Source: Acidimicrobiales bacterium (lineage in GTDB: Bacteria; Actinomycetota; Acidimicrobiia; Acidimicrobiales; Aldehydirespiratoraceae). Taken from it: a DNA stretch of 64,000 bases. This document shows, piece by piece, positions 1 to 64,000 of this stretch. The DNA lies in contig JAKMFW010000100.1 in the NCBI GenBank assembly GCA_022425325.1, positions 1 to 64,000 of the forward strand, given 5' to 3'. The first letter of the stretch is position 1. Every line of letters starts with the position of its first letter. The notes under the pieces were generated by a model. The model made no database searches and was not told where the DNA came from. It saw only the letters and a program-made list of their open reading frames with translations. The translations under genes and the position numbers were made by a program.

Positions 1-575
1 GGACCCCACATGGGATCACCGGCGTGGTTCTTCCAGACACGAGCGCGAAGGGTCGCCGCCGTCGGCGGCTTTCCGCTGCGGCTCAGCATCAAGGGGTCGG
101 CGCCGACGCTCCAGCGCCCGCGAGGCATCGACGGCTCCACGATGAAGGGCGTGTCGGGGTCGAAGGTGCCGAGCAGTGGTTCGACCCCGGATTCGCTGAA
201 CGTGCCGAGCCGGACCGGCTCACGGAGCGACGCCGCCGGCCGGCGTGGGTTGGGCCGGACAAGCTGGTTGTCGGCATCGATCGCCACCGTTTCGTGCGAT
301 GTGGTCCAGGTGACTCGAAGACTCGACGTTCCGTACGCATCGCGAAGGGTGGACCGGACGGCAGCGTCGTCCTCGGCTCGCTGTCGGCGACGGGCCTCGA
401 GGCGTTCCGCTCGGGTGCCGTGGTGTTGCTCGCTCTCGGGGACGAACCGGCCTCGGCTCGTATTGCCGAGCCAGTCGAGCACGATCCAGATGGCCCCTGC
501 GATGACCCAGACACTGACAAACGAGAAGACGACCCGATCGCCGGAGAGGATCTCGTCGATGAACTCGCCAATCAT
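1..575 (-). CDS. Hypothetical membrane-anchored protein; the 5' end is at 575 and the gene runs off the window edge (3' partial)
   Basis: It is not in the ORF track because no stop codon lies within the window. I translated the minus strand by hand: MIGEFIDEILSGDRVVFSFVSVWVIAGAIWIVLDWLGNTSRGRF..., with GC3-rich codons and one N-terminal TM helix. The ATG at 575-573 overlaps the nucleoside hydrolase stop at 574-572 (ATGA coupling). Confidence 0.5.
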   Translation of the reverse strand, partial: MIGEFIDEILSGDRVVFSFVSVWVIAGAIWIVLDWLGNTSRGRFVPESEQHHGTRAERLEARRRQRAEDDAAVRSTLRDAYGTSSLRVTWTTSHETVAIDADNQLVRPNPRRPAASLREPVRLGTFSESGVEPLLGTFDPDTPFIVEPSMPRGRWSVGADPLMLSRSGKPPTAATLRARVWKNHAGDPMWG

Positions 576-1519
576 CGGGAGGCATCGAGAGCGACGATCG
601 CATCGACGATGCCATCGATGACAGCCTGCTCATCGGCGTCGAGAAGGACGCGGGCATTGGCAGGCGCAGGGCCCTCGCCCGCTCGCCCGCCCGGCCGGTC
701 GTCGACGACGGTCATGCCGCGAGTGATCGTGCCCGACAGTTCGACCTCGACGGGACGCTCGACACCGGTGAAAAGTTCGGGCGCCACGACCGACATCACC
801 GCAGTGGCGTCGTGGATCGGTGCGCCGTCGCGCCCGGTGATCTCGTCGGCACGGGCAACGGCGAAGTCGAGAAGGTCGGCGGCGAGAGTGGCGGCCGGGC
901 CGCCTGCTGCTCGCATGCGATCGCGGTCGGTTGCGCCCATCAGGACTCGATGAGTGACGTCCAGTCCGACCATCGTGGTCATCGGGAACTCGCGGAACAC
1001 GATCGCCGCAGCCTCGGGGTCGGCCCAGACGTTGAACTCGGCAACTGCGGTCACGTTGCCGACATGGGCACCGCCACCCATGATCGTGAACCCACCGAGC
1101 CGGCTCGGCAGAGAGGGATCGCGGCGCAGCGCCAAGGCGATGTTGGTGAGTGGTCCGACGGCCACCAACTGGAGATCGTCGACCGAACGGGCCATGTCGA
1201 GGATGAAGCCCACCGCATCATCGGAGTCGATATCACGGTCGAGGTCCGGGATCTCGACCGAGCCGAGACCGGTCGGGCCGTGAACGTAGGCGGCATCGAT
1301 CGTCGGGGCGATCAGCGGGCGTGTGGCGCCACGGTGAACCGGGATGTTGCGGCCACTGACCTGGGCGACAGCGAGCGCGTTATGGGTCGTATGCTCGATC
1401 CCGACGTTGCCGTTCACCGTTGTGATGCCCACAAGGTCGGTGAGCTGGGCGGCGGCCAAGAGCGCGATGGCGTCGTCGAGGCCGGGGTCGCAGTCGATCA
1501 GCATCGAGAGGCGTGACAT
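572..1519 (-). CDS. Nucleoside hydrolase (inosine-uridine preferring, IunH/RihA family)
   Basis: The N-terminal motif DCDPGLDDAIAL (DXDXXXDD) is characteristic of nucleoside hydrolases. I placed the start at the internal Met MSRLSML (cat at 1517-1519) instead of the longer ORF-track start. It lies directly downstream of ribokinase. Confidence 0.8.
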   Translation of the reverse strand: MSRLSMLIDCDPGLDDAIALLAAAQLTDLVGITTVNGNVGIEHTTHNALAVAQVSGRNIPVHRGATRPLIAPTIDAAYVHGPTGLGSVEIPDLDRDIDSDDAVGFILDMARSVDDLQLVAVGPLTNIALALRRDPSLPSRLGGFTIMGGGAHVGNVTAVAEFNVWADPEAAAIVFREFPMTTMVGLDVTHRVLMGATDRDRMRAAGGPAATLAADLLDFAVARADEITGRDGAPIHDATAVMSVVAPELFTGVERPVEVELSGTITRGMTVVDDRPGGRAGEGPAPANARVLLDADEQAVIDGIVDAIVALDASR

Positions 1520-1556
1520 GGCGACGATGCTACGGGCGAGCGCCGCCGGCCGCAGG

Positions 1557-2462
1557 TCAGTCGCCGATGAGGCGCCCGACCTCGTCGGGGGTCGGCAGCG
1601 ATGGCTGCGCCCCCGGACGCTGGGTCGTGGCCGCACCAACCCGGACGGCCCAATGGGTCGCCTCGACCAGATCTAGCCCGCGCACCAGGCCATCGGCGAG
1701 CGCGCCACAGAACGAATCACCCGCCGCCGTGGTGTCGACCGGACGCACAACGGGAGCGGGCACGTGGGTCGCCTCGCCGTCGAGCACCACGAGGGCACCC
1801 TCGGCGCCGAGGGTGACGATCACCGACGGGCTCGGCAGACGGATCGCGAGCTCGGCGGCAGTGGCTCGGTCGACGGGGCCGTCGTGGCCGGCGATGGTGG
1901 CGAGTTCCGTCTGGTTGGGCACGAGCACGTCGACGTCGGCGAGCAGCGACATCGGGAGGGGTTCCGGCGAAGCAGGTGCCGGGTTGAGGATCACGGTGCC
2001 GCCCGCTCGGGCGGCGGCAGCGGCAACGGCGTCGAGCGGCACCTCGAGCTGCAGAAGGGTGACGGCGGCGGTATCGAGGACGGCGCCAGCTGCCTCGATG
2101 TCGGCGGGCGCGACCCGGCCATTCGCGCCGGGACTCACCACGATCGCGTTGTCGCCGTCGGCTCCGACCGAGATCAACGCGACGCCGTTGGGGACATCGG
2201 CGGTGGTGAGGAGATGGCGGGTGTCGACGCCGTCACCGTCGAGGGCGGATCGGAGCATGGTGCCGCCCTCGTCATCGCCGAGACGCCCGATCATCGCAAC
2301 ATGTCGTCCGAGGCGTGCAGCCGCGACGGCCTGGTTGGCGCCCTTGCCGCCGGGGATCCGACGCAGGTCGCCTCCGAGGACGGTTTCCCCGACCAGCGGG
2401 ATGGTGTCGACCTCGACGACGAGGTCGAGGTTTGCGCTACCGACGACGGCGATCTCGGTCAT
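1557..2462 (-). CDS. rbsK: Ribokinase / PfkB-family carbohydrate kinase
   Basis: It has the PfkB signatures: an N-terminal GSANLDLV, a GG (GGKGANQA) motif and the C-terminal DTTAAGDSF anion-hole motif. The start was moved to MTEIAVVGS (cat at 2460-2462). Confidence 0.8.
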   Translation of the reverse strand: MTEIAVVGSANLDLVVEVDTIPLVGETVLGGDLRRIPGGKGANQAVAAARLGRHVAMIGRLGDDEGGTMLRSALDGDGVDTRHLLTTADVPNGVALISVGADGDNAIVVSPGANGRVAPADIEAAGAVLDTAAVTLLQLEVPLDAVAAAAARAGGTVILNPAPASPEPLPMSLLADVDVLVPNQTELATIAGHDGPVDRATAAELAIRLPSPSVIVTLGAEGALVVLDGEATHVPAPVVRPVDTTAAGDSFCGALADGLVRGLDLVEATHWAVRVGAATTQRPGAQPSLPTPDEVGRLIGD

Positions 2463-2466
2463 CGGA

Positions 2467-2889
2467 TCAGCGGACCACGCCGTCTTCGAGCTCGTACAGG
2501 CGCTTGACCGCACCGACGAGGATCTTGCGGGCGAGCTTGGGGCTCTCGTCGAGCAGCGATGAGAACTCGCGCCGGTTGAGGGTCTCGACCACCATCGGGC
2601 TCTCGGCGGTGACGGTGGCCGTGCGGGGCACGCCGGCGATTACGGCGAGCTCGCCGAAGAAGTCGCCCGGGCCGAGGGTGGCGACAAGGCGCCCGTTGCG
2701 GCGCACGCTGGCCTCGCCGTCGACGATGATCATGAAGTCACGTCCGGTGGTGCCCTGCACGGTGAGATCTCGGCCCTGACGCACATCGGTCGTCGTCATG
2801 TACGACGCGACCTTCTTGATCTCCTTGCCGGTGAGCTCGGAGAACAGTTCGATGCTGGCGAGGCGTTCGACCAACGACGACATGTGCAT
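2467..2889 (-). CDS. Standalone cyclic-nucleotide-binding (CNB/Crp-like) domain protein
   Basis: This 140-aa protein carries FGELA and RTATV motifs typical of cNMP-binding beta-barrels. There is no DNA-binding HTH. Its stop sits 4 nt upstream of the ribokinase start. Confidence 0.7.
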   Translation of the reverse strand: MHMSSLVERLASIELFSELTGKEIKKVASYMTTTDVRQGRDLTVQGTTGRDFMIIVDGEASVRRNGRLVATLGPGDFFGELAVIAGVPRTATVTAESPMVVETLNRREFSSLLDESPKLARKILVGAVKRLYELEDGVVR

Positions 2890-2937
2890 GCACCCCCGAA
2901 TGAGCGATCGTCCCCGCTCGGGACGGTCCCGTGTCTA

Positions 2938-3897
2938 TCAGAAGACGGCGACCGGGCTGACTGGTGCGCCGCAGCCGCCGACGAAGGGCTCGGGGTTCGC
3001 TGCGAGGAAGAAGGTGTGGCGGCCCTCCTCGGCGCAGGCGACCGACAACGCCTCGAGATCCCAGATCTGTCCGGTGGTGAGTCCCATGTCGACGATCGCC
3101 AGGCAGTGGACCGCGAGCATGTTCTCGGGCTCCGGGCCAGGAAAGACCTCGAAGGTCAGGACGTCGTCGGCGACCGCAGCGACGTCGTTGCGGTGGAACC
3201 ACCGACACGCGTCGATGCCCGGGCCGGGGTTCGAGGCGTCGCCGGCGGGACCCATGATGTACGAGAGCCCGCCACCGTCCTTGAACGAACGGATTCGGCC
3301 CGTGCGGATCAGCACGATGTCGCCGGGCCGCATCTCGACGCCCGCCCACGCAGCCGTCTCGTCGAGTTCGTCACTCGTGATCTCGTGACCGCCGGGGAGT
3401 TGGTCGACTCCTCGCATCGCAGCGACATCGAGGAGCACGCCGCGACCGACAAGCGTGCGTACGTTCTCGATCCCGAGCACGGTCGATCCGCCAAGTGCAG
3501 TGACGGTGTCGGCCGGGACACCGTTGTACAGCGAGCCTGCGTAGCTGACATGGCCGAGTGCGTCCCAGTGGGTCGCAGCCTGCAAACCCATCACGACATG
3601 GTCGTCGTTGAAGTGGGGGACCATGGCGTTGCCGTCGGGGTCGCCGAGATCCGGGTTGTTGATGTAGTTCATCGCCCGCAGTGGGTTGACCCGGCCGGGT
3701 ATCGAACCGATCTGGGGTCCGTTCGGCGAGAGATCGATCGCCATCGGGACCCGCCGACCCGAACGGATTGTCGACGCAGCGTGGGCAACGGCTTCGTCGG
3801 TGAGCAGGTTGAGCGTGCCGAGGCGGTCGTCGTCACCCCACCGGCCCCAGTTGCGGACTTCGGTACTGATCTCGTGGAAGCGATCGTTGAACGACAT
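2938..3897 (-). CDS. Cyclase-family protein (kynurenine formamidase-like metal hydrolase)
   Basis: It has the HxDxxxH-like metal-binding pattern and overall cyclase-family composition. I placed the start at MSFNDRF (cat at 3895-3897), which has an AGGAAGGA Shine-Dalgarno sequence upstream. Confidence 0.65.
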   Translation of the reverse strand: MSFNDRFHEISTEVRNWGRWGDDDRLGTLNLLTDEAVAHAASTIRSGRRVPMAIDLSPNGPQIGSIPGRVNPLRAMNYINNPDLGDPDGNAMVPHFNDDHVVMGLQAATHWDALGHVSYAGSLYNGVPADTVTALGGSTVLGIENVRTLVGRGVLLDVAAMRGVDQLPGGHEITSDELDETAAWAGVEMRPGDIVLIRTGRIRSFKDGGGLSYIMGPAGDASNPGPGIDACRWFHRNDVAAVADDVLTFEVFPGPEPENMLAVHCLAIVDMGLTTGQIWDLEALSVACAEEGRHTFFLAANPEPFVGGCGAPVSPVAVF

Positions 3898-3907
3898 GGA
3901 GTCCTTC

Positions 3908-4855
3908 CTAGTAGCCGGCGTCGATGTCGACCAGCCCGTCGAGGGGTTCACCTGCGCGCCAGGCGAGGTAATTGTGGTGGAACGTCTCGATCATTGTCTC
4001 GTACGCGCCCGGGCCCATCCACGAGGTGTGGGGTGTGAGGAGCACCTTGGGGTGGTGGTACATCCAGTGCCCCTCGGGCAGCGGCTCGGGGGTGCAGACG
4101 TCGAGCGAGGCCCGGGCGATCGTGTCGTTGTCGAGCGCAGTGCGCAGTGCGTCCTGGTCGACGAGGGTGCCCCGGGCGATGTTGCAGAAGTGCACGCCCG
4201 GCTTCATTTTCGCAAAGAGTTGGGTGTCGAACATGCCCTGGGTGTCGGGGGTCGAGGGAGCGGCGACCACGACATGATCGGCTTCGCCGATCACGGTCGC
4301 GATGTCGTTCACCACGGTCATGCCCGGGTGGGGTGCGTCGGTGCCTCGTCGGCGGACGCTGATGACGTTCATGTCGAGCGCAAGTGCGAGGCGGGCGACC
4401 TCGGACCCGATGCCACCCATGCCGAGAATCACGACGGTGGCGCCCCGCAGGGTTCCGACTCGGAAGTCGGGTCGGGACCAATCGGCCGGTGGTTGGTCGA
4501 GGAAGACGTCGGGGAGTCCCTTGGCGGCTGCGAGCATCTGGGCGAAGACCCACTCGCCGATCAATTCGCCGCTGATGCCGCGTGAGCAGGTGAGTGTCTG
4601 TCCCTGGAGGGCGTCGAACGGGAAGCTGTCGACACCGGTGCCGACGGTGTGCACCCACCTCGGACTCCGGGCCAGCAGGTCGGCGAGGTTGGGGCCGCCG
4701 TCGGTGCGGGTCAAGACGACCTCGCCGTCGATATCGGGAGGGATCTCGCCTTCGCGTGGGCATTCGACGACGCGTATCCCCGGCCACTCGTGGACCTGGG
4801 ACGGAAGCGGGAACTCACTGTGGTTGATGACGACGGTTTCCGTGGTGTCGGACAT
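3908..4855 (-). CDS. D-isomer-specific 2-hydroxyacid dehydrogenase, NAD-binding
   Basis: It has a Rossmann motif GMGGIGSEVARLA and the catalytic R..E..H arrangement (ARG...PEP...HTSW). The start was moved to MSDTTETVV. Confidence 0.75.
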   Translation of the reverse strand: MSDTTETVVINHSEFPLPSQVHEWPGIRVVECPREGEIPPDIDGEVVLTRTDGGPNLADLLARSPRWVHTVGTGVDSFPFDALQGQTLTCSRGISGELIGEWVFAQMLAAAKGLPDVFLDQPPADWSRPDFRVGTLRGATVVILGMGGIGSEVARLALALDMNVISVRRRGTDAPHPGMTVVNDIATVIGEADHVVVAAPSTPDTQGMFDTQLFAKMKPGVHFCNIARGTLVDQDALRTALDNDTIARASLDVCTPEPLPEGHWMYHHPKVLLTPHTSWMGPGAYETMIETFHHNYLAWRAGEPLDGLVDIDAGY

Positions 4856-4926
4856 GGCGTGGGACCGTACCCGCCGAGACCCCCGCAAGGAATCGGAGTA
4901 CGGTTGGGCGGGACGGTGATGCGGGT

Positions 4927-5457
4927 ATGACGGCTCTCTATCTTTTTTGTGCGGCGGTCGGCATTCCGTTGCTGCTGTGGTTCTCCTTGGCCGGCGATGC
5001 CGATGGTGGCGACGGGTTCGGCGACGCCGATGCCGACGGCCCCCTTGCGTTCTTGTCGTTGTCGACGTTGTCGTTCGTGCTGGGGTTCTTCGGCCTGACC
5101 GGTCTGTTGCTCGACATCGTCGGTACCGCTGGTCTCCTCACCTTGCTCGTGGCGATCATCACCGCCATCGCCGCCGGCGCCTTCAACAGCGCGGCCTTTC
5201 GTTGGCTTCGAAGAAACTCCAACTCCAGCGAGGTCATGGACCACGAACTCGAGGGCATGATCGCCGACGTGGCCCTCCCGATCAGCGGCGAACACCGTGG
5301 CAAGATCGTCCTCACGAAGGCCGGCGCTCGCGAACAGATGACCGCGACCCCGGTCGACGGCTCCACGATCGATCCGGGGGAGCGCGTCGTGATCGTCCGG
5401 GTGGAAGGCGGGGTCGCCCTTGTCGCACCCCTCGGACCCGATCTCGAACTCGGCTGA
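4927..5457 (+). CDS. NfeD-like membrane protein (YqiJ/YuaF family) with a C-terminal OB-fold
   Basis: The N-terminal hydrophobic helices are followed by a soluble beta-rich C-terminus (GKIVLTKAG...GERVVIVRVEGGVALV). It sits immediately upstream of the flotillin gene, which is the canonical NfeD-SPFH pairing. Confidence 0.65.
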   Translation: MTALYLFCAAVGIPLLLWFSLAGDADGGDGFGDADADGPLAFLSLSTLSFVLGFFGLTGLLLDIVGTAGLLTLLVAIITAIAAGAFNSAAFRWLRRNSNSSEVMDHELEGMIADVALPISGEHRGKIVLTKAGAREQMTATPVDGSTIDPGERVVIVRVEGGVALVAPLGPDLELG

Positions 5458-5533
5458 CCCTTACTCGATTACCCGGCTCGCCGGGAACCAACCTCCGGTC
5501 CGGCCGGAGACAACCAGGAAAGAGAGACCACTG

Positions 5534-6829
5534 ATGGCTACCGCAATCGCCTTGGCGATCGTCGCCGTGCTCGCCGTCCTTTTCGTGATCATGATCGTCA
5601 GTTCGCTGATCGTGATCTGTCCCCCCAACAAGGTCGCTGTGATCTCCGGTCGAACGCGCACCCTGTCGGATGGGCGAACGGTCGGCTATCGCATTCTCAA
5701 GGGTGGCCGCACGCTACGAATCCCGATCCTGGAGAAGGTCTCCTGGATGGATCTCAGCACGATTCCACTCGAGGTCTCGGTCACCAACGCCTACTCGAAG
5801 GGCGCGATCCCGCTCAACGTGCAGGGCATTGCCAACGTGAAGGTGTCGAGCGCGGAGGGTCTGCTCGAGAACGCCGCCGAGCGCTTCCTCGACCGCCCCA
5901 CCGAACAGATCGGCCAGATCGCCAAGGAGACCCTCGAAGCCAACCTGCGCGGTGTGCTCGCCACGCTCTCGCCCGAAGAGGTCAACGAGGACCGGTTGAA
6001 GTTCTCTCATCAGCTGATCGACGAAGCCGACGACGACATCAAGACCTTGGGCCTCGAACTCGACGTGATGAAGATTCAGAACGTCACCGACGACAACCAG
6101 TACCTCGACTCGGTCGGCCGTCGACTTACGGCCGAGGTCGTCAAGCAGGCCCGTGTGGCCGAGGCCGAACGGATGGCCGAGTCCGAGGCAGCCGAGGCGG
6201 CCGCCCGAGAGCGAGCCCAGATCGCCACGGCGCAGGCCGACAAGAACATCGTCGAGGAGCAGAACCAGCTCCGTGTCCGCACCGCCGAGCTCGAAGCGAT
6301 CGCCAAGGCGAAGGAGGAGGAAGCGTCCGTCGCCGGCGACATCGCGCGTGCCACCGCCGAGCAGGAGCTCGAGCAGCAGCGCATCGAGCTGGAGCGCCGA
6401 CGCCTCGAGGCCGATGTCGTCACGCCCGCCAAGGCCAACCTCGAAGCCAAGCAGCTCGCCGCTCAGGCGGAGGCCGCCAAGATCATCGAGGACGGCAAGG
6501 CCCAGGTCGAGGTGTTCCAGCGACTGACGGAGCAGTACCAGGCCGCCGGCGACGACGGCCAGCGCATCTTCGTGCTTAACATGCTGCCGGAGCTCGTCGA
6601 CAAGATCGTGTCGACGGTTAACAATGTCGACATCGACCGGGTCGCCATCGTCGACAACGGCGGCGGTCAGGGCGGGGGGATTCCCAGCCTCGTGTCGCAG
6701 CTGCCGGGTGCGGTCGTCTCGCTCACCGAACAGATCGAGGCCGCCACCGGTGTCGACATTCTCGGCTCGATGCGCAGCGACCAGGCGGATTCGGAGCTTC
6801 CTCCTCCGCCGCCAGCACCGGAAGCCTGA
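5534..6829 (+). CDS. Flotillin / SPFH (band-7) domain protein with a long coiled-coil (EA-repeat) region
   Basis: An N-terminal TM helix is followed by an SPFH domain (KVAVISGRTR...GIANVKVS) and then an Ala/Glu-rich coiled coil. The start ATG at 5534 follows a GGAAAGAGAG ribosome-binding site. Confidence 0.8.
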   Translation: MATAIALAIVAVLAVLFVIMIVSSLIVICPPNKVAVISGRTRTLSDGRTVGYRILKGGRTLRIPILEKVSWMDLSTIPLEVSVTNAYSKGAIPLNVQGIANVKVSSAEGLLENAAERFLDRPTEQIGQIAKETLEANLRGVLATLSPEEVNEDRLKFSHQLIDEADDDIKTLGLELDVMKIQNVTDDNQYLDSVGRRLTAEVVKQARVAEAERMAESEAAEAAARERAQIATAQADKNIVEEQNQLRVRTAELEAIAKAKEEEASVAGDIARATAEQELEQQRIELERRRLEADVVTPAKANLEAKQLAAQAEAAKIIEDGKAQVEVFQRLTEQYQAAGDDGQRIFVLNMLPELVDKIVSTVNNVDIDRVAIVDNGGGQGGGIPSLVSQLPGAVVSLTEQIEAATGVDILGSMRSDQADSELPPPPPAPEA

Positions 6830-6941
6830 CCGGTCGGCCAGTCGCTGTGTGACCTCGACGTCGGCGGGAAGTGGGCCCGTTGGCGTCTGGACGACCGAAC
6901 TCGATTCGCATCGCCGGGGTCGGTTCGTCCACAGTTGACCG

Positions 6942-7529
6942 ATGGCCGACGAGCCCCGACGCACGCAGGCGCAACAGGAGCGCCGCATCCGAATCCTGGA
7001 GACCGCCATGCGCCTAGCGGGCGAGGGTGGGTACGAAGCCGTGCAGATGCGTGCGGTGGCCGAGGAGTCTGGCGTCGCGCTCGGCACGATCTACCGCTAC
7101 TACTCCGGCAAGGACGAGATGCTCATCGCCGGCCTCGCCGGCTGGCTGCGACGCACCCGTCGCCGGGTCGAGTCCGGTTCGCTTGCCGGCGACACGCCGG
7201 GCGACCGACTCGTCTTCCTGCTCGAGCGTTCAGCCGCTCACGCCCAGAACCGGCCCACGCTGATGGGCGCGTTGATCCGGGCGCTCGGCACGACTTCGCC
7301 GGCGGCGATCGAGCACAAGCTCGATGTCGACACCCAACTGCGGGCGCTGGTCGTCACCGCGCTCGGTCCTGATCGGGGACTCGATGCCGAGGGCATCGCC
7401 CGCGTGATCGGCCATGTGTGGTCTTCGGCGCTCTCTCGGTGGGTCAGCGGCATCGCCCCCGACGAAAGCGTGCAGGCCGAACTCACCCACGCGGCGAGAA
7501 TGCTCGTCGGGACTCCCGCCCGGGTGTGA
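6942..7529 (+). CDS. TetR-family transcriptional regulator
   Basis: It has an N-terminal HTH (RILETAMRLAGEGGYEAVQMRAVAEESGVALGTIYRYYSGKDEML) followed by a C-terminal ligand-binding region. Confidence 0.8.
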   Translation: MADEPRRTQAQQERRIRILETAMRLAGEGGYEAVQMRAVAEESGVALGTIYRYYSGKDEMLIAGLAGWLRRTRRRVESGSLAGDTPGDRLVFLLERSAAHAQNRPTLMGALIRALGTTSPAAIEHKLDVDTQLRALVVTALGPDRGLDAEGIARVIGHVWSSALSRWVSGIAPDESVQAELTHAARMLVGTPARV

Positions 7530-7623
7530 TCATCGATTCCTGGGCGCCTCCACCAGTCGAGAGGTTGGGGCGGAGCGGGAACCCCCGGTTAGCATCCGGG
7601 CGTCCCACATTCAGGAGCTCGAC

Positions 7624-8541
7624 ATGACCGGACATCTCGAAGGCAAAAACATCGCAATCACCGGCGGTGGATCCGGCATCGGCAGGGCGATCGCCCTCGC
7701 CTGCGCCGACGAGGGCGCCAACATCGTCGTCGCCGACTACGGCGTGGCGATGGACGGCAGTGATCCGTCGAGCGAGGTCGCCGACGCCGTTGTCGCCGAG
7801 ATCACGGCCAAGGGCGGCAATGCCGTCGCCGTCGCCGGTGATATCTCCCAGTTCGATGTCGGCGAGCAGGTCGTCGCCAGCGCCGTCGACAACTGGGGTT
7901 CGATCGACGGTGTCGTCTGCCCTGCGGGCGTGCTGCGTGAGCGCATGCTGTTCAACATGAGCGAAGACGAGTGGGATCACGTCGTCGCCGTGCATCTCAA
8001 GGGCCACTTCAACGTGTACCGAGCTGCGTTCGCCCGGATGCGCAAGCAGGAGACGGGCGGCTCGCTCGTGGGCTTCACCTCGGGTGCCTTCACCGCCTCC
8101 ACGGCACAGGCGAACTACTCGGCGGCAAAGGGTGGCATCGTCAGCCTCACCCGTTCGGCGGCCATGACCGCAGCCAGCCTCCGCATGCGCGGCGGCCCCG
8201 CGATCAACGCCAACTGCATTGCGCCGGTTGCCAAGACCCGCATGAGCGAGAACGTCCCGTTCGAGATCGAGACCGGCGAACCCGAGGACATCGCCCCGAT
8301 GGCGATCTACCTGCTCTCCGACGCCGGTCGTGATGTCAACGCCCAGATCTACACCGTTGTCGGTGGGCGCATCAGCGTCTGGAACCAGCCGATGGAGGTC
8401 CGCACGATGATGGCGGGCGACGATGGCTGGACCCCGGAGTCGATTGCCGATCGTTTCGACGAGGTCGGGCAGGAACCCAATCCGTTCATCGCTGACCTTG
8501 AACGTCGCATGGCGGAGATGGCCACCGAGAAGGGCGAGTGA
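7624..8541 (+). CDS. Short-chain dehydrogenase/reductase (SDR)
   Basis: It has the TGGGSGIG cofactor motif, an NAG motif and a YxxxK (YSAAK) catalytic motif. The start ATG at 7624 follows an AGGAG ribosome-binding site. Confidence 0.8.
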   Translation: MTGHLEGKNIAITGGGSGIGRAIALACADEGANIVVADYGVAMDGSDPSSEVADAVVAEITAKGGNAVAVAGDISQFDVGEQVVASAVDNWGSIDGVVCPAGVLRERMLFNMSEDEWDHVVAVHLKGHFNVYRAAFARMRKQETGGSLVGFTSGAFTASTAQANYSAAKGGIVSLTRSAAMTAASLRMRGGPAINANCIAPVAKTRMSENVPFEIETGEPEDIAPMAIYLLSDAGRDVNAQIYTVVGGRISVWNQPMEVRTMMAGDDGWTPESIADRFDEVGQEPNPFIADLERRMAEMATEKGE

Positions 8542-9314
8542 TGCCCACGCCGCCGGCCGGTCGCGAGTTGCTCGCCGGCAAGCGGGTGGTCGTTACCGCG
8601 GCGGCCGGGACCGGTATCGGCTCTGCCGTTGCGGAACGTTGCCTGCTCGAGGGCGCGCAGGTTTTGATCTCCGACATCCACGAACGCCGACTCGGCGAGA
8701 CCGCCGACCGTCTCGCCGAGGCCACCGGCGTCCGACCGCACACGGCGATCTGCAACGTCACGGTCGAGGATGATGTGCAGGCGCTTGTGGCGGCGGCGGT
8801 CGAAGCCATGGGCGGCATCGACGTGATGATGAACAATGCCGGGCTCGGCGGACAGGTCAAGCTCGTCGACATGACCGACGAGCAATGGTCGTCGGTGCTC
8901 ACCGTCACCCTCGACGGCACGATGCGTTGCACCCGAGCCGTCATGCGCCACATGATCGACGCCGGTATCGAGGGCGCAATCGTCAACAACGCATCGGTTG
9001 TCGGGTGGCGAGCCCAGGCCGAACAGTGCCATTACGCCGCCGCAAAGGCGGGTGTGATGGCACTCACCCGGTGTGCGGCGATTGAGGCCGCCGAACACGG
9101 CGTCAACATCAATGCGGTTGCGCCGAGCATCGCCATGCACGCCTTTCTCGAGAAGGTCTCCGACCCGGATCTTCTCGACGATCTCGCTGCAGGCGAGGCG
9201 TTCGGTCGGGCCGCAGAACCGTGGGAGGTTGCCAACGTGATGGTGTTCCTCGCCAGCGATCTTGCAGGGTATATGACGGGCGAAATCGTGTCGGTCAGCT
9301 CTCAGCATTCCTGA
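8538..9314 (+). CDS. Short-chain dehydrogenase/reductase (SDR), second copy of an adjacent pair
   Basis: It has the TAAAGTGIG glycine motif, an NNAG motif and a YAAAK catalytic motif. Its ATG overlaps the upstream SDR stop (ATGA). Confidence 0.8.
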   Translation: MMPTPPAGRELLAGKRVVVTAAAGTGIGSAVAERCLLEGAQVLISDIHERRLGETADRLAEATGVRPHTAICNVTVEDDVQALVAAAVEAMGGIDVMMNNAGLGGQVKLVDMTDEQWSSVLTVTLDGTMRCTRAVMRHMIDAGIEGAIVNNASVVGWRAQAEQCHYAAAKAGVMALTRCAAIEAAEHGVNINAVAPSIAMHAFLEKVSDPDLLDDLAAGEAFGRAAEPWEVANVMVFLASDLAGYMTGEIVSVSSQHS

Positions 9315-9404
9315 CGGGCACTTCCCAGCCCAGACGGCAGGTGGTAAACCCTTTGGTGCGGGCCGTGCGTGGCGCAGCCCGTCCATCGACCTTGGGGGAT
9401 TTCG

Positions 9405-11165
9405 ATGCACGTTCATTTTGCCCGTACGAGCCTGGCGAGGCTGCTCGCCCTGCTGTTGGCCTTCGTGATGATCGCTGCGGCCTGTGGCGGGAGCGACGAC
9501 AGCGATGACAACGCTGCCGACACGCCGTCGGACAGCGACACCGGTAGCGACGAGTCGTCCGATGACGACGCTGGCGACGGCGACTCGGTCGTGCCGACCA
9601 TCACTGCGCCGGAAGAGGAGGAGGTTGCCGAGGAAGAGATCCAGCGCGGCGGCGTCCTTCGGGTCGCAATGGAGGCCGATGGCGACGGCATCAACCCGGT
9701 CGCCAACAACTTCGCGAACTCCGCCTACCTGATGGGCCAGTCGATCTTCGATCCGCTGTTCACGCTCGACCAGGACGGCAACTGGTTCCCGTATCTGGCG
9801 GAGTCCGCGAGCCCAGTTGAGGGCACGAGCTCGTGGCAGATCACGCTGCGTCAGGGGGTCACGTACCACGACGGTTCGGAGATGACCGCTGACGACATGA
9901 TTGCGGCGTTTGAGGCGCAGCTTGCCGATCCGATCATCTCGCTTGCGGTGGCTCCGTCGTTCCCGGCGGAGAACCGTGTTGAGCGGATCGATGACTACAC
10001 GGTGCAGTACAACCTGCTGCGCCCGTCGGCTCACTTCCCGACCAACCTGACCAGCCAGCTCGGCATGGTCCCGTCGGCAAGCTACATCGCCGCGGCGGCT
10101 GAGGATCCGACGATGGACCAGATGCCGATCGGGCAGGGTCCGTTCAAGATCGTCAGCCGCACCCAAGACGACAAGACCGTCGTCGAGCGCAACGAGGACT
10201 ACTGGCAGGGCACCGACAACATCTACCTCGACGGCATCGAATTCCTGCCGATCACCGACGCCGCGATCGCTGCCGAGCGTGTGGCCGCAGGAGACATTGA
10301 TCTCGTCGTGACGTCGAGTGCCGACGCAATCTTGACGCTGCGTGACGCCGAAGGTGTGAGCACCATCGAGAACGTCTACTCATCAGAGAACGACATCATG
10401 ATGAACACTCGGGCTGCGCCGTTCGACGATATCCGGGTGCGTCAGGCGCTGACCTACGCAACGGACCGTGAACGCCTCTCTTCGCTGATCAACCAGGGCA
10501 CGTCGCCGTTGGCCGACTCGATGTTCCACCCGGACCTCATCTGGAACAACCCTGACGTGGTTCAGGAGGGCAACATGCCTGAGCTGGCCGGCCCCCTGGT
10601 CGAGTCCTACTGCGCGGACGTGCCGGACAACTGCACCGACGGCAAGATCGACATGGAGCTCCAGTACTCGGGCCCGTCGGTGACTCAGACCCGTATCGCC
10701 GACATCCTCACTGCTGGTTGGGAGCCGTTCTTCAACGTCACTGAGCAGGAGTTGTTGCAGGACTCCCACATCCTTGAAGTCGCAATCGGCCAGTTCCAGG
10801 TCGTGACGTGGCGCCAGTTCGGTGCGGTCGAGCCTGACAACGAGGTTGTGTGGCTTGAGTGCGCCACCGCTGAGGGCTTCATCACGCTCAACTGGGTGCG
10901 TTGGTGCAGCCCGGAGCGCGATGAGTTGCTCTACGCCCAGCGCGCCACCGACGATCTCGACGCCCGCGTCGAGATGTGGCGTGAGATCCAGGCGGAGATG
11001 AACGAGTCCTACGCGTACATCTTCACCACCCACGCCAACTGGACCATCGGCTTCGGTGACCAGGTAAACAACCTGTGCGGACAGACCGGCCCAGGTGGAG
11101 AGACCCTGTTCTGTAACAACCAGGGACGGATGTTCTTCCACAACGTCTGGCTCGGCGAGGGCTGA
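9405..11165 (+). CDS. ABC transporter substrate-binding lipoprotein, family 5 (peptide/nickel, DppA/OppA-like)
   Basis: A signal peptide with a lipobox (IAAACGG) is followed by an acidic Ser/Asp-rich linker and then an SBP family 5 fold. I placed the start at MHVHFARTS (ATG at 9405). Confidence 0.8.
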   Translation: MHVHFARTSLARLLALLLAFVMIAAACGGSDDSDDNAADTPSDSDTGSDESSDDDAGDGDSVVPTITAPEEEEVAEEEIQRGGVLRVAMEADGDGINPVANNFANSAYLMGQSIFDPLFTLDQDGNWFPYLAESASPVEGTSSWQITLRQGVTYHDGSEMTADDMIAAFEAQLADPIISLAVAPSFPAENRVERIDDYTVQYNLLRPSAHFPTNLTSQLGMVPSASYIAAAAEDPTMDQMPIGQGPFKIVSRTQDDKTVVERNEDYWQGTDNIYLDGIEFLPITDAAIAAERVAAGDIDLVVTSSADAILTLRDAEGVSTIENVYSSENDIMMNTRAAPFDDIRVRQALTYATDRERLSSLINQGTSPLADSMFHPDLIWNNPDVVQEGNMPELAGPLVESYCADVPDNCTDGKIDMELQYSGPSVTQTRIADILTAGWEPFFNVTEQELLQDSHILEVAIGQFQVVTWRQFGAVEPDNEVVWLECATAEGFITLNWVRWCSPERDELLYAQRATDDLDARVEMWREIQAEMNESYAYIFTTHANWTIGFGDQVNNLCGQTGPGGETLFCNNQGRMFFHNVWLGEG

Positions 11166-11223
11166 TCCAAGCAAGCGGACGAATCGTCACCGGCAGCACA
11201 TCAAGATCTCGAGGAGTACGCAC

Positions 11224-12231
11224 GTGGCTCGTTTCATCGCACGCCGCGTCGTGCAGTTGATCCTGGTGTTGCTGTCGGTGACGTTCATCGCCTTCGGCGC
11301 CCTGAACTTTCTCGGCGACCCCCTCGTCAACATCGTCGGCCCGCTTGCGGCCATCGACTACTGCGACGAGGTGGAAGCGGGGCTCCGCGAGGACTCCTAC
11401 ACGTCCATCAACAACTCCAGGGGCGATTGCGAGATCATCGGTGAGGCCAAGGCTGATTTCGGTCTGGACAAGCCCGTCATTCAGCGGTACTTCACGTGGC
11501 TGGGCAACATCATCACCGGCGATCTCGGAACCTCGTTCCAGACCCAATTGCCGGTTAGTGAGATCATCGCCCAGAAGCTGCCGAAGTCACTGATGCTGAT
11601 GGTGATGGCCCAGATCATTGCGCTGGCCGTTGCGATCCCCGTTGGTGTGTATTCGGCCTATCGGGCGGGCAGAGCCGTCGATCGAGCGACCTCGGTGGCG
11701 TCGTTCGGTCTGCTCTCCATCCCGAACTTCGCGTTTGGCGTCATCGTCTTGCAGTTCTTCGCTCTGCGAAATCAATGGCTTCCCGCGTCCTTCGACGACA
11801 CGTCCATCGGAACGCGGATCCACTCACTCATCCTGCCGGCAACCGTTCTCGGTCTCGGTATCGCCGCGACCTACCAGCGCCTCCTGCGCACCGACCTCCT
11901 CACCACGTTGCAGGAGGACTTCGTGCACATGGCCCGCGCGAAGGGCATGACCGACCGTCACATCATGACCCGCCATGCGCTGCGACCCTCGCTGTTCTCA
12001 CTCATCACGGTGTTCGGCGTGAGCACCGGTGCGCTGATCGGCGGCTCGCTCGTGATCGAAGGCATCTTCTCGATTCCGGGCATCGGTTCGGAGATCGTCA
12101 CCGCCGTGGTCCGTGACGACTTCCCGGTCGTGCTCGGCTCGGTGGTCGTGATCGCAACCGGCTTCGTCGTGATCAACTTCTTCGTCGATCTCCTCTACAC
12201 CTGGCTCGATCCTCGGGTGCGTGCTTCATGA
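11224..12231 (+). CDS. ABC transporter permease (DppB/OppB-like)
   Basis: Six TM segments and the EAA-like motif (MARAKGMTDRHIMTRHALRPSL) identify it. The start GTG at 11224 follows a GAGGAG ribosome-binding site. Confidence 0.8.
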   Translation: MARFIARRVVQLILVLLSVTFIAFGALNFLGDPLVNIVGPLAAIDYCDEVEAGLREDSYTSINNSRGDCEIIGEAKADFGLDKPVIQRYFTWLGNIITGDLGTSFQTQLPVSEIIAQKLPKSLMLMVMAQIIALAVAIPVGVYSAYRAGRAVDRATSVASFGLLSIPNFAFGVIVLQFFALRNQWLPASFDDTSIGTRIHSLILPATVLGLGIAATYQRLLRTDLLTTLQEDFVHMARAKGMTDRHIMTRHALRPSLFSLITVFGVSTGALIGGSLVIEGIFSIPGIGSEIVTAVVRDDFPVVLGSVVVIATGFVVINFFVDLLYTWLDPRVRAS

Positions 12232-13118
12232 CCAACTCCGTTGCCTTCACCACCGTGGTAGATGACATCGACGACGAGGCGCTCGACGACGCCGTCAAGA
12301 AGCGGCTCGGATTCGGGTTCTGGGTCGCCATCTCCTGGATCGGGCTCGTCTCGCTCGCGGCGCTCCTCGCTCCGTGGCTGCCGATCGCTGATCCGAACGA
12401 GATCGCCAACGGTGCGCCACGCGATGGCATCCTCGGCGACAACTTTATGGGCACCGACGCGCTCGGACGCGATGTGTTTGCCCGCACGATCTGGGGAGCT
12501 CGGATTTCGCTCGGAGTTGGATTCCTCGGCATCCTTCTCGGGATCGTCGTCGGTGGTGCCATCGGGATCGCCGCCGGGTACTTCAAGGGCCTCACCGATC
12601 AGGTCATCAGTTTCGTGGTCTTCAGTCTCCTGTCGTTCCCGTCCCTCGTGCTGGCCCTGCTCATCACCGCATCGCTCAATCGCAGCTTCCTGACGGTGGC
12701 GATGACCCTCGGCATCGTCGGCATCGCCCCGATCAGTCGTCTCGCGCGCGCTACCACGATCCAGTTCGCCGAGCGCGAGTTTGTACAGGCAGCTCGAGTC
12801 ATCGGGGCCAAGAGCCGACGCATCATCATCAAGGAACTGCTGCCCAACGTTTTGGTTCCGATGGGTGCGCTCACGCTTCTCGGCATGGGTATTTCCATCG
12901 TCGCTGAGGGCGGCCTCGCCTTCCTTGGCCTCTCGGTCGAGGGTGAGGCGATCTCGTGGGGCAAGTCGATCGTCGATGGTTCCCAAACTCGCGATCTCAA
13001 CCAGAACTCGCACGTTGCCTTCGTGCCGATCTTCGCCATGTTCTTGACTGTGATGGCGCTGAACTTCGCCGGCGACCGGATCCGTGAATACACCGATGTC
13101 AGGGAGACGGCGTTCTGA
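12228..13118 (+). CDS. ABC transporter permease (DppC/OppC-like)
   Basis: It is a BPD-type TM permease. Its ATG overlaps the upstream stop. Confidence 0.8.
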   Translation: MTNSVAFTTVVDDIDDEALDDAVKKRLGFGFWVAISWIGLVSLAALLAPWLPIADPNEIANGAPRDGILGDNFMGTDALGRDVFARTIWGARISLGVGFLGILLGIVVGGAIGIAAGYFKGLTDQVISFVVFSLLSFPSLVLALLITASLNRSFLTVAMTLGIVGIAPISRLARATTIQFAEREFVQAARVIGAKSRRIIIKELLPNVLVPMGALTLLGMGISIVAEGGLAFLGLSVEGEAISWGKSIVDGSQTRDLNQNSHVAFVPIFAMFLTVMALNFAGDRIREYTDVRETAF

Positions 13119-14176
13119 TGGGCGATCCGCAGCTCACTGTTGAAGACCTTTACGTTCGCTTCCCGACCTCTCGCGGAACGGTCGAGGCCGTGAACGGCGT
13201 CAATTTCACCCTGGAGAAGGGGCAGATGCTCGGCATCGTCGGCGAGTCCGGCTCGGGCAAGTCGGTCACCGCCAAGACGCTCATGAACCTCCTGCCTCGC
13301 ACCGCCGAGGTCGACGGCAACATCACCTTCGAGGGAGACGATGTCCGAGCCGTCGCCAAGGAGCGCCGCAAGCACTTCTGGGGCGTCAAGATGACGATGG
13401 TCTTCCAGGATCCGATGACCTCGCTCAACCCGGTGAAGCGCTGCGGTGAGCAGATCACCGAAACACTCCGCTACCACCTCGGCGACGACAAGGCGACGGC
13501 CAGGAAGAAGGCCATCGACCTGCTCGAGCAGGTCGGCGTACCCGAGCCGGCCAAGCGCGTCGATCAATACCCGCACGAACTCTCCGGCGGCCTGCGGCAA
13601 CGAGTCGTGATTGCGATGGCGCTTGCCTGCGAGCCGTCGCTGTTGATCGCCGACGAACCCACGACTGCCGTCGACGTGACGGTGCAAAAGCGGCTCCTTG
13701 ATCTGCTCGACGGGCTTCGCCGTGACCGAGGCATGTCGATGATCCTCATCACCCACGACCTCGGTGTCGCCCGGGGCCGCTGCGACGACGTGGCGGTGAT
13801 GTACGGCGGCCGACTCGTCGAGCGGGCACCAACCGAAACCCTCTTCGCCGACTCCCGGCACCCGTACACCGAGGCGCTGCTGCGCACGATCCCGCGCATC
13901 GATCAGCCGAGCCACACGCGACTCGAGCCGATCGCCGGCCGCCCGCCGGAACTCATCGATCCGGCTGAGGAGTGCGCCTTCGCGCCTCGCTGCCGTTACG
14001 CCCAGCCCGACTGCCTCGGAACAATCCCTCCGGTCGGTGGCGTGAGGGGTCAACACGAATTCGCCTGCTTCCATCCGGCGAACACCGAGCGGGGACGACA
14101 AGCGCTCGATGCGAATCTCGCCGCTGGTCAGACCGTGACCGGATTGCAGATCCAGGCCAATGCGGGAGTGAACTGA
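13118..14176 (+). CDS. ABC transporter ATP-binding protein (DppD/OppD-like)
   Basis: It has Walker A (GESGSGKS), the ABC signature (LSGGLRQR), Walker B (LLIADEPTTAVD) and an oligopeptide C-terminal extension. Confidence 0.85.
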   Translation: MGDPQLTVEDLYVRFPTSRGTVEAVNGVNFTLEKGQMLGIVGESGSGKSVTAKTLMNLLPRTAEVDGNITFEGDDVRAVAKERRKHFWGVKMTMVFQDPMTSLNPVKRCGEQITETLRYHLGDDKATARKKAIDLLEQVGVPEPAKRVDQYPHELSGGLRQRVVIAMALACEPSLLIADEPTTAVDVTVQKRLLDLLDGLRRDRGMSMILITHDLGVARGRCDDVAVMYGGRLVERAPTETLFADSRHPYTEALLRTIPRIDQPSHTRLEPIAGRPPELIDPAEECAFAPRCRYAQPDCLGTIPPVGGVRGQHEFACFHPANTERGRQALDANLAAGQTVTGLQIQANAGVN

Positions 14177-15189
14177 TGGCCGGTACCGGACACGCGCCGC
14201 TGCGTGACGATCGCGACGTCCTCTTGACGGTCCGGGATCTCGAAGTCGAGTTCCCCGTGGGCCGCAACGAGGTGGTGCATGCCGTGAGCGGCATCAGCTT
14301 CGACGTTGCCGAAGGTGAGACCCTGGGCATCGTGGGTGAATCGGGTTGTGGCAAGTCCACTGTTGCCAAGTCGATCATTCGCCTCAACGACATCAAGTCC
14401 GGAAGCATCGACTACCAGGGCAACGACCTTGCGCACATGGAAGGCGAGGCGCTCCGCCAGATCCGTCCCGATCTGCAGATGATCTTCCAGGACCCGATCT
14501 CGTCGCTCAACCCGCGTCGCAAGATCCGCGACGTCATCAGCGAGGGCATCGCGGTGTGGGGCAACACGAAGGGTTCCTGGTCGCAGGAACGCGTCGAGGA
14601 ACTGATGGTCGCGGTCGGGATCGACCCGAAGTTCGGCGAACGCCGCCCGCACCAGTTCTCCGGTGGTCAGTGCCAGCGCATCGGTATCGCTCGTGCGCTC
14701 GCTCTCGATCCGAAGGTGTTGATCTGCGACGAGCCAGTGTCCGCACTCGACGTGTCGGTGCAGGCCCAAGTCCTCAACATCCTGGAGGACATGAAGGCCC
14801 GCTACGGCCTCACGTTGCTGTTCATCAGCCACGATCTCTCGGTCGTCAAGAACGTGTCCGATCGCATCATCGTGATGTACCTCGGCAAGGTCTGCGAGAT
14901 CGGCAACGCCGACGAGCTCTACGAACACCCTCGACACCCGTACACCCGTGCGCTGCTGGCGTCGATCCCTGAGCCGGCACCGACGGTCGATGTCAGCGAG
15001 AGCGACATCGAGGGTGAGCTTCCTTCGCCGATCCACCCGCCCGCAGGATGCCGGTTCAACACCCGGTGCCAGCACGCCACGGACATCTGTTTCACCGACG
15101 AACCGGTGATGCAGCAGGTCGGCGACAGCGACCACTACCTCGCCTGCCACCACCCGGTCGAGGTCTCGGTCTCGGTCGGCGAGCGCTGA
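14176..15189 (+). CDS. ABC transporter ATP-binding protein (DppF/OppF-like)
   Basis: It has Walker A (GESGCGKST), the signature (FSGGQCQR) and Walker B (VLICDEPVSALD). Its ATG at 14176 overlaps the upstream TGA. Confidence 0.85.
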   Translation: MAGTGHAPLRDDRDVLLTVRDLEVEFPVGRNEVVHAVSGISFDVAEGETLGIVGESGCGKSTVAKSIIRLNDIKSGSIDYQGNDLAHMEGEALRQIRPDLQMIFQDPISSLNPRRKIRDVISEGIAVWGNTKGSWSQERVEELMVAVGIDPKFGERRPHQFSGGQCQRIGIARALALDPKVLICDEPVSALDVSVQAQVLNILEDMKARYGLTLLFISHDLSVVKNVSDRIIVMYLGKVCEIGNADELYEHPRHPYTRALLASIPEPAPTVDVSESDIEGELPSPIHPPAGCRFNTRCQHATDICFTDEPVMQQVGDSDHYLACHHPVEVSVSVGER

Positions 15190-15201
15190 CGCCGAGGCCC
15201 G

Positions 15202-16206
15202 TCAGCGACGAACCCAGACCGTCTTCGACGACACGGTCGAGGCCCCTTCGATTGCCACCTCAACGACATCCTCGTCGTGGAGCTTGCGGAGGTGTGAGAG
15301 CACCGAGCGCGCTGCGGGTTTGTGCAGTTCCTTGCGGACATCGGCGTAGAGCACGTCGACGATGTCGCGAGCAGACTTCGGACCCGTGGCGAGTTGGGTC
15401 AGGATGCCGGCCTCGCGAGCGAGGCGATGATCGAGGAGTGCCGCCACGAACCCGTGGTGCTCTTCGACCGGAGCACCGTGGGTCGGGTAGAGCCGCCGAT
15501 CTTGGGGGCGGTCGAGCAGGACGCGCAGCGAGTCCAGATAGGCCCCAACATCGCCGTCGGGTGGCGGAATGATCGTCGTAGACCACCCCATCACATGGTC
15601 GCCGGAGAGCACGGCATGTTCCTCGTGCAATGCGAAGCACAGGTGGTTGCTGATGTGCCCGGGGGTGTGCAGCGCCTCGACGGTGTACCCAGGACCGTCG
15701 ACGACGTCGCCGTGGGCGAGTGCCGTCTCCGGATCGAAGTCGATGTCGGGTGCGTGCTTCCGTTGGAACTCCGGGTCGTCCTCGATCTGAGGCGCCTGGG
15801 TCTCGTCGCTCTCGTCGTCGCCTTCCCCCTCATCGTCGGGGTCGTCGTCGTGATCCTCACCCTCGCCGAGGGCGGTGTCAGGGTGGGGTCCGAACCCGAG
15901 CACAGGTGCGCCGGTTGCATCGGATAGTGCTGCTGCTGCAGGGGAGTGGTCGCCGTGAGTGTGGGTGATGAGGATGTGGCGAACGCGCTCACCGTCAAGC
16001 GCCTGCAACAACGCCTCGACGTGGCGTTCATCTCGTGGGCCCGGATCAACGACAGCCACGTCACCTCGGCCGATCACATAGGTGCCCGTGCCGTGGAAGG
16101 TGAACTTCGACGGGTTGCGACACACCATGCGGCGAAGCAGCGGCGAGACATTGACCATCTCGCCGTAGTGCGGTTCGAAGTCGACGATGAACATGGGTCC
16201 GGCCAT
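15202..16206 (-). CDS. MBL-fold metallo-hydrolase with an acidic insert
   Basis: The HTHGDH motif (HxHxDH) is present, followed by an acidic insert (DDDPDDEGEGDDESDE) and a downstream HTPGH motif. I placed the start at MAGPMFIVDF (cat at 16204-16206). Confidence 0.75.
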   Translation of the reverse strand: MAGPMFIVDFEPHYGEMVNVSPLLRRMVCRNPSKFTFHGTGTYVIGRGDVAVVDPGPRDERHVEALLQALDGERVRHILITHTHGDHSPAAAALSDATGAPVLGFGPHPDTALGEGEDHDDDPDDEGEGDDESDETQAPQIEDDPEFQRKHAPDIDFDPETALAHGDVVDGPGYTVEALHTPGHISNHLCFALHEEHAVLSGDHVMGWSTTIIPPPDGDVGAYLDSLRVLLDRPQDRRLYPTHGAPVEEHHGFVAALLDHRLAREAGILTQLATGPKSARDIVDVLYADVRKELHKPAARSVLSHLRKLHDEDVVEVAIEGASTVSSKTVWVRR

Positions 16207-16208
16207 GT

Positions 16209-16457
16209 TCAGGCTCCCCGGGCGTGACGGGCCTTGACCGTCTCCCGCCAGATGCGAACGGCGATGAAGGTAAGCCCAGCGAAGATCATGAAGGCCGTGA
16301 GCAGTTGGGCGTAACCGCCACGGTCGCCCGGATTCTCCGGCTTTGGTCCGGCGGCAGGCGAGCCGATGATACGGCCGGCGTCGTCGTAGTAGTCGGCGTC
16401 GCTCGAGTCCTGGGCGAGTTCGATGACCGTCGAGAGCAGGGTCATCGTGGCGCTCAT
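16209..16457 (-). CDS. Small membrane protein (82 aa) translationally coupled between the SDR and MBL genes
   Basis: The sequence MSATMTLLSTVIELAQDSSDADYYDD...LLTAFMIFAGLTFIAVRIW contains one C-terminal TM helix. Its ATG at 16457 overlaps the SDR stop (ATGA), and its stop lies 2 nt from the MBL start. Confidence 0.45.
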   Translation of the reverse strand: MSATMTLLSTVIELAQDSSDADYYDDAGRIIGSPAAGPKPENPGDRGGYAQLLTAFMIFAGLTFIAVRIWRETVKARHARGA

Positions 16458-17245
16458 GTCTGGTTGACCTCGCCGGTTGCTGCGTCGAGGTAGGCAGCCC
16501 CCTCGCCGCCACCGTCGACGGGGATCGCGCAACCGCTCATCCAGCGGGCGAGCGGTGAGACGCAGAACAGCACCACGTCGGCCACGTCAGCGGGGTCGCC
16601 CATGCGGCCGAGCGGCAACATCGCGCCGACCGCATCGATGCCGGCCTGGTCGCCGTAGAACAGGTGGGCGTCCTCGGTGACGATCATGCCGACGACCGGG
16701 GCGATCACCCGGATCTTCGGACCCCATTCGTGGGCGAGCGTTTCGGTCATATTGATCAGCCCGGCCTTCGCAGCGCCGTAGGCGACGCCCTTGGGGTTGG
16801 CCCGGGTGCCCGAGACCGAGGCGATATTGACGATGACGCCGCCATCTTCCTGTGCCTGCATGATGTCGTGCACCGCCTGGCTGAAGAGCATCGGGGCCAG
16901 CAGGTTAAGGGCGACGATTTTCTCGTTGAAGCGGGGTGAGACTGTGGCGCTCTCGGCTGGTGGCGCGCCACCGGCGTTGTTGACGAGGATGTCGACCCGA
17001 CCGGTGCGCTCGACCGCGGCGTCGACCACGGCACCGACCTGCTCCGCATCTCGAACGTCAGCGGCGACGAAGTGGGCCTCGCGTCCGCCGGCGCTTACCG
17101 GCGTCTGGGGGGCGTTTCGGGCACAGACGATCACCTCGGCGCCGTGCTCGAGAAGCGTCGTCGCAATGACCCAGCCGAGGCCCTTCGTTCCGCCGGTGAC
17201 GATCGCCGTGCGGCCGTTCAGATCGAGGGGATTGCTCACGTACAC
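16454..17245 (-). CDS. Short-chain dehydrogenase/reductase (SDR)
   Basis: It has the TGGTKGLG glycine motif, an NNAG motif and a YGAAK catalytic motif. Confidence 0.8.
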   Translation of the reverse strand: MYVSNPLDLNGRTAIVTGGTKGLGWVIATTLLEHGAEVIVCARNAPQTPVSAGGREAHFVAADVRDAEQVGAVVDAAVERTGRVDILVNNAGGAPPAESATVSPRFNEKIVALNLLAPMLFSQAVHDIMQAQEDGGVIVNIASVSGTRANPKGVAYGAAKAGLINMTETLAHEWGPKIRVIAPVVGMIVTEDAHLFYGDQAGIDAVGAMLPLGRMGDPADVADVVLFCVSPLARWMSGCAIPVDGGGEGAAYLDAATGEVNQT

Positions 17246-17724
17246 ACCTCCGTGATGGTCACGATCGCCTCGGCGAATGCGGCATCGTTCAGCGCCGCGG
17301 CGCGGGGATCGTCGACGGGGAGGTCGCTCACGACGAAGTCGATCTCGAAGAGCAACGCTTCGAAACCGGCGTAGGCATCGGTCAAGAGCCCGATTGCGTC
17401 TGTGGCCTCGTCAGGCGCAAGCGCCGCCGTCTGATCGAGAACATCGACCGTGTCGCCGAGCACCACAATGAATTCCGCCGGTGGCTCTCCGGCCATCGTC
17501 GCCAGCATGGTGCGGGCGATGTTGTCGAGGAGCATGTTGACCTGCTCGACCCCCTCGCAGAACGTCGCTGGCGGCCCAGCTGGTTCGGTGGTGGTCGTCG
17601 AGCTGGTCGAGCTCGTCGTCGTGGTGTCGGCCACGTCTCGCTCGGGGTCGGCGTCGTCGCCACACGCCGCCGTCATCCCGGCGATCGAGACGGTCAGGGT
17701 AATCAGGGCGAACGAGCGACGCAT
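17236..17724 (-). CDS. Putative lipoprotein with a Thr/Ser-rich linker
   Basis: The start was moved to MRRSFALITLTVSIAGMTAACGDD, which gives a signal peptide with a lipobox Cys. A TTTSSTSSTTTTE linker follows. Confidence 0.55.
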   Translation of the reverse strand: MRRSFALITLTVSIAGMTAACGDDADPERDVADTTTTSSTSSTTTTEPAGPPATFCEGVEQVNMLLDNIARTMLATMAGEPPAEFIVVLGDTVDVLDQTAALAPDEATDAIGLLTDAYAGFEALLFEIDFVVSDLPVDDPRAAALNDAAFAEAIVTITEVCT

Positions 17725-17795
17725 CGGAGGCGAGACTACCGCTCGGGCCGCTGATGTCGCATGGTGGGCTCCTCCCCGGGTACGGTCAGCACTGA

Positions 17796-17812
17796 TCTGA
17801 CGCATCGTCAGA
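17796..17812. promoter_or_regulatory. Palindromic operator candidate upstream of the CoA-transferase/ACAD operon
   Basis: A perfect 7-3-7 inverted repeat, TCTGACG-CAT-CGTCAGA, ends 28 bp before the ipdA-like ATG. Confidence 0.35.
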
Positions 17813-17839
17813 AACGGGCCCGACCAGAAGGGGAACGGC

Positions 17840-18703
17840 GTGGCCGACAAGCGCATGACCGAGGACGAGGTCGTCGCCGAGCTCGAGAGCGGGATGACGA
17901 TCGGGATCGGCGGTTGGGGGTCGCGCCGCAAGCCGATGTCGTTGGTGCGGGCGATCCTCCGAAGCGACCTGACCGACCTTCACATCGTGAGCTACGGCGG
18001 TCCCGATGTCGGGATCCTCACCGCCGCCGGGAAGTGCCGCAAGGTCACCTACGGCTTCGTGTCGCTCGACTCGATTCCGCTCGAACCGCACTTCCGGGCA
18101 GTGCGCCAGGGCGGTCTGCTGCCCGACTTCATGGAACTCGACGAGGGCGCCTTCTATCTCGGGTTGATGGCCGCTGCCCATCGGGTGCCCTTCTACCCGA
18201 CTCGGGCCGGCCTCGGTTCGGCCATGCTGAGCGAGAACCCCGAACTTCGCACCGTCACGTCGCCCTATGGCGACGGCGAGGAACTCGTCGCAATCCCCGC
18301 CTTCGACATGGATGCCGTGCTTCTCCACATGAACCGTGCCGACGAAAAAGGCAACGGGCAGTTCCTCGGCCCCGACCTCTACTTCGACGATCTGTTCGCG
18401 ATGGCTGGCACGAAGACCTACATGTCGGCGGAGAAGATCATCGCCACCGAGGACTTTCTCCGTGAGGGCCCGGTCCACACGCTGAAAATCCCCCGCACGC
18501 ACGTCGACGGCGTCGTCGAGGCTCCGATGGGAGCGCACTTCACGGAGTGCCCGCCCGACTACGGCCGCGATGAGGCGTTCCAGCGTGAGTACGCCGCCAC
18601 GGCCAAGGATCCCGAGGCGTGGGCGCAGTTTCGAGCCGACTGGCTCGAACTCGAATCACACGAGGCCTACCGAGCCAAGCTCGAGGAAAGGGGGCAGGCG
18701 TGA
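17840..18703 (+). CDS. CoA-transferase subunit A (family I, IpdA-like; glutaconate/3-oxoacid CoA-transferase alpha-type)
   Basis: The motif SGMTIGIGGWGSRRKPM and the overall composition resemble alpha subunits of two-component CoA-transferases, including mycobacterial IpdA, recalled from memory. Confidence 0.7.
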   Translation: MADKRMTEDEVVAELESGMTIGIGGWGSRRKPMSLVRAILRSDLTDLHIVSYGGPDVGILTAAGKCRKVTYGFVSLDSIPLEPHFRAVRQGGLLPDFMELDEGAFYLGLMAAAHRVPFYPTRAGLGSAMLSENPELRTVTSPYGDGEELVAIPAFDMDAVLLHMNRADEKGNGQFLGPDLYFDDLFAMAGTKTYMSAEKIIATEDFLREGPVHTLKIPRTHVDGVVEAPMGAHFTECPPDYGRDEAFQREYAATAKDPEAWAQFRADWLELESHEAYRAKLEERGQA

Positions 18704-19467
18704 GTGACACCACCGAAGCGACGCTTGCCGAGATCTGCATCGTCGCCCTCGCCGAGGCGTTCCGTGGCGACGGCGAGGTGCTGTGCAACCCGATGGGCCC
18801 CGTGCCGGTGATTGCCGGTCGCCTCGCCCGGGCCACGTTCGAACCCGACCTGATGCTCACCGACACGATTGCGTATGCGATCGAGGGAAATCTTCCCCTC
18901 GGTGGCGACCCGTCCGATGCCGTCGTCGAGTCGTACATGCCGTTCCGCACGATCTTTGATCAGGTCTGGTCGGGCAAGCGCCATGTCGTCATGGGAGCCC
19001 CCCAGATCGATCGCTATGGCAACCAGAACTTCGCAGCCATCGGCGACGACTATCGCAAGCCGAAGGCCCAACTGCTCGGCATGCGCGGCGCACCCGGCAA
19101 CCTGATCAACCACGCCACCACCTACTGGATCCCCACGCAGGTCCGCTCCTTCGTCGAGTCGGTCGATGTCGTCAGCGGCCCCGGTAACGACACGATCGCT
19201 TCCTTGCCCGAGGCGACCGGACGGTTCCACGAAATTCGTCGGGTCGTCACCGACCTCGGCGCCTACGACTTCGAAACCAGCGACGGCACGATGCGGGTGC
19301 GGTCGTTGCACCCGGGTGTCACGCTCGAGCAGGCGCAGGAAGCCTCGGCGTTCGAACTCACCGTGACCGGTGAGGTTCCCGAGAGCCGACTGCCCACCGA
19401 TGAGGAACGTCACCTCATCCGTGAGGTCTTCGACCCGAACGGTGTCCGAAACGGCGAGTTCCGCTGA
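18700..19467 (+). CDS. CoA-transferase subunit B (IpdB-like)
   Basis: Its GTG at 18700 overlaps the subunit-A stop (GTGA) and follows an AGGAAAGGGGG ribosome-binding site. The 255-aa size fits a beta subunit. Confidence 0.65.
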   Translation: MSDTTEATLAEICIVALAEAFRGDGEVLCNPMGPVPVIAGRLARATFEPDLMLTDTIAYAIEGNLPLGGDPSDAVVESYMPFRTIFDQVWSGKRHVVMGAPQIDRYGNQNFAAIGDDYRKPKAQLLGMRGAPGNLINHATTYWIPTQVRSFVESVDVVSGPGNDTIASLPEATGRFHEIRRVVTDLGAYDFETSDGTMRVRSLHPGVTLEQAQEASAFELTVTGEVPESRLPTDEERHLIREVFDPNGVRNGEFR

Positions 19468-20603
19468 TGGATCTCGATCTCTCGCCTCAGTACGTCGCCT
19501 TCCGCGACGAGTGCCGCCAGTGGCTGTCCGACAATCACCCTGGCCGTATCGCGTCGATGGACACGGCCGTCGGCTTCGAGGAACACCGTGCATGGGAGAA
19601 GGTCCTCTTCGACGCCGGCTGGTCGGTACCGGCCTGGCCTTCGGTGTATGGCGGCCGCGACTGCGACCTGATCGAGTGGCTGATCTACGAAGAGGAGTAC
19701 TGGCTGTCGGGCGTGCCCGGTCGGGTCAGCGCCAACGGCGTCAGCCTGCTCGCGCCCACGATCTTCAACTTCGGCACCCAGGAACAGCAGGATTTCTTCC
19801 TGCCTCGGATGGCGAGTGGTGAACACATCTGGGCCCAGGGCTGGAGTGAGCCCGAAGCGGGTTCCGACCTCGCCGGCATCAAAACCAAGGCGATCCTCGA
19901 CGGCGACGACTTCATCCTCAACGGACAGAAGACCTGGTGCTCCCGTGGTGCCTTCGCCGACTGGATCTTCTGCATCGTGCGCACCGACCCTGAGGCCGAG
20001 CGCCACCAGGGACTCACCTATCTCCTTGTGCCCGCCGAGACGCCCGGGATGGAACGGCGCCCGATCGGCCGCCTCGACGGCGAGCCGGGCTTCGCCGAAC
20101 TCTTCTTCGACGACGCCCGGGTGAGCGCCGAACACGTGCTCGGTGGTGTCGGCCAGGGGTGGGCCGTCGCGATGGCCGCCGCCGGCTCCGAACGAGGCCT
20201 CAGCCTGCGCAGCCCCGGCCGGTTCATGGCGGCTGCGGAACGCCTTCGGGCGCTGGCCGCCGACGTCACCGAACTTGACCCTCGCCTGCGAGACGAAGTG
20301 GTCGACGCATGGATCAAGGCGCAGGCCTATCGATGGAACACCTACCAGATGGCCGCCGATCTCATGGAGGGCGCCGAGATCGGCCCCGAGGCGAGCGAGG
20401 GCAAGGTCTTCTGGTCCGAACTCGACCTCGAACTCCATGCCACGGCCCTCCGGCTGATGGGGCCGATGGGCGAAGTGGCCGATGCCGGAAACGACTGGCT
20501 CGACGGTTACGTCTTCGCCCTGTCGGGCCCGATCTACGCCGGCACCAACGAGATCCAGCGCAACATCGTCGCCGAGCGGGTGCTCGGCCTTCCGAGGCGG
20601 TGA
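19467..20603 (+). CDS. Acyl-CoA dehydrogenase (first subunit of a probable heteromeric ACAD)
   Basis: It has the ACAD fold. At the C-terminus YAGTNEIQRNIVAERVLGL replaces the usual YEGT, so the position of the catalytic base is altered. Its ATG overlaps the upstream TGA. Confidence 0.8.
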   Translation: MDLDLSPQYVAFRDECRQWLSDNHPGRIASMDTAVGFEEHRAWEKVLFDAGWSVPAWPSVYGGRDCDLIEWLIYEEEYWLSGVPGRVSANGVSLLAPTIFNFGTQEQQDFFLPRMASGEHIWAQGWSEPEAGSDLAGIKTKAILDGDDFILNGQKTWCSRGAFADWIFCIVRTDPEAERHQGLTYLLVPAETPGMERRPIGRLDGEPGFAELFFDDARVSAEHVLGGVGQGWAVAMAAAGSERGLSLRSPGRFMAAAERLRALAADVTELDPRLRDEVVDAWIKAQAYRWNTYQMAADLMEGAEIGPEASEGKVFWSELDLELHATALRLMGPMGEVADAGNDWLDGYVFALSGPIYAGTNEIQRNIVAERVLGLPRR

Positions 20604-20607
20604 CGAC

Positions 20608-21585
20608 ATGAAGTTCAGCTTCACTGACGAACAGGACATGTTCCGCGACACGGTTCGCGAACTCTTCGCCGACCGATGCCCACCCGACGCGGTACGTCAG
20701 AGCTGGGACAACGACGACGGTCGAGTCCCCGGCCTGTGGGCGGCGCTCGCCGAGATGGGTGTGCTCGCCGTGCTGGCGCCCGAGGCCGCAGGTGGCCTCG
20801 GCATGAACGAGGTCGACCTCGTCCGGATCCTCGAAGAGGCCGGCTACGCAGGTGTTCCCGAGCCGCTCGTCGAACACGTTGCCGTTGCCGTCCCCGCACT
20901 GGCCGAAGCAGGTCACGCTGCCCTGGAGGCGGCAATCGCCGGCGACTCGACCATCACTCTGAACCTTTCGGGTGAGGTCATCGTCGGCGCGGCCGCCGAC
21001 GCCGTGGTTCACCGAACCGGCGACACGCTCCAGCTCGTCACCGAGTGGCAGGCCGATGAGGCGACGTCGATCGATCAGTCCCGCCGTCTCGGCGTGCTCA
21101 CCGAAATCACCGCTGCCGATCCGCTTGACGGCGCCGACCCCGAACTCGCCTTCGATCGAGCGGCGCTCGGCACGGCCGCCCAGTGCATCGGCGTGGCCCG
21201 TCGCCTCCTCGAGGCCACGGTCGAGTACGTCGGCGAGCGACATCAGTTCGGCAAACCGGTCGGTTCGTACCAGGCGGTCAAGCACCATCTCGCCAACGTG
21301 AAGATCGCCCTCGACTTTGCGGCCCCGCTCGTCTATCGAGCGGCCTGGTCGGTTGCCCACGTTGACGATCCGGTCGCCCGTGGCCGCGACGTGTCGATGG
21401 CGAAGGCACAGGCGTCGGAGGCGGTCGATCTTGCTGCTCGCCAGGCACTGCAATGTCATGGCGCTATCGGTTACACGTTCGAGTACGACCTCCAGCTGTG
21501 GCTGAAACGAGCGTGGACCCTTGCCGCCGCCCACGGCGACGTGCGGTTCCACCGTGATCGCGTCGCTGCCGCCATCGGTGTCTGA
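20608..21585 (+). CDS. Acyl-CoA dehydrogenase-like protein (second subunit)
   Basis: The start was moved to MKFSFTDEQDMFRDTV, a typical ACAD N-terminus. It has the C-terminal ACAD helices (QCHGAIGYTFEYDLQLWLKRAW) and lies 5 nt after the upstream ACAD. Confidence 0.7.
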   Translation: MKFSFTDEQDMFRDTVRELFADRCPPDAVRQSWDNDDGRVPGLWAALAEMGVLAVLAPEAAGGLGMNEVDLVRILEEAGYAGVPEPLVEHVAVAVPALAEAGHAALEAAIAGDSTITLNLSGEVIVGAAADAVVHRTGDTLQLVTEWQADEATSIDQSRRLGVLTEITAADPLDGADPELAFDRAALGTAAQCIGVARRLLEATVEYVGERHQFGKPVGSYQAVKHHLANVKIALDFAAPLVYRAAWSVAHVDDPVARGRDVSMAKAQASEAVDLAARQALQCHGAIGYTFEYDLQLWLKRAWTLAAAHGDVRFHRDRVAAAIGV

Positions 21586-21692
21586 GTTCGAACGGCTGAG
21601 TTGTGCCGTCAGATGATTCGACGCTTTCTCGCCACGAGCGAGCGCAGCGACAGCTGTCGCAAAGCCGCCAGACGACTGCCTAACCTGCCGAA

Positions 21693-22451
21693 GTGTCCGA
21701 GCAACCACTGGTCGTGATCGTGATGGCCATGGAGGCCGAGGCTGCGCCGCTTCGGGCCTCCCTCGGCGCAGCACCTGCGGTGTCACCAGACTGGGCTTCT
21801 TCGCTGCCCGTTCGTCTCGCTGTCGCCGATCATGCGGGTGTCGACGTTGTTTTGGTCACCAACGGCACCGACCCTCGCACCGGCGTCGACTGCATTGGCT
21901 CGACGGCAGCGGCCCTTGCGACACAAGTTGCCCTTGATCACACCCGAACCGGCCTTGGGCGTCGACCCGATCTCATATTGACCGTCGGCACCGCCGGTGG
22001 GTGGAACCGGGTCGGAGCGTCGATCGGCGACGTCTACCTCGCCTGGGATCGTTTCGTATGTCACGACCGCCGCATCGATCTTCCCGGCTTTGACGCCCTC
22101 GGCCGAGCCGACCTCCCCGCCGCCGACCTGCGAGGTCACGCCGACGCTCTCGGTTGTCGGCTCGGGGTTGTCACAACCGGCGACAGCCTCGATGAGTCGC
22201 CGGAGGACGCAGCGCGAATCCTGGCCTCGGGTGCCGAGGTGAAAGAGATGGAGGCGGCCGCCGTCGCCTGGATCGGTTCGCTGCATGACGTGCCGGTCGG
22301 TGCCGTGAAGGCCATCACGGACCTGGTCGACTCGCCGGTCGCCACGGCCGAACAGTTCAGCGCCAATCTGGCGACGGCTGCTGATGCATTGCAGCGCACC
22401 ACGCTGGCCCTGCTCGCCCGTCTCGGCGAAGAGATCGGCGCCGACGTCTGA
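21693..22451 (+). CDS. Nucleosidase of the PNP/MTAN family (MTA/SAH nucleosidase or futalosine hydrolase-like)
   Basis: The N-terminus VVIVMAMEAEAAPL and the GxAGG region (VGTAGGW) are typical of PNP_UDP_1 nucleosidases. Confidence 0.6.
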   Translation: MSEQPLVVIVMAMEAEAAPLRASLGAAPAVSPDWASSLPVRLAVADHAGVDVVLVTNGTDPRTGVDCIGSTAAALATQVALDHTRTGLGRRPDLILTVGTAGGWNRVGASIGDVYLAWDRFVCHDRRIDLPGFDALGRADLPAADLRGHADALGCRLGVVTTGDSLDESPEDAARILASGAEVKEMEAAAVAWIGSLHDVPVGAVKAITDLVDSPVATAEQFSANLATAADALQRTTLALLARLGEEIGADV

Positions 22452-23056
22452 TGGCCAGTGACGACGCCCTCGCCGACGAGCTCCGGTCGCTCGCCCGGAC
22501 CCTCCATGAGACGGTGACCGATGACGAGCGTCGAGTCACCGCCCTCGACCTGCTGCGCGAGGCCAATGCGCTGCTCGCCACCGGCGAACGGCGCCTCCGT
22601 TGGTACGAGGTCGAGACCGATGGTGACGGCCGACGGGCTCGTACCCGCGAGCTCTCGGCCTTCTCGGGAACGATCAACGCGGTCGCACCACCGATGCGGA
22701 TCGAGCAAGGGGAGCGAAACGGTTCGCCGTGCCTGCTCGGGCATGTCCGTCTTTCGCGGCTGCGTGAGGGGCCTCCCGAAAGTGTTCACGGCGGCGTGAT
22801 GGCGGGCCTGTTCGACGAACTGATGGGAGCTGCGCAGAGCCTGACCGGGCGCCCCGGTGGGGTCACCGGCCGTTTGACCATCCGCTACCGCGACCTGACG
22901 CCGCTCGATACCGACCTGGTCTTTCGATGCTGGGTCGAACGCGATCGAGGGATGCGCGTCGATATGCGAGCCGAGTGCGTGCGTGCCGACACGCTCGACG
23001 CCGATGCACCCGTCCGCACCGCCGAGGCCGAGGCGATCTTCGTGAGGCGCCAATGA
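22451..23056 (+). CDS. PaaI-like hotdog-fold thioesterase
   Basis: The HGG motif (VHGGVMAGLFDE) marks a 4HBT/PaaI fold. Its ATG overlaps the upstream stop. Confidence 0.55.
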   Translation: MASDDALADELRSLARTLHETVTDDERRVTALDLLREANALLATGERRLRWYEVETDGDGRRARTRELSAFSGTINAVAPPMRIEQGERNGSPCLLGHVRLSRLREGPPESVHGGVMAGLFDELMGAAQSLTGRPGGVTGRLTIRYRDLTPLDTDLVFRCWVERDRGMRVDMRAECVRADTLDADAPVRTAEAEAIFVRRQ

Positions 23057-23589
23057 CGGAACGCCCCATGGTCACCATGGTCTGCACCGGCAACGCCGCC
23101 CGGTCCGTGATGGCGGCGCTCTTGTTGCGCGATCGACTCGGCGACGACGGCCCGGTTGAGGTCGCCAGCGCAGGGACACTCGTGCTGCCGGGCCACCCGA
23201 TGAGCACCCGCACGCGCGCCGCGCTTGAACGGCATGGTCTCGCCGACCCTCATCACCGGTCCCGGCAGCTCGAACTCGCCGACGTGCACCGCAGCTCGTT
23301 GCTCCTCGTCATGGAGCCGTCCCACATCCACTGGATGCAGCGGCGTCTCCCGGAGGCGTTGCCGATCGCGTGTTCGTTGAAGCGGGCCGTGCAACAGCTG
23401 CCGATGGTGAGCGGTTCGACGCTCGATGAGCGAGTCGCCGCACTCGACCTCGTCTCCCACGAGTTCCAACCATGGGAGGAAGTCATCGACCCGGGTGCCG
23501 GCGAGCAACCGGTGTTCGACGCGTGCATCGACGAGCTCAGCGGGCTGATCGACGAACTCGCAGCGATGCTCACGGGCCTCGTCCAGTGA
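23053..23589 (+). CDS. Low-molecular-weight protein tyrosine phosphatase / ArsC-like
   Basis: The P-loop VCTGNAARS matches the CX5R(S) signature. I placed the start at MTERPMVTMV (ATG at 23053), which overlaps the upstream TGA. Confidence 0.75.
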   Translation: MTERPMVTMVCTGNAARSVMAALLLRDRLGDDGPVEVASAGTLVLPGHPMSTRTRAALERHGLADPHHRSRQLELADVHRSSLLLVMEPSHIHWMQRRLPEALPIACSLKRAVQQLPMVSGSTLDERVAALDLVSHEFQPWEEVIDPGAGEQPVFDACIDELSGLIDELAAMLTGLVQ

Positions 23590-24248
23590 GCACGCACCGT
23601 CGAGAGGGGTTCGTCCTCGCCGCAGCGGTCGGGATCGTGGGCGTGACCTTCGGTGTGCTCGCCGATGCCGCCGGTCTGTCGTTGGCGCAGGTTGTCGTCA
23701 TGTCGGCGCTGGTCTTCACCGGTGCATCCCAGTTCGCGGCCGTGTCGGTCGTCGATACCGGCGGCTCAGGTGTTGCTGCGGTCGGCTCGGCGCTGCTCCT
23801 GGCCGCTCGCAATGCGCTCTACGGGCCGGTCGTCGCTCGTGTTCTACCTGAAGCGTGGATTCCGAGAGCGGGCTCGGCGCAGTTCGTGATCGACGAGACA
23901 ACCGCCATGGCCTCCGTCCAGGAGACCGACGACGACGCCCGTGATGCGTTCTGGTGGACAGCGATCTGGCTGTGGTCCTTGTGGAACGTCGGATCGATCG
24001 GTGGTGCGCTTCTTGGCTCGGTGATCGGAGCGCCGGAGACGTGGGGCCTCGATGCAGCGTTCCCGGCCGCCTTCGTTGCGTTGCTTGCGCCGCATGTCCG
24101 AAAACGGCCCGGCCAGATCGCCGCTGTGGTCGGAGCTGCGCTTGCGGTTGCGTTCACGCCGATCGCACCCGCCGGTGTCCCACTTCTCGTGGCGGTACTC
24201 GCCGTGATCCCGGGCTGGCTGGTCGGGCGACGGGAGGCAGCCGCATGA
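23586..24248 (+). CDS. azlC: AzlC-family branched-chain amino acid exporter subunit
   Basis: It is a multi-TM protein with AzlC-like composition. The GTG start overlaps the upstream TGA. Confidence 0.7.
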   Translation: MSTHRREGFVLAAAVGIVGVTFGVLADAAGLSLAQVVVMSALVFTGASQFAAVSVVDTGGSGVAAVGSALLLAARNALYGPVVARVLPEAWIPRAGSAQFVIDETTAMASVQETDDDARDAFWWTAIWLWSLWNVGSIGGALLGSVIGAPETWGLDAAFPAAFVALLAPHVRKRPGQIAAVVGAALAVAFTPIAPAGVPLLVAVLAVIPGWLVGRREAAA

Positions 24249-24553
24249 GTTGGCCTGCGCTGATCGTGTTGGTCGTGGGTGCCTACGGCTTGAAGGCCTT
24301 TGGCGTGCTCGTGCTCGGGCGGCCGGACTCGACCCTCGGCGCCCGGCTCGAACCCCTGACTTCCCTGATTCCTGCTGCACTCTTCGCCGGCCTGATCGCC
24401 GTGCAGACAGTTGGTGGTGACGAGACCCTCGTGCTCGACGCCCGGGTCTGGGGTGTGGCGGCCGGCTCGGTAGCGGTATGGCGGAAGGCTCCGTTCGTGG
24501 TGGTGGTGCTCATCGCCATGGCTGTGACGGCGTTCGTCCGCTGGCAGACTTAG
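24245..24553 (+). CDS. azlD: AzlD-family small membrane protein
   Basis: It is about 102 aa with TM segments. Its ATG overlaps the azlC stop, giving the canonical AzlC-AzlD pair. Confidence 0.65.
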   Translation: MSWPALIVLVVGAYGLKAFGVLVLGRPDSTLGARLEPLTSLIPAALFAGLIAVQTVGGDETLVLDARVWGVAAGSVAVWRKAPFVVVVLIAMAVTAFVRWQT

Positions 24554-24558
24554 CGCCG

Positions 24559-25824
24559 ATGGAGTCGATCGAACAGATCCGCGTCCGTGGGGGAGGGCCG
24601 CTCGAGGGAAGCATTCCCGTCGGCGGCGCCAAGAACTCGGTCCTGAAGTTGATGGCGGCGACCCTGCTCGCGGAGGGCGCGTACCACCTGCACAACGTGC
24701 CGCGCATCACCGATGTCGACCTGATGTCGGATCTGCTGTGCGCCACCGGCTGCAGCGTCGCCCGCGATGGCACGACCTTGCGCATCGATGTTCCCGCCGA
24801 GATCGAACCAGTCGCGCCCTACGAGATCGTCGAGCAGTTCCGTGCCTCGATTGTCGTCATGGGTCCGATGCTTGCCCGCTGTGGCGAGGCTCGCGTGGCG
24901 ATGCCCGGCGGCGATGATTTCGGTCCGCGCCCGATCGACATGCACGTGCGTGGCCTGCAGGAACTCGGTGCCGAGTTCGACACGGCGCACGGCTACATCC
25001 ATGCCCGTTCGCAGAATCTGCAGGGCGCTCGCGTGCTGCTTGAGTTCCCATCGGTCGGTGCGACCGAGAACCTCGTGATGGCCGCCGTGCGGGCGAAGGG
25101 CACGACCGTCATCGACAACGCCGCTCGCGAGCCCGAGATCGCCGACCTGTGCGAGTTGCTCAACAAGATGGGCGCGCAGATCATCGGTGCTGGCTCATCG
25201 ACCATCACGATCGCTGGGGTGGACTCCCAGGACGCGCTCCACAGCGCAGATCACACCGTCATCCCCGATCGCATCGAGGCCGCCACCTATCTCTGCGCTG
25301 TCGGCATCACCGGTGGCGAGATCACCGTCGCCGGCGCCCGTCACGAACACATGTCGATGCTGTGCCAGAAGCTCGGTGAGATGGGGATGCGGATCTCGCA
25401 TGACCCCGACGGCATCTGGGCGCTCGCCCCACGGCGCATGACCTCAGCCGACTGCCAGTCCTTGCCCTATCCCGGCATTGCCACCGACTTCAAGCCGTTC
25501 CTCGTGACCTTGCTCGCCACCGCCGACGGTGTCGGCATCGTCACCGAGAACCTCTTCTCCGGCCGATTCCGCTATGTCGACGAGCTCCGCCGCATGGGTG
25601 CCGACATCCGCACCGATTCACACCACGCCGTCATCCGCGGCGTGGAGAGGCTGTCGGGTGCGCCCGTTCGCGCCCACGACATCCGCGCCGGATCAGCGCT
25701 CGTGATCGCCGGCCTCGCCGCTGACGGTGAGACGATTGTGGCCGACGCCGACCACATCGCCCGCGGCTACGACGACCTCGCCGGCAAGCTCCGCGGCATC
25801 GGCGGCGACGTCATCGCCGAATAA
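24559..25824 (+). CDS. murA: UDP-N-acetylglucosamine 1-carboxyvinyltransferase
   Basis: The MurA N-terminus (RVRGGGPLEGSIPVGGAKNSVLKLMAATLLAEG) and the catalytic Cys/Asp-region equivalents are present. I placed the start at MESIEQ (ATG at 24559). Confidence 0.9.
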   Translation: MESIEQIRVRGGGPLEGSIPVGGAKNSVLKLMAATLLAEGAYHLHNVPRITDVDLMSDLLCATGCSVARDGTTLRIDVPAEIEPVAPYEIVEQFRASIVVMGPMLARCGEARVAMPGGDDFGPRPIDMHVRGLQELGAEFDTAHGYIHARSQNLQGARVLLEFPSVGATENLVMAAVRAKGTTVIDNAAREPEIADLCELLNKMGAQIIGAGSSTITIAGVDSQDALHSADHTVIPDRIEAATYLCAVGITGGEITVAGARHEHMSMLCQKLGEMGMRISHDPDGIWALAPRRMTSADCQSLPYPGIATDFKPFLVTLLATADGVGIVTENLFSGRFRYVDELRRMGADIRTDSHHAVIRGVERLSGAPVRAHDIRAGSALVIAGLAADGETIVADADHIARGYDDLAGKLRGIGGDVIAE

Positions 25825-25857
25825 CTCCTCCGCAGGTACGGCCGTCGTCAAGTCACC

Positions 25858-27006
25858 TCAGGTGGTGAGTTGGTGCTGTTCGGGTGGTGAAGCGGCCCGG
25901 TAGGGCTGTCTTCTTCGGCGTCGCCGGGGGTCGCCTCGGTTGCCACGATGGGCGTGACCGTGGCAGGTGTGGCAGAGGAGTTCGAGGTTGGGGAGGTCGG
26001 TGCCGCCACCGTCGAGCCATTCGTGGAGGTGGTGGGCTTGGCAGCGGTCGATGGTGGCGCCGCAGCGGTTGCAGCCTCGGGTAGCGACGATCAAGGCACG
26101 CCACTGGGCTTCGGTGGCGAGCCGCTTCCGACGTCCTTGCCAGAGGGTGTGTCCGGCGCCGTCGAAGAGGTGCCCGATGACGTCGGCTGAGGGTCCGAGT
26201 TGCATGAGGACGGAGTCGGGGAGGGGTGTGCCGTCGAGCCAGGTGGCTGCTGGTTCGTCAAGGTTCCAGACGATGTGGACTTGATGCTTGGGGTGTACCG
26301 GGCCGTCCGTTGACTCTTCGCAGATCAACTCGGCCAAGGCATCGGCCCGGCGTTGGGAATGTGTGCGCACATCGTCGGGGGAGCCGTTGCGGCCGCCGTC
26401 GTCGTGCCACATGTGGTCGGTGCGTCGTCGCCACGCGGCGAGGACCTGTTCGCCGGTGGCGTTGTCGAATCGTGCGTGGATCTCGACCGAGCCGTCGCCA
26501 TGGGTCGTGTGCCAGCCCGCTCGACGGGCTCGCTGCTTCGCGTGGCGTTCTTCGGCCTCGGCCGCCGACGTGTGCTTGCCCACGAACTCGCGAGCCTTAC
26601 GTGCGAACAGATCGGCCGGCATCGCCTCGGCCGTCTTCACCAACGCCTGTGCGATCTCGGGCGTCACGTGTTCGGCCGCGTCGGCGATGATCGCCGCGTG
26701 CTCAACGTTGAGCCGCCCCTCGGCCAGCGATTCGGCCAAGGCCGGCATCTCGGCCAGCCCTCGAGCGGTGACCATGTCCTTCTTCGCTTGCCGCTCCGAG
26801 CGCCGCCCGACCGAACGGCCCACGACAGCCGAGTCGGCGCCGGCATCGCCGAGCGAATCGAGTGCGGCCTTGGCGGCCATCAACCGCTCGTCAACCCGGG
26901 ACCGGACCCGTTCGAGATCCGAGATCAGGCTGTACAGCTCGCGGCGCGACAGCGGCCGAGGATCGATCCCCTTCAACCCTTCGTGCACGCTCGCCAACTC
27001 GACCAC
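25858..27006 (-). mobile_element. HNH endonuclease with a DUF222 domain (REP13E12-like mobile gene)
   Basis: A DUF222-like N-terminal region is followed by a C-terminal HNH motif (CNRCGATIDRCQAHHLHEWLDGGGTDLPNLELLCHTCHGHAH). The gene lies between murA and the nfu-like gene on the opposite strand. Confidence 0.75.
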
Positions 27007-27015
27007 ATGGCCACG

Positions 27016-27198
27016 TTACGAAGGGGGTGAGACACTCCCGGTCGGGCCCGACTCGGGCGAGTCGACCGCTTTGGCATCAGCCAACGTCTGGGCCCGCTTG
27101 CGGGCGACGCTCAACAGCCACGCGAAGATCAGCACAGGACCGGCGACCATGAGGATCTCGTCCCACCCGCCTTGGTGGGCCAACGTGAGGCTGTTCAC
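27016..27198 (-). CDS. Small hypothetical membrane protein (60 aa) directly upstream of the HNH gene
   Basis: It has a GTG start, one TM helix (ILMVAGPVLIFAWLLSVA), GC3-rich codons, and a TAA stop 10 nt before the HNH start. Confidence 0.35.
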   Translation of the reverse strand: MNSLTLAHQGGWDEILMVAGPVLIFAWLLSVARKRAQTLADAKAVDSPESGPTGSVSPPS

Positions 27199-27254
27199 AT
27201 TGTGATCGTAGGCGTCGGGAATGTCTTTGCCGGTGTCGGCGTTGGCACCGGCAG

Positions 27255-27551
27255 ATGCCAGACTTGGGCAGTTCCCCGATCGGAGACGATGTGCTCGAAC
27301 AGGTCGAAAAAGTCATCAAGGCGATTCGTCCGGCCATCCAAGCCGACGAGGGTGACATCGAACTGGTCTCCGTCGACGAGGCGACCGGTGTCGTCACCGT
27401 CGAACTGATGGGCGCCTGCGTCACCTGCCCGGCGTCGACACAAACCCTCAAGGCCGGTATCGAGCGGATCATGAAGGATCGGGTCGAGGGCGTCACCGAG
27501 GTGCTCGAGGTCAACGCTCTCGGCATGTCGGAGAGTCCCGTCCAGCTGTAG
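27255..27551 (+). CDS. NifU-like Fe-S cluster assembly/delivery protein (Nfu C-terminal domain)
   Basis: It has the CxxC pair (GACVTCPAS) inside the conserved Nfu motif DEGDIELVSVDEATGVVTVELMGAC. Confidence 0.7.
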   Translation: MPDLGSSPIGDDVLEQVEKVIKAIRPAIQADEGDIELVSVDEATGVVTVELMGACVTCPASTQTLKAGIERIMKDRVEGVTEVLEVNALGMSESPVQL

Positions 27552-27586
27552 GCCGGGCCGAGCGAGCCCGACGACCAGCACCACGG

Positions 27587-30157
27587 TCAGGCGTGAGCGG
27601 CGAGATGCAGCGCGTTCGAGATCAGCCCGAGGTGGGAGTACGCCTGCGGGTGGTTGCCGAGCGCCCGCCCGGTGGCCGGGTCGACCTCTTCGGTGATCAG
27701 GCCGGTCGGTCCGGCGAGATCGACGTAGGCCCGGAAGAGCTCGCGAGCCGAGCCGAGGTCGCCGATCTGTACCTTGGCGTCGATCAGCCATGAGGTCATG
27801 AGGTTGAAGCCGCCCTCTTCGCCGGGCAGGCCGTCCTCGTGCTTGTAGCGATAGACGGTGTCGCCGGAGCGCAGCGACGACTCGACGGCGTGGACGGTTG
27901 CGATGTAGTGGGGATCATCGTGTTCGAGCATGCCGAACAAGCCGATGGCGAGGACTGAGGCATCGATATCGGTGCCGTCGTAGGCCGTGGTGAACGAGCC
28001 GACCTCGTCGTTCCAGCCGTTGGCGATGATGTCGTCCTTGATCGCTTCGCGGAGGTTGACCCACTCGGGCCGTTCGCGGCCGAACACCTCTCCCGCGATC
28101 TGGACGGCCCGGTCGACGGTGACCCAGCACATGACCTTGGAGTTCACGTGATGGCGCGGCGCGGACCGCACCTCCCAGATGCCCTGATCGGGCTCCGTCC
28201 AGCGTTGCTCGACGGCGGCGACAAGATCTTCGACGAGGCGCCAGTGGCGCGCCGACAGCGGGGCATCGATCTCGCCGAGTTGATGGATGAGCTCGAGTAC
28301 TGGGCCGAAGACGTCGAGCTGGACCTGGTGGTCGGCGGCGTTGCCGACCCGCACCGGACGTGAGCCGGCGTAGCCCGGCAGCTCCTCGATGGTGGCCTCG
28401 GGTGGCAGCGCTGTGCCGTTGACGGTGTAGAGCGGCGAGAGGCGCTCAGGGCCGACCTCGGAGGCCTCGATGACCCGGAGGAGCCAGTCGAGGAGATCCA
28501 TCGCCTCGTCGATCGAGCCGAGTTTCACGAGAGCGCCGGCCGAGAGCGAGGCGTCGCGGATCCAGCAGTAGCGGTAGTCCCAGTTGCGGACGCCGCCGAT
28601 GAACTCGGGAAGGCTTGTCGTGGCCGCAGCGAGGATGGCGCCGGTCGGGCCATAGCAGAGGGCCTTCAGAGTCAGCGCCGAGCGGCGGATGAGATCGTGA
28701 TCGACGTCGACGAGGGTCTCGGGCAGTTCGAGACGGGCGGCCCAGTCGGACCAGAACGAGTGGGTCGCCGCACGACGGTCGACCTCGATCGTGCGATCCG
28801 GACGCAGTGACGCCGTGCCGCAGCGGAGTTCGAGCGTGACAGGACCGGCGCTGAGGTCGACCTCGGCGATCGCAGTCTGGTGCACACCGGCGTGCTCAAG
28901 GGTCCACTCAATGCCGGGGGAGCGGAGCACGACGAGGTCGGCCGCATTCGTGATCTCGAGGCCGCCGTCGCGGCGTTCGAGCTGGGTCGGAAAGCGGCCG
29001 AAGTCGAGGCGGGGCGCGAACTCGATGCGAGCGGTGCCGGTGCCCTCGATCACCCGGATCAGGTCGGTGCGGCCTGCGATGCGCTTCGGGCGCCCTTCGG
29101 AGCAGTCGAGATAGTCGGTGACGCTCATCGACGGCCACGACGTGCGAAGGATGAGTGAATCGCCGACATAGGCCTGGGACGGCGTCCCGATCGCCGCATC
29201 GTCGGCGGGACCGATCGAGAAGTGGCCGGCTGCAGGCCCGCCGAGGAGTTCGGCGAAGATCGCACCGGAGTCGATGCGGGGAACGCACAGCCAGGTGATG
29301 CGAGCATCGGGGGTGACGATCGCTGCAGTGCGTTGATCCGAGAGCATCGAGTGCTCATCGATGGGCGTGACGCCGGCACCGGCGAGCCAGTCAGCCCGCC
29401 GGGCGGACAGCGCAGCGAGGAGGATGGCCACCTCCTCGGGTGAGTCGACCCGGAATGGGGCGGCCGTCTCCCCCTCGCCGACCTTTACGCCGACATCGGG
29501 ACCGTGGAGTGTGCGGAATGCGTCCTCGTCGGTGACATCGTCGCCAAGGAAGAGCACGGCGGTGGCGCCTACGGTGGCGCGCACGGTGTTGAGCGCCTTG
29601 CCCTTGTCGGTTGGAACGAGCAGCAGCTCGCAGACCTTCTTGCCGTGACGGATGTCGAGCTGCCCGATCGTGAGGTGGATCCGCTCGATCTCGGCGACGG
29701 CCTTCTCGCTCTCGTCATCGCCGAGCGCGCGGTAGTGAATGGCGACCGACGCTGGTTTCTTCTCGAGCGAGAGCTTGGGATGGTCGGCGACGAGTTGGCC
29801 AAGGGCGTCAAGGAGCTTCGATCGGCGTTCCTGAAGTGCCGGATCGAGGTCGAGCGCGAAATCGATGTCGAACTCGCTCCCGTGGGAGCCGACGAGGTGG
29901 ATCTCGGCCGGGAGGCGGCTGAGCGCAGCGAGGTCCCGCAGCGAGCGGCCGGAGATCACGGCGACGTCGGTCTGGGCCAGTGCAGCAAGTCCTCGCAGCG
30001 CCACCGATGTCTCGCGAAGAGGCAGTGCGGCCATCGGGTCGTCGACGAGGGGCGCGATCGTGCCGTCGTAGTCGCAGGCGATCAGCAGGTGAGGTGCGGC
30101 GGCGAGCGCATGGATGCGAGCGTCGACTTCGGGGTCGTCGAGGAGATGACTGGCCAT
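27587..30157 (-). CDS. Bifunctional protein: trehalose-6-phosphate phosphatase (HAD, OtsB-like) fused to a glycoside hydrolase family 15 (glucoamylase/trehalase-like) domain
   Basis: The N-terminal HAD motifs (DYDGTIAP ... GDDVTDE) are followed by a GH15 (alpha/alpha)6 barrel region (WDYRYCWIRDAS...). I placed the start at MASHLLDD (cat at 30155-30157). Confidence 0.8.
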   Translation of the reverse strand: MASHLLDDPEVDARIHALAAAPHLLIACDYDGTIAPLVDDPMAALPLRETSVALRGLAALAQTDVAVISGRSLRDLAALSRLPAEIHLVGSHGSEFDIDFALDLDPALQERRSKLLDALGQLVADHPKLSLEKKPASVAIHYRALGDDESEKAVAEIERIHLTIGQLDIRHGKKVCELLLVPTDKGKALNTVRATVGATAVLFLGDDVTDEDAFRTLHGPDVGVKVGEGETAAPFRVDSPEEVAILLAALSARRADWLAGAGVTPIDEHSMLSDQRTAAIVTPDARITWLCVPRIDSGAIFAELLGGPAAGHFSIGPADDAAIGTPSQAYVGDSLILRTSWPSMSVTDYLDCSEGRPKRIAGRTDLIRVIEGTGTARIEFAPRLDFGRFPTQLERRDGGLEITNAADLVVLRSPGIEWTLEHAGVHQTAIAEVDLSAGPVTLELRCGTASLRPDRTIEVDRRAATHSFWSDWAARLELPETLVDVDHDLIRRSALTLKALCYGPTGAILAAATTSLPEFIGGVRNWDYRYCWIRDASLSAGALVKLGSIDEAMDLLDWLLRVIEASEVGPERLSPLYTVNGTALPPEATIEELPGYAGSRPVRVGNAADHQVQLDVFGPVLELIHQLGEIDAPLSARHWRLVEDLVAAVEQRWTEPDQGIWEVRSAPRHHVNSKVMCWVTVDRAVQIAGEVFGRERPEWVNLREAIKDDIIANGWNDEVGSFTTAYDGTDIDASVLAIGLFGMLEHDDPHYIATVHAVESSLRSGDTVYRYKHEDGLPGEEGGFNLMTSWLIDAKVQIGDLGSARELFRAYVDLAGPTGLITEEVDPATGRALGNHPQAYSHLGLISNALHLAAHA

Positions 30158-30222
30158 GGGCGCCGACGCTACTCCGACGGGCGACGAAGGCTGCACCGAT
30201 TCGGGGAACTACGGTCAGCTTC

Positions 30223-31056
30223 GTGGGCACGTCCGAGGTCACCAACTGCTACCGGCACGAAGACCGCCGCTCGGGTGTTCTCTGCCAGCGATGCGACCGG
30301 CCGATCTGCGGTGACTGCATGACCCAGGCATCGGTGGGGTTTCACTGCCCGGAGTGCGCCATCTCGGGTCGCCAGCAGGTTCACCGAGGTCCGATCGCCG
30401 TCGAACCGGTTGCCACCAAGGCGCTACTCGTCGTCAATGTCGCCATCTCGCTGGCCGTCATCATCTCCGGTGGCGGCGCGCTTCCGGCTGCCGTCTTGCT
30501 CGACTTCGGTCTCGCCGGTCCACCCCTCGATGTCAACGGTGAGGCGTATCGCATCCTCACGTCGGGGGTGTTGCACGACGGGCTGTTCCATCTCGGCGTC
30601 AACATGTACTCCCTCTGGATCGTCGGTCCGCTCGTCGAGCGGGCGCTGGGCGCGCCGCGGTTCATCGCCCTCTACTTCGCGTCGCTCATCGCCGGGTCCT
30701 TCGGCGCACTGCTCGTCGACCCGCTCAGCTTCACCGTTGGCGCGTCAGGGGCGATCTTCGGCCTGTTCGGCGCCGCCACTGTCGTGGCGCTCGCCTCGGG
30801 CAACCGTGACATCGGCAATCGACTCGGCGCGATCGTCGGTATCAACCTGGTGCTGACGTTCGCCGTGCCGGTGCTCTCGGTCGGTGGTCACGTCGGCGGT
30901 CTGCTCGGCGGTGTCGTGCTCGCCGGCGCGTTCGTACCCCAGATCCGGGCGAAGCGGCCGGAGTGGGAGTCGATCGCCGTGGCAATGCTGCTGGTGGCCG
31001 TCTTCGCCGCCGGCGCTCTTTGGGCCGGGTCGCAGTGGCCCGACCCGCTCTTCTAG
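30223..31056 (+). CDS. Rhomboid-family intramembrane serine protease with an N-terminal zinc ribbon
   Basis: It has the CxxC...CxxC ribbon (CQRCDRPICGDCM...CPEC), the catalytic GASGAIFG serine motif and His in GGHVGGLLGG. The start GTG at 30223 is tentative. Confidence 0.7.
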   Translation: MGTSEVTNCYRHEDRRSGVLCQRCDRPICGDCMTQASVGFHCPECAISGRQQVHRGPIAVEPVATKALLVVNVAISLAVIISGGGALPAAVLLDFGLAGPPLDVNGEAYRILTSGVLHDGLFHLGVNMYSLWIVGPLVERALGAPRFIALYFASLIAGSFGALLVDPLSFTVGASGAIFGLFGAATVVALASGNRDIGNRLGAIVGINLVLTFAVPVLSVGGHVGGLLGGVVLAGAFVPQIRAKRPEWESIAVAMLLVAVFAAGALWAGSQWPDPLF

Positions 31057-31083
31057 AGGGGGCCGAGCCACCGGACTCACATG

Positions 31084-31905
31084 TCAGCCGGAAGGGTGCT
31101 GATAGACGCTCACATGAACGTCCGATGATGTGGGCGGATGGTCTGGGCCGTTCGGGGGAGAGGGGTTGAACGGGGAGCCGGACCATGTCGCCCACCTGTT
31201 CGTCCTAACGAAGCCGACCGCCGCCGCGAATGCATCGAGCTGCTCCGGAGTCAGGTAGCGGACGATCCACGGCCGCATCCGGTTCCCGTCGGCTCGCATC
31301 TCGATGTGATGCCCTCGGATGATCTGTGCATCGGGGTCGTGTTTGGAGACGGTGAGCACGGCGGCGTCGGCGGTGATGTCGCGCACGGAGACACCGCCGT
31401 CGGTCATGCCGTCCTCGGGTGGGACGAATCCCTCGATGACGAGGACCCCGCCCGGCACGAGAAGATCGAACACGCCTTCCAGACAGCGACGTTGGTCGTC
31501 GGGTGTGGCGAGGTTGAAGAAGGTGTTGAAGGCTGCGAACGCGACCGTGTACGGGCCGGCGGCGGCGATCTCCTCGGCGCCCGGTCCCTCTGCGAGGTGA
31601 GCCATGTCGGCGAGTACCACCGTGACGGCGTCGGCGCCGGGCTTGTCGGCGAGCAGACGCAGCATCGACGGCGACGCGTCGACCCCGACGACGCGCAACC
31701 CGGCGGCGGCGAGCGGGATTGCGAGCCGACCGGTGCCGACACCGAGTTCGAGTACCGGACCGTCGCCGGCGAGCCGAGCGATCGTCGCCACCGTGGCGTC
31801 GACGTCGCTGACATCGGCGTACCAATCGTCGTAGACGTCGGCGAAGCTCTCGCCGTAGGTGTCGGCGCCGTAGCCGTCGTGTCCGGGGAGATCGATCACC
31901 GACAC
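31084..31905 (-). CDS. Class I SAM-dependent methyltransferase
   Basis: It has the LELGVGTGRLAIPLA motif I and a Rossmann-like fold. Confidence 0.7.
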   Translation of the reverse strand: MSVIDLPGHDGYGADTYGESFADVYDDWYADVSDVDATVATIARLAGDGPVLELGVGTGRLAIPLAAAGLRVVGVDASPSMLRLLADKPGADAVTVVLADMAHLAEGPGAEEIAAAGPYTVAFAAFNTFFNLATPDDQRRCLEGVFDLLVPGGVLVIEGFVPPEDGMTDGGVSVRDITADAAVLTVSKHDPDAQIIRGHHIEMRADGNRMRPWIVRYLTPEQLDAFAAAVGFVRTNRWATWSGSPFNPSPPNGPDHPPTSSDVHVSVYQHPSG

Positions 31906-31931
31906 AGTGTGCCCGGTCGTAGGCTGAACTC

Positions 31932-33107
31932 ATGGCGACAAGCGTCGACACCGAGGAGGTCGAGGTCTATCTCGACCACGCAGCGAGCACCCCGCTGCGC
32001 TCTGAGGCGCAGACGGCCTGGCTCGACGCGTCGGCCCACCATCACGCCAACCCGACCGGTGCCCACCGGGCAGCACGAGCGGCGCGCCGGGCGCTCGACG
32101 ATTCTCGCGACGAGATCGCTGCCGCGCTCGATCGACCGCCTGCCGAGGTCGTCTTCACGTCCGGGGGCAGCGAGGCCGACAACCTCGCCATTCGCGGTGT
32201 CCTTCACGCGCTGGGCGGGATCGCCGTCTGCTCGGCCGGTGAACATCACGCCGTGCTCGAACCGGTGGAGCACGCAGGGGGCCTCACGGTCGAACTCGAG
32301 GCCGACGGCACCGTCTCACCCGACCGTCTCGCCGCCGTTCTCGATGCTGCCGACCAGCCGGTCTCGGTCGTGTCGATCATGGCCATCAACAACGAGACGG
32401 GGGTGGTGAACGACATCCCGGCGCTCGTTGAGGTCACCCGACGTCACGCCCCCGGCGCGTGGTTTCATACCGATGCCGTCCAGGCGCTGGCGTGGATCGA
32501 CCTTGCCGCCCACGTTGAGGAGGCCGACCTGATCTCGATCACGGGTCACAAGTTCGGCGGGCCGGTCGGCACCGGTGCGCTCTTTGTTCGTCACGGGGTC
32601 GAACTCGATGCGCAGATCCTCGGCGGAGGTCAGGAGCGCGGCCGACGAGCGGGCACGCCCGACGTCGCCGGGGCGGCGGCCTTTGCGGCGGCTGCCACGG
32701 CCGCGGTTGCCGCTCGCGGCACCGATGTGGAGCGCCTTGGCGCCCTCCGAGATCGCCTCGTGGCGGGACTCCGTGATCGGCTCGGTGAGGTCGTGACGCC
32801 CACCGTGCTCGATGGTGGCGCACCGGTCGCTGCCGGCATCGCTCATGTCGTGCTCGCCGATGTCGAGGCCGAAGCGCTGCTGTTCCTGCTCGATGCCGCC
32901 GGCCTGCGGGCGTCGGCAGCCTCGTCGTGCTCCAGCGGTGCGCAGGACCCATCCCACGTTCTCGCGGCGATGGGGGTCGATCGCCTGGTCGCCCAGGGGT
33001 CGTTGCGCCTGTCACTCGGCCATACCACCACCGAGGCCGACATCGAGGCGGCCCTCGAGCACATCCCGCCCGCAGTCGAACGGCTCCGCGCCCACGGAGG
33101 CGGCTGA
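31932..33107 (+). CDS. iscS: Cysteine desulfurase (IscS/NifS family)
   Basis: It has the PLP-lysine motif (ITGHKFGGPVGTGAL) and the catalytic Cys loop (SSGAQDPSHVL). Confidence 0.85.
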   Translation: MATSVDTEEVEVYLDHAASTPLRSEAQTAWLDASAHHHANPTGAHRAARAARRALDDSRDEIAAALDRPPAEVVFTSGGSEADNLAIRGVLHALGGIAVCSAGEHHAVLEPVEHAGGLTVELEADGTVSPDRLAAVLDAADQPVSVVSIMAINNETGVVNDIPALVEVTRRHAPGAWFHTDAVQALAWIDLAAHVEEADLISITGHKFGGPVGTGALFVRHGVELDAQILGGGQERGRRAGTPDVAGAAAFAAAATAAVAARGTDVERLGALRDRLVAGLRDRLGEVVTPTVLDGGAPVAAGIAHVVLADVEAEALLFLLDAAGLRASAASSCSSGAQDPSHVLAAMGVDRLVAQGSLRLSLGHTTTEADIEAALEHIPPAVERLRAHGGG

Positions 33108-33126
33108 TGTCTCAGGGAGGTGACGC

Positions 33127-37813
<4,687 letters not shown>

Positions 37814-37822
37814 CGGCCTCGC

Positions 37823-38251
37823 TCAGCTGACGGTGAACGTCCAGTCGATCTGCTGGGTCGTGCCGGGATTGGCGATTTCCTCGAAGGTCGCGATTGCGCA
37901 GTTGTCGTCGGCCGCAAGTTGCTCCACGAGCTGCCCCGGATTCGGCGTGAAGAGGTACTGCTGCAGGCCTTCGACGTGGCGGACCTGGGATGTCACATCG
38001 ACGGGAAAGCGGCAGGCCCCATCGGGTGAGATCGTGAGCCGGACCAGCCGGTAGCCCGACGCGAGGTCGATGCCGACGGTCTGCTGTTGAAGGACTTCGT
38101 CGCCCCGGTTCGGGATGATGCGATCGATGGCCGGGTTCTGCGACACGGACATGTCGCTGCCGTCGCCGTCGCTGACGAGGCCGGCGAAGACGAACATGGC
38201 GAAGCCGGCCAGGATCAGGCCGGCGAAGACGAGCTTTTGACGACGGGGCAC
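37823..38251 (-). CDS. Hypothetical secreted/membrane-anchored protein
   Basis: An N-terminal signal/anchor (LVFAGLILAGFAMFVFAGLV) is followed by a soluble region of about 100 aa. Confidence 0.45.
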   Translation of the reverse strand: MPRRQKLVFAGLILAGFAMFVFAGLVSDGDGSDMSVSQNPAIDRIIPNRGDEVLQQQTVGIDLASGYRLVRLTISPDGACRFPVDVTSQVRHVEGLQQYLFTPNPGQLVEQLAADDNCAIATFEEIANPGTTQQIDWTFTVS

Positions 38252-38345
38252 CGAATGATCGTGCCAGATTTTGGCGGGTTACTCGGAGCCGGGCGGTTCA
38301 CAGCTCCACCCTCACCGTGCCGGGAAGGTGGTCGCCCGTACGTGG

Positions 38346-38801
38346 CTATGTCTCGGTGATCTCGTCGATGCGGGCGACGAGGCTCTTCACGACGTCGACA
38401 TCGACCTCGGCATCTTCGGGGACCGGCAGCGATTGGCCGGCCTGGGGCGCAAGGAGGGCAGCGAACGCAAGGACTTTCGACGAGTCGCCAGTGAGCTTGA
38501 CCTTGCCACCCATGAGCGCCGGCATCACGAGGGCGGGATCGCGGTCGACGAAGAACTGTTTCGCGACCTCCCACGGCACCTCGATGCCGAAGTCGGCGTT
38601 GTCGAGATGACCTTCCTCGATGGTGAGCGCCGGACCGGTGGTATCGATGTGGCCGAGAATGGCGCCGTCCCCGAAGGGCGGTTCGGTAACGGTGACGTTC
38701 GCAGCCAGATCGAACTCGACTTCACGGTCGTGTTCTGCGTACTCGGCGCGGAGTTCGCGCATGGCAGCGATCCACTCGGGGCTCAGAAACGGGTAGGGCA
38801 T
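38346..38801 (-). CDS. SCP2 sterol-carrier-like domain protein
   Basis: The start was moved to MPYPFLSPEWIAAM. The C-terminal MGGKVKLTGDSSKVLAFAALL is the SCP2 signature. Confidence 0.6.
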   Translation of the reverse strand: MPYPFLSPEWIAAMRELRAEYAEHDREVEFDLAANVTVTEPPFGDGAILGHIDTTGPALTIEEGHLDNADFGIEVPWEVAKQFFVDRDPALVMPALMGGKVKLTGDSSKVLAFAALLAPQAGQSLPVPEDAEVDVDVVKSLVARIDEITET

Positions 38802-38849
38802 CGGCAACGAGCGTAGATGGAATGGAGCGGCGCCGTATCCTTGGGCGCC

Positions 38850-39152
38850 ATGACGCAACGCATCACCCGTGACGAGGTGGTTCACGTGGCTCGGCTCGCC
38901 CGCCTGTCGTTGAGCGACGCCGAGATCGACGAGTTCACCGGCCAGCTGGGGGACATTCTCGAGCACGCCGCCGACATCGAGGCGCTCGACGTCGGTGATG
39001 TCGAGCCGACCTCGCACCCGCTTCCGATGGTGAACGTGCTGCGGCCCGATGAGCTGCGCCCGGCGCTTGATCGTGACCTCTTGCTGTCACAGGCTCCCGC
39101 GGCGGAGGACGGCCAGTTCCGTGTCCCGCCGATTTTGGGGGAGGAGCCGTGA
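38850..39152 (+). CDS. gatC: Asp/Glu-tRNA amidotransferase subunit C
   Basis: The MTQRITRDEVVHVARLARL motif places the start at the internal Met. Confidence 0.8.
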   Translation: MTQRITRDEVVHVARLARLSLSDAEIDEFTGQLGDILEHAADIEALDVGDVEPTSHPLPMVNVLRPDELRPALDRDLLLSQAPAAEDGQFRVPPILGEEP

Positions 39153-40600
39153 GCGCCCTCGATCTCGCCTCCGCCGTCCGGTCGGGTGAGCGCTCCGCGG
39201 TCGATGTGATCGACGAGCATCTCGCTCGTATCGATGCGCGCGACGGCGAGATCAACGCCTTCAATCTGGTCACCGCCGACGCTGCCCGTGAGGCGGCGGC
39301 TGCGGTCGACGCTGCCGTCGCCGCCGGAAACGATCCCGGCCCGCTCGCCGGCGTGCCGATCGCGATCAAGGACAACATGTGCACCACGGGCGTCGCCACA
39401 ACGTGCTCGTCGAAGATCCTCGAGGGATGGGAACCGCCCTACGACGCCACGGTCGTGCAGCGAGTGACGGCTGCAGGTGCCGTCATGGTCGGTAAGACCA
39501 ACCTCGACGAGTTCGCGATGGGTTCGTCCACGGAGAACTCGGCGTTCGGCCCGACGAAGAATCCGCTCGACACGACTCGTGTCCCGGGTGGTTCGAGTGG
39601 CGGCTCGGCTGCAGCAGTCGCCGCTGATTTCGCTTCGCTGTCATTGGGTTCCGATACCGGCGGTTCGATCCGCCAGCCGGCCGCGTTCTGTGGCCTCGTC
39701 GGCATGAAGCCGACGTACGGCGCCGTCAGCCGCTCCGGCCTGATCGCCTTCGGGTCGTCGCTCGACCAGATCGGCCCGTTCTCCAAGACGGTCGCCGAGT
39801 CGGCGGCTCTGCTCGAAGTGATCGGCGGACACGATCCGCTCGATTCCACATCAATCGATCAGCCGGCGTTCGATCTCACCTCGGTGCTCGATCGCGGGGT
39901 CGAAGGCATGCGGATCGGCATCCTCCGTGAGTTGTCCGGAGGCGAGGGTGGTGTCGAGGGTCTTTCGACCGACGTGATCGCTCGCACCAACGAGGCGGCC
40001 GCTGCGCTCGAAAAGGCCGGTGCCACCGTCGTCGAGGTCTCGGTGCCGTCGGCGACACTCGGCCTCTCGGCGTACTACCTGGTCGCCCCGGCCGAGGCGT
40101 CGTCGAACCTGAGTCGGTTCGACGGTGTGCGCTACGGACTCCGGGTCGATGCTCCGACCACGGGCGAGATGATGACCGCCACACGAACCGCCGGCTTCGG
40201 TCCCGAGGTGAAGCGTCGCATCATGCTCGGCACCTACGCCCTCTCGGCCGGCTACTACGACGCCTTCTACGGCAAGGCGCTGAAGGTTCGCACGATGATG
40301 CTGCAGGAGTTCGCGTCGGTGTACGCCACGGTCGACCTGCTGCTCACCCCGACGGCGCCCACGACGGCGTTCCCGCTGGGCGACCGCACCGCCGACCCGA
40401 TGACGATGTACGTCAACGATGTCTGCACGATCCCCTCGAATCTCGTCGGGCATCCGGCGATCTCGGTGCCGTTCGGCGTCGGCGACGACGGCCTTCCCGT
40501 CGGGGTCCAGCTGCTCGGCCCGGCCCTGTCGGAACCAACGATCTATCAGGCGGCCGCTGCGCTCGAAGCTGCTGCCCCCGGCGAAGGGAGCCTGTCGTGA
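39149..40600 (+). CDS. gatA: Asp/Glu-tRNA amidotransferase subunit A (amidase)
   Basis: It carries the amidase signature (GGSSGGSAAAVAA). Its GTG overlaps the gatC stop. Confidence 0.9.
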   Translation: MSALDLASAVRSGERSAVDVIDEHLARIDARDGEINAFNLVTADAAREAAAAVDAAVAAGNDPGPLAGVPIAIKDNMCTTGVATTCSSKILEGWEPPYDATVVQRVTAAGAVMVGKTNLDEFAMGSSTENSAFGPTKNPLDTTRVPGGSSGGSAAAVAADFASLSLGSDTGGSIRQPAAFCGLVGMKPTYGAVSRSGLIAFGSSLDQIGPFSKTVAESAALLEVIGGHDPLDSTSIDQPAFDLTSVLDRGVEGMRIGILRELSGGEGGVEGLSTDVIARTNEAAAALEKAGATVVEVSVPSATLGLSAYYLVAPAEASSNLSRFDGVRYGLRVDAPTTGEMMTATRTAGFGPEVKRRIMLGTYALSAGYYDAFYGKALKVRTMMLQEFASVYATVDLLLTPTAPTTAFPLGDRTADPMTMYVNDVCTIPSNLVGHPAISVPFGVGDDGLPVGVQLLGPALSEPTIYQAAAALEAAAPGEGSLS

Positions 40601-42048
40601 CCGTGCACGAACCGTCCCTGCCCGAGGAGTGGGAGCTCGTCGTCGGCCTCGAGGTCCATGTCGAACTCGCCACGAAGACGAAATTGTTCTGCGGCTGTGA
40701 GAACAAATTCAGCCATATCCCCAACACGCTGACCTGCCCGACCTGTGTCGGGCTGCCCGGATCGCTGCCGGTGATGAACGAAAAGGCGGTCGAGTTCGCC
40801 ATGCGGCTCGGCCGGGCGCTCGGTTGTGAGATCCACCCGTCGGTCATGGCGAGGAAGAACTACTTCTACCCCGACATGGCCAAGGACTTTCAGACCACCC
40901 AGTACGACCAGCCGACCAACGCCGACGGCCGGCTCGCCCTCGCCGACGGCACGGTCGTCGGTATCGAGCGGGCCCACATCGAAGAGGACGCCGGCAAGAC
41001 CACCCACGTCGGTGGCGGTGGTCGAATCAACGACGCCACCTACTCCCTGGTCGACTACAACCGCGCCGGTGTGCCGCTCGTCGAGATCGTGAGTCGGCCC
41101 GACATCCGCACCGTCGAGCACGCCAAGGCCTACGTCTCGGAGTTGCGCGACATCCTCCTCGCCATCGAGGTCAGCGACGCCAAGATGGAAGAGGGTTCGA
41201 TGCGAGTCGACGCCAACGTTTCGGTGCGTCCGACGGGGTCCGACGAGCTGCGCACTCGCTGCGAGCTGAAGAACCTCAACTCGGTGCGCTCGCTGGGCCG
41301 GGCGATCGAGTACGAGGCTCGCCGCCATGTCGATCTCTACACCAGCGGGGAGGTGCCCCGGCAGGAGACTCGTCACTGGGACGAGGAGGGTGGCCGTTCG
41401 ACCGCCGGCCGCTCCAAGGAGGATGCGGACGACTACCGGTATTTCCAGGAGCCCGACCTGGTGCCGCTCGCGCCGACCGCAGCGCAGATCGCCGAGATCG
41501 ACGCTTCGATGCCGGTGTTGCCCGCCGCTCGTCGGGCGCGGCTGGGGGAGTGTTCGTCGGTGGCCGACGAGGTCATCGTCACGGTCGTCGAGCGTGGCCA
41601 AGACGGTCTTGCTCTCGGCGCGATCGAGGCCGGCGCCGATGCCGACAAGGTGCTCACCCGGATTCAGAACGATCTTGCCGTCGACGACTGGTCGGCCGTG
41701 ACGAGTGAGTCGCTGGCGATGCTGATCCAGATGGAGACCGGCGGGGAACTCACGGCAACCCAGGCCAAGCAGGTCCTCGGTGAGATGGCGGCCGGCGAGC
41801 ACGGCGGCGATCCCAAGGCGATCGCCGCTGCGCACGGGTTCGAGGCGATGGAGAGCGACGAGCTCGAAACGCTGGTCGACCAGCTGATCGTCGACCACCC
41901 CGATGAGTGGTCTCGCTTCGTCGGTGGCGATGACGGCGACCGCAAGAAGATGCAGGGGTTCTTCACCGGTCAGATCATGAAGGCGACCAAGGGGCAAGCC
42001 GACGGCCGAGCCGTTGCGCAACTGCTCGGTCAGAAATCCGCCGGCTGA
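40597..42048 (+). CDS. gatB: Asp/Glu-tRNA amidotransferase subunit B
   Basis: It has the GatB N-terminal motif (EVHVELATKTKLFCGC) and the C-terminal YqeY-like domain. Its start overlaps the gatA stop. Confidence 0.9.
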   Translation: MTVHEPSLPEEWELVVGLEVHVELATKTKLFCGCENKFSHIPNTLTCPTCVGLPGSLPVMNEKAVEFAMRLGRALGCEIHPSVMARKNYFYPDMAKDFQTTQYDQPTNADGRLALADGTVVGIERAHIEEDAGKTTHVGGGGRINDATYSLVDYNRAGVPLVEIVSRPDIRTVEHAKAYVSELRDILLAIEVSDAKMEEGSMRVDANVSVRPTGSDELRTRCELKNLNSVRSLGRAIEYEARRHVDLYTSGEVPRQETRHWDEEGGRSTAGRSKEDADDYRYFQEPDLVPLAPTAAQIAEIDASMPVLPAARRARLGECSSVADEVIVTVVERGQDGLALGAIEAGADADKVLTRIQNDLAVDDWSAVTSESLAMLIQMETGGELTATQAKQVLGEMAAGEHGGDPKAIAAAHGFEAMESDELETLVDQLIVDHPDEWSRFVGGDDGDRKKMQGFFTGQIMKATKGQADGRAVAQLLGQKSAG

Positions 42049-42087
42049 GTTGTATTCAGGCCGCAGTCGGCCTGACCGAACGGCGAC

Positions 42088-43419
42088 TCAGCGCACGGCG
42101 CCGGTGATCAGCCACGCGTCGGTGCGATAGCGGGCGTACAGGGCCGCGCCTCGGACGGCCATCCAGGCGCCGAGTGCGCCCCACAACCAGCCGATGCCGA
42201 GATCGAGCTCCAGTACGGCGAATGAGCCGGTGATGAGCACGGCGGTGGCGGCGACCATGGAGATGGCGAGGAAGCGCAAATCTCCTGCGCCGATGAGGAT
42301 GCCGTCGAGGGCGAAGACGATGCCGGCGATCGGCTGCCACAGCGCCACATGGATGAACAAGAACGCAACGAGCGAGATCACGGCCGGATCATTCGAGAAG
42401 AGGTCGGGCAGCACCGGGGTCGAGGCGAGGATGAGCGCGAGGAAAACGAACCCACCGAACCAGCCCCACTGGATCATGCGGTCCCCGAGGCGTCGGGCTT
42501 CGGTCGCGTCGCCAGCACCGAGGGCGTGTCCGATCATCGCTTGCGCTGCGATCGCGACGGCATCGAGCGCAAAGGCGAGAGCCGACCAGATCTGGAACGC
42601 GATCTCATGAGCGGCCAGATCGGCATCACCGAGTCGGGCTGCGACAGCGACGGTGACGGTGAGACCGCCTCGCAGCGCGGCAGTGCGGACGAGGAGATCG
42701 GCGCCTGCGCCGGCGAGTCGTCCGATGATGCGCCAGTCAGGGCCGAGCCCCACGGCATGTTCGGCGATTGCCCGGGCGATCCACACGAGGTACGCCATTG
42801 CTCCGACCCACTGGGCGATGACGGTCGAGAGCGCCGACGCGCCGATCCCGAAGTCGAGACCGAAGATCAGCACGACCTCGACGACGAGGTTGAGCACGGC
42901 GGTTCCGATCGCAACATAGAGCGGCCGTTTGGTGTCCTGGAGGCCGCGGAGATAGCCGACCCCGGCGAGGGTCAACAGCATTGCCGGGAGGCCGAGGAGC
43001 GAGATCCGGAGATAGATCTCCGCATTGATGGCGGTTTCGCCCTGTCCGCCCATCAACTCGATCAATGGGTTCCGGCAGAGGTAGCTGATGCCGGCGATGA
43101 CAACACCGACAACGAAGGCAAGCCACAGGCTCTGCACCGCCTGGTGAGCGGCCTGCCGGTGCTCGCCGGCGCCCAGCAGACGGGCGACCGCCGAGGTGGT
43201 GCCGTAGGCGAGGAAGATGAAAACGGAGAAGGCGATCAACAGGAGCGACGACGCCAGCGCAAGTCCGGCGAGCTGCGGGGTGCCGAGGTTCCCGACCACG
43301 GCGGTGTCGGCGAGGATGTACAGCGGCTCGGCGACCAGCGCGCCGAGCGCGGGCAAGGCCAGGGCGAGGATCCGCCGATCGGTCTCACCCCACCCGATGC
43401 GCGCCGTCAACCACCCCAT
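42088..43419 (-). CDS. MATE-family efflux transporter
   Basis: It has 12 TM helices and a MATE N-terminus (ILALALPALGALVAEPLYILADTAVVG). Confidence 0.8.
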   Translation of the reverse strand: MGWLTARIGWGETDRRILALALPALGALVAEPLYILADTAVVGNLGTPQLAGLALASSLLLIAFSVFIFLAYGTTSAVARLLGAGEHRQAAHQAVQSLWLAFVVGVVIAGISYLCRNPLIELMGGQGETAINAEIYLRISLLGLPAMLLTLAGVGYLRGLQDTKRPLYVAIGTAVLNLVVEVVLIFGLDFGIGASALSTVIAQWVGAMAYLVWIARAIAEHAVGLGPDWRIIGRLAGAGADLLVRTAALRGGLTVTVAVAARLGDADLAAHEIAFQIWSALAFALDAVAIAAQAMIGHALGAGDATEARRLGDRMIQWGWFGGFVFLALILASTPVLPDLFSNDPAVISLVAFLFIHVALWQPIAGIVFALDGILIGAGDLRFLAISMVAATAVLITGSFAVLELDLGIGWLWGALGAWMAVRGAALYARYRTDAWLITGAVR

Positions 43420-43429
43420 CAGGGAGACG

Positions 43430-44002
43430 CTACGGTGCCCAGGCGCCGGTCGCTTCGTGGTGACGGCGGGCGGCGTCGGTCATCCACTCGGTGCGCCCTG
43501 CTCGAACCGCCGACGATGAGACGTCGAGGAGCGCGGCCCCGACCGGGAGCGCATGCTCGTCGGGTACGTCGAAGCCGGTTCGGGGCGCGAGCGCGAGGGC
43601 CGGCAGAGCTGCGAGCGCAGCGTCACGGGCAGCATGGTCGGGGTACCAGGCGACGTCATTGACCTGGGCCCATTTGTCGGCACCCATCACGACGACGTCG
43701 TACCCATCGGCGATGTCGGCGATGAGTTGGTGTTCAGTGACGATCAGGCCGAGCCCGTCGACCTCGGCGATCGACGCCTCGATGACCGCGAGGCGTTCCT
43801 CGAAGGGCGGCCGCATCACCGATTCTTTCCCGAGCGTGACCGTCGAGACGGCAAAGTCCACCCGGTGCAGACCGTGGTGCTCACGGGCGGTCAGGGCGAT
43901 CTCGAGGTGGGCGACCGTAGGTGGGTTGAACGAACCCGGGTACACGCCCAGGCGGGCGTCGAGGGGCAGGTGAGGGGCAGTCACGAGTCCGAACGTTGCC
44001 AT
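43430..44002 (-). CDS. Nucleotidyltransferase-fold protein (NadD/cytidylyltransferase-like)
   Basis: The motif GSFNPPTVAHL resembles the (H/T)xGH motif of the nucleotidylyltransferase superfamily. The assignment is tentative. Confidence 0.5.
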   Translation of the reverse strand: MATFGLVTAPHLPLDARLGVYPGSFNPPTVAHLEIALTAREHHGLHRVDFAVSTVTLGKESVMRPPFEERLAVIEASIAEVDGLGLIVTEHQLIADIADGYDVVVMGADKWAQVNDVAWYPDHAARDAALAALPALALAPRTGFDVPDEHALPVGAALLDVSSSAVRAGRTEWMTDAARRHHEATGAWAP

Positions 44003-44031
44003 GCCCGACGGCGCCCGTCATACTGGGCGCC

Positions 44032-44073
44032 GTGAACCACGCCGTCGGCCTCCTCGTAGTAGTAGCCCGCTAG
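44032..44073 (+). CDS. Putative ilvB leader peptide (13 codons, MNHAVGLLVVVAR)
   Basis: A GTG-initiated mini-ORF in the 216-bp ilvB leader region contains a Leu-Leu-Val-Val-Val run. The three Val are encoded by GTA, which is rare in this genome. A terminator hairpin follows. Confidence 0.45.
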   Translation: MNHAVGLLVVVAR

Positions 44074-44113
44074 CACACGTTCGCGCCCCTCCAACCGACC
44101 CGATCGTGTGCCT

Positions 44114-44148
44114 CGACCTCCCCACAACGGGAGGTCGTTGTCGTTTTC
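44114..44148 (+). terminator. Attenuator terminator hairpin in the ilvB leader
   Basis: A perfect 9-bp stem, CGACCTCCC (44114-44122) pairing with GGGAGGTCG (44129-44137), flanks a CACAAC loop and is followed by the T-rich tract TTGTCGTTTTC. An upstream alternative 7-bp stem pairs GCACACG with CGTGTGC. Confidence 0.5.
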
Positions 44149-44218
44149 GAACGATCCTGCGTTCTCGGCCGGTAGTTTTTGTCCGTCGCTCTGCGTCCAA
44201 CATCTGGAAACCCATCTC

Positions 44219-46003
44219 ATGACGAGCTCCAACCCCAACAACGGTGGCGAAGCACTGGTGAAAGCCCTCGAGTACGAGGGCGTCGACGTGATGTTCGGCC
44301 TGCCCGGCGGCGCGATCCTGCCGGTCTACGACCCGATCCTTGATTCGTCGATCCGCCACGTGCTCGTGCGTCACGAGCAGGGCGCCGGCCACATGGCCGA
44401 GGGGTACGCCCACGCCACCGGCAAACCCGGGGTGTGCATGGTCACCTCCGGCCCGGCCGCAACCAACGTCGTCACCCCCCTCGCCGATGCCATGCTCGAT
44501 TCGGTTCCGATGGTGTGCATCACCGGTCAGGTTCCGCTCGCCGCAATCGGCACCGACGCGTTCCAGGAGTGCGACACCACCGGCATCACGATGGCGGTGA
44601 CCAAGCACAACTTCCTGGTCACCGACGCCCAGGACATCCCGCGGATCATCCACGAGGCATTCCACATTGCGACCACGGGCCGCCCCGGCCCCGTGTTGGT
44701 CGATATTCCGAAAGACATCGTCGACCCGACCAATCCGAAGTCGGCGATGACCTGGTACGACCCCGATTCCGTCCCGATGGAGCTGCCCGGCTACCGGCCC
44801 GTCATGGAGGGCGACCCGGCCCTCATCGAAGAGGCTGCTGCCCTGATCGCCCAGGCCGAGCGGCCGGTGCTCTATGTCGGCGGTGGTGTGCTCAAGGCCC
44901 GGGCCGCCGAACCGCTGCTCAAACTCGCCGAACTGCTGCAGATCCCGGTCGTCACCACCCTGATGGCCCGGGGCGCGTTCCCTGATCGCCACGAGCTCTG
45001 CCTCGGCATGCCCGGCATGCACGGCAACTACACCGCCGTCACCGCCATGCAAGAGAGCGACCTGCTCATCTCGCTCGGCGCCCGCTTCGACGATCGCATC
45101 ACCGGCAAGCTCGACGGCTTCGCCCCCACGGCGAAGATCATCCATGTCGACATCGACCCGGCGGAGCTCGGCAAGGTTCGGCAGTACAACGTCGGCATCC
45201 AGGGCGACTGCAAGCTCGTCATCGAGGGGCTCATCGAGGCCACGGAGAAACTCGGTACCTCGGCCCAGGCCGACCGCTCCGACTGGCGCTCCACCGTCTC
45301 CGGTTGGCAGGAGAAGTTCCCGCTCGTCTACGAGGATTCGCTGCCGGGCGACAAGCTCAAGCCGCAGTTCGTGATGGAACAACTGCGCGACGGTAACCCG
45401 CACGACACGATCCTGTGCTCGGGCGTCGGCCAGCACCAGATGCACGCCAGCCAGTTCTGGAAGTTCGACCACCCTTACACCTGGATCAACTCCGGAGGTC
45501 TGGGCACGATGGGCTTCTCGATTCCGGCGGCGATCGGCGCCAAGGCCGGGATGCCCGACCGGCGGGTGTGGGCGGTCGATGGCGATGGCAACTTCCAGAT
45601 GACGGCCCAGGAGTTGGTCACGGCCACCGTCGAGGACATCCCGATCAAGGTCGCCCTCTTCAACAACAGCTATCTCGGCATGGTCCGCCAGTGGCAGGAA
45701 ATGTTCTACGACGAGCGTTTCTCCGAGGTGCACCTCAGCGACAACGTCCCGGACTATGTGAAGTGGGCCGAGGCGATGGGTGCCGTCGGCATCCGTGTCG
45801 AGTCGCCGGAGGAGGTCGCCCCGGCGATCGCCAAGGCCAACGAGATCGACGACCGCTCGGTCGTCGTCGAATTCGTCACCGACGCCCGGGAGAACGTGTT
45901 CCCGATGGTCCCGGCCGGCAAGACCAACTCCGAACTGGTCGTCGACCCGAGCCAGCAGCACCTGATCGACGGTGACACCTCCGGGAAGGGAGCCGCGTCA
46001 TGA
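44219..46003 (+). CDS. ilvB: Acetolactate synthase large subunit
   Basis: It has the TPP-enzyme layout and the FAD/TPP motifs (GLGTMGFSIPAAIGAK...DGDGNFQM). I placed the start at MTSSNPNNGGEALVKALE. Confidence 0.9.
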   Translation: MTSSNPNNGGEALVKALEYEGVDVMFGLPGGAILPVYDPILDSSIRHVLVRHEQGAGHMAEGYAHATGKPGVCMVTSGPAATNVVTPLADAMLDSVPMVCITGQVPLAAIGTDAFQECDTTGITMAVTKHNFLVTDAQDIPRIIHEAFHIATTGRPGPVLVDIPKDIVDPTNPKSAMTWYDPDSVPMELPGYRPVMEGDPALIEEAAALIAQAERPVLYVGGGVLKARAAEPLLKLAELLQIPVVTTLMARGAFPDRHELCLGMPGMHGNYTAVTAMQESDLLISLGARFDDRITGKLDGFAPTAKIIHVDIDPAELGKVRQYNVGIQGDCKLVIEGLIEATEKLGTSAQADRSDWRSTVSGWQEKFPLVYEDSLPGDKLKPQFVMEQLRDGNPHDTILCSGVGQHQMHASQFWKFDHPYTWINSGGLGTMGFSIPAAIGAKAGMPDRRVWAVDGDGNFQMTAQELVTATVEDIPIKVALFNNSYLGMVRQWQEMFYDERFSEVHLSDNVPDYVKWAEAMGAVGIRVESPEEVAPAIAKANEIDDRSVVVEFVTDARENVFPMVPAGKTNSELVVDPSQQHLIDGDTSGKGAAS

Positions 46004-46500
46004 ACGTCTCGCCCACCAGCCCGCGCTGGCACACGATCGCCGCCACCGTCGAGAACAAGCCGGGTGTGCTCGCACGCGTTGCCGGGCTGTTTTCCCGTCG
46101 TGGCTTCAACATCCACTCGTTGGCCGTTGCGCCCACCGAGGACGAGAAGTTCAGTCGCATCACCTTCACCGTCGACATCGAGGGCACGCCGCTCGATCAG
46201 GTGGTGAAGCAACTCGACAAGCTGATCAATGTCGTCGACATCTCCCAGCTCGATCCTGATGCATCGGTCGAGCGTGAACTCATGCTTGTCATCGTCGAGG
46301 TGGGGGAGCAGCGCAAGGAGCTGATGGAGATCGTCGACGACTACCGCGCCTATGTGCTCAACGAGGGCGACGGCAAGGTCCTGATGTCGTGGTCGGCTCG
46401 CCCGAGCCGACTCGACGAGCTGGAAGCGCGTCTGCGCCCCTTCGGGATCGTCGACATGCAGCGCACCGGTCGCGTGACCCTCCCGTCACTCGGTACCTGA
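46000..46500 (+). CDS. ilvN: Acetolactate synthase small (regulatory) subunit
   Basis: It has an ACT domain N-terminus (HTIAATVENKPGVLARVAGLFSRRGFNIHSLAV). Its ATG overlaps the ilvB stop. Confidence 0.9.
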   Translation: MNVSPTSPRWHTIAATVENKPGVLARVAGLFSRRGFNIHSLAVAPTEDEKFSRITFTVDIEGTPLDQVVKQLDKLINVVDISQLDPDASVERELMLVIVEVGEQRKELMEIVDDYRAYVLNEGDGKVLMSWSARPSRLDELEARLRPFGIVDMQRTGRVTLPSLGT

Positions 46501-46511
46501 CGTTCCGAGGC

Positions 46512-46835
46512 TCAGTAGACGATGTCCAGTGCGTAGCGCAGCGCTTGGTCGAGCCGCGCCCGTGCGAGCTCATCGAGATGGCCGATGGCCTCGTCGTCGA
46601 GTGCGTCGACCGGCACGGTGATGACGTTGTCGCAGCTGACGACACACGCCTCGGGAAGCCCATGCTCGGGGCCCAGTTCGACCTCTGACCGGATCCCTCG
46701 GGCCGTGCGTGTGATCGGTGCACAGGTGACGGCGGCGAGCACTTCGATGGCTGCGTTGCGGGTGAGCACGCACACGGGACGGCGACCCGAGGGTGGGCCG
46801 AGATCTGCCCAATAGATCTCGTTTCGGGCTACCAC
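46512..46835 (-). CDS. mazF: MazF/PemK-family endoribonuclease toxin
   Basis: The N-terminus EIYWADLGPPSGRRPVCVL resembles mycobacterial MazF toxins. It has a GTG start at 46835. Confidence 0.8.
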   Translation of the reverse strand: MVARNEIYWADLGPPSGRRPVCVLTRNAAIEVLAAVTCAPITRTARGIRSEVELGPEHGLPEACVVSCDNVITVPVDALDDEAIGHLDELARARLDQALRYALDIVY

Positions 46836-47071
46836 GCGGGGCTGGTCTCAGCAGCAAGTCTCCTGGCCGATCGGACCAGTGCAGGGTCGGCTGGAGTCCG
46901 GCGGTATGCGGCTTGCAGTTCTCGGTCGGCCTCGGCGAACTGTTCAGCATCGAGCACGGCTTGGGCGCCTCGCCGGATCAGCTCGGAGCGGTTTGTGCCG
47001 AGATCGGCTGCGAGTTCATCGAGTTGCTCAACTGAGTGCGTGATCGCCCCCCAGGCTGCGCCCCGGGTCAG
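46829..47071 (-). CDS. Ribbon-helix-helix (MazE/CopG-like) antitoxin; start codon uncertain, with CTG the only candidate
   Basis: It is not in the ORF track. Hand translation gives ...GAAWGAITHSVEQLDELAADLGTNRSELIRRGAQAVLDAEQFAEADRELQAAYRR...AW*, an RHH-like sequence. Its TAG stop (46831-46829) overlaps the mazF GTG (the sequence is GTGGTAG). There is no in-frame ATG, GTG or TTG. A CTG at 47071-47069 overlaps the modF TGA (CTGA). Confidence 0.5.
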   Translation of the reverse strand: MTRGAAWGAITHSVEQLDELAADLGTNRSELIRRGAQAVLDAEQFAEADRELQAAYRRTPADPALVRSARRLAAETSPAW

Positions 47072-48492
47072 GCAGGTGTGTTTCCGGTCAGCGTCAGGTG
47101 GTTGTCGATCCCGGCGACGCGATCCTGCTCGCGATGGTTGACATAGAGCACGCTCGTCTCGCTGCCGAGACAGATCCGCTCGACGAGGGCGAGCACGAGC
47201 TGCCGGTTCATGTCATCGAGGCCGAGGCACGGTTCGTCGAGGATCAGCAGTGGTGGGTGCTTCACCATGGCGCGTGCGATCAACACGAGGCGTTGGTCGC
47301 CGAACGAGAGCCGGTTGAACGGCTCGTCGGCTCGGTCAGACATGCCGAGCAGGGCGAGCCATTCGTTGGCGATGGCCTTCTCGGTGTCGGTGCTCTTCGT
47401 GTAGAGCCCGATGCTGTCGTGGAAGCCGGAGATGATGACGTTCCGGAGGCTGGTGCTCACCGTGTACTCCCACTGGAGGGCGGTCGAGACGTACCCGATG
47501 AACTGCTTGATCTCCCAGATGCTCTCGCCGGTGCCGCGCTGGTAGCCGAAGACATTGATGTCGTTGACATAGCACTGCGGATGATCGCCGGTGATCAACT
47601 GCAGCAGGCAGGTCTTGCCGCTGCCGTTGGGGCCGCTCAGCTGCCAGCTCTGGTTCGGTTCGATCGTCCAGTCGAGGCCATCGAACACGGTGTTGTCGGT
47701 GTAGCGGACGGTGGCGCCGGTGAGTTGCACGAGCGGCGTGGCGGGGTCGAGCGCCGGCAGCTTCGCCGCTGGGTCGGCCGCAGGGATCTCGAGATCGCTC
47801 GTCTTGAGATGAAGGAGCTGGTAGAGCTCGGCGTAGGCCTGCTCGTCGGCTCGCTCGACGCAGAGCGGAAGTCGGCCGTCGTCGACGTAGGCGACGTGGG
47901 TGACGAAGTCGGGGCACTCGTCGAAGCGGTTGAGCACGATCACCATGGGGGTCGTCTCGGCCAACGTGCGTAGATGGCCCTGCAGCCAGACGAGCGAGTC
48001 GTGGTCGAGGCCGTCGAACGGCTCATCGAGGACGAGCAGATCCGGCCGACTCGTGAGCGCCCGGATCAACATGACCTTGCGGGTCTCGCCGGTCGAGAGT
48101 TTGCGGAACGCCCGGCTCATCAGGGGCCGGAGACCCAGCGTGTCGACCAGGCTCCGAGCCAGATTGAGGTCCTGGCAGCCGTCCTCGATGATCTCGGCAA
48201 CCGGTGTGCCTTCGGAGATCACGTCGAGGATGTCGGCGTCGTCTTTTCGGCGTTCGGCGGCGATCAGCTCGGCCTGCCGCTCATAGGACACGAGCGCGAT
48301 CCGCTTGGGGACTCCCTCGATGCTCCCCGACAGGATGTCTCCGTCGCCGGCCAGCACCGCGGCGAGCGCCGACTTGCCGGAGCCGTTGGCGCCGGCGATC
48401 AGCCAGTGCTCGCCCGGACGGAGTGTCCAGTCGATGTCGAGGAGCTGAAAGCGCTCGTCGAAGTCGACCGACAGCGCGTCCAGATGGATCAT
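47068..48492 (-). CDS. modF: ModF-like soluble ABC ATPase with two tandem ATP-binding cassettes and no TM domain
   Basis: It has two Walker A sites (GANGSGKSAL and GPNGSGKTCL), signatures LSTGETRK and LSFGDQR, and Walker B sites LLVLDEPFDGLD and LLILDEPCLGLD. It closely resembles E. coli ModF, recalled from memory. Confidence 0.8.
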   Translation of the reverse strand: MIHLDALSVDFDERFQLLDIDWTLRPGEHWLIAGANGSGKSALAAVLAGDGDILSGSIEGVPKRIALVSYERQAELIAAERRKDDADILDVISEGTPVAEIIEDGCQDLNLARSLVDTLGLRPLMSRAFRKLSTGETRKVMLIRALTSRPDLLVLDEPFDGLDHDSLVWLQGHLRTLAETTPMVIVLNRFDECPDFVTHVAYVDDGRLPLCVERADEQAYAELYQLLHLKTSDLEIPAADPAAKLPALDPATPLVQLTGATVRYTDNTVFDGLDWTIEPNQSWQLSGPNGSGKTCLLQLITGDHPQCYVNDINVFGYQRGTGESIWEIKQFIGYVSTALQWEYTVSTSLRNVIISGFHDSIGLYTKSTDTEKAIANEWLALLGMSDRADEPFNRLSFGDQRLVLIARAMVKHPPLLILDEPCLGLDDMNRQLVLALVERICLGSETSVLYVNHREQDRVAGIDNHLTLTGNTPA

Positions 48493-48502
48493 GCGAGAAC
48501 GA

Positions 48503-49975
48503 TCAGACGATGCGCTTCATGTCGGCCATGTGGCCCCGGAGCACCGAGCCGATCGCCTCGACCGGGTGGCTCCGGATGGCTTCGTTGACCTCGATCAGGC
48601 GGGCGTTGTCGACGCCGTTGTCGGCCGCGTCGAGACCCTTGCCGATCACGTCGCTCGTGATGCCGGTCATGAAGTCGGCGAGCAGTGGAACGCACGCGTG
48701 GTTGTACAGGTAGCACCCGTACTCGGCCGTGTCGGAGATCGTGGCGTTCATCTCGTAGAGCTTCTTGCGAGCGATCGTGTTGGCGATCAGTGGGGTCTCG
48801 TGCAGCGACTCGTAGTAGGCCGACTCGGCGATGATGCCGGCGGCGGTCATCGTCTCGAAGGCGAGTTCGACGCCGGCCTTCACCATGGCGACCATGAGGA
48901 TGCCGTTGTCGAAGTATTCCTGTTCGGCGATCTCCATGTCGCCAGCCGGCGTCTTCTCGAACGCGGTCTCGGCGGTATCGGCGCGCCAGCCGAGCAGCTT
49001 GGCGTCGTCGTCGGCCCAGTCGGCCATCATGCCGGACGAGAAGGCGCCGGTCATGATGTCGTCCTGGTGCTTGTTGTAGAGGTCGCGCATGATGTCCTTG
49101 AGCTCCTCGGAGAGCTCGAAGGCCCGGATCTTCGCCGGGTTCGACAGGCGGTCCATCATGTTGGTGACCCCGCCGTACTTGAGCGCCTCGGTGATGGTCT
49201 CCCAGCCGTACTGGATGAGCTTCGAGGCGTAGCTCGGATCGGTGCCCTCGTCGACCATCTTGTCGAAGCACAGCAACGAGCCGGTCTGCAGCATCCCGCA
49301 GAGGATGGTCTGCTCGCCCATGAGGTCGGACTTGACCTCGGCGATGAACGACGACATCAACACGCCGGCCTTGTGGCCGCCGGTGCCGACGGCGTAGGCC
49401 TTGGCGAGCGCAAGGCCTTCTCCGTTGGGGTCGTTGTCCTCGTGAACGGCGATCAGGGTCGGTACGCCGAAGCCACGGACGTATTCGGCCCGGACCTCGG
49501 AGCCGGGGCACTTGGGCGCAACCATGATGACGGTGATGTCGTCACGGATCTGCATGCCCTCCTCGACGATGTTGAAGCCGTGCGAGTACGAGAGGCAGGC
49601 ACCGTGCTTCATCATCGGCATGATCGTCTCGACGACATTGGTGTGCTGCTTGTCGGGGGTGAGGTTGAGCACCACGTCGGCGGTGGGCAGTAGTTCTTCG
49701 TAGGTGCCGACGGTGAAGCCGTTCTCGGTGGCGTTCTTCCACGACTGGCGTTGTTGGGCGATGGCCTCGTCGCGAAGGGCGTAGGACACGTCGAGGCCGC
49801 TGTCGCGGAGGTTGAGACCCTGGTTGAGGCCCTGGGCGCCACAACCGATCACGACCATCTTCTTGCCGCGGAGCGCCTCGACGCCGTCGGAGAACTCGTC
49901 GAGGTGCATGAAGCGGCACTTGCCGAGTTCGGCGAGCTGTGCTCGAAGCGGAAGGGTGTTGAAGTAGTTGGCCAT
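48503..49975 (-). CDS. ilvC: Ketol-acid reductoisomerase, class II (long-form, enterobacterial type)
   Basis: Its 490 aa start [23 protein letters not shown] and include ...[27 protein letters not shown]..., which is near-collinear with E. coli IlvC. The start was moved to the internal Met (cat at 49973-49975), which has a GGAGA ribosome-binding site. Confidence 0.9.
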
Positions 49976-50046
49976 GACAGGTCTCCACGTGAGATCGAAC
50001 GCACGAATGCTACCGATCGACATGTGTTTCGTAAATGGACATATGT

Positions 50047-50073
50047 GCAACGTTGCGTCCCGATATCTGCAAC
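50047..50073. promoter_or_regulatory. Candidate IlvY operator (LTTR box) in the ilvY-ilvC divergent promoter region
   Basis: There is a perfect palindrome GCAACGTTGC at 50047-50056 and a further TGCAAC half-site at 50068-50073. Confidence 0.4.
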
Positions 50074-50082
50074 GATGGACGA

Positions 50083-50979
50083 GTGAACATCACGGTGTTG
50101 CGCCACTTCGTCGAGCTGAGCGAGACACTGCACTTCGGGCGAGCCAGCGCCCGGGCGAACATCAGCACATCGGCGTTGTCACGCCACATCCGACAGCTCG
50201 AAGCCGAGCTCAATGTGGCGTTGTTCGATCGTGACAACCGAACCGTCGAGCTGACGCCGGCGGGTATCCGATTTCAGCGTTACGCCCGTGACGCCGTGCA
50301 GCAATGGGACCAGATCCGCTTCGAGCTCACCGACCCTGCTGACCACCTGCGGGGCGAGATCAGCCTCTACTGCTCGGTCACAGCCAGCCACAGCATCTTG
50401 TTCGACCTGCTGAACCGCTTCCGTCCCGCCCATCCGGGCGTCGAGATCCGGCTCCAGACCGGGGACCCCGAATATGCGATCGCGCGAGTGCAGGCGTTGG
50501 AGGAGGATCTCGCGATCGCCGCCCGCCCCGCCAACCTGCCCGCCGGTGTGCGGTTCAAGCCGATCCGGGTCTCACCGCTCGTCTTCATCGAGTCGGTCGA
50601 GACCGTCGACCCGATGCCGTCGAGCCTGCCGCCGGATGCACGCGAGGCCTGGGCGGAGGTCCCGATGATTCTCGCCGCCGGCGGCATCGCCCGTCGCCGG
50701 GTCGATGCCTGGTTTCGCCGGCTCGACGTCACGCCGAAGATCTACGCCCAGGTTGCCGGTAACGAGGCGATCGTCAGCATGGTCAGTCTCGGGCTAGGCC
50801 TCGGTGTGGTGCCGAAGATCGTGCTTGACAACAGCCCTCATGCCGAACGTGTCCGCGTGCTCGAGGTCGACCCGGTGCTGGAACCCTACGAACTCGGGTT
50901 GTTCACCCTGAAGCGTCACCTGCACAACCCGCTCGTGGATGCGTTCTGGTCGTTGCTTCCCGACGAGGTCGATCAGTAA
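50083..50979 (+). CDS. ilvY: LysR-type transcriptional regulator, IlvY-like
   Basis: It lies divergent from ilvC. It has an N-terminal HTH ([35 protein letters not shown]) and an LTTR effector domain collinear with E. coli IlvY. A GTG at 50083 was chosen by homology, and an ATG at 50035 is also possible. Confidence 0.8.
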
Positions 50980-51563
50980 CCGTAGGAATCGAAGCTGGTG
51001 TCGCCCGACCAGCCCCACACCGTGAGCACGGGCTCATCGTCGGTGATGATGCGGTGAACTGCCTGCGACGGCGTCCGGATGTACGAGCCGGCCGAGGAGC
51101 GGGTGGTCTCATCGTCGACGGTCCACACCGCTGAACCGGCGAGCACGTAATAGAACTCGTCGGCGTCGTGCCAGTGGTCGGGGTAGGTGACCCCGGGGTT
51201 GAGGAAGAAGAGCCCGAACCGCTCCGAGTCCGGTCCGGTGATCGAGCCGTCGGGCCCCAATAGCTCGGCGGCAGCCGCCGAATGTGCCCACCCGGGCGGC
51301 ACGTGCTCCTCGGGCGGATGGCGCCATCCGATGTGAGGATCGGCGGCGTCCAGACCGGTGAGCGCAGCGGCGGTGCGTGCTGTGGCGATGGCGCCCATGT
51401 CGGGACGGAGGCCCAGCGGGAACGGCGACGCAAGTTCCGAGGGATCGCCTTCGGTATCCGCTGCGGCGGCGAGCAGCGAGGCAAAGCGCTGGGCCATTGG
51501 CTCATCGACAGCCTTGAGGAGGTGGCTGCACTCGGCCAGGAACGAGCCGACGGGGTGACGCAT
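50973..51563 (-). CDS. Cupin-domain protein
   Basis: Only the C-terminal 196 codons of a 504-aa track ORF look real. They carry the cupin motifs (PDHWHDADEFYYVLAGSAVWTVDDE...IRTPSQAVHRI). I placed the start at MRHPVGSF. Confidence 0.5.
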   Translation of the reverse strand: MRHPVGSFLAECSHLLKAVDEPMAQRFASLLAAAADTEGDPSELASPFPLGLRPDMGAIATARTAAALTGLDAADPHIGWRHPPEEHVPPGWAHSAAAAELLGPDGSITGPDSERFGLFFLNPGVTYPDHWHDADEFYYVLAGSAVWTVDDETTRSSAGSYIRTPSQAVHRIITDDEPVLTVWGWSGDTSFDSYGY

Positions 51564-51662
51564 CGCCGGAACCATAGTCGGACATGCCGCGCATGCGAAC
51601 GAATCGATGCGCTCCACGCAGCGCCGGTCTCCGGTCGCTCGGGTAGCGTCGGGATCGTGACC

Positions 51663-52568
51663 ATGGCGATCGAGGTTGAGGATCTCTCCAAGTCCTACGG
51701 CGACCTTCGGGCTGTTGACGGCGTGTCCTTTTCCGTCGATCCCGGCGAGGTGTTCGCCATCCTCGGTCCCAACGGTGCCGGAAAGTCCACCACGGTCGAG
51801 ATCCTCGAGGGACACCGCCGTCGCGACGGCGGACGGGTTACCGTCCTCGGGGTCGACCCCACCGAGGGAGGCCGAGCGTTCCGTAACCGCATCGGCATCG
51901 TGTTGCAGGAGGCGGGTGTCGACAAGGAACTCACCGTTCGCGAGACCCTCGATCTCTACAGCACTGCGTACACCCGTCGCCGGAGCATCGACGAGGTCAT
52001 CGAGATGGTCGAACTCGCCGACAAGCTTGACGAACGCATCTCCCGTCTGTCGGGTGGGCAGCAACGACGAGTCGATCTCGCGCTCGGCGTCATCGGCACA
52101 CCCGATGTCCTTTTTCTTGACGAGCCGACTACCGGCTTCGACCCCGCTGCCCGCAGGCGGAGCTGGGAACTGGTGCGCGACCTTGCCGACAACGGCACCA
52201 CCATCGTGCTCACCACCCACTACCTCGAAGAGGCCGAGGAACTCGCCGATCACCTCATCGTGATGGCAGGGGGCACAATCGTCGCAGCGGGCACGCCCGA
52301 GTCGTTGCGCGACCAGGCCGGCGAGGCGACCATCATCCGGTTCGCGCTCCCCAGCGTCGACGCCTCGCTCGCCGGCCTTCTCGACCCGCTTCATGGGGAT
52401 GCCTCGGGGCGTGATCGGCGTCTCGAGATCTCCACCACGAAACCGACCGCCGACCTCGCCCACATCACCGGATGGGCCCTCCAGCACGGCATCGAACTCG
52501 ACGGGCTGTCGGTCGCGAGCGTCACCTTGGAGGACGTCTACCTGCGTCTCGTCGGCGCGGACTCCTGA
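51663..52568 (+). CDS. ABC transporter ATP-binding protein (ABC-2/DrrA-like)
   Basis: It has Walker A (GPNGAGKSTT), the signature (LSGGQQRRV) and Walker B (VLFLDEPTTGFD). I placed the start at MAIEVEDLSKSYGD. Confidence 0.8.
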   Translation: MAIEVEDLSKSYGDLRAVDGVSFSVDPGEVFAILGPNGAGKSTTVEILEGHRRRDGGRVTVLGVDPTEGGRAFRNRIGIVLQEAGVDKELTVRETLDLYSTAYTRRRSIDEVIEMVELADKLDERISRLSGGQQRRVDLALGVIGTPDVLFLDEPTTGFDPAARRRSWELVRDLADNGTTIVLTTHYLEEAEELADHLIVMAGGTIVAAGTPESLRDQAGEATIIRFALPSVDASLAGLLDPLHGDASGRDRRLEISTTKPTADLAHITGWALQHGIELDGLSVASVTLEDVYLRLVGADS

Positions 52569-52580
52569 CCGTCGGAGCGC

Positions 52581-54080
52581 TCAGCCCCGCTGGCCCCGAG
52601 GGTGGACATCGTCGAGGTGACGGAAGAATCCCTCGGCCCAGTCATGCACGGTGTTCGCCCAGAGGTGGGTGCGCATCGCCCGCACACGGTGTCGCTGTTC
52701 CTCGACCGGCAGCGTGAGCGCCGTCTCGATCACCCGCTTCATCCCGGCGGTATCGAACGGGTTGCAGAGCAACGCCTGATGAAGTTCGACCGCCGTGCCG
52801 GCGAATTCTGACAGCACCAGTACGCCGGTGCCGTCGGTGCGGCAGGCGATGTATTCCTTGGCGACAAGGTTCATGCCGTCCTCGAACGGGGTCACCAGCA
52901 TGACGTCGGCGGCGAGGAACAGATGAACGAGATCCTCGAAGGGCAGACTCTGGTGCAGATAGTGCAGGACTGGCTTGCCGAGCTGGGCGTAGTTGCCGTT
53001 GATCGAACCGACCAACTGCTCGATCTCGGTGCGGGTGTTGGAGTAGCCCCGTACATCGTCGCGGCTGGGCGTGGCGACCTGGACGAACGCGACCTCGGCA
53101 GGGTCGAGCGTGCCGTCGCGGAGCAGTTCCTCGAAGGCCTTGAGCCGGGCGTCGATGCCCTTGGTGTAGTCGAGACGGTCGACGCCGAGCAGAAGATGCT
53201 TGGGCGAGCCGAGCGATGCCCGGAACGCGTCGGCCGCCTCCCGGGCGGCCGGGTCGCGGACCATCTGATCGATGCGGTCGACGTCGACCGAGATCGGGAA
53301 CGACCCGACGGCGACCCGGCGACCCTCGACGACGATCTCGGTGACAGGATCGACCAGCATGACCTCCTCGGTGCGGCCCATGCGATGGGCGAGCGAGAGA
53401 AAGTTGCGGGCGTCGGTCGGGGTCTGGAAGCCGATGACGTCGGTGGCGAGCAGGCCGTCGGTGATCGCTTCGCGCCACGGTAGGCGCATCAGGAGCTGCG
53501 AGGGCGGGAAGGGCGTGTGGAGAAAGAGGCCGATACGAATGTCGGGCCGGGCCTCACGCACGAACGCCGGCATCAACTGCAGGTGATAGTCGTGGATCCA
53601 GAGCGTGCCGTTCTGTTCGGTGGTCTCGATTGCGACCTTGGCGAACTGCTCGTTGACCCGTCGATAGGCAGCCCACCAGGATCGACGAAAGCGGGTCGAC
53701 AACAGGCCGTTGTGATAGAGCGGCCACAGGGTGCCGTTGGAGAACCCTTCGTAGTAGTCGGCGTAGTCGGTCTCGCTGAGCGACACCGACCGCAGCGCCA
53801 TGTCGCCGAAGCGGGCCGGCGGTGCGCTGTCGGCGGCATCGCCCAGACCGCCGTCCCAACCGATCCAGACCGCATCGCGGCCCTCCATCACGGCGGTCAT
53901 CGCAGTGACGAGCCCGCCGGGGCTCAGCGCCCAGCCGCCGTCACCATCGAGGCGCACGGGGAGTCGGTTGGCGGCGATGACGACATCGTGTCGTTCGCCG
54001 GAGGATCCGAGGGGGTCGGGTAGGTCGGCCACGACCAAAGCGTAGATGCCGTGGTCGTCATGAGCCTGACGGGGCGCCAT
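52581..54080 (-). CDS. otsA: Alpha,alpha-trehalose-phosphate synthase (UDP-forming)
   Basis: It has a GT20 fold and matches mycobacterial OtsA in collinear stretches (ANRLPV...SPGGLVTA...VGAFPISVD...[13 protein letters not shown]). Confidence 0.9.
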
Positions 54081-54089
54081 GATGGGGCC

Positions 54090-54959
54090 ATGAGCGACGC
54101 AAGCGCCTCTCTCGCACCCGACCGGCGATCTCCGTTCCGGCGTGACCTGCAGCTGCTCGTGCGTTCGGTCCGGGCCGAGAACCGCCTGTTCTGGCGAACC
54201 CCGATCGGTGCCTTCTTCACGATCGGACTACCGCTCGTCATGTTGGTGATCTTCGTCGCCATCTTCGGCAACGATCCGATCGGCACGAGCTACGGCGAGT
54301 TCGCCACCGCCCAGTTCTATGCGGCGAGCCTCGGAGTGTTCGCAGCGGCATCGGCCACCTACACGAACCTGGCGATCAACCTGACCATGCGCCGAGACGA
54401 CGGCGTGCTGAAGCGGGTCCGGGGCACGCCGATCCCGCCGTGGGTGTTCCTCGCCGGTGCGATCTTGTCCGGAATGTGGATTGCGGCCTTCGCCACGACG
54501 CTGATGGTGGGGATTGGCATCGTCGCCTACGGCGTCGACGTCCAGCTTGCTCAGCTGCCGGCGATGATCGTCGCCTTCCTCGCCGGTACGGCCTGCTTCG
54601 CAACTCTCGGCGTCGCCCTTGCGGCCGTCTCGAAGACCGCGTCAGCGGCCCCTGCGATCGCAAACGCGACGATCCTTCCGCTGGCGTTCCTCTCGAACGT
54701 CTTCGTTCCCCTCGACGATCCACCGTCATGGCTGAACCTGATCGGCGACATCTTCCCGCTGAAGCCGTTTGCGGTTGCCTTCACCGAGGCGATGTCGCCG
54801 TTCAGCGATGCCCCCGCCTTCGAATGGGACCGTCTCGTCGTCCTGATCGGCTGGACTGTCATCGGCGCGTTCGTCGCCGCGAAACGCTTCCGATGGGAGC
54901 CCGTGCCCGGTGCCTCTCGGCGGGGGCGAGGCCGACGGAATCGACGCAGCGCCGCCTAA
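54090..54959 (+). CDS. ABC-2 family transporter permease
   Basis: It has six TM helices. I chose the MSDASAS start (ATG at 54090) to avoid overlap with the otsA start. The upstream ATG at 54051 is an alternative. Confidence 0.65.
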   Translation: MSDASASLAPDRRSPFRRDLQLLVRSVRAENRLFWRTPIGAFFTIGLPLVMLVIFVAIFGNDPIGTSYGEFATAQFYAASLGVFAAASATYTNLAINLTMRRDDGVLKRVRGTPIPPWVFLAGAILSGMWIAAFATTLMVGIGIVAYGVDVQLAQLPAMIVAFLAGTACFATLGVALAAVSKTASAAPAIANATILPLAFLSNVFVPLDDPPSWLNLIGDIFPLKPFAVAFTEAMSPFSDAPAFEWDRLVVLIGWTVIGAFVAAKRFRWEPVPGASRRGRGRRNRRSAA

Positions 54960-54976
54960 CCGCCACACTGCGGGTC

Positions 54977-56128
54977 ATGCTCTCGAGGTTCGACGACTAC
55001 CCGATCCACCAGACCCCCGACCCCGTTGCCCACCCGGCGACGAGCGACAAGGACGTCTACGAGCGGTATTGGTTCAACGGCTACTCGACCTCGGGCGACT
55101 TCTACCTCGGCGCCGGGGCGGCGCTCTACCAGCACCTGGGCGTGAAGGATGCCCATGTGTCGTTCATCCACGAGGGGCGGCAGTACGCATTCCACGTATC
55201 GGGACGGCGGAGCGACGAACCGAGCGACCTCACCATCGGGCCGTACTCCCTCGAGATCATCGAACCGATGCGTTCGTGCCGGATCACCGTGACCGAGAAC
55301 GACACCGACTTCACCTGCGACCTGCTGTGGGAAGGGCGTACCGGCAATGTCGAGGAACCCCGTCATCATCTCGGTCGAGGTCTTCGCAAGATCATGGACA
55401 CGACCCGGTTCACCCAACTCGGCCGGTGGACGGGATGGGTCCAGTTCGGCGATGTTCGGATCGAACTCGACCCGTCGGAGGTCGTCGGCACCAAGGATCG
55501 TTCGTGGGGGGTCCGGCCGCTCATCGGTGGCGACACCCGTGGCGCGCCGGCGGCCTCGCAGATGGGCGGCATTTTCTTCCTCTGGGCGCCGTTGAACTTC
55601 GACGACCTCTGCCTGCACTACCAATTGTTCGACGACAATGTCGGCCGTCCGCTCTTCCAGGTCGGTGCTCGGCTCCCGGTGTACGGCTCACCCGATGAGC
55701 TTCCCGGCGTCGAGGACCCGGCGGTCGAGCACATGCGCAATCTCGAACACGAGGTGACGTTCGCCTCCGGCAATCGCATGATCACCGGCGCGACGATCGC
55801 GATGACCTCGGTGGCCGATGGCGCCCGCCACGAGGTCCGACTCGAACCGATCTTCACCTTCCGGATGAAGGGGATCGGCTACACCCACCCCATCTGGGTT
55901 CACGGCAAGTGGCACGACGAACTCGCGATGGCGAGCGAGTCGTGGGCACTCGACGATGTCGACGACACGGCGTACGAGAACCAGCATTGTCAGCACCTCG
56001 TGCGAGCCACCTACACCGACGGTGCCGGGGTCGAGCGAACCGGTATCGGTGTGCTCGAACAGAACATTCTCGGCCCATATGCGCCCTACGGACTCGAGGG
56101 GTTCTTCGCCGCCCCGACCTACGACTGA
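54977..56128 (+). CDS. Conserved hypothetical protein (383 aa), no recognized domain
   Basis: A long GC3-rich ORF starts MLSRFDDYPIHQTPDP. It is Trp/Gly-rich with a beta-sandwich-like composition, and I recognise no known catalytic motif. Confidence 0.55.
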   Translation: MLSRFDDYPIHQTPDPVAHPATSDKDVYERYWFNGYSTSGDFYLGAGAALYQHLGVKDAHVSFIHEGRQYAFHVSGRRSDEPSDLTIGPYSLEIIEPMRSCRITVTENDTDFTCDLLWEGRTGNVEEPRHHLGRGLRKIMDTTRFTQLGRWTGWVQFGDVRIELDPSEVVGTKDRSWGVRPLIGGDTRGAPAASQMGGIFFLWAPLNFDDLCLHYQLFDDNVGRPLFQVGARLPVYGSPDELPGVEDPAVEHMRNLEHEVTFASGNRMITGATIAMTSVADGARHEVRLEPIFTFRMKGIGYTHPIWVHGKWHDELAMASESWALDDVDDTAYENQHCQHLVRATYTDGAGVERTGIGVLEQNILGPYAPYGLEGFFAAPTYD

Positions 56129-56231
56129 GAAGGTCCCGGTGGTGCCGGATCATGAACTCGCCCAGGGTTCCGGTGGCATGCGCTCGGCCACCGACGTGAG
56201 CGTGGGGCGGGGACTGCTCTAGGGTCCCGAC

Positions 56232-57125
56232 GTGCACGACTACGACGAGTTCGGGCTGTTCCACGAGAACGCCGCCGAATACGACCTGCCGTTCGCTGCG
56301 CCACCGTCCGTGCGACGGGAACGCATCGAGTTACCATCCGGCCTCGGCATCTCGGCGCTGGTGTGGGGCAAGGGTGACCCCGAACTGGTGCTGGTCCACG
56401 GTGGCGCCCAGAACGCCCATACCTGGGACACGGTGGCCATGGCGCTCGGACGTCCGCTCGTGGCGATCGACCTCCCCGGACACGGCCACAGTGACCACCG
56501 ACCAGCCCACGACTACACACCGACCTCGATGGCGGCCGACCTCGCCATCGCGATCGAGCGCCTGGCGCCGGCCGCCGAGGCGGTCGTCGGCATGTCGCTC
56601 GGCGGGATGACCTCGATCTGTCTGGCTGCAGATCACCCACACCTCGTTCGCCGCCTCGGTGTCGTCGATGTCACCCCGGGAACCGATCACGCCAAGGCCG
56701 AGCCGATCATCACGTTCGTCGATGGTCCCGAAGTGTTCGAGTCGTTCCAGGCGATGCTCGATCGCACGATCGAGTTCAACCCGGGGCGGAGCGAGTCGAG
56801 CTTGCGTCGGGGGATCCTCCACAACGCGAAGCCGCTTCCCGACGGCAGCTGGACGTGGCGGTACGACCGCATGCGCGACTGGAAGGTCGGCGGCGATGCA
56901 GCGCCGTCGTTCGAGGACCTGTGGGGCAAGGTCGACCTGGTCCAAGTCCCAATCACCCTGTGGCAGGGCGGAAACTGGAGTGTGATCGACGACGAAGACG
57001 TCGCCGAGTGGATGCGTCGCCGCCCCGACACGGTTCACGTCGTGGTCGACGGTGCCGGGCACTCGATCCAAGGCGACAAACCGCTCGAGATGGCGGCTCT
57101 GATCGAGGCGCTGATGACCCGATGA
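56232..57125 (+). CDS. Alpha/beta-fold hydrolase
   Basis: It has an HGG oxyanion motif (LVHGGAQNAH), the nucleophile elbow GMSLGG and a C-terminal catalytic His (GAGHSIQ). It has a GTG start. Confidence 0.75.
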   Translation: MHDYDEFGLFHENAAEYDLPFAAPPSVRRERIELPSGLGISALVWGKGDPELVLVHGGAQNAHTWDTVAMALGRPLVAIDLPGHGHSDHRPAHDYTPTSMAADLAIAIERLAPAAEAVVGMSLGGMTSICLAADHPHLVRRLGVVDVTPGTDHAKAEPIITFVDGPEVFESFQAMLDRTIEFNPGRSESSLRRGILHNAKPLPDGSWTWRYDRMRDWKVGGDAAPSFEDLWGKVDLVQVPITLWQGGNWSVIDDEDVAEWMRRRPDTVHVVVDGAGHSIQGDKPLEMAALIEALMTR

Positions 57126-58219
57126 CCTCCACCGACGGCGACACCCGATTCGTCAACCTCATGACGCCGGCCCGGTTCGGCCGACTCGAACTCCGAAATC
57201 GCGTCGTGATGGCGCCGATGACCCGCTCACGAGCAACCCCCGACGGAGCGGTCACCGACATCATGGTCGAGTACTACCGCCAGCGAGCCGGTGCCGGGAT
57301 GATCATCACCGAGGGCGTGTATCCGTCCGAGGCCGGCAAGGGCTATTGCCGGACGCCGGGGTTGGTGAGCAGCGATCACGCCGCCGGGTGGCGACGGGTC
57401 ACCGATGCGGTTCATGCCGAGGGCGGCACGATCGTGATGCAGATGATGCACGTCGGCCGGGTCGCGGTGGCGGCTAACAAGGCGGCCGGTTCCGAGACGG
57501 TTGCGCCTTCGGCGGTCGTTGCTCGTCTGCGGATGTACACCGATGTCGACGGCGGCACTATGCAGCCCTGCGAGCCGCCTCGGGACCTCGACGCCGATGA
57601 GATCGCCGCCGTGATCGCCGACTATGCGCGCAGCACGGAACTCGCGTTCGAGGCCGGCTTCGATGGCGTCGAACTTCACGGCACCAGCGGCTACCTGCCC
57701 GCCCAGTTCCTATCGACCGGAACCAACCATCGCGACGACGACTGGGGCGGGTCGGTCGCCGGCCGGATCCGCTTCTTCGTCGAGGTGTCGAGCGCAATGG
57801 CGGACGTCGACGGCGCAGACCGCATCGGCTTTCGGATCTGTCCCGGCAACCCCTACAACGATCTCCACGACGACGATCCGGAGGAGACATTCCGCGCCCT
57901 GCTGGCTGCGCTTGACCCGCTCGGACTCGCGTACTGCCACACGCTCCGTCTGCCGACAGGGCCGGTCGACAACGAGGCACTGTGTCGCCAGGGGTTCTCG
58001 GGCCCGCTGATCATCAACGACAGTTACGAGCCAGCTGAGGCGAACCAGGCCCTCGCCGAGGGACGCGGCGATGCCGTTGCGTTCGGACGGCGTTTCATCA
58101 CCAACCCGGACCTCGTCGATCGCATCGCCGGCGGGCACGAGTTGGCGTCCACCCGCGCCGACCACATCTACGACCCCGGCCCACAGGGCTACATCGATTT
58201 CCCGACCCGGTCGGACTGA
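57122..58219 (+). CDS. NADH:flavin oxidoreductase / Old Yellow Enzyme family (alkene reductase)
   Basis: It has the OYE N-terminus (LRNRVVMAPMTRSRA), catalytic His pairs and TIM-barrel FMN motifs (GFDGVELHGTSGYL). Its ATG overlaps the upstream TGA. Confidence 0.85.
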   Translation: MTSTDGDTRFVNLMTPARFGRLELRNRVVMAPMTRSRATPDGAVTDIMVEYYRQRAGAGMIITEGVYPSEAGKGYCRTPGLVSSDHAAGWRRVTDAVHAEGGTIVMQMMHVGRVAVAANKAAGSETVAPSAVVARLRMYTDVDGGTMQPCEPPRDLDADEIAAVIADYARSTELAFEAGFDGVELHGTSGYLPAQFLSTGTNHRDDDWGGSVAGRIRFFVEVSSAMADVDGADRIGFRICPGNPYNDLHDDDPEETFRALLAALDPLGLAYCHTLRLPTGPVDNEALCRQGFSGPLIINDSYEPAEANQALAEGRGDAVAFGRRFITNPDLVDRIAGGHELASTRADHIYDPGPQGYIDFPTRSD

Positions 58220-58243
58220 TCCGGTGCCGACAGGCCGGAGGCC

Positions 58244-58259
58244 CTCGGCCACAGCCGAG
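58244..58259. terminator. Possible bidirectional hairpin between convergent genes
   Basis: A CTCGGC-CACA-GCCGAG inverted repeat sits between the OYE stop and the photolyase stop. There is no clear U-tract. Confidence 0.25.
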
Positions 58260-58273
58260 TGCCGGCAGGCGAA

Positions 58274-59785
58274 TCAGAGCTCGCCGCGATCCAGGCCGAC
58301 CAGTACCTCGGCCGCCCGTTGGCGAGTCGCCTCGAGGTCGGCGAGTCGGCGCATGCCGGCGAGCTGCTGGCCCAGCCGGGCATTGCCCTTCAGCTGGTGC
58401 TCATTGCGGGCGAGGAAGTCCCAGTAGAGCGAGGTGAACGGGCAGGCGTCATCCCCCGTGCGCTTCTTCGGGTTGAACCGGCAGCCCTTGCAGTGGTCGC
58501 TCATCTTGTTGATGTACGCCCCGCCGGCCGCATAGGGCTTGGTGGCCATGCGTCCGCCGTCGGCGTGCAACGCCATGCCGATCACATTGGGCAGCATCAC
58601 CCATTCGGCGCCGTCGATGAAGTTCGCCCACATCCATTCCGTGAGGGCCCAGGGTTCGACACCGGTGAGCAGTGAGAAGTTGCCGATCACCATCAGCCGT
58701 TCGATGTGATGGGCATAGGCCCGGTCGTGGATGCCCTGCACGACCGACGACACGCATGCCATCTCGGTGGGGGCATCGCCGGTGAACGATGGTGGCACCG
58801 GGCGGTGGGCCTCCAGTTGGTTCTCGGCGCGGTATTCAGGTCCGAAGAACCAGTAGAGACCCCAGACGTACTCCCGCCAGCCCATCACCTGGCGAATGAA
58901 GCCCTCGACACTGTTGATCGGGGCCCGACCCTCTCGATACGCGACCTCGGCCGCCCGGACCACCTCCATCGGATCCAGCAGGCCGATGTTCATCGCGCTG
59001 CTGAGCACACTGTGGGCGAGCTTCCATTCGGCCGCGAGCATGGCGTCCTCGTGGGCACCGAAGCCCGGCAGTCCTTCGTCGACGAAGCGCTGCAGTCGTT
59101 CGAGCGCCTGTGCCCGGGTGACCGGCCAGCGGCCATCGGGAGCGGCCCCCCAGAGTGCGACGTCGTCGCTCGCTTCCAGCTCGGTCATCACGTCACGGTC
59201 GATGGCATCGAGCGGGAAAAGTTCGAGGGTTGGCCACGCCCGCCCGTCCTTGGGTGGCGGCTCGCGGTTCTCGTGGTCGAAGTTCCATGTCCCGCCGGCG
59301 GGTTCGTCGCCGTCCATCAAGACGTCGAGATCGATGCGCTGCCGGCGGTAGAAATCCTCCATCCGGATGCGTTTCCGGCCCTCGGCCCACTCGCCAAACT
59401 CGCGGTAATCGGTGATGAAGAACGTGTTGGTCGAGAGTTCGACTCCGAGCGCTTCGAGCCGGGTGACGGCGTCGTGACTCGACGGCGAGGTCGCCAGGAC
59501 CCGTTCGACCCCGAACTCGTCGCTGTGGGCTCGCAGCCCCGCAGCGAGCGTCGGTGCCCGCCGGTGGTCGATATCGAACCCCTCCGCTTCGAGTTCGGCG
59601 GCGAAGTGCCGCATCGCGGAGATCACCATGTGGGCCCGCTGGCGATGCCACCGGTGGCGGCCGAGAATCGAGTCGCTCTCGACGAGTAGGACTCGACAGG
59701 TTTCGGGGGTGTGGTCGGCGAGCACGCCGGCGGTACGACGCAGCTGGTCACCGAGGACCCAGACCGTGGGACGAGCGTCGGTCAC
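58274..59785 (-). CDS. FeS-BCP-type cryptochrome/photolyase family protein ((6-4) photolyase PhrB/CryB-like) with a [4Fe-4S]-binding Cys tetrad
   Basis: It has four Cys with 88/3/13 spacing (MACVSS ... DHCKGC ... DDAC), exactly matching the FeS-BCP cluster ligands. I placed the start at a GTG (VTDARPTVWVLGDQL), which overlaps the upstream gene stop (GTGA). Confidence 0.85.
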   Translation of the reverse strand: MTDARPTVWVLGDQLRRTAGVLADHTPETCRVLLVESDSILGRHRWHRQRAHMVISAMRHFAAELEAEGFDIDHRRAPTLAAGLRAHSDEFGVERVLATSPSSHDAVTRLEALGVELSTNTFFITDYREFGEWAEGRKRIRMEDFYRRQRIDLDVLMDGDEPAGGTWNFDHENREPPPKDGRAWPTLELFPLDAIDRDVMTELEASDDVALWGAAPDGRWPVTRAQALERLQRFVDEGLPGFGAHEDAMLAAEWKLAHSVLSSAMNIGLLDPMEVVRAAEVAYREGRAPINSVEGFIRQVMGWREYVWGLYWFFGPEYRAENQLEAHRPVPPSFTGDAPTEMACVSSVVQGIHDRAYAHHIERLMVIGNFSLLTGVEPWALTEWMWANFIDGAEWVMLPNVIGMALHADGGRMATKPYAAGGAYINKMSDHCKGCRFNPKKRTGDDACPFTSLYWDFLARNEHQLKGNARLGQQLAGMRRLADLEATRQRAAEVLVGLDRGEL

Positions 59786-60243
59786 GCGACGGCCTCGATC
59801 ATGAACAGGGCGAGCACCCCTCGGATGGTCCAGCCGATGGTGCGGATCCAGTTCGTGTGCACGAGCCGGTCGGCGACAATGGGATTCCATCCGTGTTCGA
59901 GCCGCCCGTGGGCGGGTACTTGGAGGGTGATGGTCGACAGGTGGACGCCTGCGAGCACCAGCCCGGCGATGAGGGGCAGGGTGCGGGTCAGACCGTCGGG
60001 CGGGGCGAAAAAGAGCCACAGGGTGGCGACGCCTTCGACGAGCATCGCCGGACCGACGACGAGGGAGATGAGGCGGGTGTGGGCCGCCTCGTACGCAACG
60101 AAACCGTCCTCGCCGACCCGGGCGAACAATGGGTAGTGGACGACCTGGATGATCCAGATCAGCCCGACGAGAAACCAGGTCGCCGCGGCGTGGACAAGGG
60201 TGACGGTCACCTCTTCATGGTCGACCGGATCGTCGAGCGTCAA
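59782..60243 (-). CDS. Hypothetical small integral membrane protein coupled between the Mo-oxidoreductase and the photolyase
   Basis: It is about 150 aa with 4 TM helices. A candidate TTG start at 60243 overlaps the oxidoreductase TGA (TTGA), and a GTG at 60210 is the alternative. Its stop overlaps the photolyase GTG. Confidence 0.45.
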   Translation of the reverse strand: MTLDDPVDHEEVTVTLVHAAATWFLVGLIWIIQVVHYPLFARVGEDGFVAYEAAHTRLISLVVGPAMLVEGVATLWLFFAPPDGLTRTLPLIAGLVLAGVHLSTITLQVPAHGRLEHGWNPIVADRLVHTNWIRTIGWTIRGVLALFMIEAVA

Positions 60244-62243
60244 ACAACCTCGATGTGCACCCACGTGTCGTGGAATGCTGCCGATCCCGTGTCGTCGTCG
60301 GGTACGGCTGGGTTGGTGAGCGCGTTGACCGCCCGCCCCTCTGGAGTCGACGAATGCCCCCAACCGAACGGTAGTGCGACGAGGCCGGGCTGGACCCGGT
60401 CGCTGACGGTGGCTTCAACGGTAAGTGAGCCGCGCTCGTTGTGGACCCGAACACGCCCGCCGTCGGTCACACCGAGCGCCGATGCATCGATCGGATGAAC
60501 CTCGAGCCGAGGATGGGGCGGCGTTGGCAGGTGTGCGGGGAACTGTGCGTAATTCGCGTTGAGGAAGGCGACGTGTTGCTTCAGGCTGATCAGCTGGAAC
60601 GGCGCCTCGGGTTCGGCGATGTCGATGTCGAGTGGACCAAGCGTGAAGGTGGTGTCGGCATGGGGGCGCGTGCCGGGGTCGATCGCGAACCGGGCCCAGC
60701 CATCATCGACGAGCCGTTCCCACGTGATGCCGTCGAGCATCGGGTGCTCGTTCTCCAGCAGGCCACGGATCAGGTCCTCGTCGGACTCGTGGTGCTCGGG
60801 GGCGTCGAGACCGAGTTCGGTGGCGAGCAGTCGGAAGATCTCGTTGTTGGGTTTGGCCTCGCCCATCGGGGCAATCGCCGGTCGGTTGAGCGCGACGTTG
60901 AGATGGCCCCATGCCGGCGCAAGATCGAGATGCTCGATCTGGGTGGTCGCAGGAAGGACGAGGTCGGCGTGACGAGCGGTGTCGGTCAGGAACTGCTCCG
61001 CCACGACCGTGAAGAGATTCTCGCGGCGGAGACCCTCGATGATGCGGTTCTGATCGGGAGCGATGACCGCCGGGTTGCTGTTGTGGACGAACAAGGCCTC
61101 GATCGGTGGATCGATCGTGGGGTCGGTGAGCACCTCGCCGAGGCGGGCCATATTGAAGCTTCGAGCGGGTGGCGCGAGCCGGGCTTCCTCGGTGTCGAGG
61201 CCGAAAGCTTCCTCCCACCAGACCTGGGTCGAACGGGCGAGCCCGCCACCCGCATCCCGCCAGGCCCCGGTCACGGTCGGCAACATGGCGATCGCACGCA
61301 TGATCTCGCGACCGTTGCCCCGATGTTCGGGGCCGACGAGTGAGCGGACGGCCGCCGGCCTGACGTTGGCGAACCGATGGGCCACGGCAACGACCTCGTC
61401 AGCGGGGATACCGGTGCGTGCCTCGGTGGTCAGGGGTGTCGCATCCGCGACGGATACCAGAAGGTCGGTGGCATCGGTGGTGTGTTCGGCGAGCCAGGTC
61501 GGGTCGAGCAGGCCGTCGCGATCCATCACGTGGATCAGTCCGGCGACGAGGGCGACGTCGGAGCCCGGCCGTAACTGCAAGAAGCGATCGGCTCGCTCGG
61601 CTGTCGCCGTGCGCACCGGATCAACGACGATCACCTCGGCGCCGGCCTCGCGGGCTTGTTCGATCGTCGTCCAGAGGTGCCGGTTGGTCACAAAGGTGTT
61701 GGTGCCCCACAAGATCACCGTGCGAGCAAGATGGAGGTCTTCCGGGTCGATGCCGCGGGGTGTGCCGAGGACGTCGGCGGCTCCGAGCCAGGCGGTCACG
61801 CCGCAGAGATGTCGCCGCACATCGGAGGTGCCGAGGGCAGCGAAGAAGCGGCGAGCGAGGATGCCTTTCTGAATGACACCCTGCGTGCCGTCGAAGGAGT
61901 AGGGAAGGATCGCCGCCGGGCCCGACTGGGCGATGATCGAACGGAAGCGCTCACCGATCTCGGCGACGGCGTCGTCCCAGGTGACCGGTGTGAACTCGCC
62001 GGAACCCTTCGGTCCGGTTCGTCTCAGCGGCGTGAGGATCCGGTCGGGGTGATGTACTCGATCAAGGAAGCGGTTGACCTTGGGGCACAACTGGCCCTTG
62101 GTGGTGGGGTGGTCGGCGAGTCCACGAAGGGCAACGGCTCGACCGTCCTCCACGGTGACCTCCCACACGCACGTGTCGGGGCAGTCGTGATGACACGCGC
62201 CGCGGACGACTCCTGCTCGCACCGGGCCAACGGAGCGTTTCAC
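60240..62243 (-). CDS. Molybdopterin (MopB-superfamily) oxidoreductase with an N-terminal [4Fe-4S] motif
   Basis: The CHHDCPDTC (Cx2Cx3C) N-terminal cluster motif is followed by MGD-binding domains. It is about 667 aa, and the start (a GTG at 62243 or 62222) is uncertain. Confidence 0.8.
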   Translation of the reverse strand: MKRSVGPVRAGVVRGACHHDCPDTCVWEVTVEDGRAVALRGLADHPTTKGQLCPKVNRFLDRVHHPDRILTPLRRTGPKGSGEFTPVTWDDAVAEIGERFRSIIAQSGPAAILPYSFDGTQGVIQKGILARRFFAALGTSDVRRHLCGVTAWLGAADVLGTPRGIDPEDLHLARTVILWGTNTFVTNRHLWTTIEQAREAGAEVIVVDPVRTATAERADRFLQLRPGSDVALVAGLIHVMDRDGLLDPTWLAEHTTDATDLLVSVADATPLTTEARTGIPADEVVAVAHRFANVRPAAVRSLVGPEHRGNGREIMRAIAMLPTVTGAWRDAGGGLARSTQVWWEEAFGLDTEEARLAPPARSFNMARLGEVLTDPTIDPPIEALFVHNSNPAVIAPDQNRIIEGLRRENLFTVVAEQFLTDTARHADLVLPATTQIEHLDLAPAWGHLNVALNRPAIAPMGEAKPNNEIFRLLATELGLDAPEHHESDEDLIRGLLENEHPMLDGITWERLVDDGWARFAIDPGTRPHADTTFTLGPLDIDIAEPEAPFQLISLKQHVAFLNANYAQFPAHLPTPPHPRLEVHPIDASALGVTDGGRVRVHNERGSLTVEATVSDRVQPGLVALPFGWGHSSTPEGRAVNALTNPAVPDDDTGSAAFHDTWVHIEVV

Positions 62244-62259
62244 CGCGCGACCGGCCGAC

Positions 62260-63000
62260 TCAAGACGCCGGGTCCATGAGGCGGAATGCCTCGCCGAGTC
62301 CGACACCACCAGTTCGCCCGTGGGTGCGGGCCTCGCGTTCAGTTCGCTCACGGAACGCGGCTGCCTGGGTGCCATCGTCGTCGGCAGCGATCACCATCGT
62401 CGTCTCGAACTGGCTCTCGTGAGCGAGCAGCGCATCCACCTTGGCGTCGACATGTCGCTGCTCGATGCGCTCGACATGATCGGGCTCCTCACACTCGAAC
62501 AGAAGAAGGGCTCGTGGACGGTGGTGGTTCAGGCCGTCGGCCATGTGCTCGCGGTGGTAGTGCGGATCACGGGCGGCAACCACGGCATCGACGGTGAGGA
62601 AACCGGCGTTGCGATGGTCGGGGTGCATGCGCCACCGGCGCCAGGGGTCGTGGCCGAGCACGATGTCGGGGGTGGTCTCACGGATCACCCGGGCGACCCG
62701 CCCCCGCAGCTCGACCGTGTTGGCGAGTTCGCCGTCGACTTCGCCGAGGAAGTGCACCTGGGCGTCGGGGTGGATACGACGGGCGGCCTCTCGTTGTTCG
62801 GCCTGCCGGCGAGCGATGAGGACGTCGGTGTCGGCATCGACATCCCACGTTCCTTTGGACCCGTCAGTGCAGATCAGGAGATGGATCGCAGCGCCGGCGG
62901 CGCCCCACTTGGCAAGGGTGCCGCCGCACTCGAACTCGATGTCGTCGGGATGGGCACCAACCGCAAGCGCGCTGGTCGGCACGGGCAGATCGACACGCAT
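62260..63000 (-). CDS. PIG-L/LmbE-family N-acetylglucosaminyl deacetylase-like protein
   Basis: It has the metal-binding motif AHPDDIE near the N-terminus and an HxxH region. Confidence 0.75.
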   Translation of the reverse strand: MRVDLPVPTSALAVGAHPDDIEFECGGTLAKWGAAGAAIHLLICTDGSKGTWDVDADTDVLIARRQAEQREAARRIHPDAQVHFLGEVDGELANTVELRGRVARVIRETTPDIVLGHDPWRRWRMHPDHRNAGFLTVDAVVAARDPHYHREHMADGLNHHRPRALLLFECEEPDHVERIEQRHVDAKVDALLAHESQFETTMVIAADDDGTQAAAFRERTEREARTHGRTGGVGLGEAFRLMDPAS

Positions 63001-63002
63001 CG

Positions 63003-63581
63003 TCAGGATCCTTCCACCTGGAGGCGGGCAAGGTCGCCGGGATCGTCGACGTCGAGTGCAAGCGAGGGGTCGTCGACGACGGTGATCTCGAGTCCGAGGC
63101 GCTCAGCCTCGGCACAGTGGGCGGCGAACGAACCGGGCCCGTAGTGGAATTCGAAGCCCAACCCGAGCGGGATCGACAACACATTGCTGCCGTCGCGCGC
63201 GTGGTCGGGCGCAATGGCGAGGCCGGGTCCGTCGACCACTCGAAGGTCGTCGGCGAGCGGCAGGTCGGCGTGGGCGACGATCACCCGGCTCGGCGGATCG
63301 TCCTCGGTGGCGACAAGAGCGATGGCCGCGTCAATACTTTCGTTGAGTCCGTTGACGGCGGGGGCGAGCCCGTTGGCGCCCAGACGCTCGGCCCAGCGGA
63401 GCACGTCGGCGTCGTCGCTCACGACGTGCACCGGAAGATCTCGTGCTGCTCGGACGACCCGTTCCGCCATCGCCATTGCAAGGCGCCGACGATCGGTGGG
63501 GGACAACACGCCGGCGAGGCGAGTCTTGGCGTCGTCGAACGACCGGAGCGGGATCAGCACGGCGGCGTCGGTGGCGACCAC
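63003..63581 (-). CDS. fbiD: 2-phospho-L-lactate/phosphoenolpyruvate guanylyltransferase (CofC/FbiD, F420 biosynthesis)
   Basis: The N-terminus AVLIPLRSFDDAKTRLAGVLS matches the CofC/FbiD family. It lies divergent from the gpsA-like remnant, as in mycobacterial gene order. Confidence 0.65.
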   Translation of the reverse strand: MVATDAAVLIPLRSFDDAKTRLAGVLSPTDRRRLAMAMAERVVRAARDLPVHVVSDDADVLRWAERLGANGLAPAVNGLNESIDAAIALVATEDDPPSRVIVAHADLPLADDLRVVDGPGLAIAPDHARDGSNVLSIPLGLGFEFHYGPGSFAAHCAEAERLGLEITVVDDPSLALDVDDPGDLARLQVEGS

Positions 63582-63603
63582 GGCGCGAGTCTAGGGTGGG
63601 GCC

Positions 63604-63822
63604 ATGTCCATGCGTGTGGCCGTCGTCGGCGCCGGATCATGGGGCACCACGGTCGCCCATCTGGCTCGTAACTCGATCGTGTGCAAGCTGGCCGAGGCCA
63701 ACGGCGTGTACACGCCGATCGCCGACCAGATGCAGGCATGCGTCGAAGAGGGTCGCACCGCCCTCGAGGCCTATGCCGGTCTCGTCAACACCCCTGCCGC
63801 CCGAGAGATCGATCCCCACTAG
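63604..63822 (+). pseudogene. gpsA: gpsA remnant: glycerol-3-phosphate dehydrogenase N-terminus fused in-frame to its C-terminal helices, with about 250 central codons missing
   Basis: The 72-aa ORF has MSMRVAVVGAGSWGTTVAHLARNS, the GpsA Rossmann N-terminus. This is joined directly to VCKLAEANGVYTPIADQMQACVEEGRTALEAYAGLV, which resembles the GpsA C-terminal segment. Confidence 0.45.
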
Positions 63823-63850
63823 GGCGCTCGAAAGGACGACGAACAAACCC

Positions 63851-64000
63851 ATGGGACTCCTCGACCGCCTCCGGCGCCGGAACCTCACGCCACTCGACCC
63901 GTCGTTCGGCGCCCTGATCGGCGACCTCGCCGGGCCGATCGCCCGCATCGCCCCCGACGGCGCCGTCGCCACCCTCGACGGATCGTGGCGTCTCGAATGG
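63851..64000 (+). CDS. Partial ORF of unknown function; the 5' end is in the window and it runs off the 3' edge
   Basis: It begins with ATG at 63851 (MGLLDRLRRRNLTPLDPSFGALIGDLAGPIARIAPDG...), has GC3-rich codons, and has no stop before the window end. Confidence 0.3.
   Translation, partial: MGLLDRLRRRNLTPLDPSFGALIGDLAGPIARIAPDGAVATLDGSWRLEW

Follow-up and report, generated by a model that had tools for sequence, protein, structure and literature searches.

The locus described here is a known pathway in reduced form, probably a functional steroid C/D-ring (HIP) catabolic set of marine planktonic Acidimicrobiia under a lineage-specific operator. The comparisons establish the orthology and synteny of the genes, their active-site signatures, the selection acting on them and the conservation of the operator. 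The window, the 64-kb stretch of DNA that was analysed, holds a four-gene, translationally coupled operon on the plus strand at 17840-21585, comprising ipdA, ipdB and two acyl-CoA dehydrogenase (ACAD) genes. A sequence-only reading of the same DNA had noted a resemblance to the KstR2-regulon set for steroid C/D rings, and the resemblance is stronger than was claimed: seven orthologue candidates of the Mycobacterium/Rhodococcus regulon (Rv3548c, Rv3549c, ipdA, ipdB, ipdF, fadE31 and fadE32) lie within 15 kb.

The ipdAB-fadE31-fadE32 operon

IpdAB (Rv3551/Rv3552; R. jostii RHA1 6CO6/6CON; ScdL1L2 of Comamonas testosteroni) is the COCHEA-CoA ring-C hydrolase. The first two genes of the operon, ipdA (17840-18703, plus strand, GTG start) and ipdB (18700-19467, plus strand), overlap at a GTGA and encode subunits of ~287 and 255 aa, candidate orthologues of its α and β chains that match the solved enzymes very strongly. 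IpdA scores 306 bits (E 2e-90) against 6co6_A versus only 83 bits against GctA, and IpdB scores 239 bits (E 4e-70) against 6co6_B versus 48 bits against GctB; scores against ScoA/AtoD are below 25 bits. The window IpdA is 55% identical to the N. farcinica and pNL2 proteins, and IpdB is 50% identical to that of N. farcinica. In the α-subunit, E99 and the D101-E102-G103 motif are conserved at ≥97% among 76 orthologues; Crowe et al. (PNAS, 2018) reportedly ascribed a catalytic role to the α-subunit Glu of IpdAB. True CoA transferases have their catalytic Glu at the position of RHA1 Gly57-β (PMC5380842), where the window IpdB carries Thr, and the transferase Glu is thus absent. Because the scores to IpdAB far exceed those to other class I CoA transferases, the β-subunit Glu is missing and the α-subunit acidic residues are retained, we assign the pair to IpdAB as orthologue candidates and not to generic transferases, in line with the IpdAB-like call of the sequence-only reading.

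The third gene, ACAD1 (19467-20603, plus strand), meets ipdB at a TGATG with a 1-nt overlap (19465-19469), and ACAD2 (20608-21585, plus strand) follows after a 4-nt spacer. The four genes and the GTGA overlap thus stand as first read, whereas the ATGA and 5-nt junctions given for the rest do not. To place the two ACADs we used two reference layouts, an Mtb-like actinomycete one (N. farcinica, L010) and a Comamonas-like one (pNL2, L007), mapped with Table 1 of PMC5380842. ACAD1 is 55.6% identical to N. farcinica fadE31 versus 41.8% to fadE30, and 54% versus 39% to the genes at the corresponding pNL2 positions. ACAD2 is 40% identical over its full length to N. farcinica fadE32, and 39% identical to the gene at the fadE32 position of pNL2 versus 33% to that at the fadE33 position. 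Since both layouts agree on the positions, the pair matches FadE31-FadE32 (Rv3562/Rv3563; ScdM1M2), the MOODA-CoA dehydrogenase, and not FadE30 or FadE33; ScdM1M2 and FadE31/32 act on MOODA-CoA (bioRxiv 10.1101/2021.06.08.447645; PMC6678751). None of the four operon proteins passes an NCBIfam equivalog, and the IpdE2 model, which does not separate FadE32 from FadE33, reaches 177 against a cut-off of 450.

The adjacent α and β genes fit the α2β2 family (ChsE4-ChsE5, 4X28; IpdE1-IpdE2, 6WY8), and the proposal of a heteromeric enzyme, not of generic short-chain type, holds. No middle-domain Pfam match was found in ACAD2, as is usual for β subunits of this family. ACAD1 ends in ...IYAGTNEIQRN, a sequence common to FadE31 orthologues, which confirms the reported YAGT in place of YEGT. 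This Ala does not mean that the catalytic base is lost: by alignment the base sits at E242, in the ERG motif of helix G, which matches the catalytic E247 of ChsE4. Unlike the characterised FadE31-FadE32 and ScdM1M2 genes, the window pair directly follows ipdAB within one operon, has no fadE33, fadD3 or ScdN hydratase gene nearby, and encodes a β-subunit only 39-40% identical to the references.

Flanking dehydrogenases and other neighbours

All three short-chain dehydrogenases (SDRs) near the operon have likely counterparts in the KstR2 regulon. The closest (16454-17245, minus strand) is Rv3549c-like; it passes the NCBIfam PRK07856 equivalog (335 bits, cut-off 255) and shares 48% identity with the SDR next to echA20 in N. 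farcinica and 54% with the pNL2 SDR upstream of ipdA. It is encoded divergently, as at known IpdAB loci, and almost every Acidimicrobiia locus has such an SDR in divergent orientation to ipdA or echA20. Further upstream, an Rv3548c-like SDR (7624-8541, plus strand), for which alignment and an AGGAG ribosome-binding site indicate ATG 7624 as the true start, has 38% identity to the SDR adjoining echA20-ipdA in N. farcinica and 35% to the SDR that occupies the Rv3548c position in pNL2. An IpdF-like SDR of the 5-OH-HIC-CoA/ring-ketone oxidoreductase family (8538-9314, plus strand) comes next and is 63-64% identical to the ipdF-position genes of pNL2 and of N. farcinica (beside fadE30). These two SDRs are syntenic in four related species with a TetR-family regulator (6942-7529, plus strand; Pfam TetR_N and TetR_C_20), which resembles KstR of M. 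tuberculosis, its best solved relative (104 bits, E 8e-29, full length), and not KstR2 (26 bits).

The Rv3549c-like SDR lies in a coupled minus-strand operon of four genes. The first (17236-17724) encodes a small lipoprotein-like product with a signal peptide and Cys, beginning MRRSFALITLTVSIAGMTAAC; it has no Pfam match and occurs in the closest relatives only. An 82-aa ORF (16209-16457), ATGA-coupled to the SDR and called in related contigs, has no family match; it is kept in the group of loci that includes the window (group 1) and evolves fast (dN/dS up to 0.6). The last gene (15202-16206) encodes an MBL-fold hydrolase with a C-terminal winged helix (Pfam Lactamase_B and BLACT_WH), whose best solved relative is human LACTB2 (101 bits); groups 1 and 2 both keep this gene beside the SDR. 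The TetR, the two adjacent SDRs and the further SDR/MBL pair were thus correctly recognised from the letters, as was the interruption of the neighbourhood by a peptide/oligopeptide ABC transporter operon (9369-15189, plus strand; Pfam SBP_bac_5, two BPD_transp_1, two ABC_tran with oligo_HPY). In three related loci (L017, L019 and L021) the transporter is absent and the IpdF-like SDR and MBL genes abut, so the transporter is a lineage-specific insertion in an otherwise contiguous neighbourhood, outside the pathway. Downstream of fadE32, a hotdog-fold protein (22451-23056, plus strand; Pfam 4HBT) is a syntenic partner that may have a role in the pathway; its gene directly follows fadE32 in sister marine lineages and is separated from it by a PNP_UDP nucleosidase gene in group-1 loci, the window included.

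A palindrome in the ipdA promoter region

The perfect 7-3-7 palindrome TCTGACGcatCGTCAGA lies exactly where it had been placed, at 17796-17812, ending 28 bp before the ipdA GTG start. It is unique within the window, where relaxed patterns gave no more matches than in shuffles, and one match of 15-17 bp carries no significance alone; what makes the palindrome significant is that it is conserved between species. The palindrome (consensus CTGACRnnnYGTCAG) lies upstream of ipdA in 20/20 group-1 loci whose sequence reaches into this upstream region, within otherwise diverged promoters. It recurs elsewhere: L053, L056, L063 and L072 have it between the Rv3549c-like SDR and echA20, L052 has it ahead of echA20, and L052 and L063 carry additional copies at other HIP-gene promoters, so its uniqueness is confined to the window. 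A TACGGT hexamer (17781-17786, plus strand), of the -10-like TAnnnT form, may be a promoter element; in group-1 species, whose flanking sequence has diverged, a TACGGT or TACCGT persists at a distance of a few to ~15 nt ahead of the palindrome.

The palindrome varies without covariation, and an RNA hairpin is therefore not supported; no Rfam match was found in the region. It also differs in sequence from the KstR and KstR2 motifs, and the TetR-SDR genes have no copy in front of them. Only Actinomycetes loci contain KstR2 and its motif; these and CTGACRnnnYGTCAG are mutually exclusive, which suggests that the latter replaces KstR2 and its operator in Acidimicrobiia.

Reduction of the gene set and its likely function

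Unlike the loci of known IpdAB hosts and the KstR2 regulon, the window has no KstR2 gene or operator, and no homologue or orthologue of ipdC, echA20, fadD3, fadA6, fadE30 or fadE33 was found in its 64 kb, extending the absences first reported for ipdC, fadD3 and echA20. Among the ~20 closest species, echA20 and ipdC were not found within 10 kb, nor was a clear orthologue of fadD3, fadA6, fadE30 or fadE33; four of these loci have a weak FadE30-like ACAD (40-43% identity). A search for echA20 relatives returned close homologues up to saturation. EchA20 and IpdC make the canonical IpdAB substrate, and with these and the other genes missing the canonical pathway cannot be reconstructed from this locus.

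Sister lineages (Ca. Poriferisocius and Tara MAGs; L009, L086-L089) carry the operon ipdA-ipdB-ipdC-fadE31-fadE32-4HBT-LMWPc-AzlCD. The window has the same gene order, flanks and divergent SDR, and is 77% (IpdA) and 69% (FadE31) identical to Ca. Poriferisocius; the MBL gene is also on the SDR side, adjacent in Ca. Poriferisocius and several kb off in the Tara MAGs. The sister lineages keep ipdC and, L030 excepted, have no palindrome in the ipdA promoter; the window clade has gained the nucleosidase and lipoprotein genes. Because sister lineages hold ipdC in the same operon slot, between ipdB and fadE31, ipdC was most likely lost in the window clade. For this reason, and because clade-specific substitutions are few and conservative, we regard the genes as orthologue candidates in a reduced cluster and not, as had been suggested, as a paralogous pathway. 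Across 75 species loci the architectures form a graded series, from the full set through echA20-ipdABC, ipdABC-fadE31/32 and ipdAB-fadE31/32 to ipdAB alone.

Such stepwise gene loss might suggest that a lost steroid pathway has left a decaying remnant without present function, which we consider exceedingly improbable: every ORF is intact, conservation extends to the operator and the ribosome-binding site, and the ipdC-less layout, common to ~20 related marine species, shows dN/dS of 0.02-0.2 (0.03-0.12 for ipdA) over synonymous divergence up to saturation. Generic acyl-CoA metabolism, by a glutaconate/3-oxoacid CoA transferase and ordinary short-/medium-chain dehydrogenases, is very improbable too. 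Pfam shows only CoA_trans and Acyl-CoA_dh domains, and relatives are named 'glutaconate CoA-transferase' or 'acetate/3-ketoacid CoA transferase' in databases, but the IpdAB score gap, the missing transferase Glu, the heteromeric ACADs at 40-56% identity to fadE31/32, and synteny with ipdC, echA20 and ipdF across phyla argue otherwise.

A scavenging or retooled module, to which we give somewhat less than even chances, would not handle bicyclic HIP; IpdAB, FadE31/32 and the SDRs would act on monocyclic oxo-cyclohexene-carboxylates or MOODA-like diacids, either taken up as late fragments of steroids that other bacteria leak or derived from non-steroid cyclic isoprenoids. Another cyclic or branched substrate, as had been put forward from the letters, may be used. 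The stable layout without ipdC and echA20 under purifying selection, further-reduced relatives holding only the SDR and ipdAB, and the closest characterised IpdF homologue, a cyclic-ketone (levodione) reductase (PMC5380842), are consistent with it. However, the operon has no linked transporter or CoA ligase that would fit; the neighbouring ABC transporter is of peptide type and a late insertion, and the IpdAB residues are essentially unchanged from the canonical enzymes. The lack of radical substitutions in IpdAB suggests instead the same substrate, as expected of an ordinary HIP/steroid degrader with echA20, an ipdC-type reductase, fadD3, fadA6 and fadE30/33 elsewhere on the ~2.8-Mb chromosome and this locus as one regulon island of several. 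The KstR2-regulon genes of N. farcinica are split between distant loci ~29 kb apart, and the several palindrome promoters per genome in L052 and L063 suggest that a dispersed regulon is normal in Acidimicrobiia. Yet ipdC lies inside the operon in sister marine lineages, all abundant marine IpdC clusters that were checked still have it there, and no relocated copy surfaced in those checks; a dispersed complete pathway is possible but rather unlikely.

For the reduced HIP set in this marine host, known here from its genes, we infer the following chemistry, repression mechanism and physiological substrate. By orthology, IpdAB would work as a hydrolase despite its CoA-transferase fold, and after thiolysis the FadE31-FadE32 heterotetramer would dehydrogenate the resulting methyl-oxo-dicarboxyl-CoA of MOODA-CoA type. 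The divergent operon and the TetR-SDR-SDR unit would supply Rv3549c-, Rv3548c- and IpdF-like dehydrogenases for ring-ketone and 3-hydroxyacyl-CoA steps. The palindrome, just downstream of the hexamer, probably controls both divergent operons through a putative repressor. For the ancestral marine operon the most likely order is ipdA-ipdB-ipdC-fadE31-fadE32, from which the clade appears to have cleanly deleted ipdC. The substrate may be made by enzymes whose genes lie at other places in the genome, or the cell may take it up as a late intermediate.

Composition and identity of the operon

ORF listing and domain searches bear out the four-gene plus-strand operon that the sequence-only reading had placed at 17840-21585. 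The first two genes encode CoA-transferase-like subunits A (17840-18703; Pfam CoA_trans) and B (18700-19467; a weak match to the same family), followed by two acyl-CoA dehydrogenases (ACADs), with ACAD1 (19467-20603) containing all three Pfam ACAD domains and ACAD2 (20608-21585) the N- and C-terminal domains only. The first junction is GTGA, as originally read; however, the second is TGATG, a 1-nt overlap, rather than ATGA, and the third spacer measures 4 nt rather than 5.

IpdAB is a mechanistically unusual, virulence-linked ring-opening hydrolase, known, to our knowledge, almost exclusively from steroid degraders. In a search of all solved structures, subunit A matched IpdA of R. jostii and M. 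tuberculosis at 294-306 bits (E ~1e-90), compared with 83 bits for glutaconate CoA-transferase A (GctA) and less than 25 bits for ScoA and AtoD, while subunit B scored 227-239 bits against IpdB and 48 bits against GctB. The proposed IpdAB-like identity therefore stands, with both subunits well apart from true class I CoA transferases. Crowe and colleagues reportedly proposed, in 2018, Glu105 of the alpha-subunit as the catalytic residue; residues E99 and D101-E102-G103 of the alpha-subunit are at least 97% conserved among 76 orthologues, and 6co6_A has Glu at the positions aligned with E99 and E102. The class I transferase beta-subunit catalytic Glu is missing from IpdAB, its place being taken in RHA1 by Gly57-beta (Crowe et al. 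2017, PMC5380842). The window subunit B has a Thr at the position aligned with Gly57-beta of 6co6_B, and across 74 orthologues this column shows no conserved Glu. By orthology, the window IpdAB is best regarded as a candidate ring-opening hydrolase.

The nearest solved relatives of ACAD1 are ChsE4 (164 bits) and T. curvata IpdE1 (160 bits), and that of ACAD2 is IpdE2, all alpha2beta2 steroid ACADs. This agrees with the heteromeric pair suggested from sequence: the alpha-subunit has three ACAD domains and a helix-G Glu, and the beta-subunit a degenerate middle domain. ACAD1 does end in IYAGTNEIQRN, with YAGT in place of the usual motif, and both this and an ERG motif are conserved among its orthologues. 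Residue E242 aligns with the catalytic base of ChsE4, E247, so that YAGT points to a relocated base rather than a dead enzyme.

FadE assignments were made by gene position in two reference clusters, not with the M. tuberculosis proteins themselves. In the Novosphingobium aromaticivorans pNL2 cluster, gene order follows that of Comamonas CNB-2 genes 1276-1289, namely ipdA, ipdB, ipdC, echA20, fadE31, fadE32, fadA6, Rv3548c, fadE33, fadE30 and ipdF (PMC5380842, Table 1); the Nocardia farcinica region has the M. tuberculosis order ipdF-fadE30 / fadD3-fadE31-fadE32-fadE33. Identities of IpdAB are 50-55% to N. farcinica and 42-55% to pNL2. For the ACADs, both clusters favored fadE31 and fadE32 over fadE30, fadE33 or other ACADs. 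ACAD1 is 55.6% identical to N. farcinica fadE31 and 41.8% to its fadE30 (54% and 39% at the corresponding pNL2 positions); ACAD2 matches N. farcinica fadE32 over its full length at 40% and fadE33 only partially (39% and 33% at the pNL2 positions). Among NCBIfam equivalogs, no FadE31/32 model matched either protein. The IpdE2 model was the top match of ACAD2, at 177 against a cut-off of 450, and it scores the reference proteins at the FadE32 and FadE33 positions alike (142-203), so that it is uninformative outside Mycobacteriales. The FadE31/FadE32 substrate MOODA-CoA (methyl-oxo-dicarboxyl-CoA) is the thiolysis product of the IpdAB-opened ring (PMC5380842; PMC6678751; bioRxiv 10.1101/2021.06.08.447645), so that this operon would link the opening of ring C to a reaction that comes shortly afterwards.

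Neighborhood and distribution among relatives

A 115-bp intergenic region separates the operon from a divergent, coupled minus-strand operon, headed by a lipoprotein-like ORF without a family match (17236-17724) and continuing with an SDR of the Rv3549c type (16454-17245), an 82-aa ORF (16209-16457) and an MBL-fold protein with a winged helix (15202-16206). The divergent SDR scores 335 bits with the NCBIfam PRK07856 equivalog, above its cut-off of 255, and shares 48% identity with the N. farcinica SDR adjoining echA20 and 54% with the pNL2 SDR 5' of ipdA, both of which occupy the Rv3549c-type position. The MBL protein most resembles human LACTB2 (101 bits) and has no known role in the pathway. 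Further upstream, positions 9369-15189 encode an ABC transporter of the peptide type, and a TetR gene (6942-7529) is followed by two SDRs. The first of these (7624-8541) is 35-38% identical to the Rv3548c-type SDRs of both references, and the second (8538-9314) 63-64% identical to their ipdF-position genes. In the comparison loci L017, L019 and L021, the MBL gene directly adjoins the second SDR, and the transporter is thus an insertion into a once-contiguous neighborhood. The remaining genes examined in the window (~66% G+C) are housekeeping: nucleosidase, MurA-like, IscS, MnmA, LigA, GatAB, IlvBNC and trehalose genes.

Several other features of the region vary among strains or stand apart from the operon. 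The lipoprotein-like ORF was seen only in the closest relatives (L001, L011-L014, L016 and L024); in the other loci examined of the window clade, which comprises ~20 related marine species, the stretch from the SDR to the ipdA promoter gave no homologue. Close strains L001-L004 carry, at their positions 1-3330, a tandem duplication of the SBP_bac_5 gene found singly at window 9369-11165, both copies being 92-94% identical to it in DNA, and the window carries the TetR-SDR-SDR unit where these strains have the additional copy. A DUF222 and HNH endonuclease gene (25858-27006, minus strand), between the MurA-like gene and NifU, is kept in L001-L003 and replaced in L004 by two small unrelated ORFs, a pattern suggestive of a mobile HNH element that varies between strains. 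A PemK-family toxin gene (~46512-46835, minus strand) sits between an ABC-F-type ATPase and ilvN, with no antitoxin partner called. Next to a divergent LysR gene (50035-50979, plus strand) is one for a cupin protein of 473 aa (~50973-52394, minus strand) that matches Pfam DMSP_lyase, which fits a marine origin.

The lineage is marine. Contigs of up to 2.83 Mb, with 95-96% DNA identity to the window, encode an identical IpdA, and the best IpdA match in a collection of species-representative genomes is 98%. Relatives are recorded as Acidimicrobiales or Acidimicrobiaceae MAGs, many of Tara Oceans origin, and sample names suggest that some come from reefs. Scanning the species-representative genomes gave 75 loci, annotated by best match to the reference proteins. 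Actinomycetes (IpdA ~56-69% identical) have full clusters with KstR2. Freshwater and other Acidimicrobiia (~60-69%) most often have fadE30-ipdF and, elsewhere in the cluster, an SDR divergent from echA20-ipdA-ipdB-ipdC. Marine sister lineages, including Ca. Poriferisocius and Tara MAGs (72-79%), have an SDR divergent from ipdA-ipdB-ipdC-fadE31-fadE32-4HBT-LMWPc-AzlCD, with no echA20 near the ipdA operon; the window clade (at least 86%) has this same layout without ipdC. In some Ca. Aldehydirespirator genomes (~78%), only the SDR and divergent ipdAB are present. Four Acidimicrobiia-type ipdAB loci (L038, L049, L055 and L061) lie in MAGs labelled delta proteobacterium, Bifidobacterium breve, Spirochaetaceae or Acidobacteria, likely through binning or labelling errors or horizontal transfer.

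Pairwise dN/dS between the window and nine species of its clade, with synonymous differences of up to 0.6-0.7 per site, was 0.03-0.12 for ipdA, 0.02-0.12 for ipdB, 0.02-0.14 for fadE31 and 0.08-0.20 for fadE32. At otherwise conserved sites, few substitutions set the ipdC-less clade apart, and all are conservative. The enzymes have thus been maintained, with no sign of a changed active site.

A conserved palindrome and candidate regulators

The palindrome reported upstream of ipdA, TCTGACGcatCGTCAGA, was confirmed at 17796-17812. Taken from the window alone it is statistically unremarkable, and searches allowing up to three mismatches, or for CTGAC-N5-GTCAG, found no further copies in the window beyond chance. 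A lone half-site, CGTCAGA, at 21606-21613, within the 107 bp that separate fadE32 from the nucleosidase gene, is probably due to chance. Across the window clade, the consensus CTGACRnnnYGTCAG is kept in 20 of the 20 loci that cover the ipdA upstream region, with flanks that diverge freely; its distance to the point where the mapped ipdA match begins is 33-73 nt. It is preceded by TACGGT or TACCGT, which fits the actinobacterial TAnnnT -10.

Outside the window, the palindrome recurs at HIP-gene promoters in Acidimicrobiia loci. It lies between an Rv3549c-like SDR and echA20 in L053, L056, L063 and L072, 5' of an Rv3548c-like SDR in L063, and between two SDRs in L052. Two more sites, at L052 8957 (upstream of echA20, between it and an AMP-binding acyl-CoA ligase gene) and L063 17992 (between family III CoA-transferase and luciferase-like genes), hint at further members of an Acidimicrobiia regulon. 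Over 1.47 Mb, 32 motif matches were observed against ~4 expected, as estimated from base composition, and HIP-gene promoter regions hold most of them. Arm variants change G to A on one arm and C to T on the other without compensation, which argues for a putative protein-binding DNA site; an RNA hairpin was rejected on this ground and because the site serves divergent promoters. Rfam gave no match over 15000-22000. Scanning the intergenic regions for sigma-70 promoters and terminators gave nothing, as expected at this G+C.

A TetR gene is indeed present upstream, but it is KstR-like (104 bits over its full length) rather than KstR2-type (26 bits), and it is the only TetR in the window. For KstR2, Kendall and colleagues reportedly described the operator motif AnCAAGnnCTTGnT in 2010; no match to it occurs near the cluster. 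The operator motif of KstR (Rv3574), said to have been described by Kendall and colleagues in 2007, is TnnAACnnGTTnnA; it likewise has no match near the cluster, and its single window match, at 52753, falls inside an unrelated region. Among the loci compared, KstR2 homologues and the KstR2 motif that accompanies them are restricted to Actinomycetes, the palindrome is almost confined to Acidimicrobiia, and no locus has both. No palindrome precedes the KstR-like TetR, and around the motif sites in L052, L063, L072 and L053 the neighboring ORFs encode enzymes and transporters, with no DNA-binding gene among them. Upstream of this TetR, five species (the window, at 6900-6915, and L017, L019, L021 and L023) share the element GATTCGC and, after it, a stretch resembling CCACA(C/G)T. 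This may be the TetR's own operator and bears no relation to the palindrome of ipdA. At 7533-7540, in the interval from the TetR to the first SDR, a comparable GATTCC occurs.

A proposed reduced module and its possible substrates

The likeness to parts of the KstR2 regulon proposed earlier holds. The window has ipdAB, fadE31/32 and ipdF-, Rv3548c- and Rv3549c-like genes, but not KstR2, its operator or the complete HIP set (counted as fadD3, fadE30/33, ipdC, ipdF, echA20, ipdAB, fadA6 and fadE31/32). As had been noted for ipdC, fadD3 and echA20, the 64-kb window yielded no homologue of these genes, nor of fadA6, fadE30 or fadE33. Neither echA20 nor ipdC was found within 10 kb of ipdAB in the ~20 closest species; both accompany ipdAB in more distant Acidimicrobiia and in Actinomycetes. 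Since ipdB and fadE31 overlap by one base, the probable deletion of ipdC has left no remnant.

The best-supported interpretation is that the locus represents a reduced, functional lower-HIP module under a lineage-specific operator. Such a module would combine IpdAB as ring-opening hydrolase, FadE31/32 as dehydrogenase and ancillary SDRs, and would be repressed at an operator overlapping the inferred transcription start. The makers of the canonical IpdAB substrate (COCHEA-CoA), IpdC and EchA20, may be encoded elsewhere in the genome as part of a dispersed pathway. With a Ca. Poriferisocius IpdC as query, and from the context of four IpdC clusters, all ipdC copies proved to be in-operon and in sister lineages; for echA20, all the matches listed were at least 84% identical to the query, a range that leaves the window clade outside its reach. 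Alternatively, the clade may feed IpdAB with late or non-steroid cyclic intermediates. At 56232-58219 (plus strand), 35 kb from the operon, an alpha/beta-hydrolase gene adjoins one for an Old Yellow Enzyme-type flavin oxidoreductase (Oxidored_FMN); such an ene-reductase could in principle substitute for the lost IpdC function, and nothing links the gene to the operon.

In a bolder interpretation, abundant marine planktonic Acidimicrobiia might run a self-contained, echA20- and ipdC-independent pathway of IpdAB, FadE31/32 and three SDRs on monocyclic oxo-cyclohexene-carboxyl or methyl-oxo-diacid compounds, with a repressor acting on TCTGACRnnnYGTCAGA, a proposal we consider rather unlikely. It might draw on late steroid fragments that other degraders leak, or on pieces of cyclic isoprenoids or carotenoids. 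If true, IpdAB chemistry would no longer be tied to steroid catabolism proper, and a new regulon would be defined for an uncultured lineage of the ocean.

All of the protein families and their chemistry are already known. New are the ipdC-less operon retained in ~20 species, the stepwise reduction series, and a conserved operator in place of KstR2 control. The literature searched contained no account of HIP-type clusters from Acidimicrobiia; the lineages listed by Holert et al. 2018 (PMC5790920) are Actinobacteria and Proteobacteria only, and Acidimicrobiia go unmentioned there. One consequence is a caution, in that ipdAB matches in ocean metagenomes should not be taken as evidence for complete steroid catabolism. 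The clean, conserved operator offers a handle for finding the Acidimicrobiia counterpart of KstR2 and its regulon. Our data suggest that, in a widespread lineage of marine Acidimicrobiia, ipdAB and fadE31/32 have stayed under strong constraint after the loss of ipdC; with related lineages stripped further, to ipdAB and one SDR, this provides a natural series for asking whether a minimal IpdAB module serves to cross-feed on late steroid fragments or acts on a non-steroid substrate.

Follow-up and report, generated by a model that had tools for sequence, protein, structure and literature searches.

A regulator gene (ilvY), its operator and promoter region, a class II ilvC gene and a modF-like gene have very probably been acquired as one block from a marine gammaproteobacterium by the ancestor of the acidimicrobial lineage studied here. 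The module would have come to lie in, or beside, the slot behind ilvBN, which in Actinobacteria is normally occupied by a class I ilvC, the ketol-acid reductoisomerase (KARI) of the actinobacterial ilvBNC operon being a class I enzyme. From there it would have descended vertically through a broad acidimicrobial clade, with its codon usage fully ameliorated. The window, that is, the whole 64-kb stretch of DNA analysed, contains the following genes around this slot:

44219-46003, plus strand: ilvB (TIGR00118, 751 bits)
46000-46500, plus strand: ilvN (NF008864, 164 bits)
46512-46835, minus strand: MazF/PemK toxin gene (PF02452, 49.5 bits)
46829-46957, minus strand: 42-aa ORF upstream of mazF
47068-48492, minus strand: modF-like gene for a soluble double-ABC ATPase (NF008186), 10 nt downstream of ilvC
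48503-49975, minus strand: ilvC, class II (long-form) ketol-acid reductoisomerase, 490 aa (NF003557, PF07991 and two PF01450, match to 1YRL)
49981-49986, minus strand: GGAGAC, Shine-Dalgarno sequence of ilvC as read from the sequence, 5 nt ahead of the ATG
50083-50979, plus strand: ilvY, predicted LysR-type activator, 298 aa, GTG start (NF008722, HTH_1 and LysR_substrate)

By family membership, the product of ilvC is a class II KARI. The NCBIfam model of this class, NF003557, scores 923 bits (equivalog cut-off 713), whereas NF004017 and NF009940, which model class I, stay below theirs. The Pfam profiles place PF07991 and, in two stretches, PF01450 on the protein, and its C-terminal half is aligned twice by one class I query, an approximate C. 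glutamicum sequence. Alignment to the E. coli structure 1YRL runs from end to end (814 bits), and with E. coli IlvC the identity is 72.5% with five indel columns, so that the initial annotation was right in regarding this protein as near-collinear with the E. coli enzyme. The Mg-binding and catalytic residues (D217, E221, E389, E393, K155 and H132 of E. coli) as well as R68, R76 and S78 of the NADPH loop show no variation among 80 IlvC sequences (32 acidimicrobial, 48 gammaproteobacterial); where E. coli IlvC has K69 and K75, the window protein has D and Q. A search with the class II protein and this C. glutamicum class I sequence found no second KARI, either as a class I gene or as a pseudogene remnant, in the 64-kb window or in 84 loci of 13 kb, where the class II gene alone is present.

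The divergent neighbour of ilvC, already recognized as a LysR-type regulator of the E. coli IlvY type, is assigned by NF008722 with 366 bits on the ORF 50035-50979 of the plus strand (cut-off 246; next best family 115 bits), and has the PF00126 (HTH_1) plus PF03466 (LysR_substrate) architecture. No IlvY structure was found in the PDB, the top match being CysB with 62.7 bits. Where does ilvY start? Since the profile match and all the relatives begin only at residue 17-18 of the long ORF, and since the relatives also have ATG or GTG at the position of GTG 50083, this GTG is most likely the start, and the in-frame ATG at 50035 probably goes unused. The two genes are thus separated by an intergenic region of 107 bp (49975 to 50083). 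The same divergent arrangement is seen in 30 of 32 acidimicrobial and 41 of 48 gammaproteobacterial loci.

To look into this intergenic region, we aligned it position by position with E. coli O1/O2, with the marine gammaproteobacterial loci and with the 32 acidimicrobial loci. E. coli ilvY-ilvC is governed by a LysR-type activator acting on tandem operators O1 and O2 between divergent, overlapping promoters (PMC5002191), and the E. coli operator sequences were taken from the same source, which summarises Wek & Hatfield 1988 and Rhee et al. 1998. The ilvC promoter was located by homology, and site centres relative to the transcription start are predicted positions. The elements placed in this way are:

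50058-50072, minus strand: IR1 TTGCAGATATCGGGA, predicted site, equivalent of E. coli operator O1, centred near -65 relative to the predicted ilvC start
50036-50050, minus strand: IR2 TTGCACATATGTCCA, predicted site, imperfect dyad centred on ATAT, at about -43
50026-50040, minus strand: IR3 GTCCATTTACGAAAC, predicted site, equivalent of E. coli O2, at about -34, overlapping the ilvC -35
50007-50035, minus strand: predicted ilvC promoter, -35 TTTACG (50035-50030), 17-nt spacer, -10 TAGCAT (50012-50007), placed by homology
50071-50076, plus strand: AACGAT, putative -10-like hexamer for ilvY, 6 nt ahead of the ilvY start, overlapping the IR1 half-site

A 48-nt template, GTTGCA-N6-GGGAC-N5-GTTGCANATATNTCNATTTACGAAAC, occurs only once in the window, at 50026-50073 on the minus strand, and shuffled sequences give an expectation of 0. 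IR1 and IR2 are spaced by 22 bp, exactly as in E. coli, and the TTGCA, ATAT and TCAA of IR2 are at least 90% conserved in Acidimicrobiia. What the alignment shows to be conserved are GTTGCA half-sites at a distance of 22 bp from each other and a dyad centred on ATAT, in agreement with E. coli O1/O2. The right half of IR1 is GGGAC in the window and in marine Gammaproteobacteria but TGCAA in E. coli; therefore, the binding geometry at IR1 may differ from that in E. coli. The initial annotation had pointed to a perfect palindrome together with a TGCAAC half-site in this region. Both are present (GCAACGTTGC at 50047-50056 and TGCAAC at 50068-50073), but the palindrome does not hold as a binding unit: 116 perfect 10-bp palindromes occur in the window, so GCAACGTTGC alone is within chance, and it is strain-specific, since the locus L002 has CAGCGTTGC in its place and the closest relatives do not keep it. 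It overlaps the left half of IR2 with the conserved GTTGCA half-site.

The hexamers TTTACG and TAGCAT of the ilvC promoter share alignment columns with TTTCCG and TATAGT of E. coli. A generic promoter scan missed this promoter because only 8 of its 12 hexamer positions match the consensus, and such weakness would be typical of activator dependence. It is tempting to see the TAGnnT form of the -10 as a retuning for the new host; this was discarded, as TAG is also found in half of the gammaproteobacterial loci. On the other side, NANNNT lies 6-7 nt ahead of the ilvY start in 24 of 30 acidimicrobial loci (CATACT in 14 of those), and no Shine-Dalgarno-like motif precedes ilvY in any of the 30, which suggests that the ilvY mRNA is leaderless and, as IR1 overlaps its presumed -10, autorepressible. 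Whether leaderless ilvY is an actinobacterial adaptation is a weakened idea, since several Gammaproteobacteria also have a -10-like hexamer 7 nt upstream and lack a Shine-Dalgarno sequence.

Does IlvY still activate ilvC in response to its substrate in these bacteria? It might be supposed that the module was imported but its operator is now a relic, with ilvC-modF expressed constitutively or controlled in another way and IlvY perhaps re-recruited elsewhere. One acidimicrobial locus, L015, has lost ilvY and the operator and has kept ilvC-modF, and therefore control by IlvY is dispensable in at least one lineage; IR1 only half-matches the E. coli dyad, and actinobacterial RNA polymerase differs from that of a gammaproteobacterial donor. 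Nevertheless, over the 32 acidimicrobial loci conservation reaches at least 90% in the 48-nt operator core and in the -35 and -10 hexamers, while the spacers and the 5′UTR have drifted and IlvY itself retains a mean identity of 76%. Together with the uniqueness of the site in 64 kb and a promoter as weak as expected for one in need of an activator, this makes a relic operator unlikely.

The initial annotation took modF, along with a toxin-antitoxin module, to be an element that displaced ilvC from ilvBN. Both do lie between ilvBN and ilvC, but only the MazF module (46512-46957) is a recent, local and strain-specific insertion outside the cassette: it is absent from L002-L004, where the gap between modF and ilvN is about 55 bp. 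The modF-like gene belongs to the imported block itself, being found directly downstream of ilvC in 31 of 32 acidimicrobial and 47 of 48 marine gammaproteobacterial loci, and the 10-nt gap suggests that ilvC and modF are co-transcribed here. The protein has two ABC nucleotide-binding domains (PF00005 in two stretches) and no membrane domain, and it exceeds the NF008186 cut-off by a narrow margin (484 against 459 bits). E. coli modF adjoins modE; the gene studied here is linked to ilvC, as in 78 other loci, and not to molybdate genes (modE, modABC). It is best called ModF-like. The linkage of ilvC and modF is strongly conserved and unexplained, and a literature search on ModF function gave nothing relevant.

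From where did the block come? Among the best 80 genome matches (48 gammaproteobacterial and 32 acidimicrobial loci), the divergent ilvY and ilvC-modF are syntenic in both phyla, and the nearest IlvC outside the acidimicrobial clade is that of marine Gammaproteobacteria, with 88% identity. The initial annotation had regarded the pair as enterobacterial; its relatives are instead marine Gammaproteobacteria such as Granulosicoccaceae, Halomonas and Marinobacterium, the enterobacterial IlvC being only 72% identical. Between the window and marine Gammaproteobacteria the identities are 88% for IlvC, 62% for IlvY and 69% for ModF; between the window and E. coli they are 72.5%, 42% and 41%; and between marine Gammaproteobacteria and E. 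coli, 70-71%, 40-42% and 43%. In neighbour-joining trees with bootstraps, built from the best 80 genome matches with E. coli and Fulvitalea as outgroups, Acidimicrobiia are monophyletic with 84% (IlvC, two outgroups), 100% (IlvY) and 98% (ModF) support, while marine Gammaproteobacteria form a group without Acidimicrobiia in only 3%, 1% and 3% of the replicates, respectively. In these trees the acidimicrobial IlvC, IlvY and ModF are nested inside the marine gammaproteobacterial sequences. Acidimicrobiia group with Granulosicoccaceae in the IlvC tree at 89%, and a Granulosicoccaceae-like donor lineage is a moderately supported proposal (46-89% by protein and outgroups). The locus L031, doubtfully labelled 'Pseudomonadales', was considered as a candidate for a true gammaproteobacterial nearest donor; its flanks may be of actinobacterial type.

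Since the sister relationship of Acidimicrobiia and Granulosicoccaceae does not by itself polarise the transfer between those two, the cassette might have arisen in Acidimicrobiia and then passed to marine Gammaproteobacteria. This direction is quite improbable, because other gammaproteobacterial orders surround the pair in the tree, E. coli and Fulvitalea lying outside, because E. coli natively has IlvY and class II KARI together with this operator, and because every scenario still needs a transfer from Gammaproteobacteria to Acidimicrobiia. Still harder to sustain is the view that class II KARI and IlvY are an old vertical trait of Actinobacteria or Acidimicrobiia, and that the gammaproteobacterial likeness only comes from slow evolution of KARI. 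Acidimicrobial IlvC does evolve slowly, staying at least 90% identical where IlvB falls to 70%, and the cassette occurs throughout a diverse acidimicrobial clade, with identity ranks of IlvC, IlvY and ModF following those of host IlvB across loci. Slowness would not explain, however, why IlvC identity is higher between phyla (88%) than within a class (70-71%, marine Gammaproteobacteria against E. coli), why the same pattern returns in IlvY and ModF, which evolve faster, and in the non-coding operator, and why the alternative to nesting receives only 1-3%; other Actinobacteria, moreover, have ilvBNC operons (PMC1262725). We found nothing relevant in the literature on IlvY or class II KARI in Actinobacteria.

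Horizontal transfer of the block from a marine gammaproteobacterium and its vertical inheritance are both part of the history. Third-position GC content (GC3) of the cassette is 0.83-0.92 (0.92 for ilvC), as compared with 0.74-0.86 in neighbouring genes and 0.43-0.73 in gammaproteobacterial ilvC, and this host-like codon usage, in combination with the way the cassette tracks host divergence, leads us to think that the acquisition is old and was followed by vertical inheritance. That any horizontal acquisition would be ancient had already been read from the high-GC codon usage, and a phylogeny with the pair inside a broad, vertically inherited actinobacterial clade had been named as counter-evidence to the mosaic reading; vertical descent within a broad acidimicrobial clade does hold for the pair, but this clade is itself nested in gammaproteobacterial sequences. 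The window is DNA of a marine member of the Acidimicrobiia, and its host flanks (gatA, gatB, ilvBN with its leader peptide and an Rv3169-family gene) recur in the same arrangement in four independent Acidimicrobiaceae metagenome-assembled genomes (L001-L004), where they are 95-99% identical. Misjoining of a gammaproteobacterial fragment to an acidimicrobial contig in assembly or binning, which the probable origin of the source as a metagenome-assembled genome and the label of the related L031 might bring to mind, is scarcely credible against host genes on both sides of the cassette, the same position in those four genomes from different studies, its presence on contigs as long as 4.87 Mb (L019), its host-matching GC3 and an ilvC nucleotide identity of only 76-82% to the sampled marine gammaproteobacterial loci.

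How does the block compare with its closest known counterparts? E. coli ilvY-ilvC is likewise a divergent pair of a class II KARI gene and an IlvY-family regulator gene, with TTGCA-type half-sites, the identical 22-bp spacing, the -35 and -10 in the same columns and predicted site centres at -65, -43 and -34. It differs in that the identity is only 72% (IlvC) and 42% (IlvY), that its intergenic region is 149 bp in place of 107 bp, and that the window has GGGAC in IR1, a modF-like gene after ilvC, a probably leaderless ilvY and an actinobacterial host. The cassette of marine Gammaproteobacteria (Granulosicoccus, Halomonas/Vreelandella, Marinobacterium, Marinomonas; L033-L080) has the same three genes in the same order and the same operator template including GGGAC and TTTACGAAAC. 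Its operator start is 109-232 nt from the ilvC ATG, mostly farther than in Acidimicrobiia (73-132 nt), its ilvC-modF gaps are larger, its ilvC has the lower GC3 given above, and it does not adjoin ilvBN. Mobility of regulator, operator and ilvC as a unit is also seen in IncN KPC conjugative plasmids of Enterobacteriaceae, which carry chromosomal ilvY-ilvC-ppiC fragments. These are recent, IS1-bounded and of enterobacterial sequence (72.6% identity) without modF, and were rejected as the cassette source.

The genes for the preceding enzyme have another ancestry. The ilvBN genes encode the host-type acetolactate synthase, and their leader consists of the following parts:

43996-44147, plus strand: host-type ilvB leader, with promoter TTGCCA-17-CATACT at 43996-44024
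44032-44073, plus strand: leader peptide VNHAVGLLVVVAR, 13 codons, leaderless, with a run of L/V
44114-44137, plus strand: terminator hairpin, then the T-tract TTGTCGTTTT

Of the actinobacterial-style attenuator proposed at first sight, the leader peptide with its run of L/V and the terminator hairpin are borne out: nine relatives have kept both. The minimum-free-energy fold of the leader keeps the terminator (z = -2.0), and no antiterminator was identified. An Rfam scan of the whole window gave no match, and therefore the leader is without a curated family. Leaders of the same design precede ilvB in Corynebacterium, Mycobacterium and Streptomyces, although the attenuation mechanism is disputed in Streptomyces (PMC1262725). 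With the actinobacterial ilvBNC loci the window shares a short ORF with a Leu/Val run and a terminator before ilvB, and gatAB nearby (PMC1262725), while ilvN is not followed by the expected class I ilvC, and the imported cassette sits in the slot. There the cassette is inverted in the window and forward in L011, L013 and L032.

On the model of E. coli, IlvY would bind the conserved IR1, IR2 and IR3 near -65, -43 and -34 and would repress its own, probably leaderless, transcript. When acetolactate or acetohydroxybutyrate builds up, it would activate the weak TTTACG-17-TAGCAT promoter of ilvC-modF. We infer the inducer identity, the activation mechanism and the transcription start sites by analogy. 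As ilvBN keeps the host leader-peptide attenuator, aminoacyl-tRNA status may set the supply of substrate, and induction by that substrate the step that follows. The same combination is found in E. coli, where ilvBN is under leader-peptide attenuation and ilvC under IlvY; the mosaic that the initial annotation saw in the locus is thus one of ancestry and not of unrelated regulatory logics.

Can a complete LysR module, with regulator, three-site operator, activator-dependent promoter and target operon, still work after moving from a proteobacterium to an actinobacterium and after long diversification there? We would entertain this only tentatively, a little short of calling it probable, along with its corollaries that activation by IlvY does not depend on donor-specific RNA-polymerase contacts and that the ModF-like protein is a partner of KARI or of the branched-chain pathway. 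If true, independence from polymerase contacts would agree with models put forward for E. coli in which DNA bending and supercoiling play the main part, and the always-linked ModF-like ATPase would belong functionally with KARI or the branched-chain pathway and not with molybdate.

The movement of a gene across phyla together with its own control switch is a clean case here, not an unprecedented one, and the system is not of a new kind. For annotators it means that 'IlvY/class II KARI' is to be taken as a true feature of abundant marine Acidimicrobiia and not as contamination. As a putative xenologous displacement in a core pathway, with the import in or beside the place of the gene that it would have displaced and close to a retained host attenuator, it offers an example of pathway control stitched from two ancestries. 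It is also a natural experiment in regulatory portability, since regulator, binding sites and target promoter passed from one phylum to another as a set and were conserved afterwards, the operator almost base for base, and it provides a ready test of whether LysR activation needs host-specific polymerase contacts.

The divergently arranged genes for an IlvY-type regulator and a class II ketol-acid reductoisomerase (KARI), to which the initial annotation drew attention, are indeed present, and all the coordinates and sequence features that it listed were found in the window. The locus is composed as follows:

44219-46500, ilvBN, convergent on the cassette (the ilvY, ilvC and modF block with its operator and promoter)
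46512-46957, minus strand, gene for a 107-aa MazF/PemK toxin, overlapped by an upstream ORF of 42 aa, between ilvN and modF
47068-48492, minus strand, ModF-like double-ABC ATPase gene, 10 nt downstream of ilvC
48503-49975, minus strand, ilvC, class II KARI of 490 aa (NF003557)
Start GTG at 50083, plus strand, ilvY, IlvY-family LysR regulator of 298 aa (NF008722), divergent from ilvC

IlvC scores 923 bits against the class II equivalog NF003557 (cut-off 713) and stays below the cut-off of the class I equivalogs. It comprises KARI_N and two KARI_C stretches, aligns end to end with the E. coli IlvC structure 1YRL, and retains all the catalytic and Mg-binding residues checked. In its NADPH 2'-phosphate loop (49750-49800), K69 and K75 of E. 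coli are replaced by D and Q; K75Q occurs in 25 of 32 acidimicrobial but only 2 of 48 gammaproteobacterial sequences, and the change could reflect a lineage-specific shift in cofactor handling. The regulator scores 366 bits against NF008722 (cut-off 246), the next family reaching 115 bits. Because the profile match and all relatives begin at residue 17-18 of the long ilvY ORF, its start was placed at GTG 50083, which gives an intergenic region of 107 bp.

From where did this cassette come? A chimeric contig is ruled out, since four MAGs from different studies (L001-L004) have the window's gene order with flanking proteins 90-99% identical. The flanking genes are gatA, gatB, a MATE transporter gene, ilvBN, a DrrA-like ABC ATPase gene, otsA and a Rv3169-family gene, and the best-matching genomes, L001-L004 among them, are marine MAGs of Acidimicrobiaceae, Acidimicrobiales or Ilumatobacter. 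When genomes of 185,579 species were searched, the best 80 loci, kept for comparison, consisted of 32 from Acidimicrobiia (IlvC identity 90-98%) followed directly by 48 from marine Gammaproteobacteria (87-89%), including Vreelandella/Halomonas, Marinobacterium, Marinomonas, Neptuniibacter, Amphritea and Granulosicoccaceae.

Protein identities among the three groups
Window versus marine Gammaproteobacteria: IlvC 88%, IlvY 62%, ModF 69%
Window versus E. coli: IlvC 72.5%, IlvY 42%, ModF 41%
Marine Gammaproteobacteria versus E. coli: IlvC 70-71%, IlvY 40-42%, ModF 43%

Therefore, some Gammaproteobacteria are far nearer to the actinobacterial protein than to E. coli, and the enterobacterial type of donor first proposed has to be replaced by a marine gammaproteobacterial one (88% versus 72.5% for IlvC). 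In neighbour-joining trees with 200-300 bootstraps, Acidimicrobiia are monophyletic for IlvC (84%, with E. coli and Fulvitalea as outgroups), IlvY (100%) and ModF (98%), while marine Gammaproteobacteria excluding Acidimicrobiia reach only 3%, 1% and 3%, respectively. By these supports, the cassette moved from Gammaproteobacteria to Acidimicrobiia. The donor lineage is only loosely pinned: Acidimicrobiia group with Granulosicoccaceae at 89% for IlvC, 58% for IlvY and 32% for ModF. One record labelled 'uncultured Pseudomonadales' (L031, CALHVX010000081.1; 53% GC) carries a cassette inside the acidimicrobial clade, with genes of the PP2C phosphatase, Ser/Thr kinase and F420-type nitroreductase-like kinds in its flanks; either the contig was misbinned or it belongs to a relative of low GC. 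In Bacteroidota, the 554-kb replicon pFA1 of Fulvitalea axinellae encodes a class II KARI with 74% identity (L083, 4001-5497); ilvY is absent there, and an AraC-family regulator gene takes its upstream place.

What was transferred is larger than the pair. By tblastn of window proteins against all loci, the order of ilvY, ilvC and modF is kept in 30-31 of 32 acidimicrobial and 41-47 of 48 gammaproteobacterial loci, the missing cases being mostly contig ends, unlike in E. coli, where modF adjoins modE elsewhere than ilvC. Thus modF, at first regarded as displacing ilvC, rather came along with the imported block. The constant position of a soluble ModF-like ABC ATPase gene directly 3' of class II ilvC in both groups (L001-L080) hints that its role is connected with KARI or with the synthesis of branched-chain amino acids, not with molybdate. 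The MazF/PemK module is a very recent local insertion, because the nearest relatives (L002-L004) lack it and have only ~55 bp between modF and ilvN. No gammaproteobacterial locus has ilvBN near the cassette; its place beside ilvBN is peculiar to the recipient. Convergent orientation towards ilvBN is seen in the window, L001-5, L007, L015 and L026, whereas the cassette lies in forward orientation (ilvBN, then divergent ilvY and ilvC) in L011, L013 and L032. An ilvBNC operon is the usual setting of ilvC in Actinobacteria (PMC1262725), and the latter three loci place it in exactly the ilvC position of that operon. No class I KARI gene or remnant was found within the 64-kb window or in any locus searched.

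Did the control elements come along? From every locus the sequence between ilvY and ilvC was extracted and anchored on a common template; in ilvC orientation, operator and promoter read:

Window: CGTTGCAGATATCGGGACGCAACGTTGCACATATGTCCATTTACGAAAC-N17-TAGCAT
Halomonas: AGTTGCGAAAAATGGGACGTGTTATTGCAAATATATCAATTTAAGAAAG...TATACA
E. coli: CGTTGCAAAAATTGCAATGTGACGTTGTGAATATATCAATTTCCGCAAT...TATAGT

E. coli has the operators O1, ACgTTGCAAaaaTTGCAAtGT, and O2, aTATatCaatttccGcaATAa, with IlvY repeats TTGCA-N5-TGCAA whose centres lie at -65, -43 and -34 relative to the start of ilvC (PMC5002191). Counterparts are predicted in the window, listed here together with a -10-like hexamer of ilvY:

50058-50072, IR1, predicted IlvY site
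50036-50050, IR2, predicted IlvY site
50026-50040, IR3, predicted IlvY site
50035-50030, predicted ilvC -35 TTTACG, in the alignment columns of E. coli TTTCCG
50012-50007, predicted ilvC -10 TAGCAT, in the alignment columns of E. coli TATAGT
50071-50076, -10-like hexamer of ilvY, AACGAT, fused to the IR1 half-site

The 22-bp spacing of the two GTTGCA elements in E. coli is identical here, and if ilvC transcription begins near 50000, the three sites would lie at -65, -43 and -33/-34. The 48-nt operator template occurs once in 64 kb, where none is expected. Conservation in the 32 acidimicrobial loci is 90% or more at the half-sites, at GGGAC, at the dyad centre ATAT and at TCAATTTACGAAAC and TAG..T, while operator spacers, the ilvC 5'UTR and IlvY itself (mean identity 76%) drift, which argues for continued selection on IlvY binding in Acidimicrobiia. 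The perfect palindrome GCAACGTTGC of the initial annotation overlaps the left half of IR2; it is not conserved (CAGCGTTGC in L002, TAGCGTTGC in L001), and perfect 10-bp palindromes are common, numbering 116 in the window. The ilvC promoter matches the consensus at 8 of 12 positions and was missed by a generic promoter scan; such weakness would fit the need for an activator. In seven Amphritea/Neptuniibacter loci (L052, L059, L068, L069, L074, L075 and L077), ilvC-modF is accompanied by a degenerate sequence resembling the operator, which matches the template at 24-25 of 35 positions, and tblastn at E<=1e-3 found no IlvY homologue upstream of ilvC.

As for ilvY itself, a NANNNT hexamer lies 6-7 nt 5' of the start codon in 24 of 30 acidimicrobial loci (CATACT in 14) and a Shine-Dalgarno-like motif in none of the 30, which suggests a leaderless mRNA. 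IlvY bound to IR1 would occlude the ilvY -10 and thus cause autorepression. We do not claim this layout as a host adaptation, because several Gammaproteobacteria are arranged alike.

The ilvB leader belongs to the host part:

43996-44024, promoter TTGCCA-17-CATACT
44032-44073, leaderless 13-codon leader ORF, VNHAVGLLVVVAR
44114-44147, GC-rich hairpin and T-tract upstream of ilvB

It has the same design as that described before ilvB in Corynebacterium, Mycobacterium and Streptomyces (PMC1262725). Nine relatives, with IlvB identities as low as 70%, retain both the hairpin and the L/V run of the peptide, and no Rfam family covers the leader. The leader-peptide transcript is apparently leaderless too (44019-44034, CATACT 7 nt 5' of GTG), and the CATACT-N6/7-start layout also precedes ilvY in many relatives. 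The proposed mosaic of two unrelated logics is thus real in ancestry; E. coli, too, natively combines an attenuated acetolactate synthase with an IlvY-induced KARI.

How old is the acquisition? The cassette is fully ameliorated: GC3 of ilvC, ilvY and modF (0.92, 0.83 and 0.89) resembles that of neighbouring genes (0.74-0.86), in agreement with the high-GC codon usage already noted and the long-past acquisition that it would imply, and nucleotide identity of ilvC to gammaproteobacterial genes is 76-82%. Identity ranks of IlvC, IlvY and ModF track host IlvB across acidimicrobial loci, from ~97-99% IlvB identity in L002-L004 down to ~70% in L011 and L032, which fits a single old acquisition followed by vertical descent. 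One acidimicrobial MAG (L015, 4337-9000) has ilvC-modF adjoining ilvBN without ilvY or operator, a 524-aa FAD-type dehydrogenase gene ending 90 bp 5' of ilvC; ilvY and the operator were lost later. Class II ilvC occurs in 61 plasmid records, and a chromosomal ilvY-ilvC-ppiC fragment lies next to IS1 on an IncN pKPC plasmid (L084, NZ_CP026205.1, 2823-5834); in such conjugative, carbapenemase-bearing IncN KPC plasmids the mobility of the pair has a precedent.

The core of the initial interpretation is therefore kept, with donor type, modF role and palindrome revised. The searchable literature yielded no account of IlvY or of a class II KARI from Actinobacteria; the locus is a further member of an already known system. 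What deserves attention is the conserved linkage of ilvC and modF, and that regulator, operator, promoter and target crossed phyla as one block.

Follow-up and report, generated by a model that had tools for sequence, protein, structure and literature searches.

The genes at positions 58274–63581 of the window, the 64,000-nucleotide stretch of Acidimicrobiales DNA analysed here, raise the question of whether a photolyase, a molybdenum enzyme and an F420-biosynthesis protein encoded side by side serve one function. The initial annotation had suggested a light- and redox-linked module. Comparison with relatives points to a different reading, to which we assign a probability of about 0.6: three independently travelling modules make up a mosaic cluster, in which the pairing of the photolyase with a small membrane protein is the sole conserved functional link.

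The host is a marine or aquatic Acidimicrobiia genome. As first annotated, all five genes lie on the minus strand, in the order fbiD (cofC), an LmbE-like deacetylase gene, a MopB oxidoreductase gene, a gene for a protein with four transmembrane (TM) helices, labelled mem here, and the FeS-BCP photolyase gene phr. The gaps between them, 2, 16, −4 and −4 nt from fbiD onward, also agree with that description. The fbiD/LmbE junction reads TGA-CG-ATG, the MopB/mem junction is a TTGA overlap, and the mem stop overlaps the photolyase start in a GTGA. The genes are thus codirectional with short or overlapping junctions, as in an operon. A consensus scan detected no promoter-like site between the five genes, and a terminator scan detected one weak terminator-like site, within mem, fewer than shuffles predict; both the sigma-70 and the terminator scans have little power in this genome of about 67% GC. 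The identical five-gene order is found in relatives L089, L093–L096, L020 and L029 (L097 ends inside mem), at LmbE identities of 96%, 78–80% and lower, and this recurrence indicates that the arrangement is more than chance. The tight packing, with or without MopB, is kept in at least four sub-lineages. The five genes appear to form a real, tightly packed cluster and are probably co-transcribed, and co-expression with fbiD and LmbE may bring some selective benefit.

The last gene, phr (58274..59785, minus strand), encodes a photolyase of 503 residues that matches PF04244 with 167.6 bits. Its residues 8–499 align over the full length with Agrobacterium PhrB (4DJA; E = 1e-119) and Rhodobacter CryB (3ZXS; E = 1e-116). 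It shares with both a DPRP-type N-terminal domain and the four cysteines that ligate the [4Fe-4S] cluster, here Cys344, Cys432, Cys435 and Cys448, whose 88/3/13 spacing had been correctly noted before. These features place it among the FeS-BCP, or (6-4)-type, photolyases. The maximal ORF (581 aa) is over-extended, and both homology and relatives back the shorter start. From its family, the enzyme is predicted to repair (6-4) lesions and to carry a DMRL antenna, the usual one in FeS-BCPs (PMC8476157). Unlike PhrB and CryB, the window photolyase is coupled translationally to a conserved 4-TM protein and ends an fbiD-LmbE-MopB cluster. The literature search found no description of a 4-TM partner for FeS-BCP photolyases.

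That partner, mem (59782..60243, minus strand), is a protein of 153 residues in the gene model used here, in which a GAGG lies 4 nt upstream of the TTG at 60243, the start chosen by the metagenome gene caller. Many homologues have 135–149 residues, so a GTG at 60210 also fits; it would give a protein of 142 residues and a 29-nt MopB/mem gap with no overlap, and the start position is accordingly not certain. AlphaFold2 predicts a four-helix bundle (pLDDT 91.9). Homologues share the invariant residues W30, Q33, Y37, P38, E70, T104, P110, R134 and W138 and the near-invariant H36, H55 and H112. Loops 1–2 and 3–4 are predicted to be cytoplasmic from their K+R counts, and in this topology the conserved polar, His-rich site would face the cytoplasm.

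At E ≤ 1e-3 the mem family yields 3,984 representatives, from clustering at 50% identity, and it has no Pfam model; the window protein itself has no Pfam or NCBIfam match. Relatives match PF08592 (DUF1772/anthrone oxygenase) weakly in 25 of 78 cases and PF03653 (UPF0093/HemJ) in 11 of 78, each in a consistent register. The best PF08592 match (E = 2e-4) reaches about 17 bits against a gathering cutoff of 27.3, and the best PF03653 match 21.4 against 34.2. DUF1772, HemJ and mem are all proteins of about 140 residues with four TM helices, and a remote, weak similarity among them is suggested by these sub-threshold scores; the motifs QVVHYPLF and TNWxRTxxW are, however, specific to mem. Searching the PDB with a profile of the mem alignment returned nothing under E = 0.2. 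The literature search found neither a photolyase-associated 4-TM protein nor a DUF1772 protein with a photolyase, and mem apparently represents an undescribed family of photolyase-associated membrane proteins.

The association was surveyed in 80 genomes seeded on mem, from Actinomycetota, Planctomycetota, Acidobacteriota and others, by clustering all ORFs and scanning representatives against Pfam. Photolyase-family genes are enriched beside mem: 36 were found in 28 of the 80 genomes, 34 within 2.5 kb and two at 2.5–5 kb, every one no more than 4.1 kb from mem, and none occurred in the 437 kb surveyed at 5–10 kb. In 18 loci the distance is 300 nt or less. The link that had been proposed between the 4-TM protein and the photolyase is therefore upheld here, as it is in the LmbE-seeded loci described below. 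The neighbouring photolyases are FeS-BCPs (20 loci), class I enzymes, short proteins with FAD_binding_7 only and weak PF00875 matches. Their orientation relative to mem varies by lineage (co-directional, divergent or convergent), which argues for repeated, independent juxtaposition. In relatives of the window cluster, the mem/phr junction stays between −4 and +30 nt at mem identities of 49–99%. No photolyase is nearby for 52 of the 80 mem genes, so the link is frequent, not obligate. Many of the loci come from related Acidimicrobiia or Planctomycetota. The 80 loci are not independent in phylogeny, and the separate events must be fewer than the counts suggest.

Other genes recur beside mem. An amine-oxidase flavoprotein (PF01593) is found in nine loci (10 matches), with gaps of 0–38 nt in six. 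Heliorhodopsin and FeS-BCP both adjoin mem in two Acidimicrobiia (L007 and L010), and in L016 and L061 heliorhodopsin alone does so. Further neighbours are DUF2071, MpaB, Gfo/Idh/MocA oxidoreductases and SDRs, and fusions to AhpC/TSA (peroxiredoxin) or lipocalin domains occur in some mem proteins. Four mem matches lie on annotated plasmids. Three are Deinococcus copies that stand alone, annotated as "hypothetical proteins", with no photolyase beside them; the fourth is in a Rhizobium record without annotation.

At the other end of the cluster, the first gene, fbiD (63003..63581, minus strand), has a GTG start and encodes 192 residues. Its scores of 89.9 bits for PF01983 and 133.8 bits for the TIGR03552 equivalog (cutoff 105) identify it as an FbiD/CofC guanylyltransferase of F420 biosynthesis. 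A shorter fbiD of 78 residues, called in the metagenome record, was rejected because an assembly gap explains it. FbiD makes EPPG, which is joined to F0. Deazaflavin serves as an antenna in the F0 form, and the enzyme hence acts only once that form has been made. The LmbE/PIG-L-type gene (62260..63000, minus strand) starts 2 nt past the fbiD stop and encodes a metal-dependent deacetylase of 246 residues (PF02585, 94 bits against 28.2) with the metal-binding motifs AHPDD and HPDH. It is not a BshB1, MshB or Mca equivalog (97.1 against 182.5, 44.2 against 224 and 34.7 against 277), and it also scores under the BshB2 cutoff. The closest solved relative is a diacetylchitobiose deacetylase (E = 6e-26).

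In a second survey, of 80 loci seeded on LmbE, fbiD stands immediately upstream of LmbE in 79, at identities of 51–99% and with or without the other genes. The mem gene is present in 17 of these loci, and phr adjoins it in all 13 where the contig reaches far enough. About 60 of the 80 have fbiD-LmbE without mem-phr; conversely, 76 of the 80 mem-seeded genomes have mem-phr without fbiD-LmbE. Other arrangements are also seen. Four loci (L113–L116) have fbiD-LmbE followed after 12 nt by mem-phr, with no MopB. In the simplest relatives, L101 and L102, fbiD-LmbE is followed after 8 nt by a convergent gene for an Old-Yellow-Enzyme-type (OYE) NADH:flavin oxidoreductase, with no mem-phr. In the window, the OYE gene (57122..58219, plus strand; PF00724, 236 bits) is convergent with phr and forms the downstream boundary. 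Judged from these gene orders, fbiD-LmbE is an old conserved pair and a module separate from mem-phr. No paper mentioning fbiD together with LmbE was found.

Between the two pairs lies MopB (60240..62243, minus strand), a cytoplasmic molybdopterin oxidoreductase of 667 residues with a GTG start. Homology and relatives favour this start over that of the maximal ORF (711 aa), which is over-extended. Its domains all score above cutoff (PF04879, 37.8 bits; PF00384, 128.5 bits; PF01568, 83.6 bits). The N-terminal cysteine motif had been given as Cx2Cx3C, which is wrong; it is C17-x3-C21-x3-C25-x27-C53, or Cx3Cx3C-x27-C. The protein reaches no NCBIfam equivalog, the top one being the formate dehydrogenase alpha model TIGR01591 (227 bits against 666). 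The nearest solved structures are of the FdhF type, and the second-best is an F420-dependent formate dehydrogenase alpha subunit (E = 1e-43). The candidate Mo-ligand Cys147 precedes Gly, not His. An assignment as an FdhF-type formate dehydrogenase alpha subunit was rejected, since the score stays under the equivalog cutoff and the protein lacks the Cys/Sec-His catalytic pair.

MopB is absent from eight strains 94–99% identical to the window (L004, L005, L084–L088 and L090), all of which keep fbiD-LmbE-mem-phr. The internal deletion spans about 62215..60279 of the window. It left a spacer of 98 nt in which the two ends of MopB survive, about 28 nt at the 5′ end (29 of 31 positions identical in L085) and about 40 nt at the 3′ end (39 of 40 identical). 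More distant relatives have MopB 12–16 nt past LmbE (L093, L096 and L020) or 81 nt past it (L094), and only two of the 80 mem-seeded genomes contain it (L020 and L029). MopB is dispensable, because it has been cleanly deleted in sister strains that retain mem-phr. It is probably an accessory cassette that lay between LmbE and mem in the subclade ancestor and was later lost in the close sister strains.

These comparisons bear directly on the idea that the five genes form one light/redox pathway, in which the FeS-BCP would receive electrons from the Mo enzyme, and fbiD, with LmbE, would provide a deazaflavin as cofactor or antenna. The operon-like packing, the repetition of the gene order in relatives and the likeness of MopB to an F420-dependent enzyme all speak for it. 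Yet the likeness is generic, to FdhF-type enzymes whose catalytic pair MopB lacks, and near-identical strains keep the photolyase with MopB deleted. The five genes do not co-occur across genomes as members of a single pathway would, and each gene pair is usually found without the other. The remainder of the window holds housekeeping families, and its top families include no further F420 or light genes. That fbiD supplies a deazaflavin antenna, an idea which the initial annotation had raised, is unlikely, because FeS-BCPs use DMRL and FbiD acts after F0. Of the five-gene interpretation, then, the operon-like packing and an order inherited in several lineages hold, and a joint F420, Mo and photolyase function does not; we regard the one-pathway explanation as very improbable. 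Somewhat less improbable, but still doubtful, is an adjacency without functional meaning, by which mem-phr merely landed between convergent genes and the mem-photolyase association reflects common descent within a few lineages and not selection. Two relatives, L101 and L102, show the insertion site between LmbE and OYE, many surveyed loci are related, and most mem genes have no photolyase nearby. This explanation is hard to reconcile with an association that extends across phyla, photolyase classes and orientations, with the confinement of all 36 photolyase-family matches to the vicinity of mem, and with a stop/start overlap or near-overlap that persists down to 49% mem identity.

Another possibility, which we consider unlikely though less so than the two preceding ones, is a direct physical partnership of mem with the photolyase, in which mem would be a membrane anchor or else a regulatory or electron-donating subunit, and would keep FAD reduced or position the enzyme. 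The GTGA overlap suggests stoichiometric co-translation, the junction stays tight in relatives, the 18 closest loci bring the two genes within 300 nt, and the predicted topology turns the conserved face of mem towards the cytoplasm, so that a photolyase could dock there. A membrane protein that binds and stimulates a photolyase has a precedent in the TfHeR heliorhodopsin (PMC9769723). Against this, mem accompanies at least four photolyase classes, amine oxidases, Gfo/Idh/MocA oxidoreductases and SDRs and also occurs alone, a pattern that fits co-regulation better than a dedicated complex. One mem-FeS-BCP fusion protein, P0237, would favour a complex, but it was rejected as a frameshift artefact of a long-read contig. 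It is the only protein among 2,647 matches that spans both domains, and an uncalled 740-nt stretch stands in its contig in place of the frameshifted photolyase 3′ end. Moreover, the mem C-terminus is predicted to lie outside the cell, where a C-terminal photolyase fusion would make no sense. A broader proposal, that the family is a dedicated photoreactivation accessory in several phyla, is likewise a long shot. Here mem would either bind to several photolyase classes or provide or recycle what these enzymes need, such as electrons that keep FAD reduced; it would possibly bind a metal or haem at the conserved cytoplasmic His/Glu site, and photorepair in vivo would depend on it.

In the mosaic reading that we prefer, mem-phr would be a light-damage module in which translation of an FeS-BCP (6-4)-type photolyase is coupled to that of a small 4-TM protein, and the F420 and Mo genes would be neighbours by descent, not pathway partners. 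Biochemically, mem is best read as a membrane protein of redox or oxygenase type that acts in the response to light and photo-oxidative stress and is made together with photolyases. The neighbours and fusions of mem overlap in content with the RpoE-ChrR photo-oxidative regulon of Rhodobacter and Pseudomonas, which contains phrB, an amine-oxidase flavoprotein, an SDR and cfa (PMC5507510). The overlap includes photolyases, PF01593 flavoproteins and SDRs, together with the lipocalin and peroxiredoxin fusions of mem. In contrast to that regulon, no RpoE/ChrR pair adjoins the window cluster, the hosts here are Actinomycetota and Planctomycetota, and the mem family is not among the listed regulon members (PMC5507510). 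The cluster also resembles the known heliorhodopsin-photolyase operons (PMC11109279; PMC9769723) in placing a membrane-protein gene in an operon with a photolyase. Unlike heliorhodopsin, mem has four TM helices, no retinal lysine and no rhodopsin fold, and it has no match to DUF2177 or DUF2238, which are the membrane DUFs known beside heliorhodopsin.

The cluster as a whole is an ordinary mosaic operon, and the mem family is the part of it that matters. A functional tie of the F420 and Mo genes to photorepair is not borne out by comparison with relatives, and that part of the locus is ordinary. Photolyases are usually regarded as self-sufficient soluble enzymes, and heliorhodopsin is, to our knowledge, so far the sole membrane protein reported to assist one. 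Occurring in several phyla, beside photolyases of four classes and in about 4,000 clusters at 50% identity, mem is a concrete candidate, open to testing, for a component so far missing from the bacterial response to light damage. Natural strains that are 94–99% identical and differ in having or lacking MopB allow a ready check that the Mo enzyme is unneeded.

The upstream boundary of the cluster is an ORF of 72 residues (63604..63822, plus strand), divergent from fbiD and separated from its start by 22 nt. Residues 5–22 align to positions 2–19 of PF01210 (E = 9.5e-4, under threshold), and the ORF appears to be a remnant of gpsA. The fbiD promoter must lie within or beyond this remnant. The fbiD gene of Mycobacterium tuberculosis (Rv2983) also sits next to gpsA; in the window, by comparison, gpsA is cut down to the remnant and a conserved LmbE-like gene follows fbiD.

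The minus strand of the window carries five tandem open reading frames. The first, fbiD (63581..63003, GTG start), matches PF01983 and scores 133.8 bits with TIGR03552 against a cutoff of 105. It is followed by genes for an LmbE/PIG-L deacetylase (63000..62260; PF02585), a MopB oxidoreductase (62243..60240, GTG start; PF04879, PF00384, and PF01568), a hydrophobic four-helix membrane protein of 153 residues, here called mem (60243..59782, TTG start), and an FeS-BCP (6-4)-type photolyase, phr (59785..58274, GTG start; PF04244). The junctions are as the initial annotation described: fbiD and LmbE are joined as TGA-CG-ATG with a 2-nt gap, LmbE and MopB are 16 nt apart, and the MopB/mem and mem/phr pairs overlap in TTGA and GTGA, respectively. 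Four of the five products (the photolyase, FbiD, LmbE, and MopB) belong to known families and are ordinary within them. The photolyase shows full-length similarity to PhrB (4dja, E = 1e-119) and CryB (3zxs, E = 1e-116), and its cysteines have the spacing of 88/3/13 noticed earlier (Cys344, 432, 435, and 448). mem gave no match in domain scans against Pfam and NCBIfam, where the family has no model.

The TTG start of mem is preceded by GAGG 4 nt upstream and was also adopted by the metagenome annotation. Homologues are often 135-149 residues long, a length also compatible with the GTG at 60210, and either TTG 60243 or GTG 60210 may be the true start. The tight junctions, including a 12-nt gap between LmbE and mem in four relatives (L113-L116), argue for co-transcription of all five genes from a promoter upstream of fbiD, and translation of the photolyase is probably coupled to that of mem. 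A consensus scan, of low power at 67% GC, detected no promoter-like site between the cluster genes and one weak terminator-like hairpin, located inside mem; shuffled sequences give more.

Clustered at 50% identity, the mem family has 3,984 representatives (E ≤ 1e-3). Alignment of mem homologues yielded at least 581 relatives in one-genome-per-species contigs, and the best 80 were surveyed. They come from Acidimicrobiia, Rubrobacter, Planctomycetota including Phycisphaerae, Acidobacteriota, Myxococcota, Bacteroidota, and candidate phyla. All ORFs lying no more than 5 kb from mem were clustered, the cluster representatives were scanned against Pfam, and the families were mapped back to the loci. 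mem shows a strong and recurrent close association with photolyase-family genes: 28 of the 80 loci, which are not phylogenetically independent, contain 36 photolyase-family genes, 34 of them within 2.5 kb of mem and two at 2.5-5 kb. None was found at 5-10 kb in the 437 kb surveyed. An FeS-BCP is near mem in 20 loci. Class I photolyases (PF00875 and PF03441) also recur, as do proteins of about 410 residues with FAD_binding_7 only, similar to the 'short photolyase-like' class in PMC8476157; one weak PF00875 protein type is present as well. The photolyase is co-directional and downstream of mem in the window clade and in Phycisphaerales (L050, L057, L071, and L076), divergent at 110-137 nt in L018, L019, and L024, and convergent in L036, L041, and L055. 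Such differences in photolyase class and orientation between lineages point to a juxtaposition that arose repeatedly.

Other families share these neighborhoods. PF01593 amine-oxidase flavoproteins are near mem in nine loci (10 matches), six of which have gaps of 0-38 nt, and heliorhodopsin, DUF2071, and MpaB-type oxygenases recur. Heliorhodopsin lies about 0.1-2.3 kb from mem in L007, L010, L016, and L061; in the first two, an FeS-BCP on the other side of mem completes a small light-related island of Acidimicrobiia. In L078, an 825-residue ORF immediately after mem (10447-12924, plus strand) combines a photolyase N-terminal domain (PF00875) with a flavin amine oxidase (PF01593), and the locus additionally holds one FeS-BCP and two class I photolyases.

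mem can also occur without a photolyase nearby. Eleven planctomycete-type loci (L011, L027, L034, L039, L045, L056, L068, L074, L075, L077, and L083) have a core of minus-strand GluRS, mem, and type III glutamine synthetase (GSIII) without a photolyase. CorA lies between mem and GSIII in nine of them, and CorA or GSIII went undetected in four. Since glutamine synthetase is known as a partner of heliorhodopsin, the GluRS/mem/CorA/GSIII core may be another light-linked context. A Gfo/Idh/MocA oxidoreductase is near mem in about six photolyase-less loci (L012, L032, L037, L051, L060, and L062) from Acidobacteriota, Myxococcota, Bradymonadia, and Gemmataceae; this count derives from the Pfam scan of neighbors, and the ORF in each locus (about 420 residues, just downstream of mem) was tentatively assigned by size and position. 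Three Deinococcus plasmid copies of mem are solitary and annotated 'hypothetical protein'.

A second survey was seeded with LmbE. The best 80 metagenome loci (L084-L163; LmbE identity 51-99%) were probed with all five proteins over 10-kb flanks. fbiD is directly upstream of LmbE in 79 of the 80, with gaps of 2-75 nt and down to 51% identity, whatever genes come next. In about 60 loci the fbiD-LmbE pair stands alone, and in 17 mem comes next after the LmbE part. The photolyase gene directly follows mem in 13/13 mem-bearing loci whose contig extends far enough. In L101 and L102, 8 nt separate LmbE from a convergent Old-Yellow-Enzyme-type (OYE) gene, which in the window is the neighbor of the photolyase. 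This suggests that the basal state is the fbiD-LmbE pair convergent with OYE and that mem-phr, whether or not accompanied by MopB, is an insert. No mention of fbiD together with LmbE was found in the literature searched, and the tight pairing is apparently undescribed. It could reflect an unrecognized role of LmbE beside F420 biosynthesis, or plain lineage synteny.

MopB is present in the window, L089 (96% LmbE identity), L093-L097 (78-80%), L020, and L029, and absent from L084-L088, L090, L004, and L005 (94-99%) and from L113-L116 (67%). Its presence thus varies among strains that are 94-99% identical to each other. In the MopB-less strains, a 98-nt spacer between LmbE and mem retains both ends of the gene. 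The 5' remnant is about 28 nt (L085 matches window 62246..62216 at 29 of 31 positions) and the 3' remnant about 40 nt (39 of 40 positions, 60278..60239); the latter includes the ribosome-binding site of mem, the GAGG that immediately precedes its TTG. As the retained ends show, about 1.94 kb (about 62215..60279) was cleanly deleted in L004, L005, L084-L088, and L090. In the more distant L093, L096, and L020, MopB starts 12-16 nt after LmbE; the distance is 81 nt in L094. As read from these alignments, MopB was deleted rather than inserted, being ancestral to the subclade and lost at least once with fbiD-LmbE-mem-phr intact, and it is dispensable for the photolyase module. MopB reaches no NCBIfam equivalog cutoff, the best being Fdh-alpha at 227 bits versus 666, and the nearest solved structures are FdhF-type enzymes. 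Its cysteine motif is C17-x3-C21-x3-C25-x27-C53, and not the Cx2Cx3C first reported. The candidate Mo ligand Cys147 is followed by Gly, where formate dehydrogenases have His.

The cluster is real and inherited. It comprises three modules that are distributed independently of one another, and its gene order is a mosaic specific to the lineage. The operon proposed by the initial annotation stands with respect to its tight minus-strand junctions and inherited order, but is not supported as one functional pathway. The many fbiD-LmbE pairs without mem-phr, the loss of MopB, and the occurrence of mem-phr elsewhere speak against a pathway shared by F420, the Mo enzyme, and the photolyase. FbiD supplies the activated phospho-donor whose linkage to F0 yields F420, a step at which the antenna-type deazaflavin has already been made. 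FeS-BCPs use DMRL, not 8-HDF, as antenna (PMC8476157). Together, these two points make fbiD not plausible as an antenna supplier.

Across 78 mem sequences, W30, Q33, Y37, P38, E70, T104, P110, R134, and W138 are invariant, and H36, H55, H112, N131, and R141 nearly so. Lys plus Arg residues average 2.3 in loop 1-2, 2.7 in loop 3-4, and 2.2 at the start of TM4, against 0.1 at the N terminus and 0.9 in loop 2-3. Read with the positive-inside rule, this distribution predicts that the His-rich conserved loops are cytoplasmic and that both termini face outward. Scanned singly, 25 of the 78 members match Anthrone_oxy/DUF1772 weakly (best E = 2e-4) and 11 match UPF0093/HemJ, all below cutoff and in consistent registers; we treat this as putative remote relatedness, not membership. 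Some relatives carry C-terminal fusions, to an AhpC/TSA peroxiredoxin in P0161 and L040 (10001-10927) and to a lipocalin in P0157; P0261 is a further family protein among these peroxiredoxin or lipocalin fusions, and one relative has an N-terminal AhpC/TSA_2 domain. The fusions fit an oxidative-stress setting and an outward C terminus. An apparent mem-FeS-BCP fusion, P0237, was discounted as an artefact, as it is a singleton and the 3' end of the photolyase is uncalled on its contig. The literature searched held no description of a photolyase-associated 4-TM family, and mem seems to be new.

mem probably functions as a membrane-bound redox or oxygenase-type protein in the light and photo-oxidative-stress response. 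This reading draws on its partners, which are flavoproteins (photolyases and amine oxidases) and oxidoreductases, on its peroxiredoxin and lipocalin fusions, and on its remote relatives, since anthrone oxygenases and HemJ are membrane oxidases acting on planar aromatic substrates. It also draws on the overlap of the partner set with both the RpoE-ChrR regulon (PMC5507510) and heliorhodopsin neighborhoods (PMC11109279). Less probably, mem may be a direct physical partner of the photolyase, as has precedent in the heliorhodopsin TfHeR (PMC9769723).

The window sequence is also present on metagenome scaffolds, and marine Acidimicrobiaceae MAGs (L004 and L005) are its nearest genomic relatives among the best 80 matches. 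The remainder of the window is housekeeping (gatA/B, ligA, ilvBC, mnmA, aroA, otsA, and ABC transporters), with no further F420 or light-related families among the top family matches. A 383-residue ORF without a Pfam match (54977-56128, plus strand) precedes the alpha/beta-hydrolase and OYE genes. A 72-residue ORF divergent from fbiD (63604-63822, plus strand) resembles a gpsA remnant, in which the N-terminal Rossmann motif of GpsA (PF01210 positions 2-19, E = 9.5e-4) is fused to a short tail resembling the C terminus; in relatives such as L004, this position lacks any ORF of at least 70 residues. In the public scaffold L001, an assembly gap inside fbiD (2215-2224; window 63240-63310) accounts for the 78-residue CofC fragment to which the gene is reduced in the metagenome annotation.

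Follow-up and report, generated by a model that had tools for sequence, protein, structure and literature searches.

A 72-codon open reading frame (ORF) near the end of the window, the whole 64,000-nucleotide stretch analyzed here from a marine Acidimicrobiales bacterium, is very probably a genuine loss-of-function deletion allele of gpsA. The allele would have diversified and recombined between genomic backgrounds, its product being a neutral peptide and its two ends persisting for other jobs. Three points make the case of interest: the gene hit is a core lipid-precursor gene, the null allele is common and appears to have recombined across backgrounds, and the remnant stays open while its sequence drifts.

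The ORF runs from ATG to TAG (Table 1) and its product is identical to a GenBank hypothetical protein, MCH1452640.1, from an Acidimicrobiales MAG. In NCBIfam, residues 2-22 of this product align to positions 2-22 of the GpsA profile, and residues 24-69 align to positions 291-336 of the 341 positions of PRK12439 (E = 5.7e-10). The PRK12439 score is 39.1 bits, far below the whole-protein cut-off of 436. The Pfam scan retrieves positions 2-19 of the 158-position PF01210 model alone (19.6 bits, under the 23.1-bit cut-off) and detects no PF07479 in the 72-aa product; the intact allele at a related locus, L011, matches PF01210 from position 2 to 156 and shows both PF01210 and PF07479 complete. When the window was searched by tblastn with a relative's 333-aa GpsA, matches arose solely at query residues 1-20 (E = 1.6e-5) and 286-332 (E = 4.5e-18). 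Judged from these profile and protein matches, the GpsA likeness of the two termini is no chance resemblance.

On the left of the remnant, 22 nt away and on the other strand, lies a gene for CofC/FbiD (TIGR03552, 133.8 bits against a cut-off of 105), after which comes a PIG-L-family deacetylase. On the right, the remnant leads into a conserved gene, and no terminator-like site was found between the two in an E. coli-type scan of positions 63300-64000. The remnant occupies the orthologous slot between cofC and this 503-aa gene, and its kept ends are 95-98% identical in DNA to the corresponding parts of L011. By orthologous position and colinear sequence, the remnant is a gpsA allele by descent.

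Table 1. Coordinates of the gpsA remnant, its parts and its immediate surroundings in the window
Feature	Coordinates	Strand	Basis or remark
gpsA remnant ORF	63604..63822	+	ORF, NCBIfam, tblastn, GenBank product
Codons 1-20 = GpsA residues 1-20 (strand beta-1, GxGxxG loop)	63604..63663	+	DNA 97-98% identical to intact allele
Deletion junction, codons 21-24 (A-R-N-S)	63664..63675	+	Alignment
Codons 25-72 = GpsA residues 286-333 (C-terminal helices)	63676..63819	+	Centre neutral, last 21 nt invariant
cofC/fbiD (2-phospho-L-lactate guanylyltransferase), divergent neighbour	63003..63581	-	TIGR03552
Spacer to downstream gene, 28 nt	63823..63850	+	One variable site among alleles; length constant in every allele
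Downstream conserved gene, 5' end	63851..64000	+	503 aa on other contigs, no Pfam family, then rnhB
TAGGGT, -10-like box (TANNNT type) of gpsA	63592..63597	+	Ends 6 nt before ATG; putative promoter element
TAGACT, -10-like box of cofC	63588..63593	-	Ends 6 nt before GTG; overlapping, divergent; putative promoter element

Related loci were sampled via the CofC neighbour, independently of the state of gpsA. At two of them, L011 and L012, where CofC is 97% identical to that of the window, the same slot holds a full 333-codon gpsA, and the window flanks are 96-98% identical to theirs. Identity to L011 is 97.8% over window positions 62245-63662 and 96.3% over positions 63674-64000. In the DNA alignment, 794 nt of L011 correspond to 11 nt in the window, a net in-frame loss of 783 nt or 261 codons. 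Parsed for best fit, the junction links full-length codons 1-20 and 22-24 to codons 285-333, with codon 21 lost and a Pro-to-Ser change at the joint; a natural variant, P0014, retains N-P-I-V at this position. A two-segment fit leaves a breakpoint ambiguity of at most 4 nt and reveals no repeat flanking the missing segment. A CGATC pentamer found on both sides was considered as a possible junction microhomology; it would need extra steps and was rejected, so that no mechanism can be called.

To locate the deleted motifs, we aligned the intact allele with 1z82, a solved GpsA structure from Thermotoga. With residues 25-284, almost the whole of PF01210, the greater part of PF07479 and the LAKG, GALKN, GMGDLLAT and SRNR segments are gone; from established structural knowledge of GPDH, we take these segments to form the active site. 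The predicted product has neither a complete Rossmann domain nor a C-terminal substrate-binding domain with its Lys, Asp, Thr and Arg motifs, and because every catalytic motif is deleted it cannot be a glycerol-3-phosphate dehydrogenase. An earlier note on this DNA had proposed that the gene divergent from fbiD encodes only 72 aa and fuses the N-terminus of GpsA to its C-terminus. Both points are borne out, the first by the ORF itself and its TIGR03552 neighbour, the second by NCBIfam, tblastn and alignment to full-length GpsA, which place the likeness in codons 1-20 and 24-72; the match of the C-terminal half, on which the note had made its proposal depend, stands. The same note assumed an in-frame deletion of about 250 codons that removed the catalytic domain. 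The deletion is indeed internal and in frame, but its size relative to L011 is larger than proposed; the catalytic domain is gone and, beyond that, so is most of the Rossmann domain, as both the L011 alignment and Pfam indicate.

The short allele, hereafter the mini allele, is widespread. The exact mini ORF is found on 13 contigs, from at least 10 samples and three assembly sources that used different assemblers. A protein search returned 37 clusters of mini variants, comprising about 210 distinct sequences of 54-97% identity, nearly all 72 aa long. These come from marine metagenomes, including Tara Oceans. Two GTDB species representatives carry the mini allele, L091 (Acidimicrobiaceae NAT108) and L093 (ERR599092_bin.96); a close GTDB representative, L092 (NP57), is intact, with a GpsA 95% identical to that of L011. 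The remaining 77 representative loci returned match full-length GpsA, a few of them being truncated at a contig edge or fragmented, and the next clade out (CofC about 60% identical) shows the same synteny with a 333-aa GpsA. In-group CofC proteins all fall in one cluster, and a look-up of the exact CofC gave three contigs, all three with the 72-aa neighbour. The comparison with close relatives suggested by the earlier note has, with L011, L012 and L092 intact, found the deletion not to be private to the window genome.

Four candidate frameshifted or truncated alleles were rejected as artefacts. P0033 and P0036 are contig-edge truncations, the contig of P0036 beginning in adapter sequence; P0030 has an adapter-like tail (LLYTSDAADEV), as judged on its protein sequence alone; and P0031 is a 100-aa ORF on a chimeric-looking contig of 621 nt, L182. 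Over its length (positions 1-621), L182 runs along the mini gene for some 145 nt before turning into unrelated sequence with a low-GC tail, and may represent a chimera or an insertion. Untrimmed adapters are present in public assemblies at the gpsA locus: positions 1-16 of contig L186, whose end lies inside the mini gene, correspond to the Nextera adapter TGTGTATAAGAGACAG. In the NAT108 assembly (L091, positions 10001-10219, PABW01000106.1), N is found exactly at the sites that are polymorphic among mini alleles, indicating a mixed-strain consensus. Among the full-length proteins, the intact-GpsA cluster (P0038) includes a 498-aa member, P0294, and the search with intact GpsA returned a 446-aa homolog, P0043; either may be a fusion or have a mis-called start.

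The two ends of the remnant behave differently from its centre. We call mini-specific any change that is absent from all five intact alleles. Such changes are missing from ORF nucleotides 1-34 (Poisson P = 0.001), a stretch that is invariant among all mini alleles, and from nucleotides 196-216 (P = 0.014); both intergenic spacers around the remnant are nearly invariant as well. The spacer on the cofC side contains two overlapping -10-like boxes, one for each direction (Table 1), that we found by eye and through their conservation; an E. coli-type promoter scan of positions 63300-64000 returned nothing. Acidimicrobiia loci with GpsA identity as low as 55% retain the TAGGGT-type box at its spacing. 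Leaderless promoters of actinobacteria have this layout, with a TANNNT box whose end lies about 6-7 nt ahead of the start codon. The overlapping divergent boxes suggest that gpsA and cofC may both be leaderless. If these promoter assignments are right, the -35 region of cofC would fall inside the first codons of the remnant, which would explain the frozen nucleotides.

The reading frame also appears to be kept. Three independent secondary deletions, of 42 nt (L016/L093), 45 nt (L181) and 78 nt (L180), are all multiples of three and leave the original start, stop and 28-nt spacer in place; this in-frame bias rests on three events, and most alleles come from a protein search that favours open frames. 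Nonsense mutations are absent from mini alleles, an absence that is not significant (P ~0.3). A frameshift in the remnant would lead either into a frame with no stop up to the window end or into one that stops at 63915, and both overrun the start of the downstream gene at 63851. Translation of the remnant, rather than its sequence, may be what is maintained for expression of the downstream operon, a reading for which we regard the case as nearly balanced.

These observations fit into the following scheme. One internal deletion would have removed codons 25-284 of a 333-codon gpsA, joining the first 24 or so codons in frame to the last 49. The mini allele would be old enough to have diversified, and homologous recombination would have carried it between genomic backgrounds. 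At its 5' end the remnant would persist as the start and promoter region shared back-to-back by gpsA and cofC, and at its 3' end as the sequence leading into the 503-aa gene and rnhB. With less certainty, the remnant may be transcribed and translated as a leaderless first cistron, in which case its open frame could stop ribosomes from overrunning or uncoupling the downstream start.

GpsA makes glycerol-3-phosphate (G3P), the backbone of bacterial phospholipids. When gpsA is knocked out, E. coli, B. subtilis and S. aureus become auxotrophic for glycerol or G3P (PMC3840577). As a corollary of the deletion, it is reasonable to suppose that another enzyme or route would supply G3P in carriers of the mini allele, as the earlier note had also supposed. 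No second gpsA was found by tblastn in the 64-kb window, nor were glpK, glpD, ugp or glpT found by Pfam among the approximately 40 of its ORFs that were scanned, and the homolog search with intact GpsA listed orthologues only. The housekeeping genes of the window include ligA, gatCA, ilvBNC, aroA and mnmA. Elsewhere in the window, an 869-aa ORF at 27587-30196 on the minus strand combines Trehalose_PPase, TREH_N trehalase-like and GH15 domains, and is adjoined by a gene with DUF222 and HNH endonuclease domains (25858-27006, minus strand). A different reading of the G3P question, which we think unlikely, is that the null allele was favoured and spread by homologous recombination across diverged lineages, abandoning de novo G3P synthesis being profitable for carriers able to scavenge G3P, glycerol or glycerophosphodiesters in a Black-Queen-type dependence, and that the remnant serves solely as a translated, sequence-neutral leaderless spacer ORF that keeps the downstream operon expressed.

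Mini alleles and the intact alleles of L011, L012 and L092 coexist in a marine Acidimicrobiales species complex whose members are 90-98% identical, and flank identity to the window type does not track the state of gpsA. Flanks are 97-98% identical to the window type at L011, which is intact; 92-97% at L013, L014, L015 and L091, which carry the mini allele; 91-96% at L016 and L093, which carry a 58-codon mini allele; and 91-95% at L092, which is again intact. Over the last 150 nt of the gene, 7-8 sites separate window-type mini alleles from intact L011 but 15-23 separate them from other mini alleles, which are similar to intact L092.

Neither in the flanks nor in the C-terminal segment, then, are the mini alleles monophyletic with respect to intact ones, as would be expected had the same deletion arisen independently several times in different backgrounds, at a deletion hotspot. 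We nevertheless consider such recurrence very unlikely. All 72-codon mini alleles share junction features that both intact alleles lack, namely the loss of codon 21, GCT for GCC and TCG at the joint; no repeat or hairpin is present that could direct a repeated event; and L015 is a visible recombinant, a mosaic in which a window-type mini segment (98.7% identical) sits inside flanks that are 90-95% identical. The 58-codon allele of L016 and L093 keeps the left part of the junction, the joint codon having been removed by its 42-nt deletion. Given the shared junction features, the simplest reading would be that the deletion happened once and that homologous recombination then took place between mini and intact haplotypes. 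Private or derived changes amount to 3-9 per mini allele over 207 nt (1.4-4.3%). Compared with L011, the window type has a flank dS of 0.06; compared with more diverged loci, the value is mostly 0.16-0.28. Dated by these figures, the deletion appears to be younger than the split of the backgrounds and to have crossed between them.

A second deletion polymorphism lies 1.3 kb from the gpsA deletion, at window positions 60284-62244, and involves a gene for a 637-aa molybdopterin oxidoreductase (60240..62153, minus strand). The gene is present in the window, in L001, L002 and L013, and in the outgroups L095, L096 and L122; it is replaced by about 41 nt, with about 44 nt of its 3' end left, in L011, L012, L014, L015, L016, L091, L092, L093 and L171. 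The two deletion polymorphisms do not sort together.

Selection on the peptide was assessed in ten distinct mini alleles. Their pairwise Nei-Gojobori dN/dS is 0.31, a value that could be read as purifying selection. This reading was dropped after we separated variants shared with intact alleles from mini-specific ones: the pairwise value is confounded because mini alleles have much of their variation in common with intact alleles, where it built up under selection. Mini-specific changes number 27 non-synonymous and 8 synonymous, a ratio of 3.4 against a neutral site ratio of about 2.9. Over the same segments, changes private to two close intact alleles number 0 non-synonymous and 7 synonymous (Fisher p = 2.4e-4 versus mini-specific changes); over the whole intact gene, L011 and L092 differ by 17 non-synonymous and 49 synonymous changes (Fisher p = 8e-7 versus mini-specific changes). 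Of the mini-specific changes listed, 18 non-synonymous and 7 synonymous ones are private to a single allele. For the neutral reading to hold, recombination or common ancestry must account for the variants that mini and intact alleles have in common; were every one of these a fresh mutation in the mini alleles, omega would come to about 0.5. Omega is 0.07-0.11 for intact gpsA and 0.04-0.24 for the flanking genes, leaving out rnhB pairs with no non-synonymous change and L091, in which polymorphic sites are masked by N.

The nature of the replacements and the predicted structure can be set beside these counts. Mini-specific replacements include Leu to Pro, Tyr to Ser or Cys, Cys to Arg and changes within GxGxxG. 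AlphaFold2, run on the 72-aa product with a 20-sequence alignment, gave a mean pLDDT of 51 and a pTM of 0.28, with values below 50 in the former beta-1 strand and glycine loop. The 72-aa peptide is a neutral remnant, neither a mini-enzyme nor a selected small protein. The locus combines the disabling 783-nt net deletion and the relaxed selection of a pseudogene, and shows neither the purifying selection on sequence nor the foldable product of a functional small ORF.

We regard as highly improbable the view that selection maintains the product as a small protein in a novel role, for example a regulator or binding partner derived from the C-terminal helices of GpsA. The ORF is open in every allele examined, with start and stop kept and all indels in frame, and the pairwise dN/dS and the nearly invariant N- and C-terminal residues would also agree with such a role. 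However, the mini-specific changes are neutral in their counts, radical in kind and extend to GxGxxG; 14, 15 or 26 central or C-terminal codons are dispensable; AlphaFold proposes no confident fold; and the two invariant ends, in which synonymous sites are frozen too, overlap the putative promoter and start region and the stretch leading to the downstream gene.

An assembly collapse, in which a full-length gpsA exists in the real genome and some 780 nt were skipped by the assembler, can be dismissed: contigs L186 and L187 break inside the mini gene and the MAG consensus of L091 has N at polymorphic sites, both signs of strain heterogeneity at the locus, but the same junction recurs in 13 contigs from separate samples and assemblers, with records in JGI, ENA, Logan and NCBI, no collapsible repeat surrounds the missing segment, and mini alleles bear substitutions and further deletions of their own that are absent from all intact alleles. 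Of the two options that the earlier note had left standing, collapse and genuine decay, the first is contradicted by these contigs, by the 37 clusters of variants and by the lack of a junction repeat, and the second is sustained by the diverged mini variants, their neutral substitutions and their secondary deletions.

A null allele of gpsA that is common, long-lived and exchanged would imply either a redundant source of G3P in the group or a part of the population that relies on glycerol or G3P from outside. Both possibilities matter for attempts to cultivate this abundant, uncultured marine actinobacterial group and for metabolic models of it built from MAGs. The locus also holds a lesson for annotation: an open 72-codon ORF entered as a 'hypothetical protein' can turn out to be a neutral remnant, its ends being retained on regulatory grounds, and pairwise dN/dS can mislead while a defunct allele goes on recombining with a functional one.

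Compared with GpsA itself, the remnant has the same locus, putative promoter, start and stop, and its residues 1-20 and 25-72 are colinear with residues 1-20 and 286-333 of the full-length protein. It differs in that 261 of 333 codons are gone, that its scores lie far under the family cut-offs and that its peptide is free of purifying selection. Bartonella is a documented case of gpsA loss in nature (Zhu et al. 2014, PMC4159011). As in Bartonella and in laboratory gpsA knockouts, a normally core phospholipid-precursor gene is lost here, and dependence on another source of G3P is expected. In contrast to the host-associated Bartonella, the host in our case is a free-living marine planktonic actinobacterium; moreover, the loss segregates with the intact gene and leaves an open, perhaps translated remnant.

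Deletion-type structural variants are known to segregate within marine bacterial populations, including Acidimicrobiales (PMC12379486). The presence/absence polymorphism of gpsA, like that of the molybdopterin oxidoreductase gene, resembles these variants in being intraspecific and made by deletion. The gpsA deletion differs from them in lying, in frame, inside a housekeeping gene, and in that the allele appears to have crossed between diverged backgrounds. We place the remnant among pseudogene remnants and among the structural variants of deletion type already reported from marine populations.
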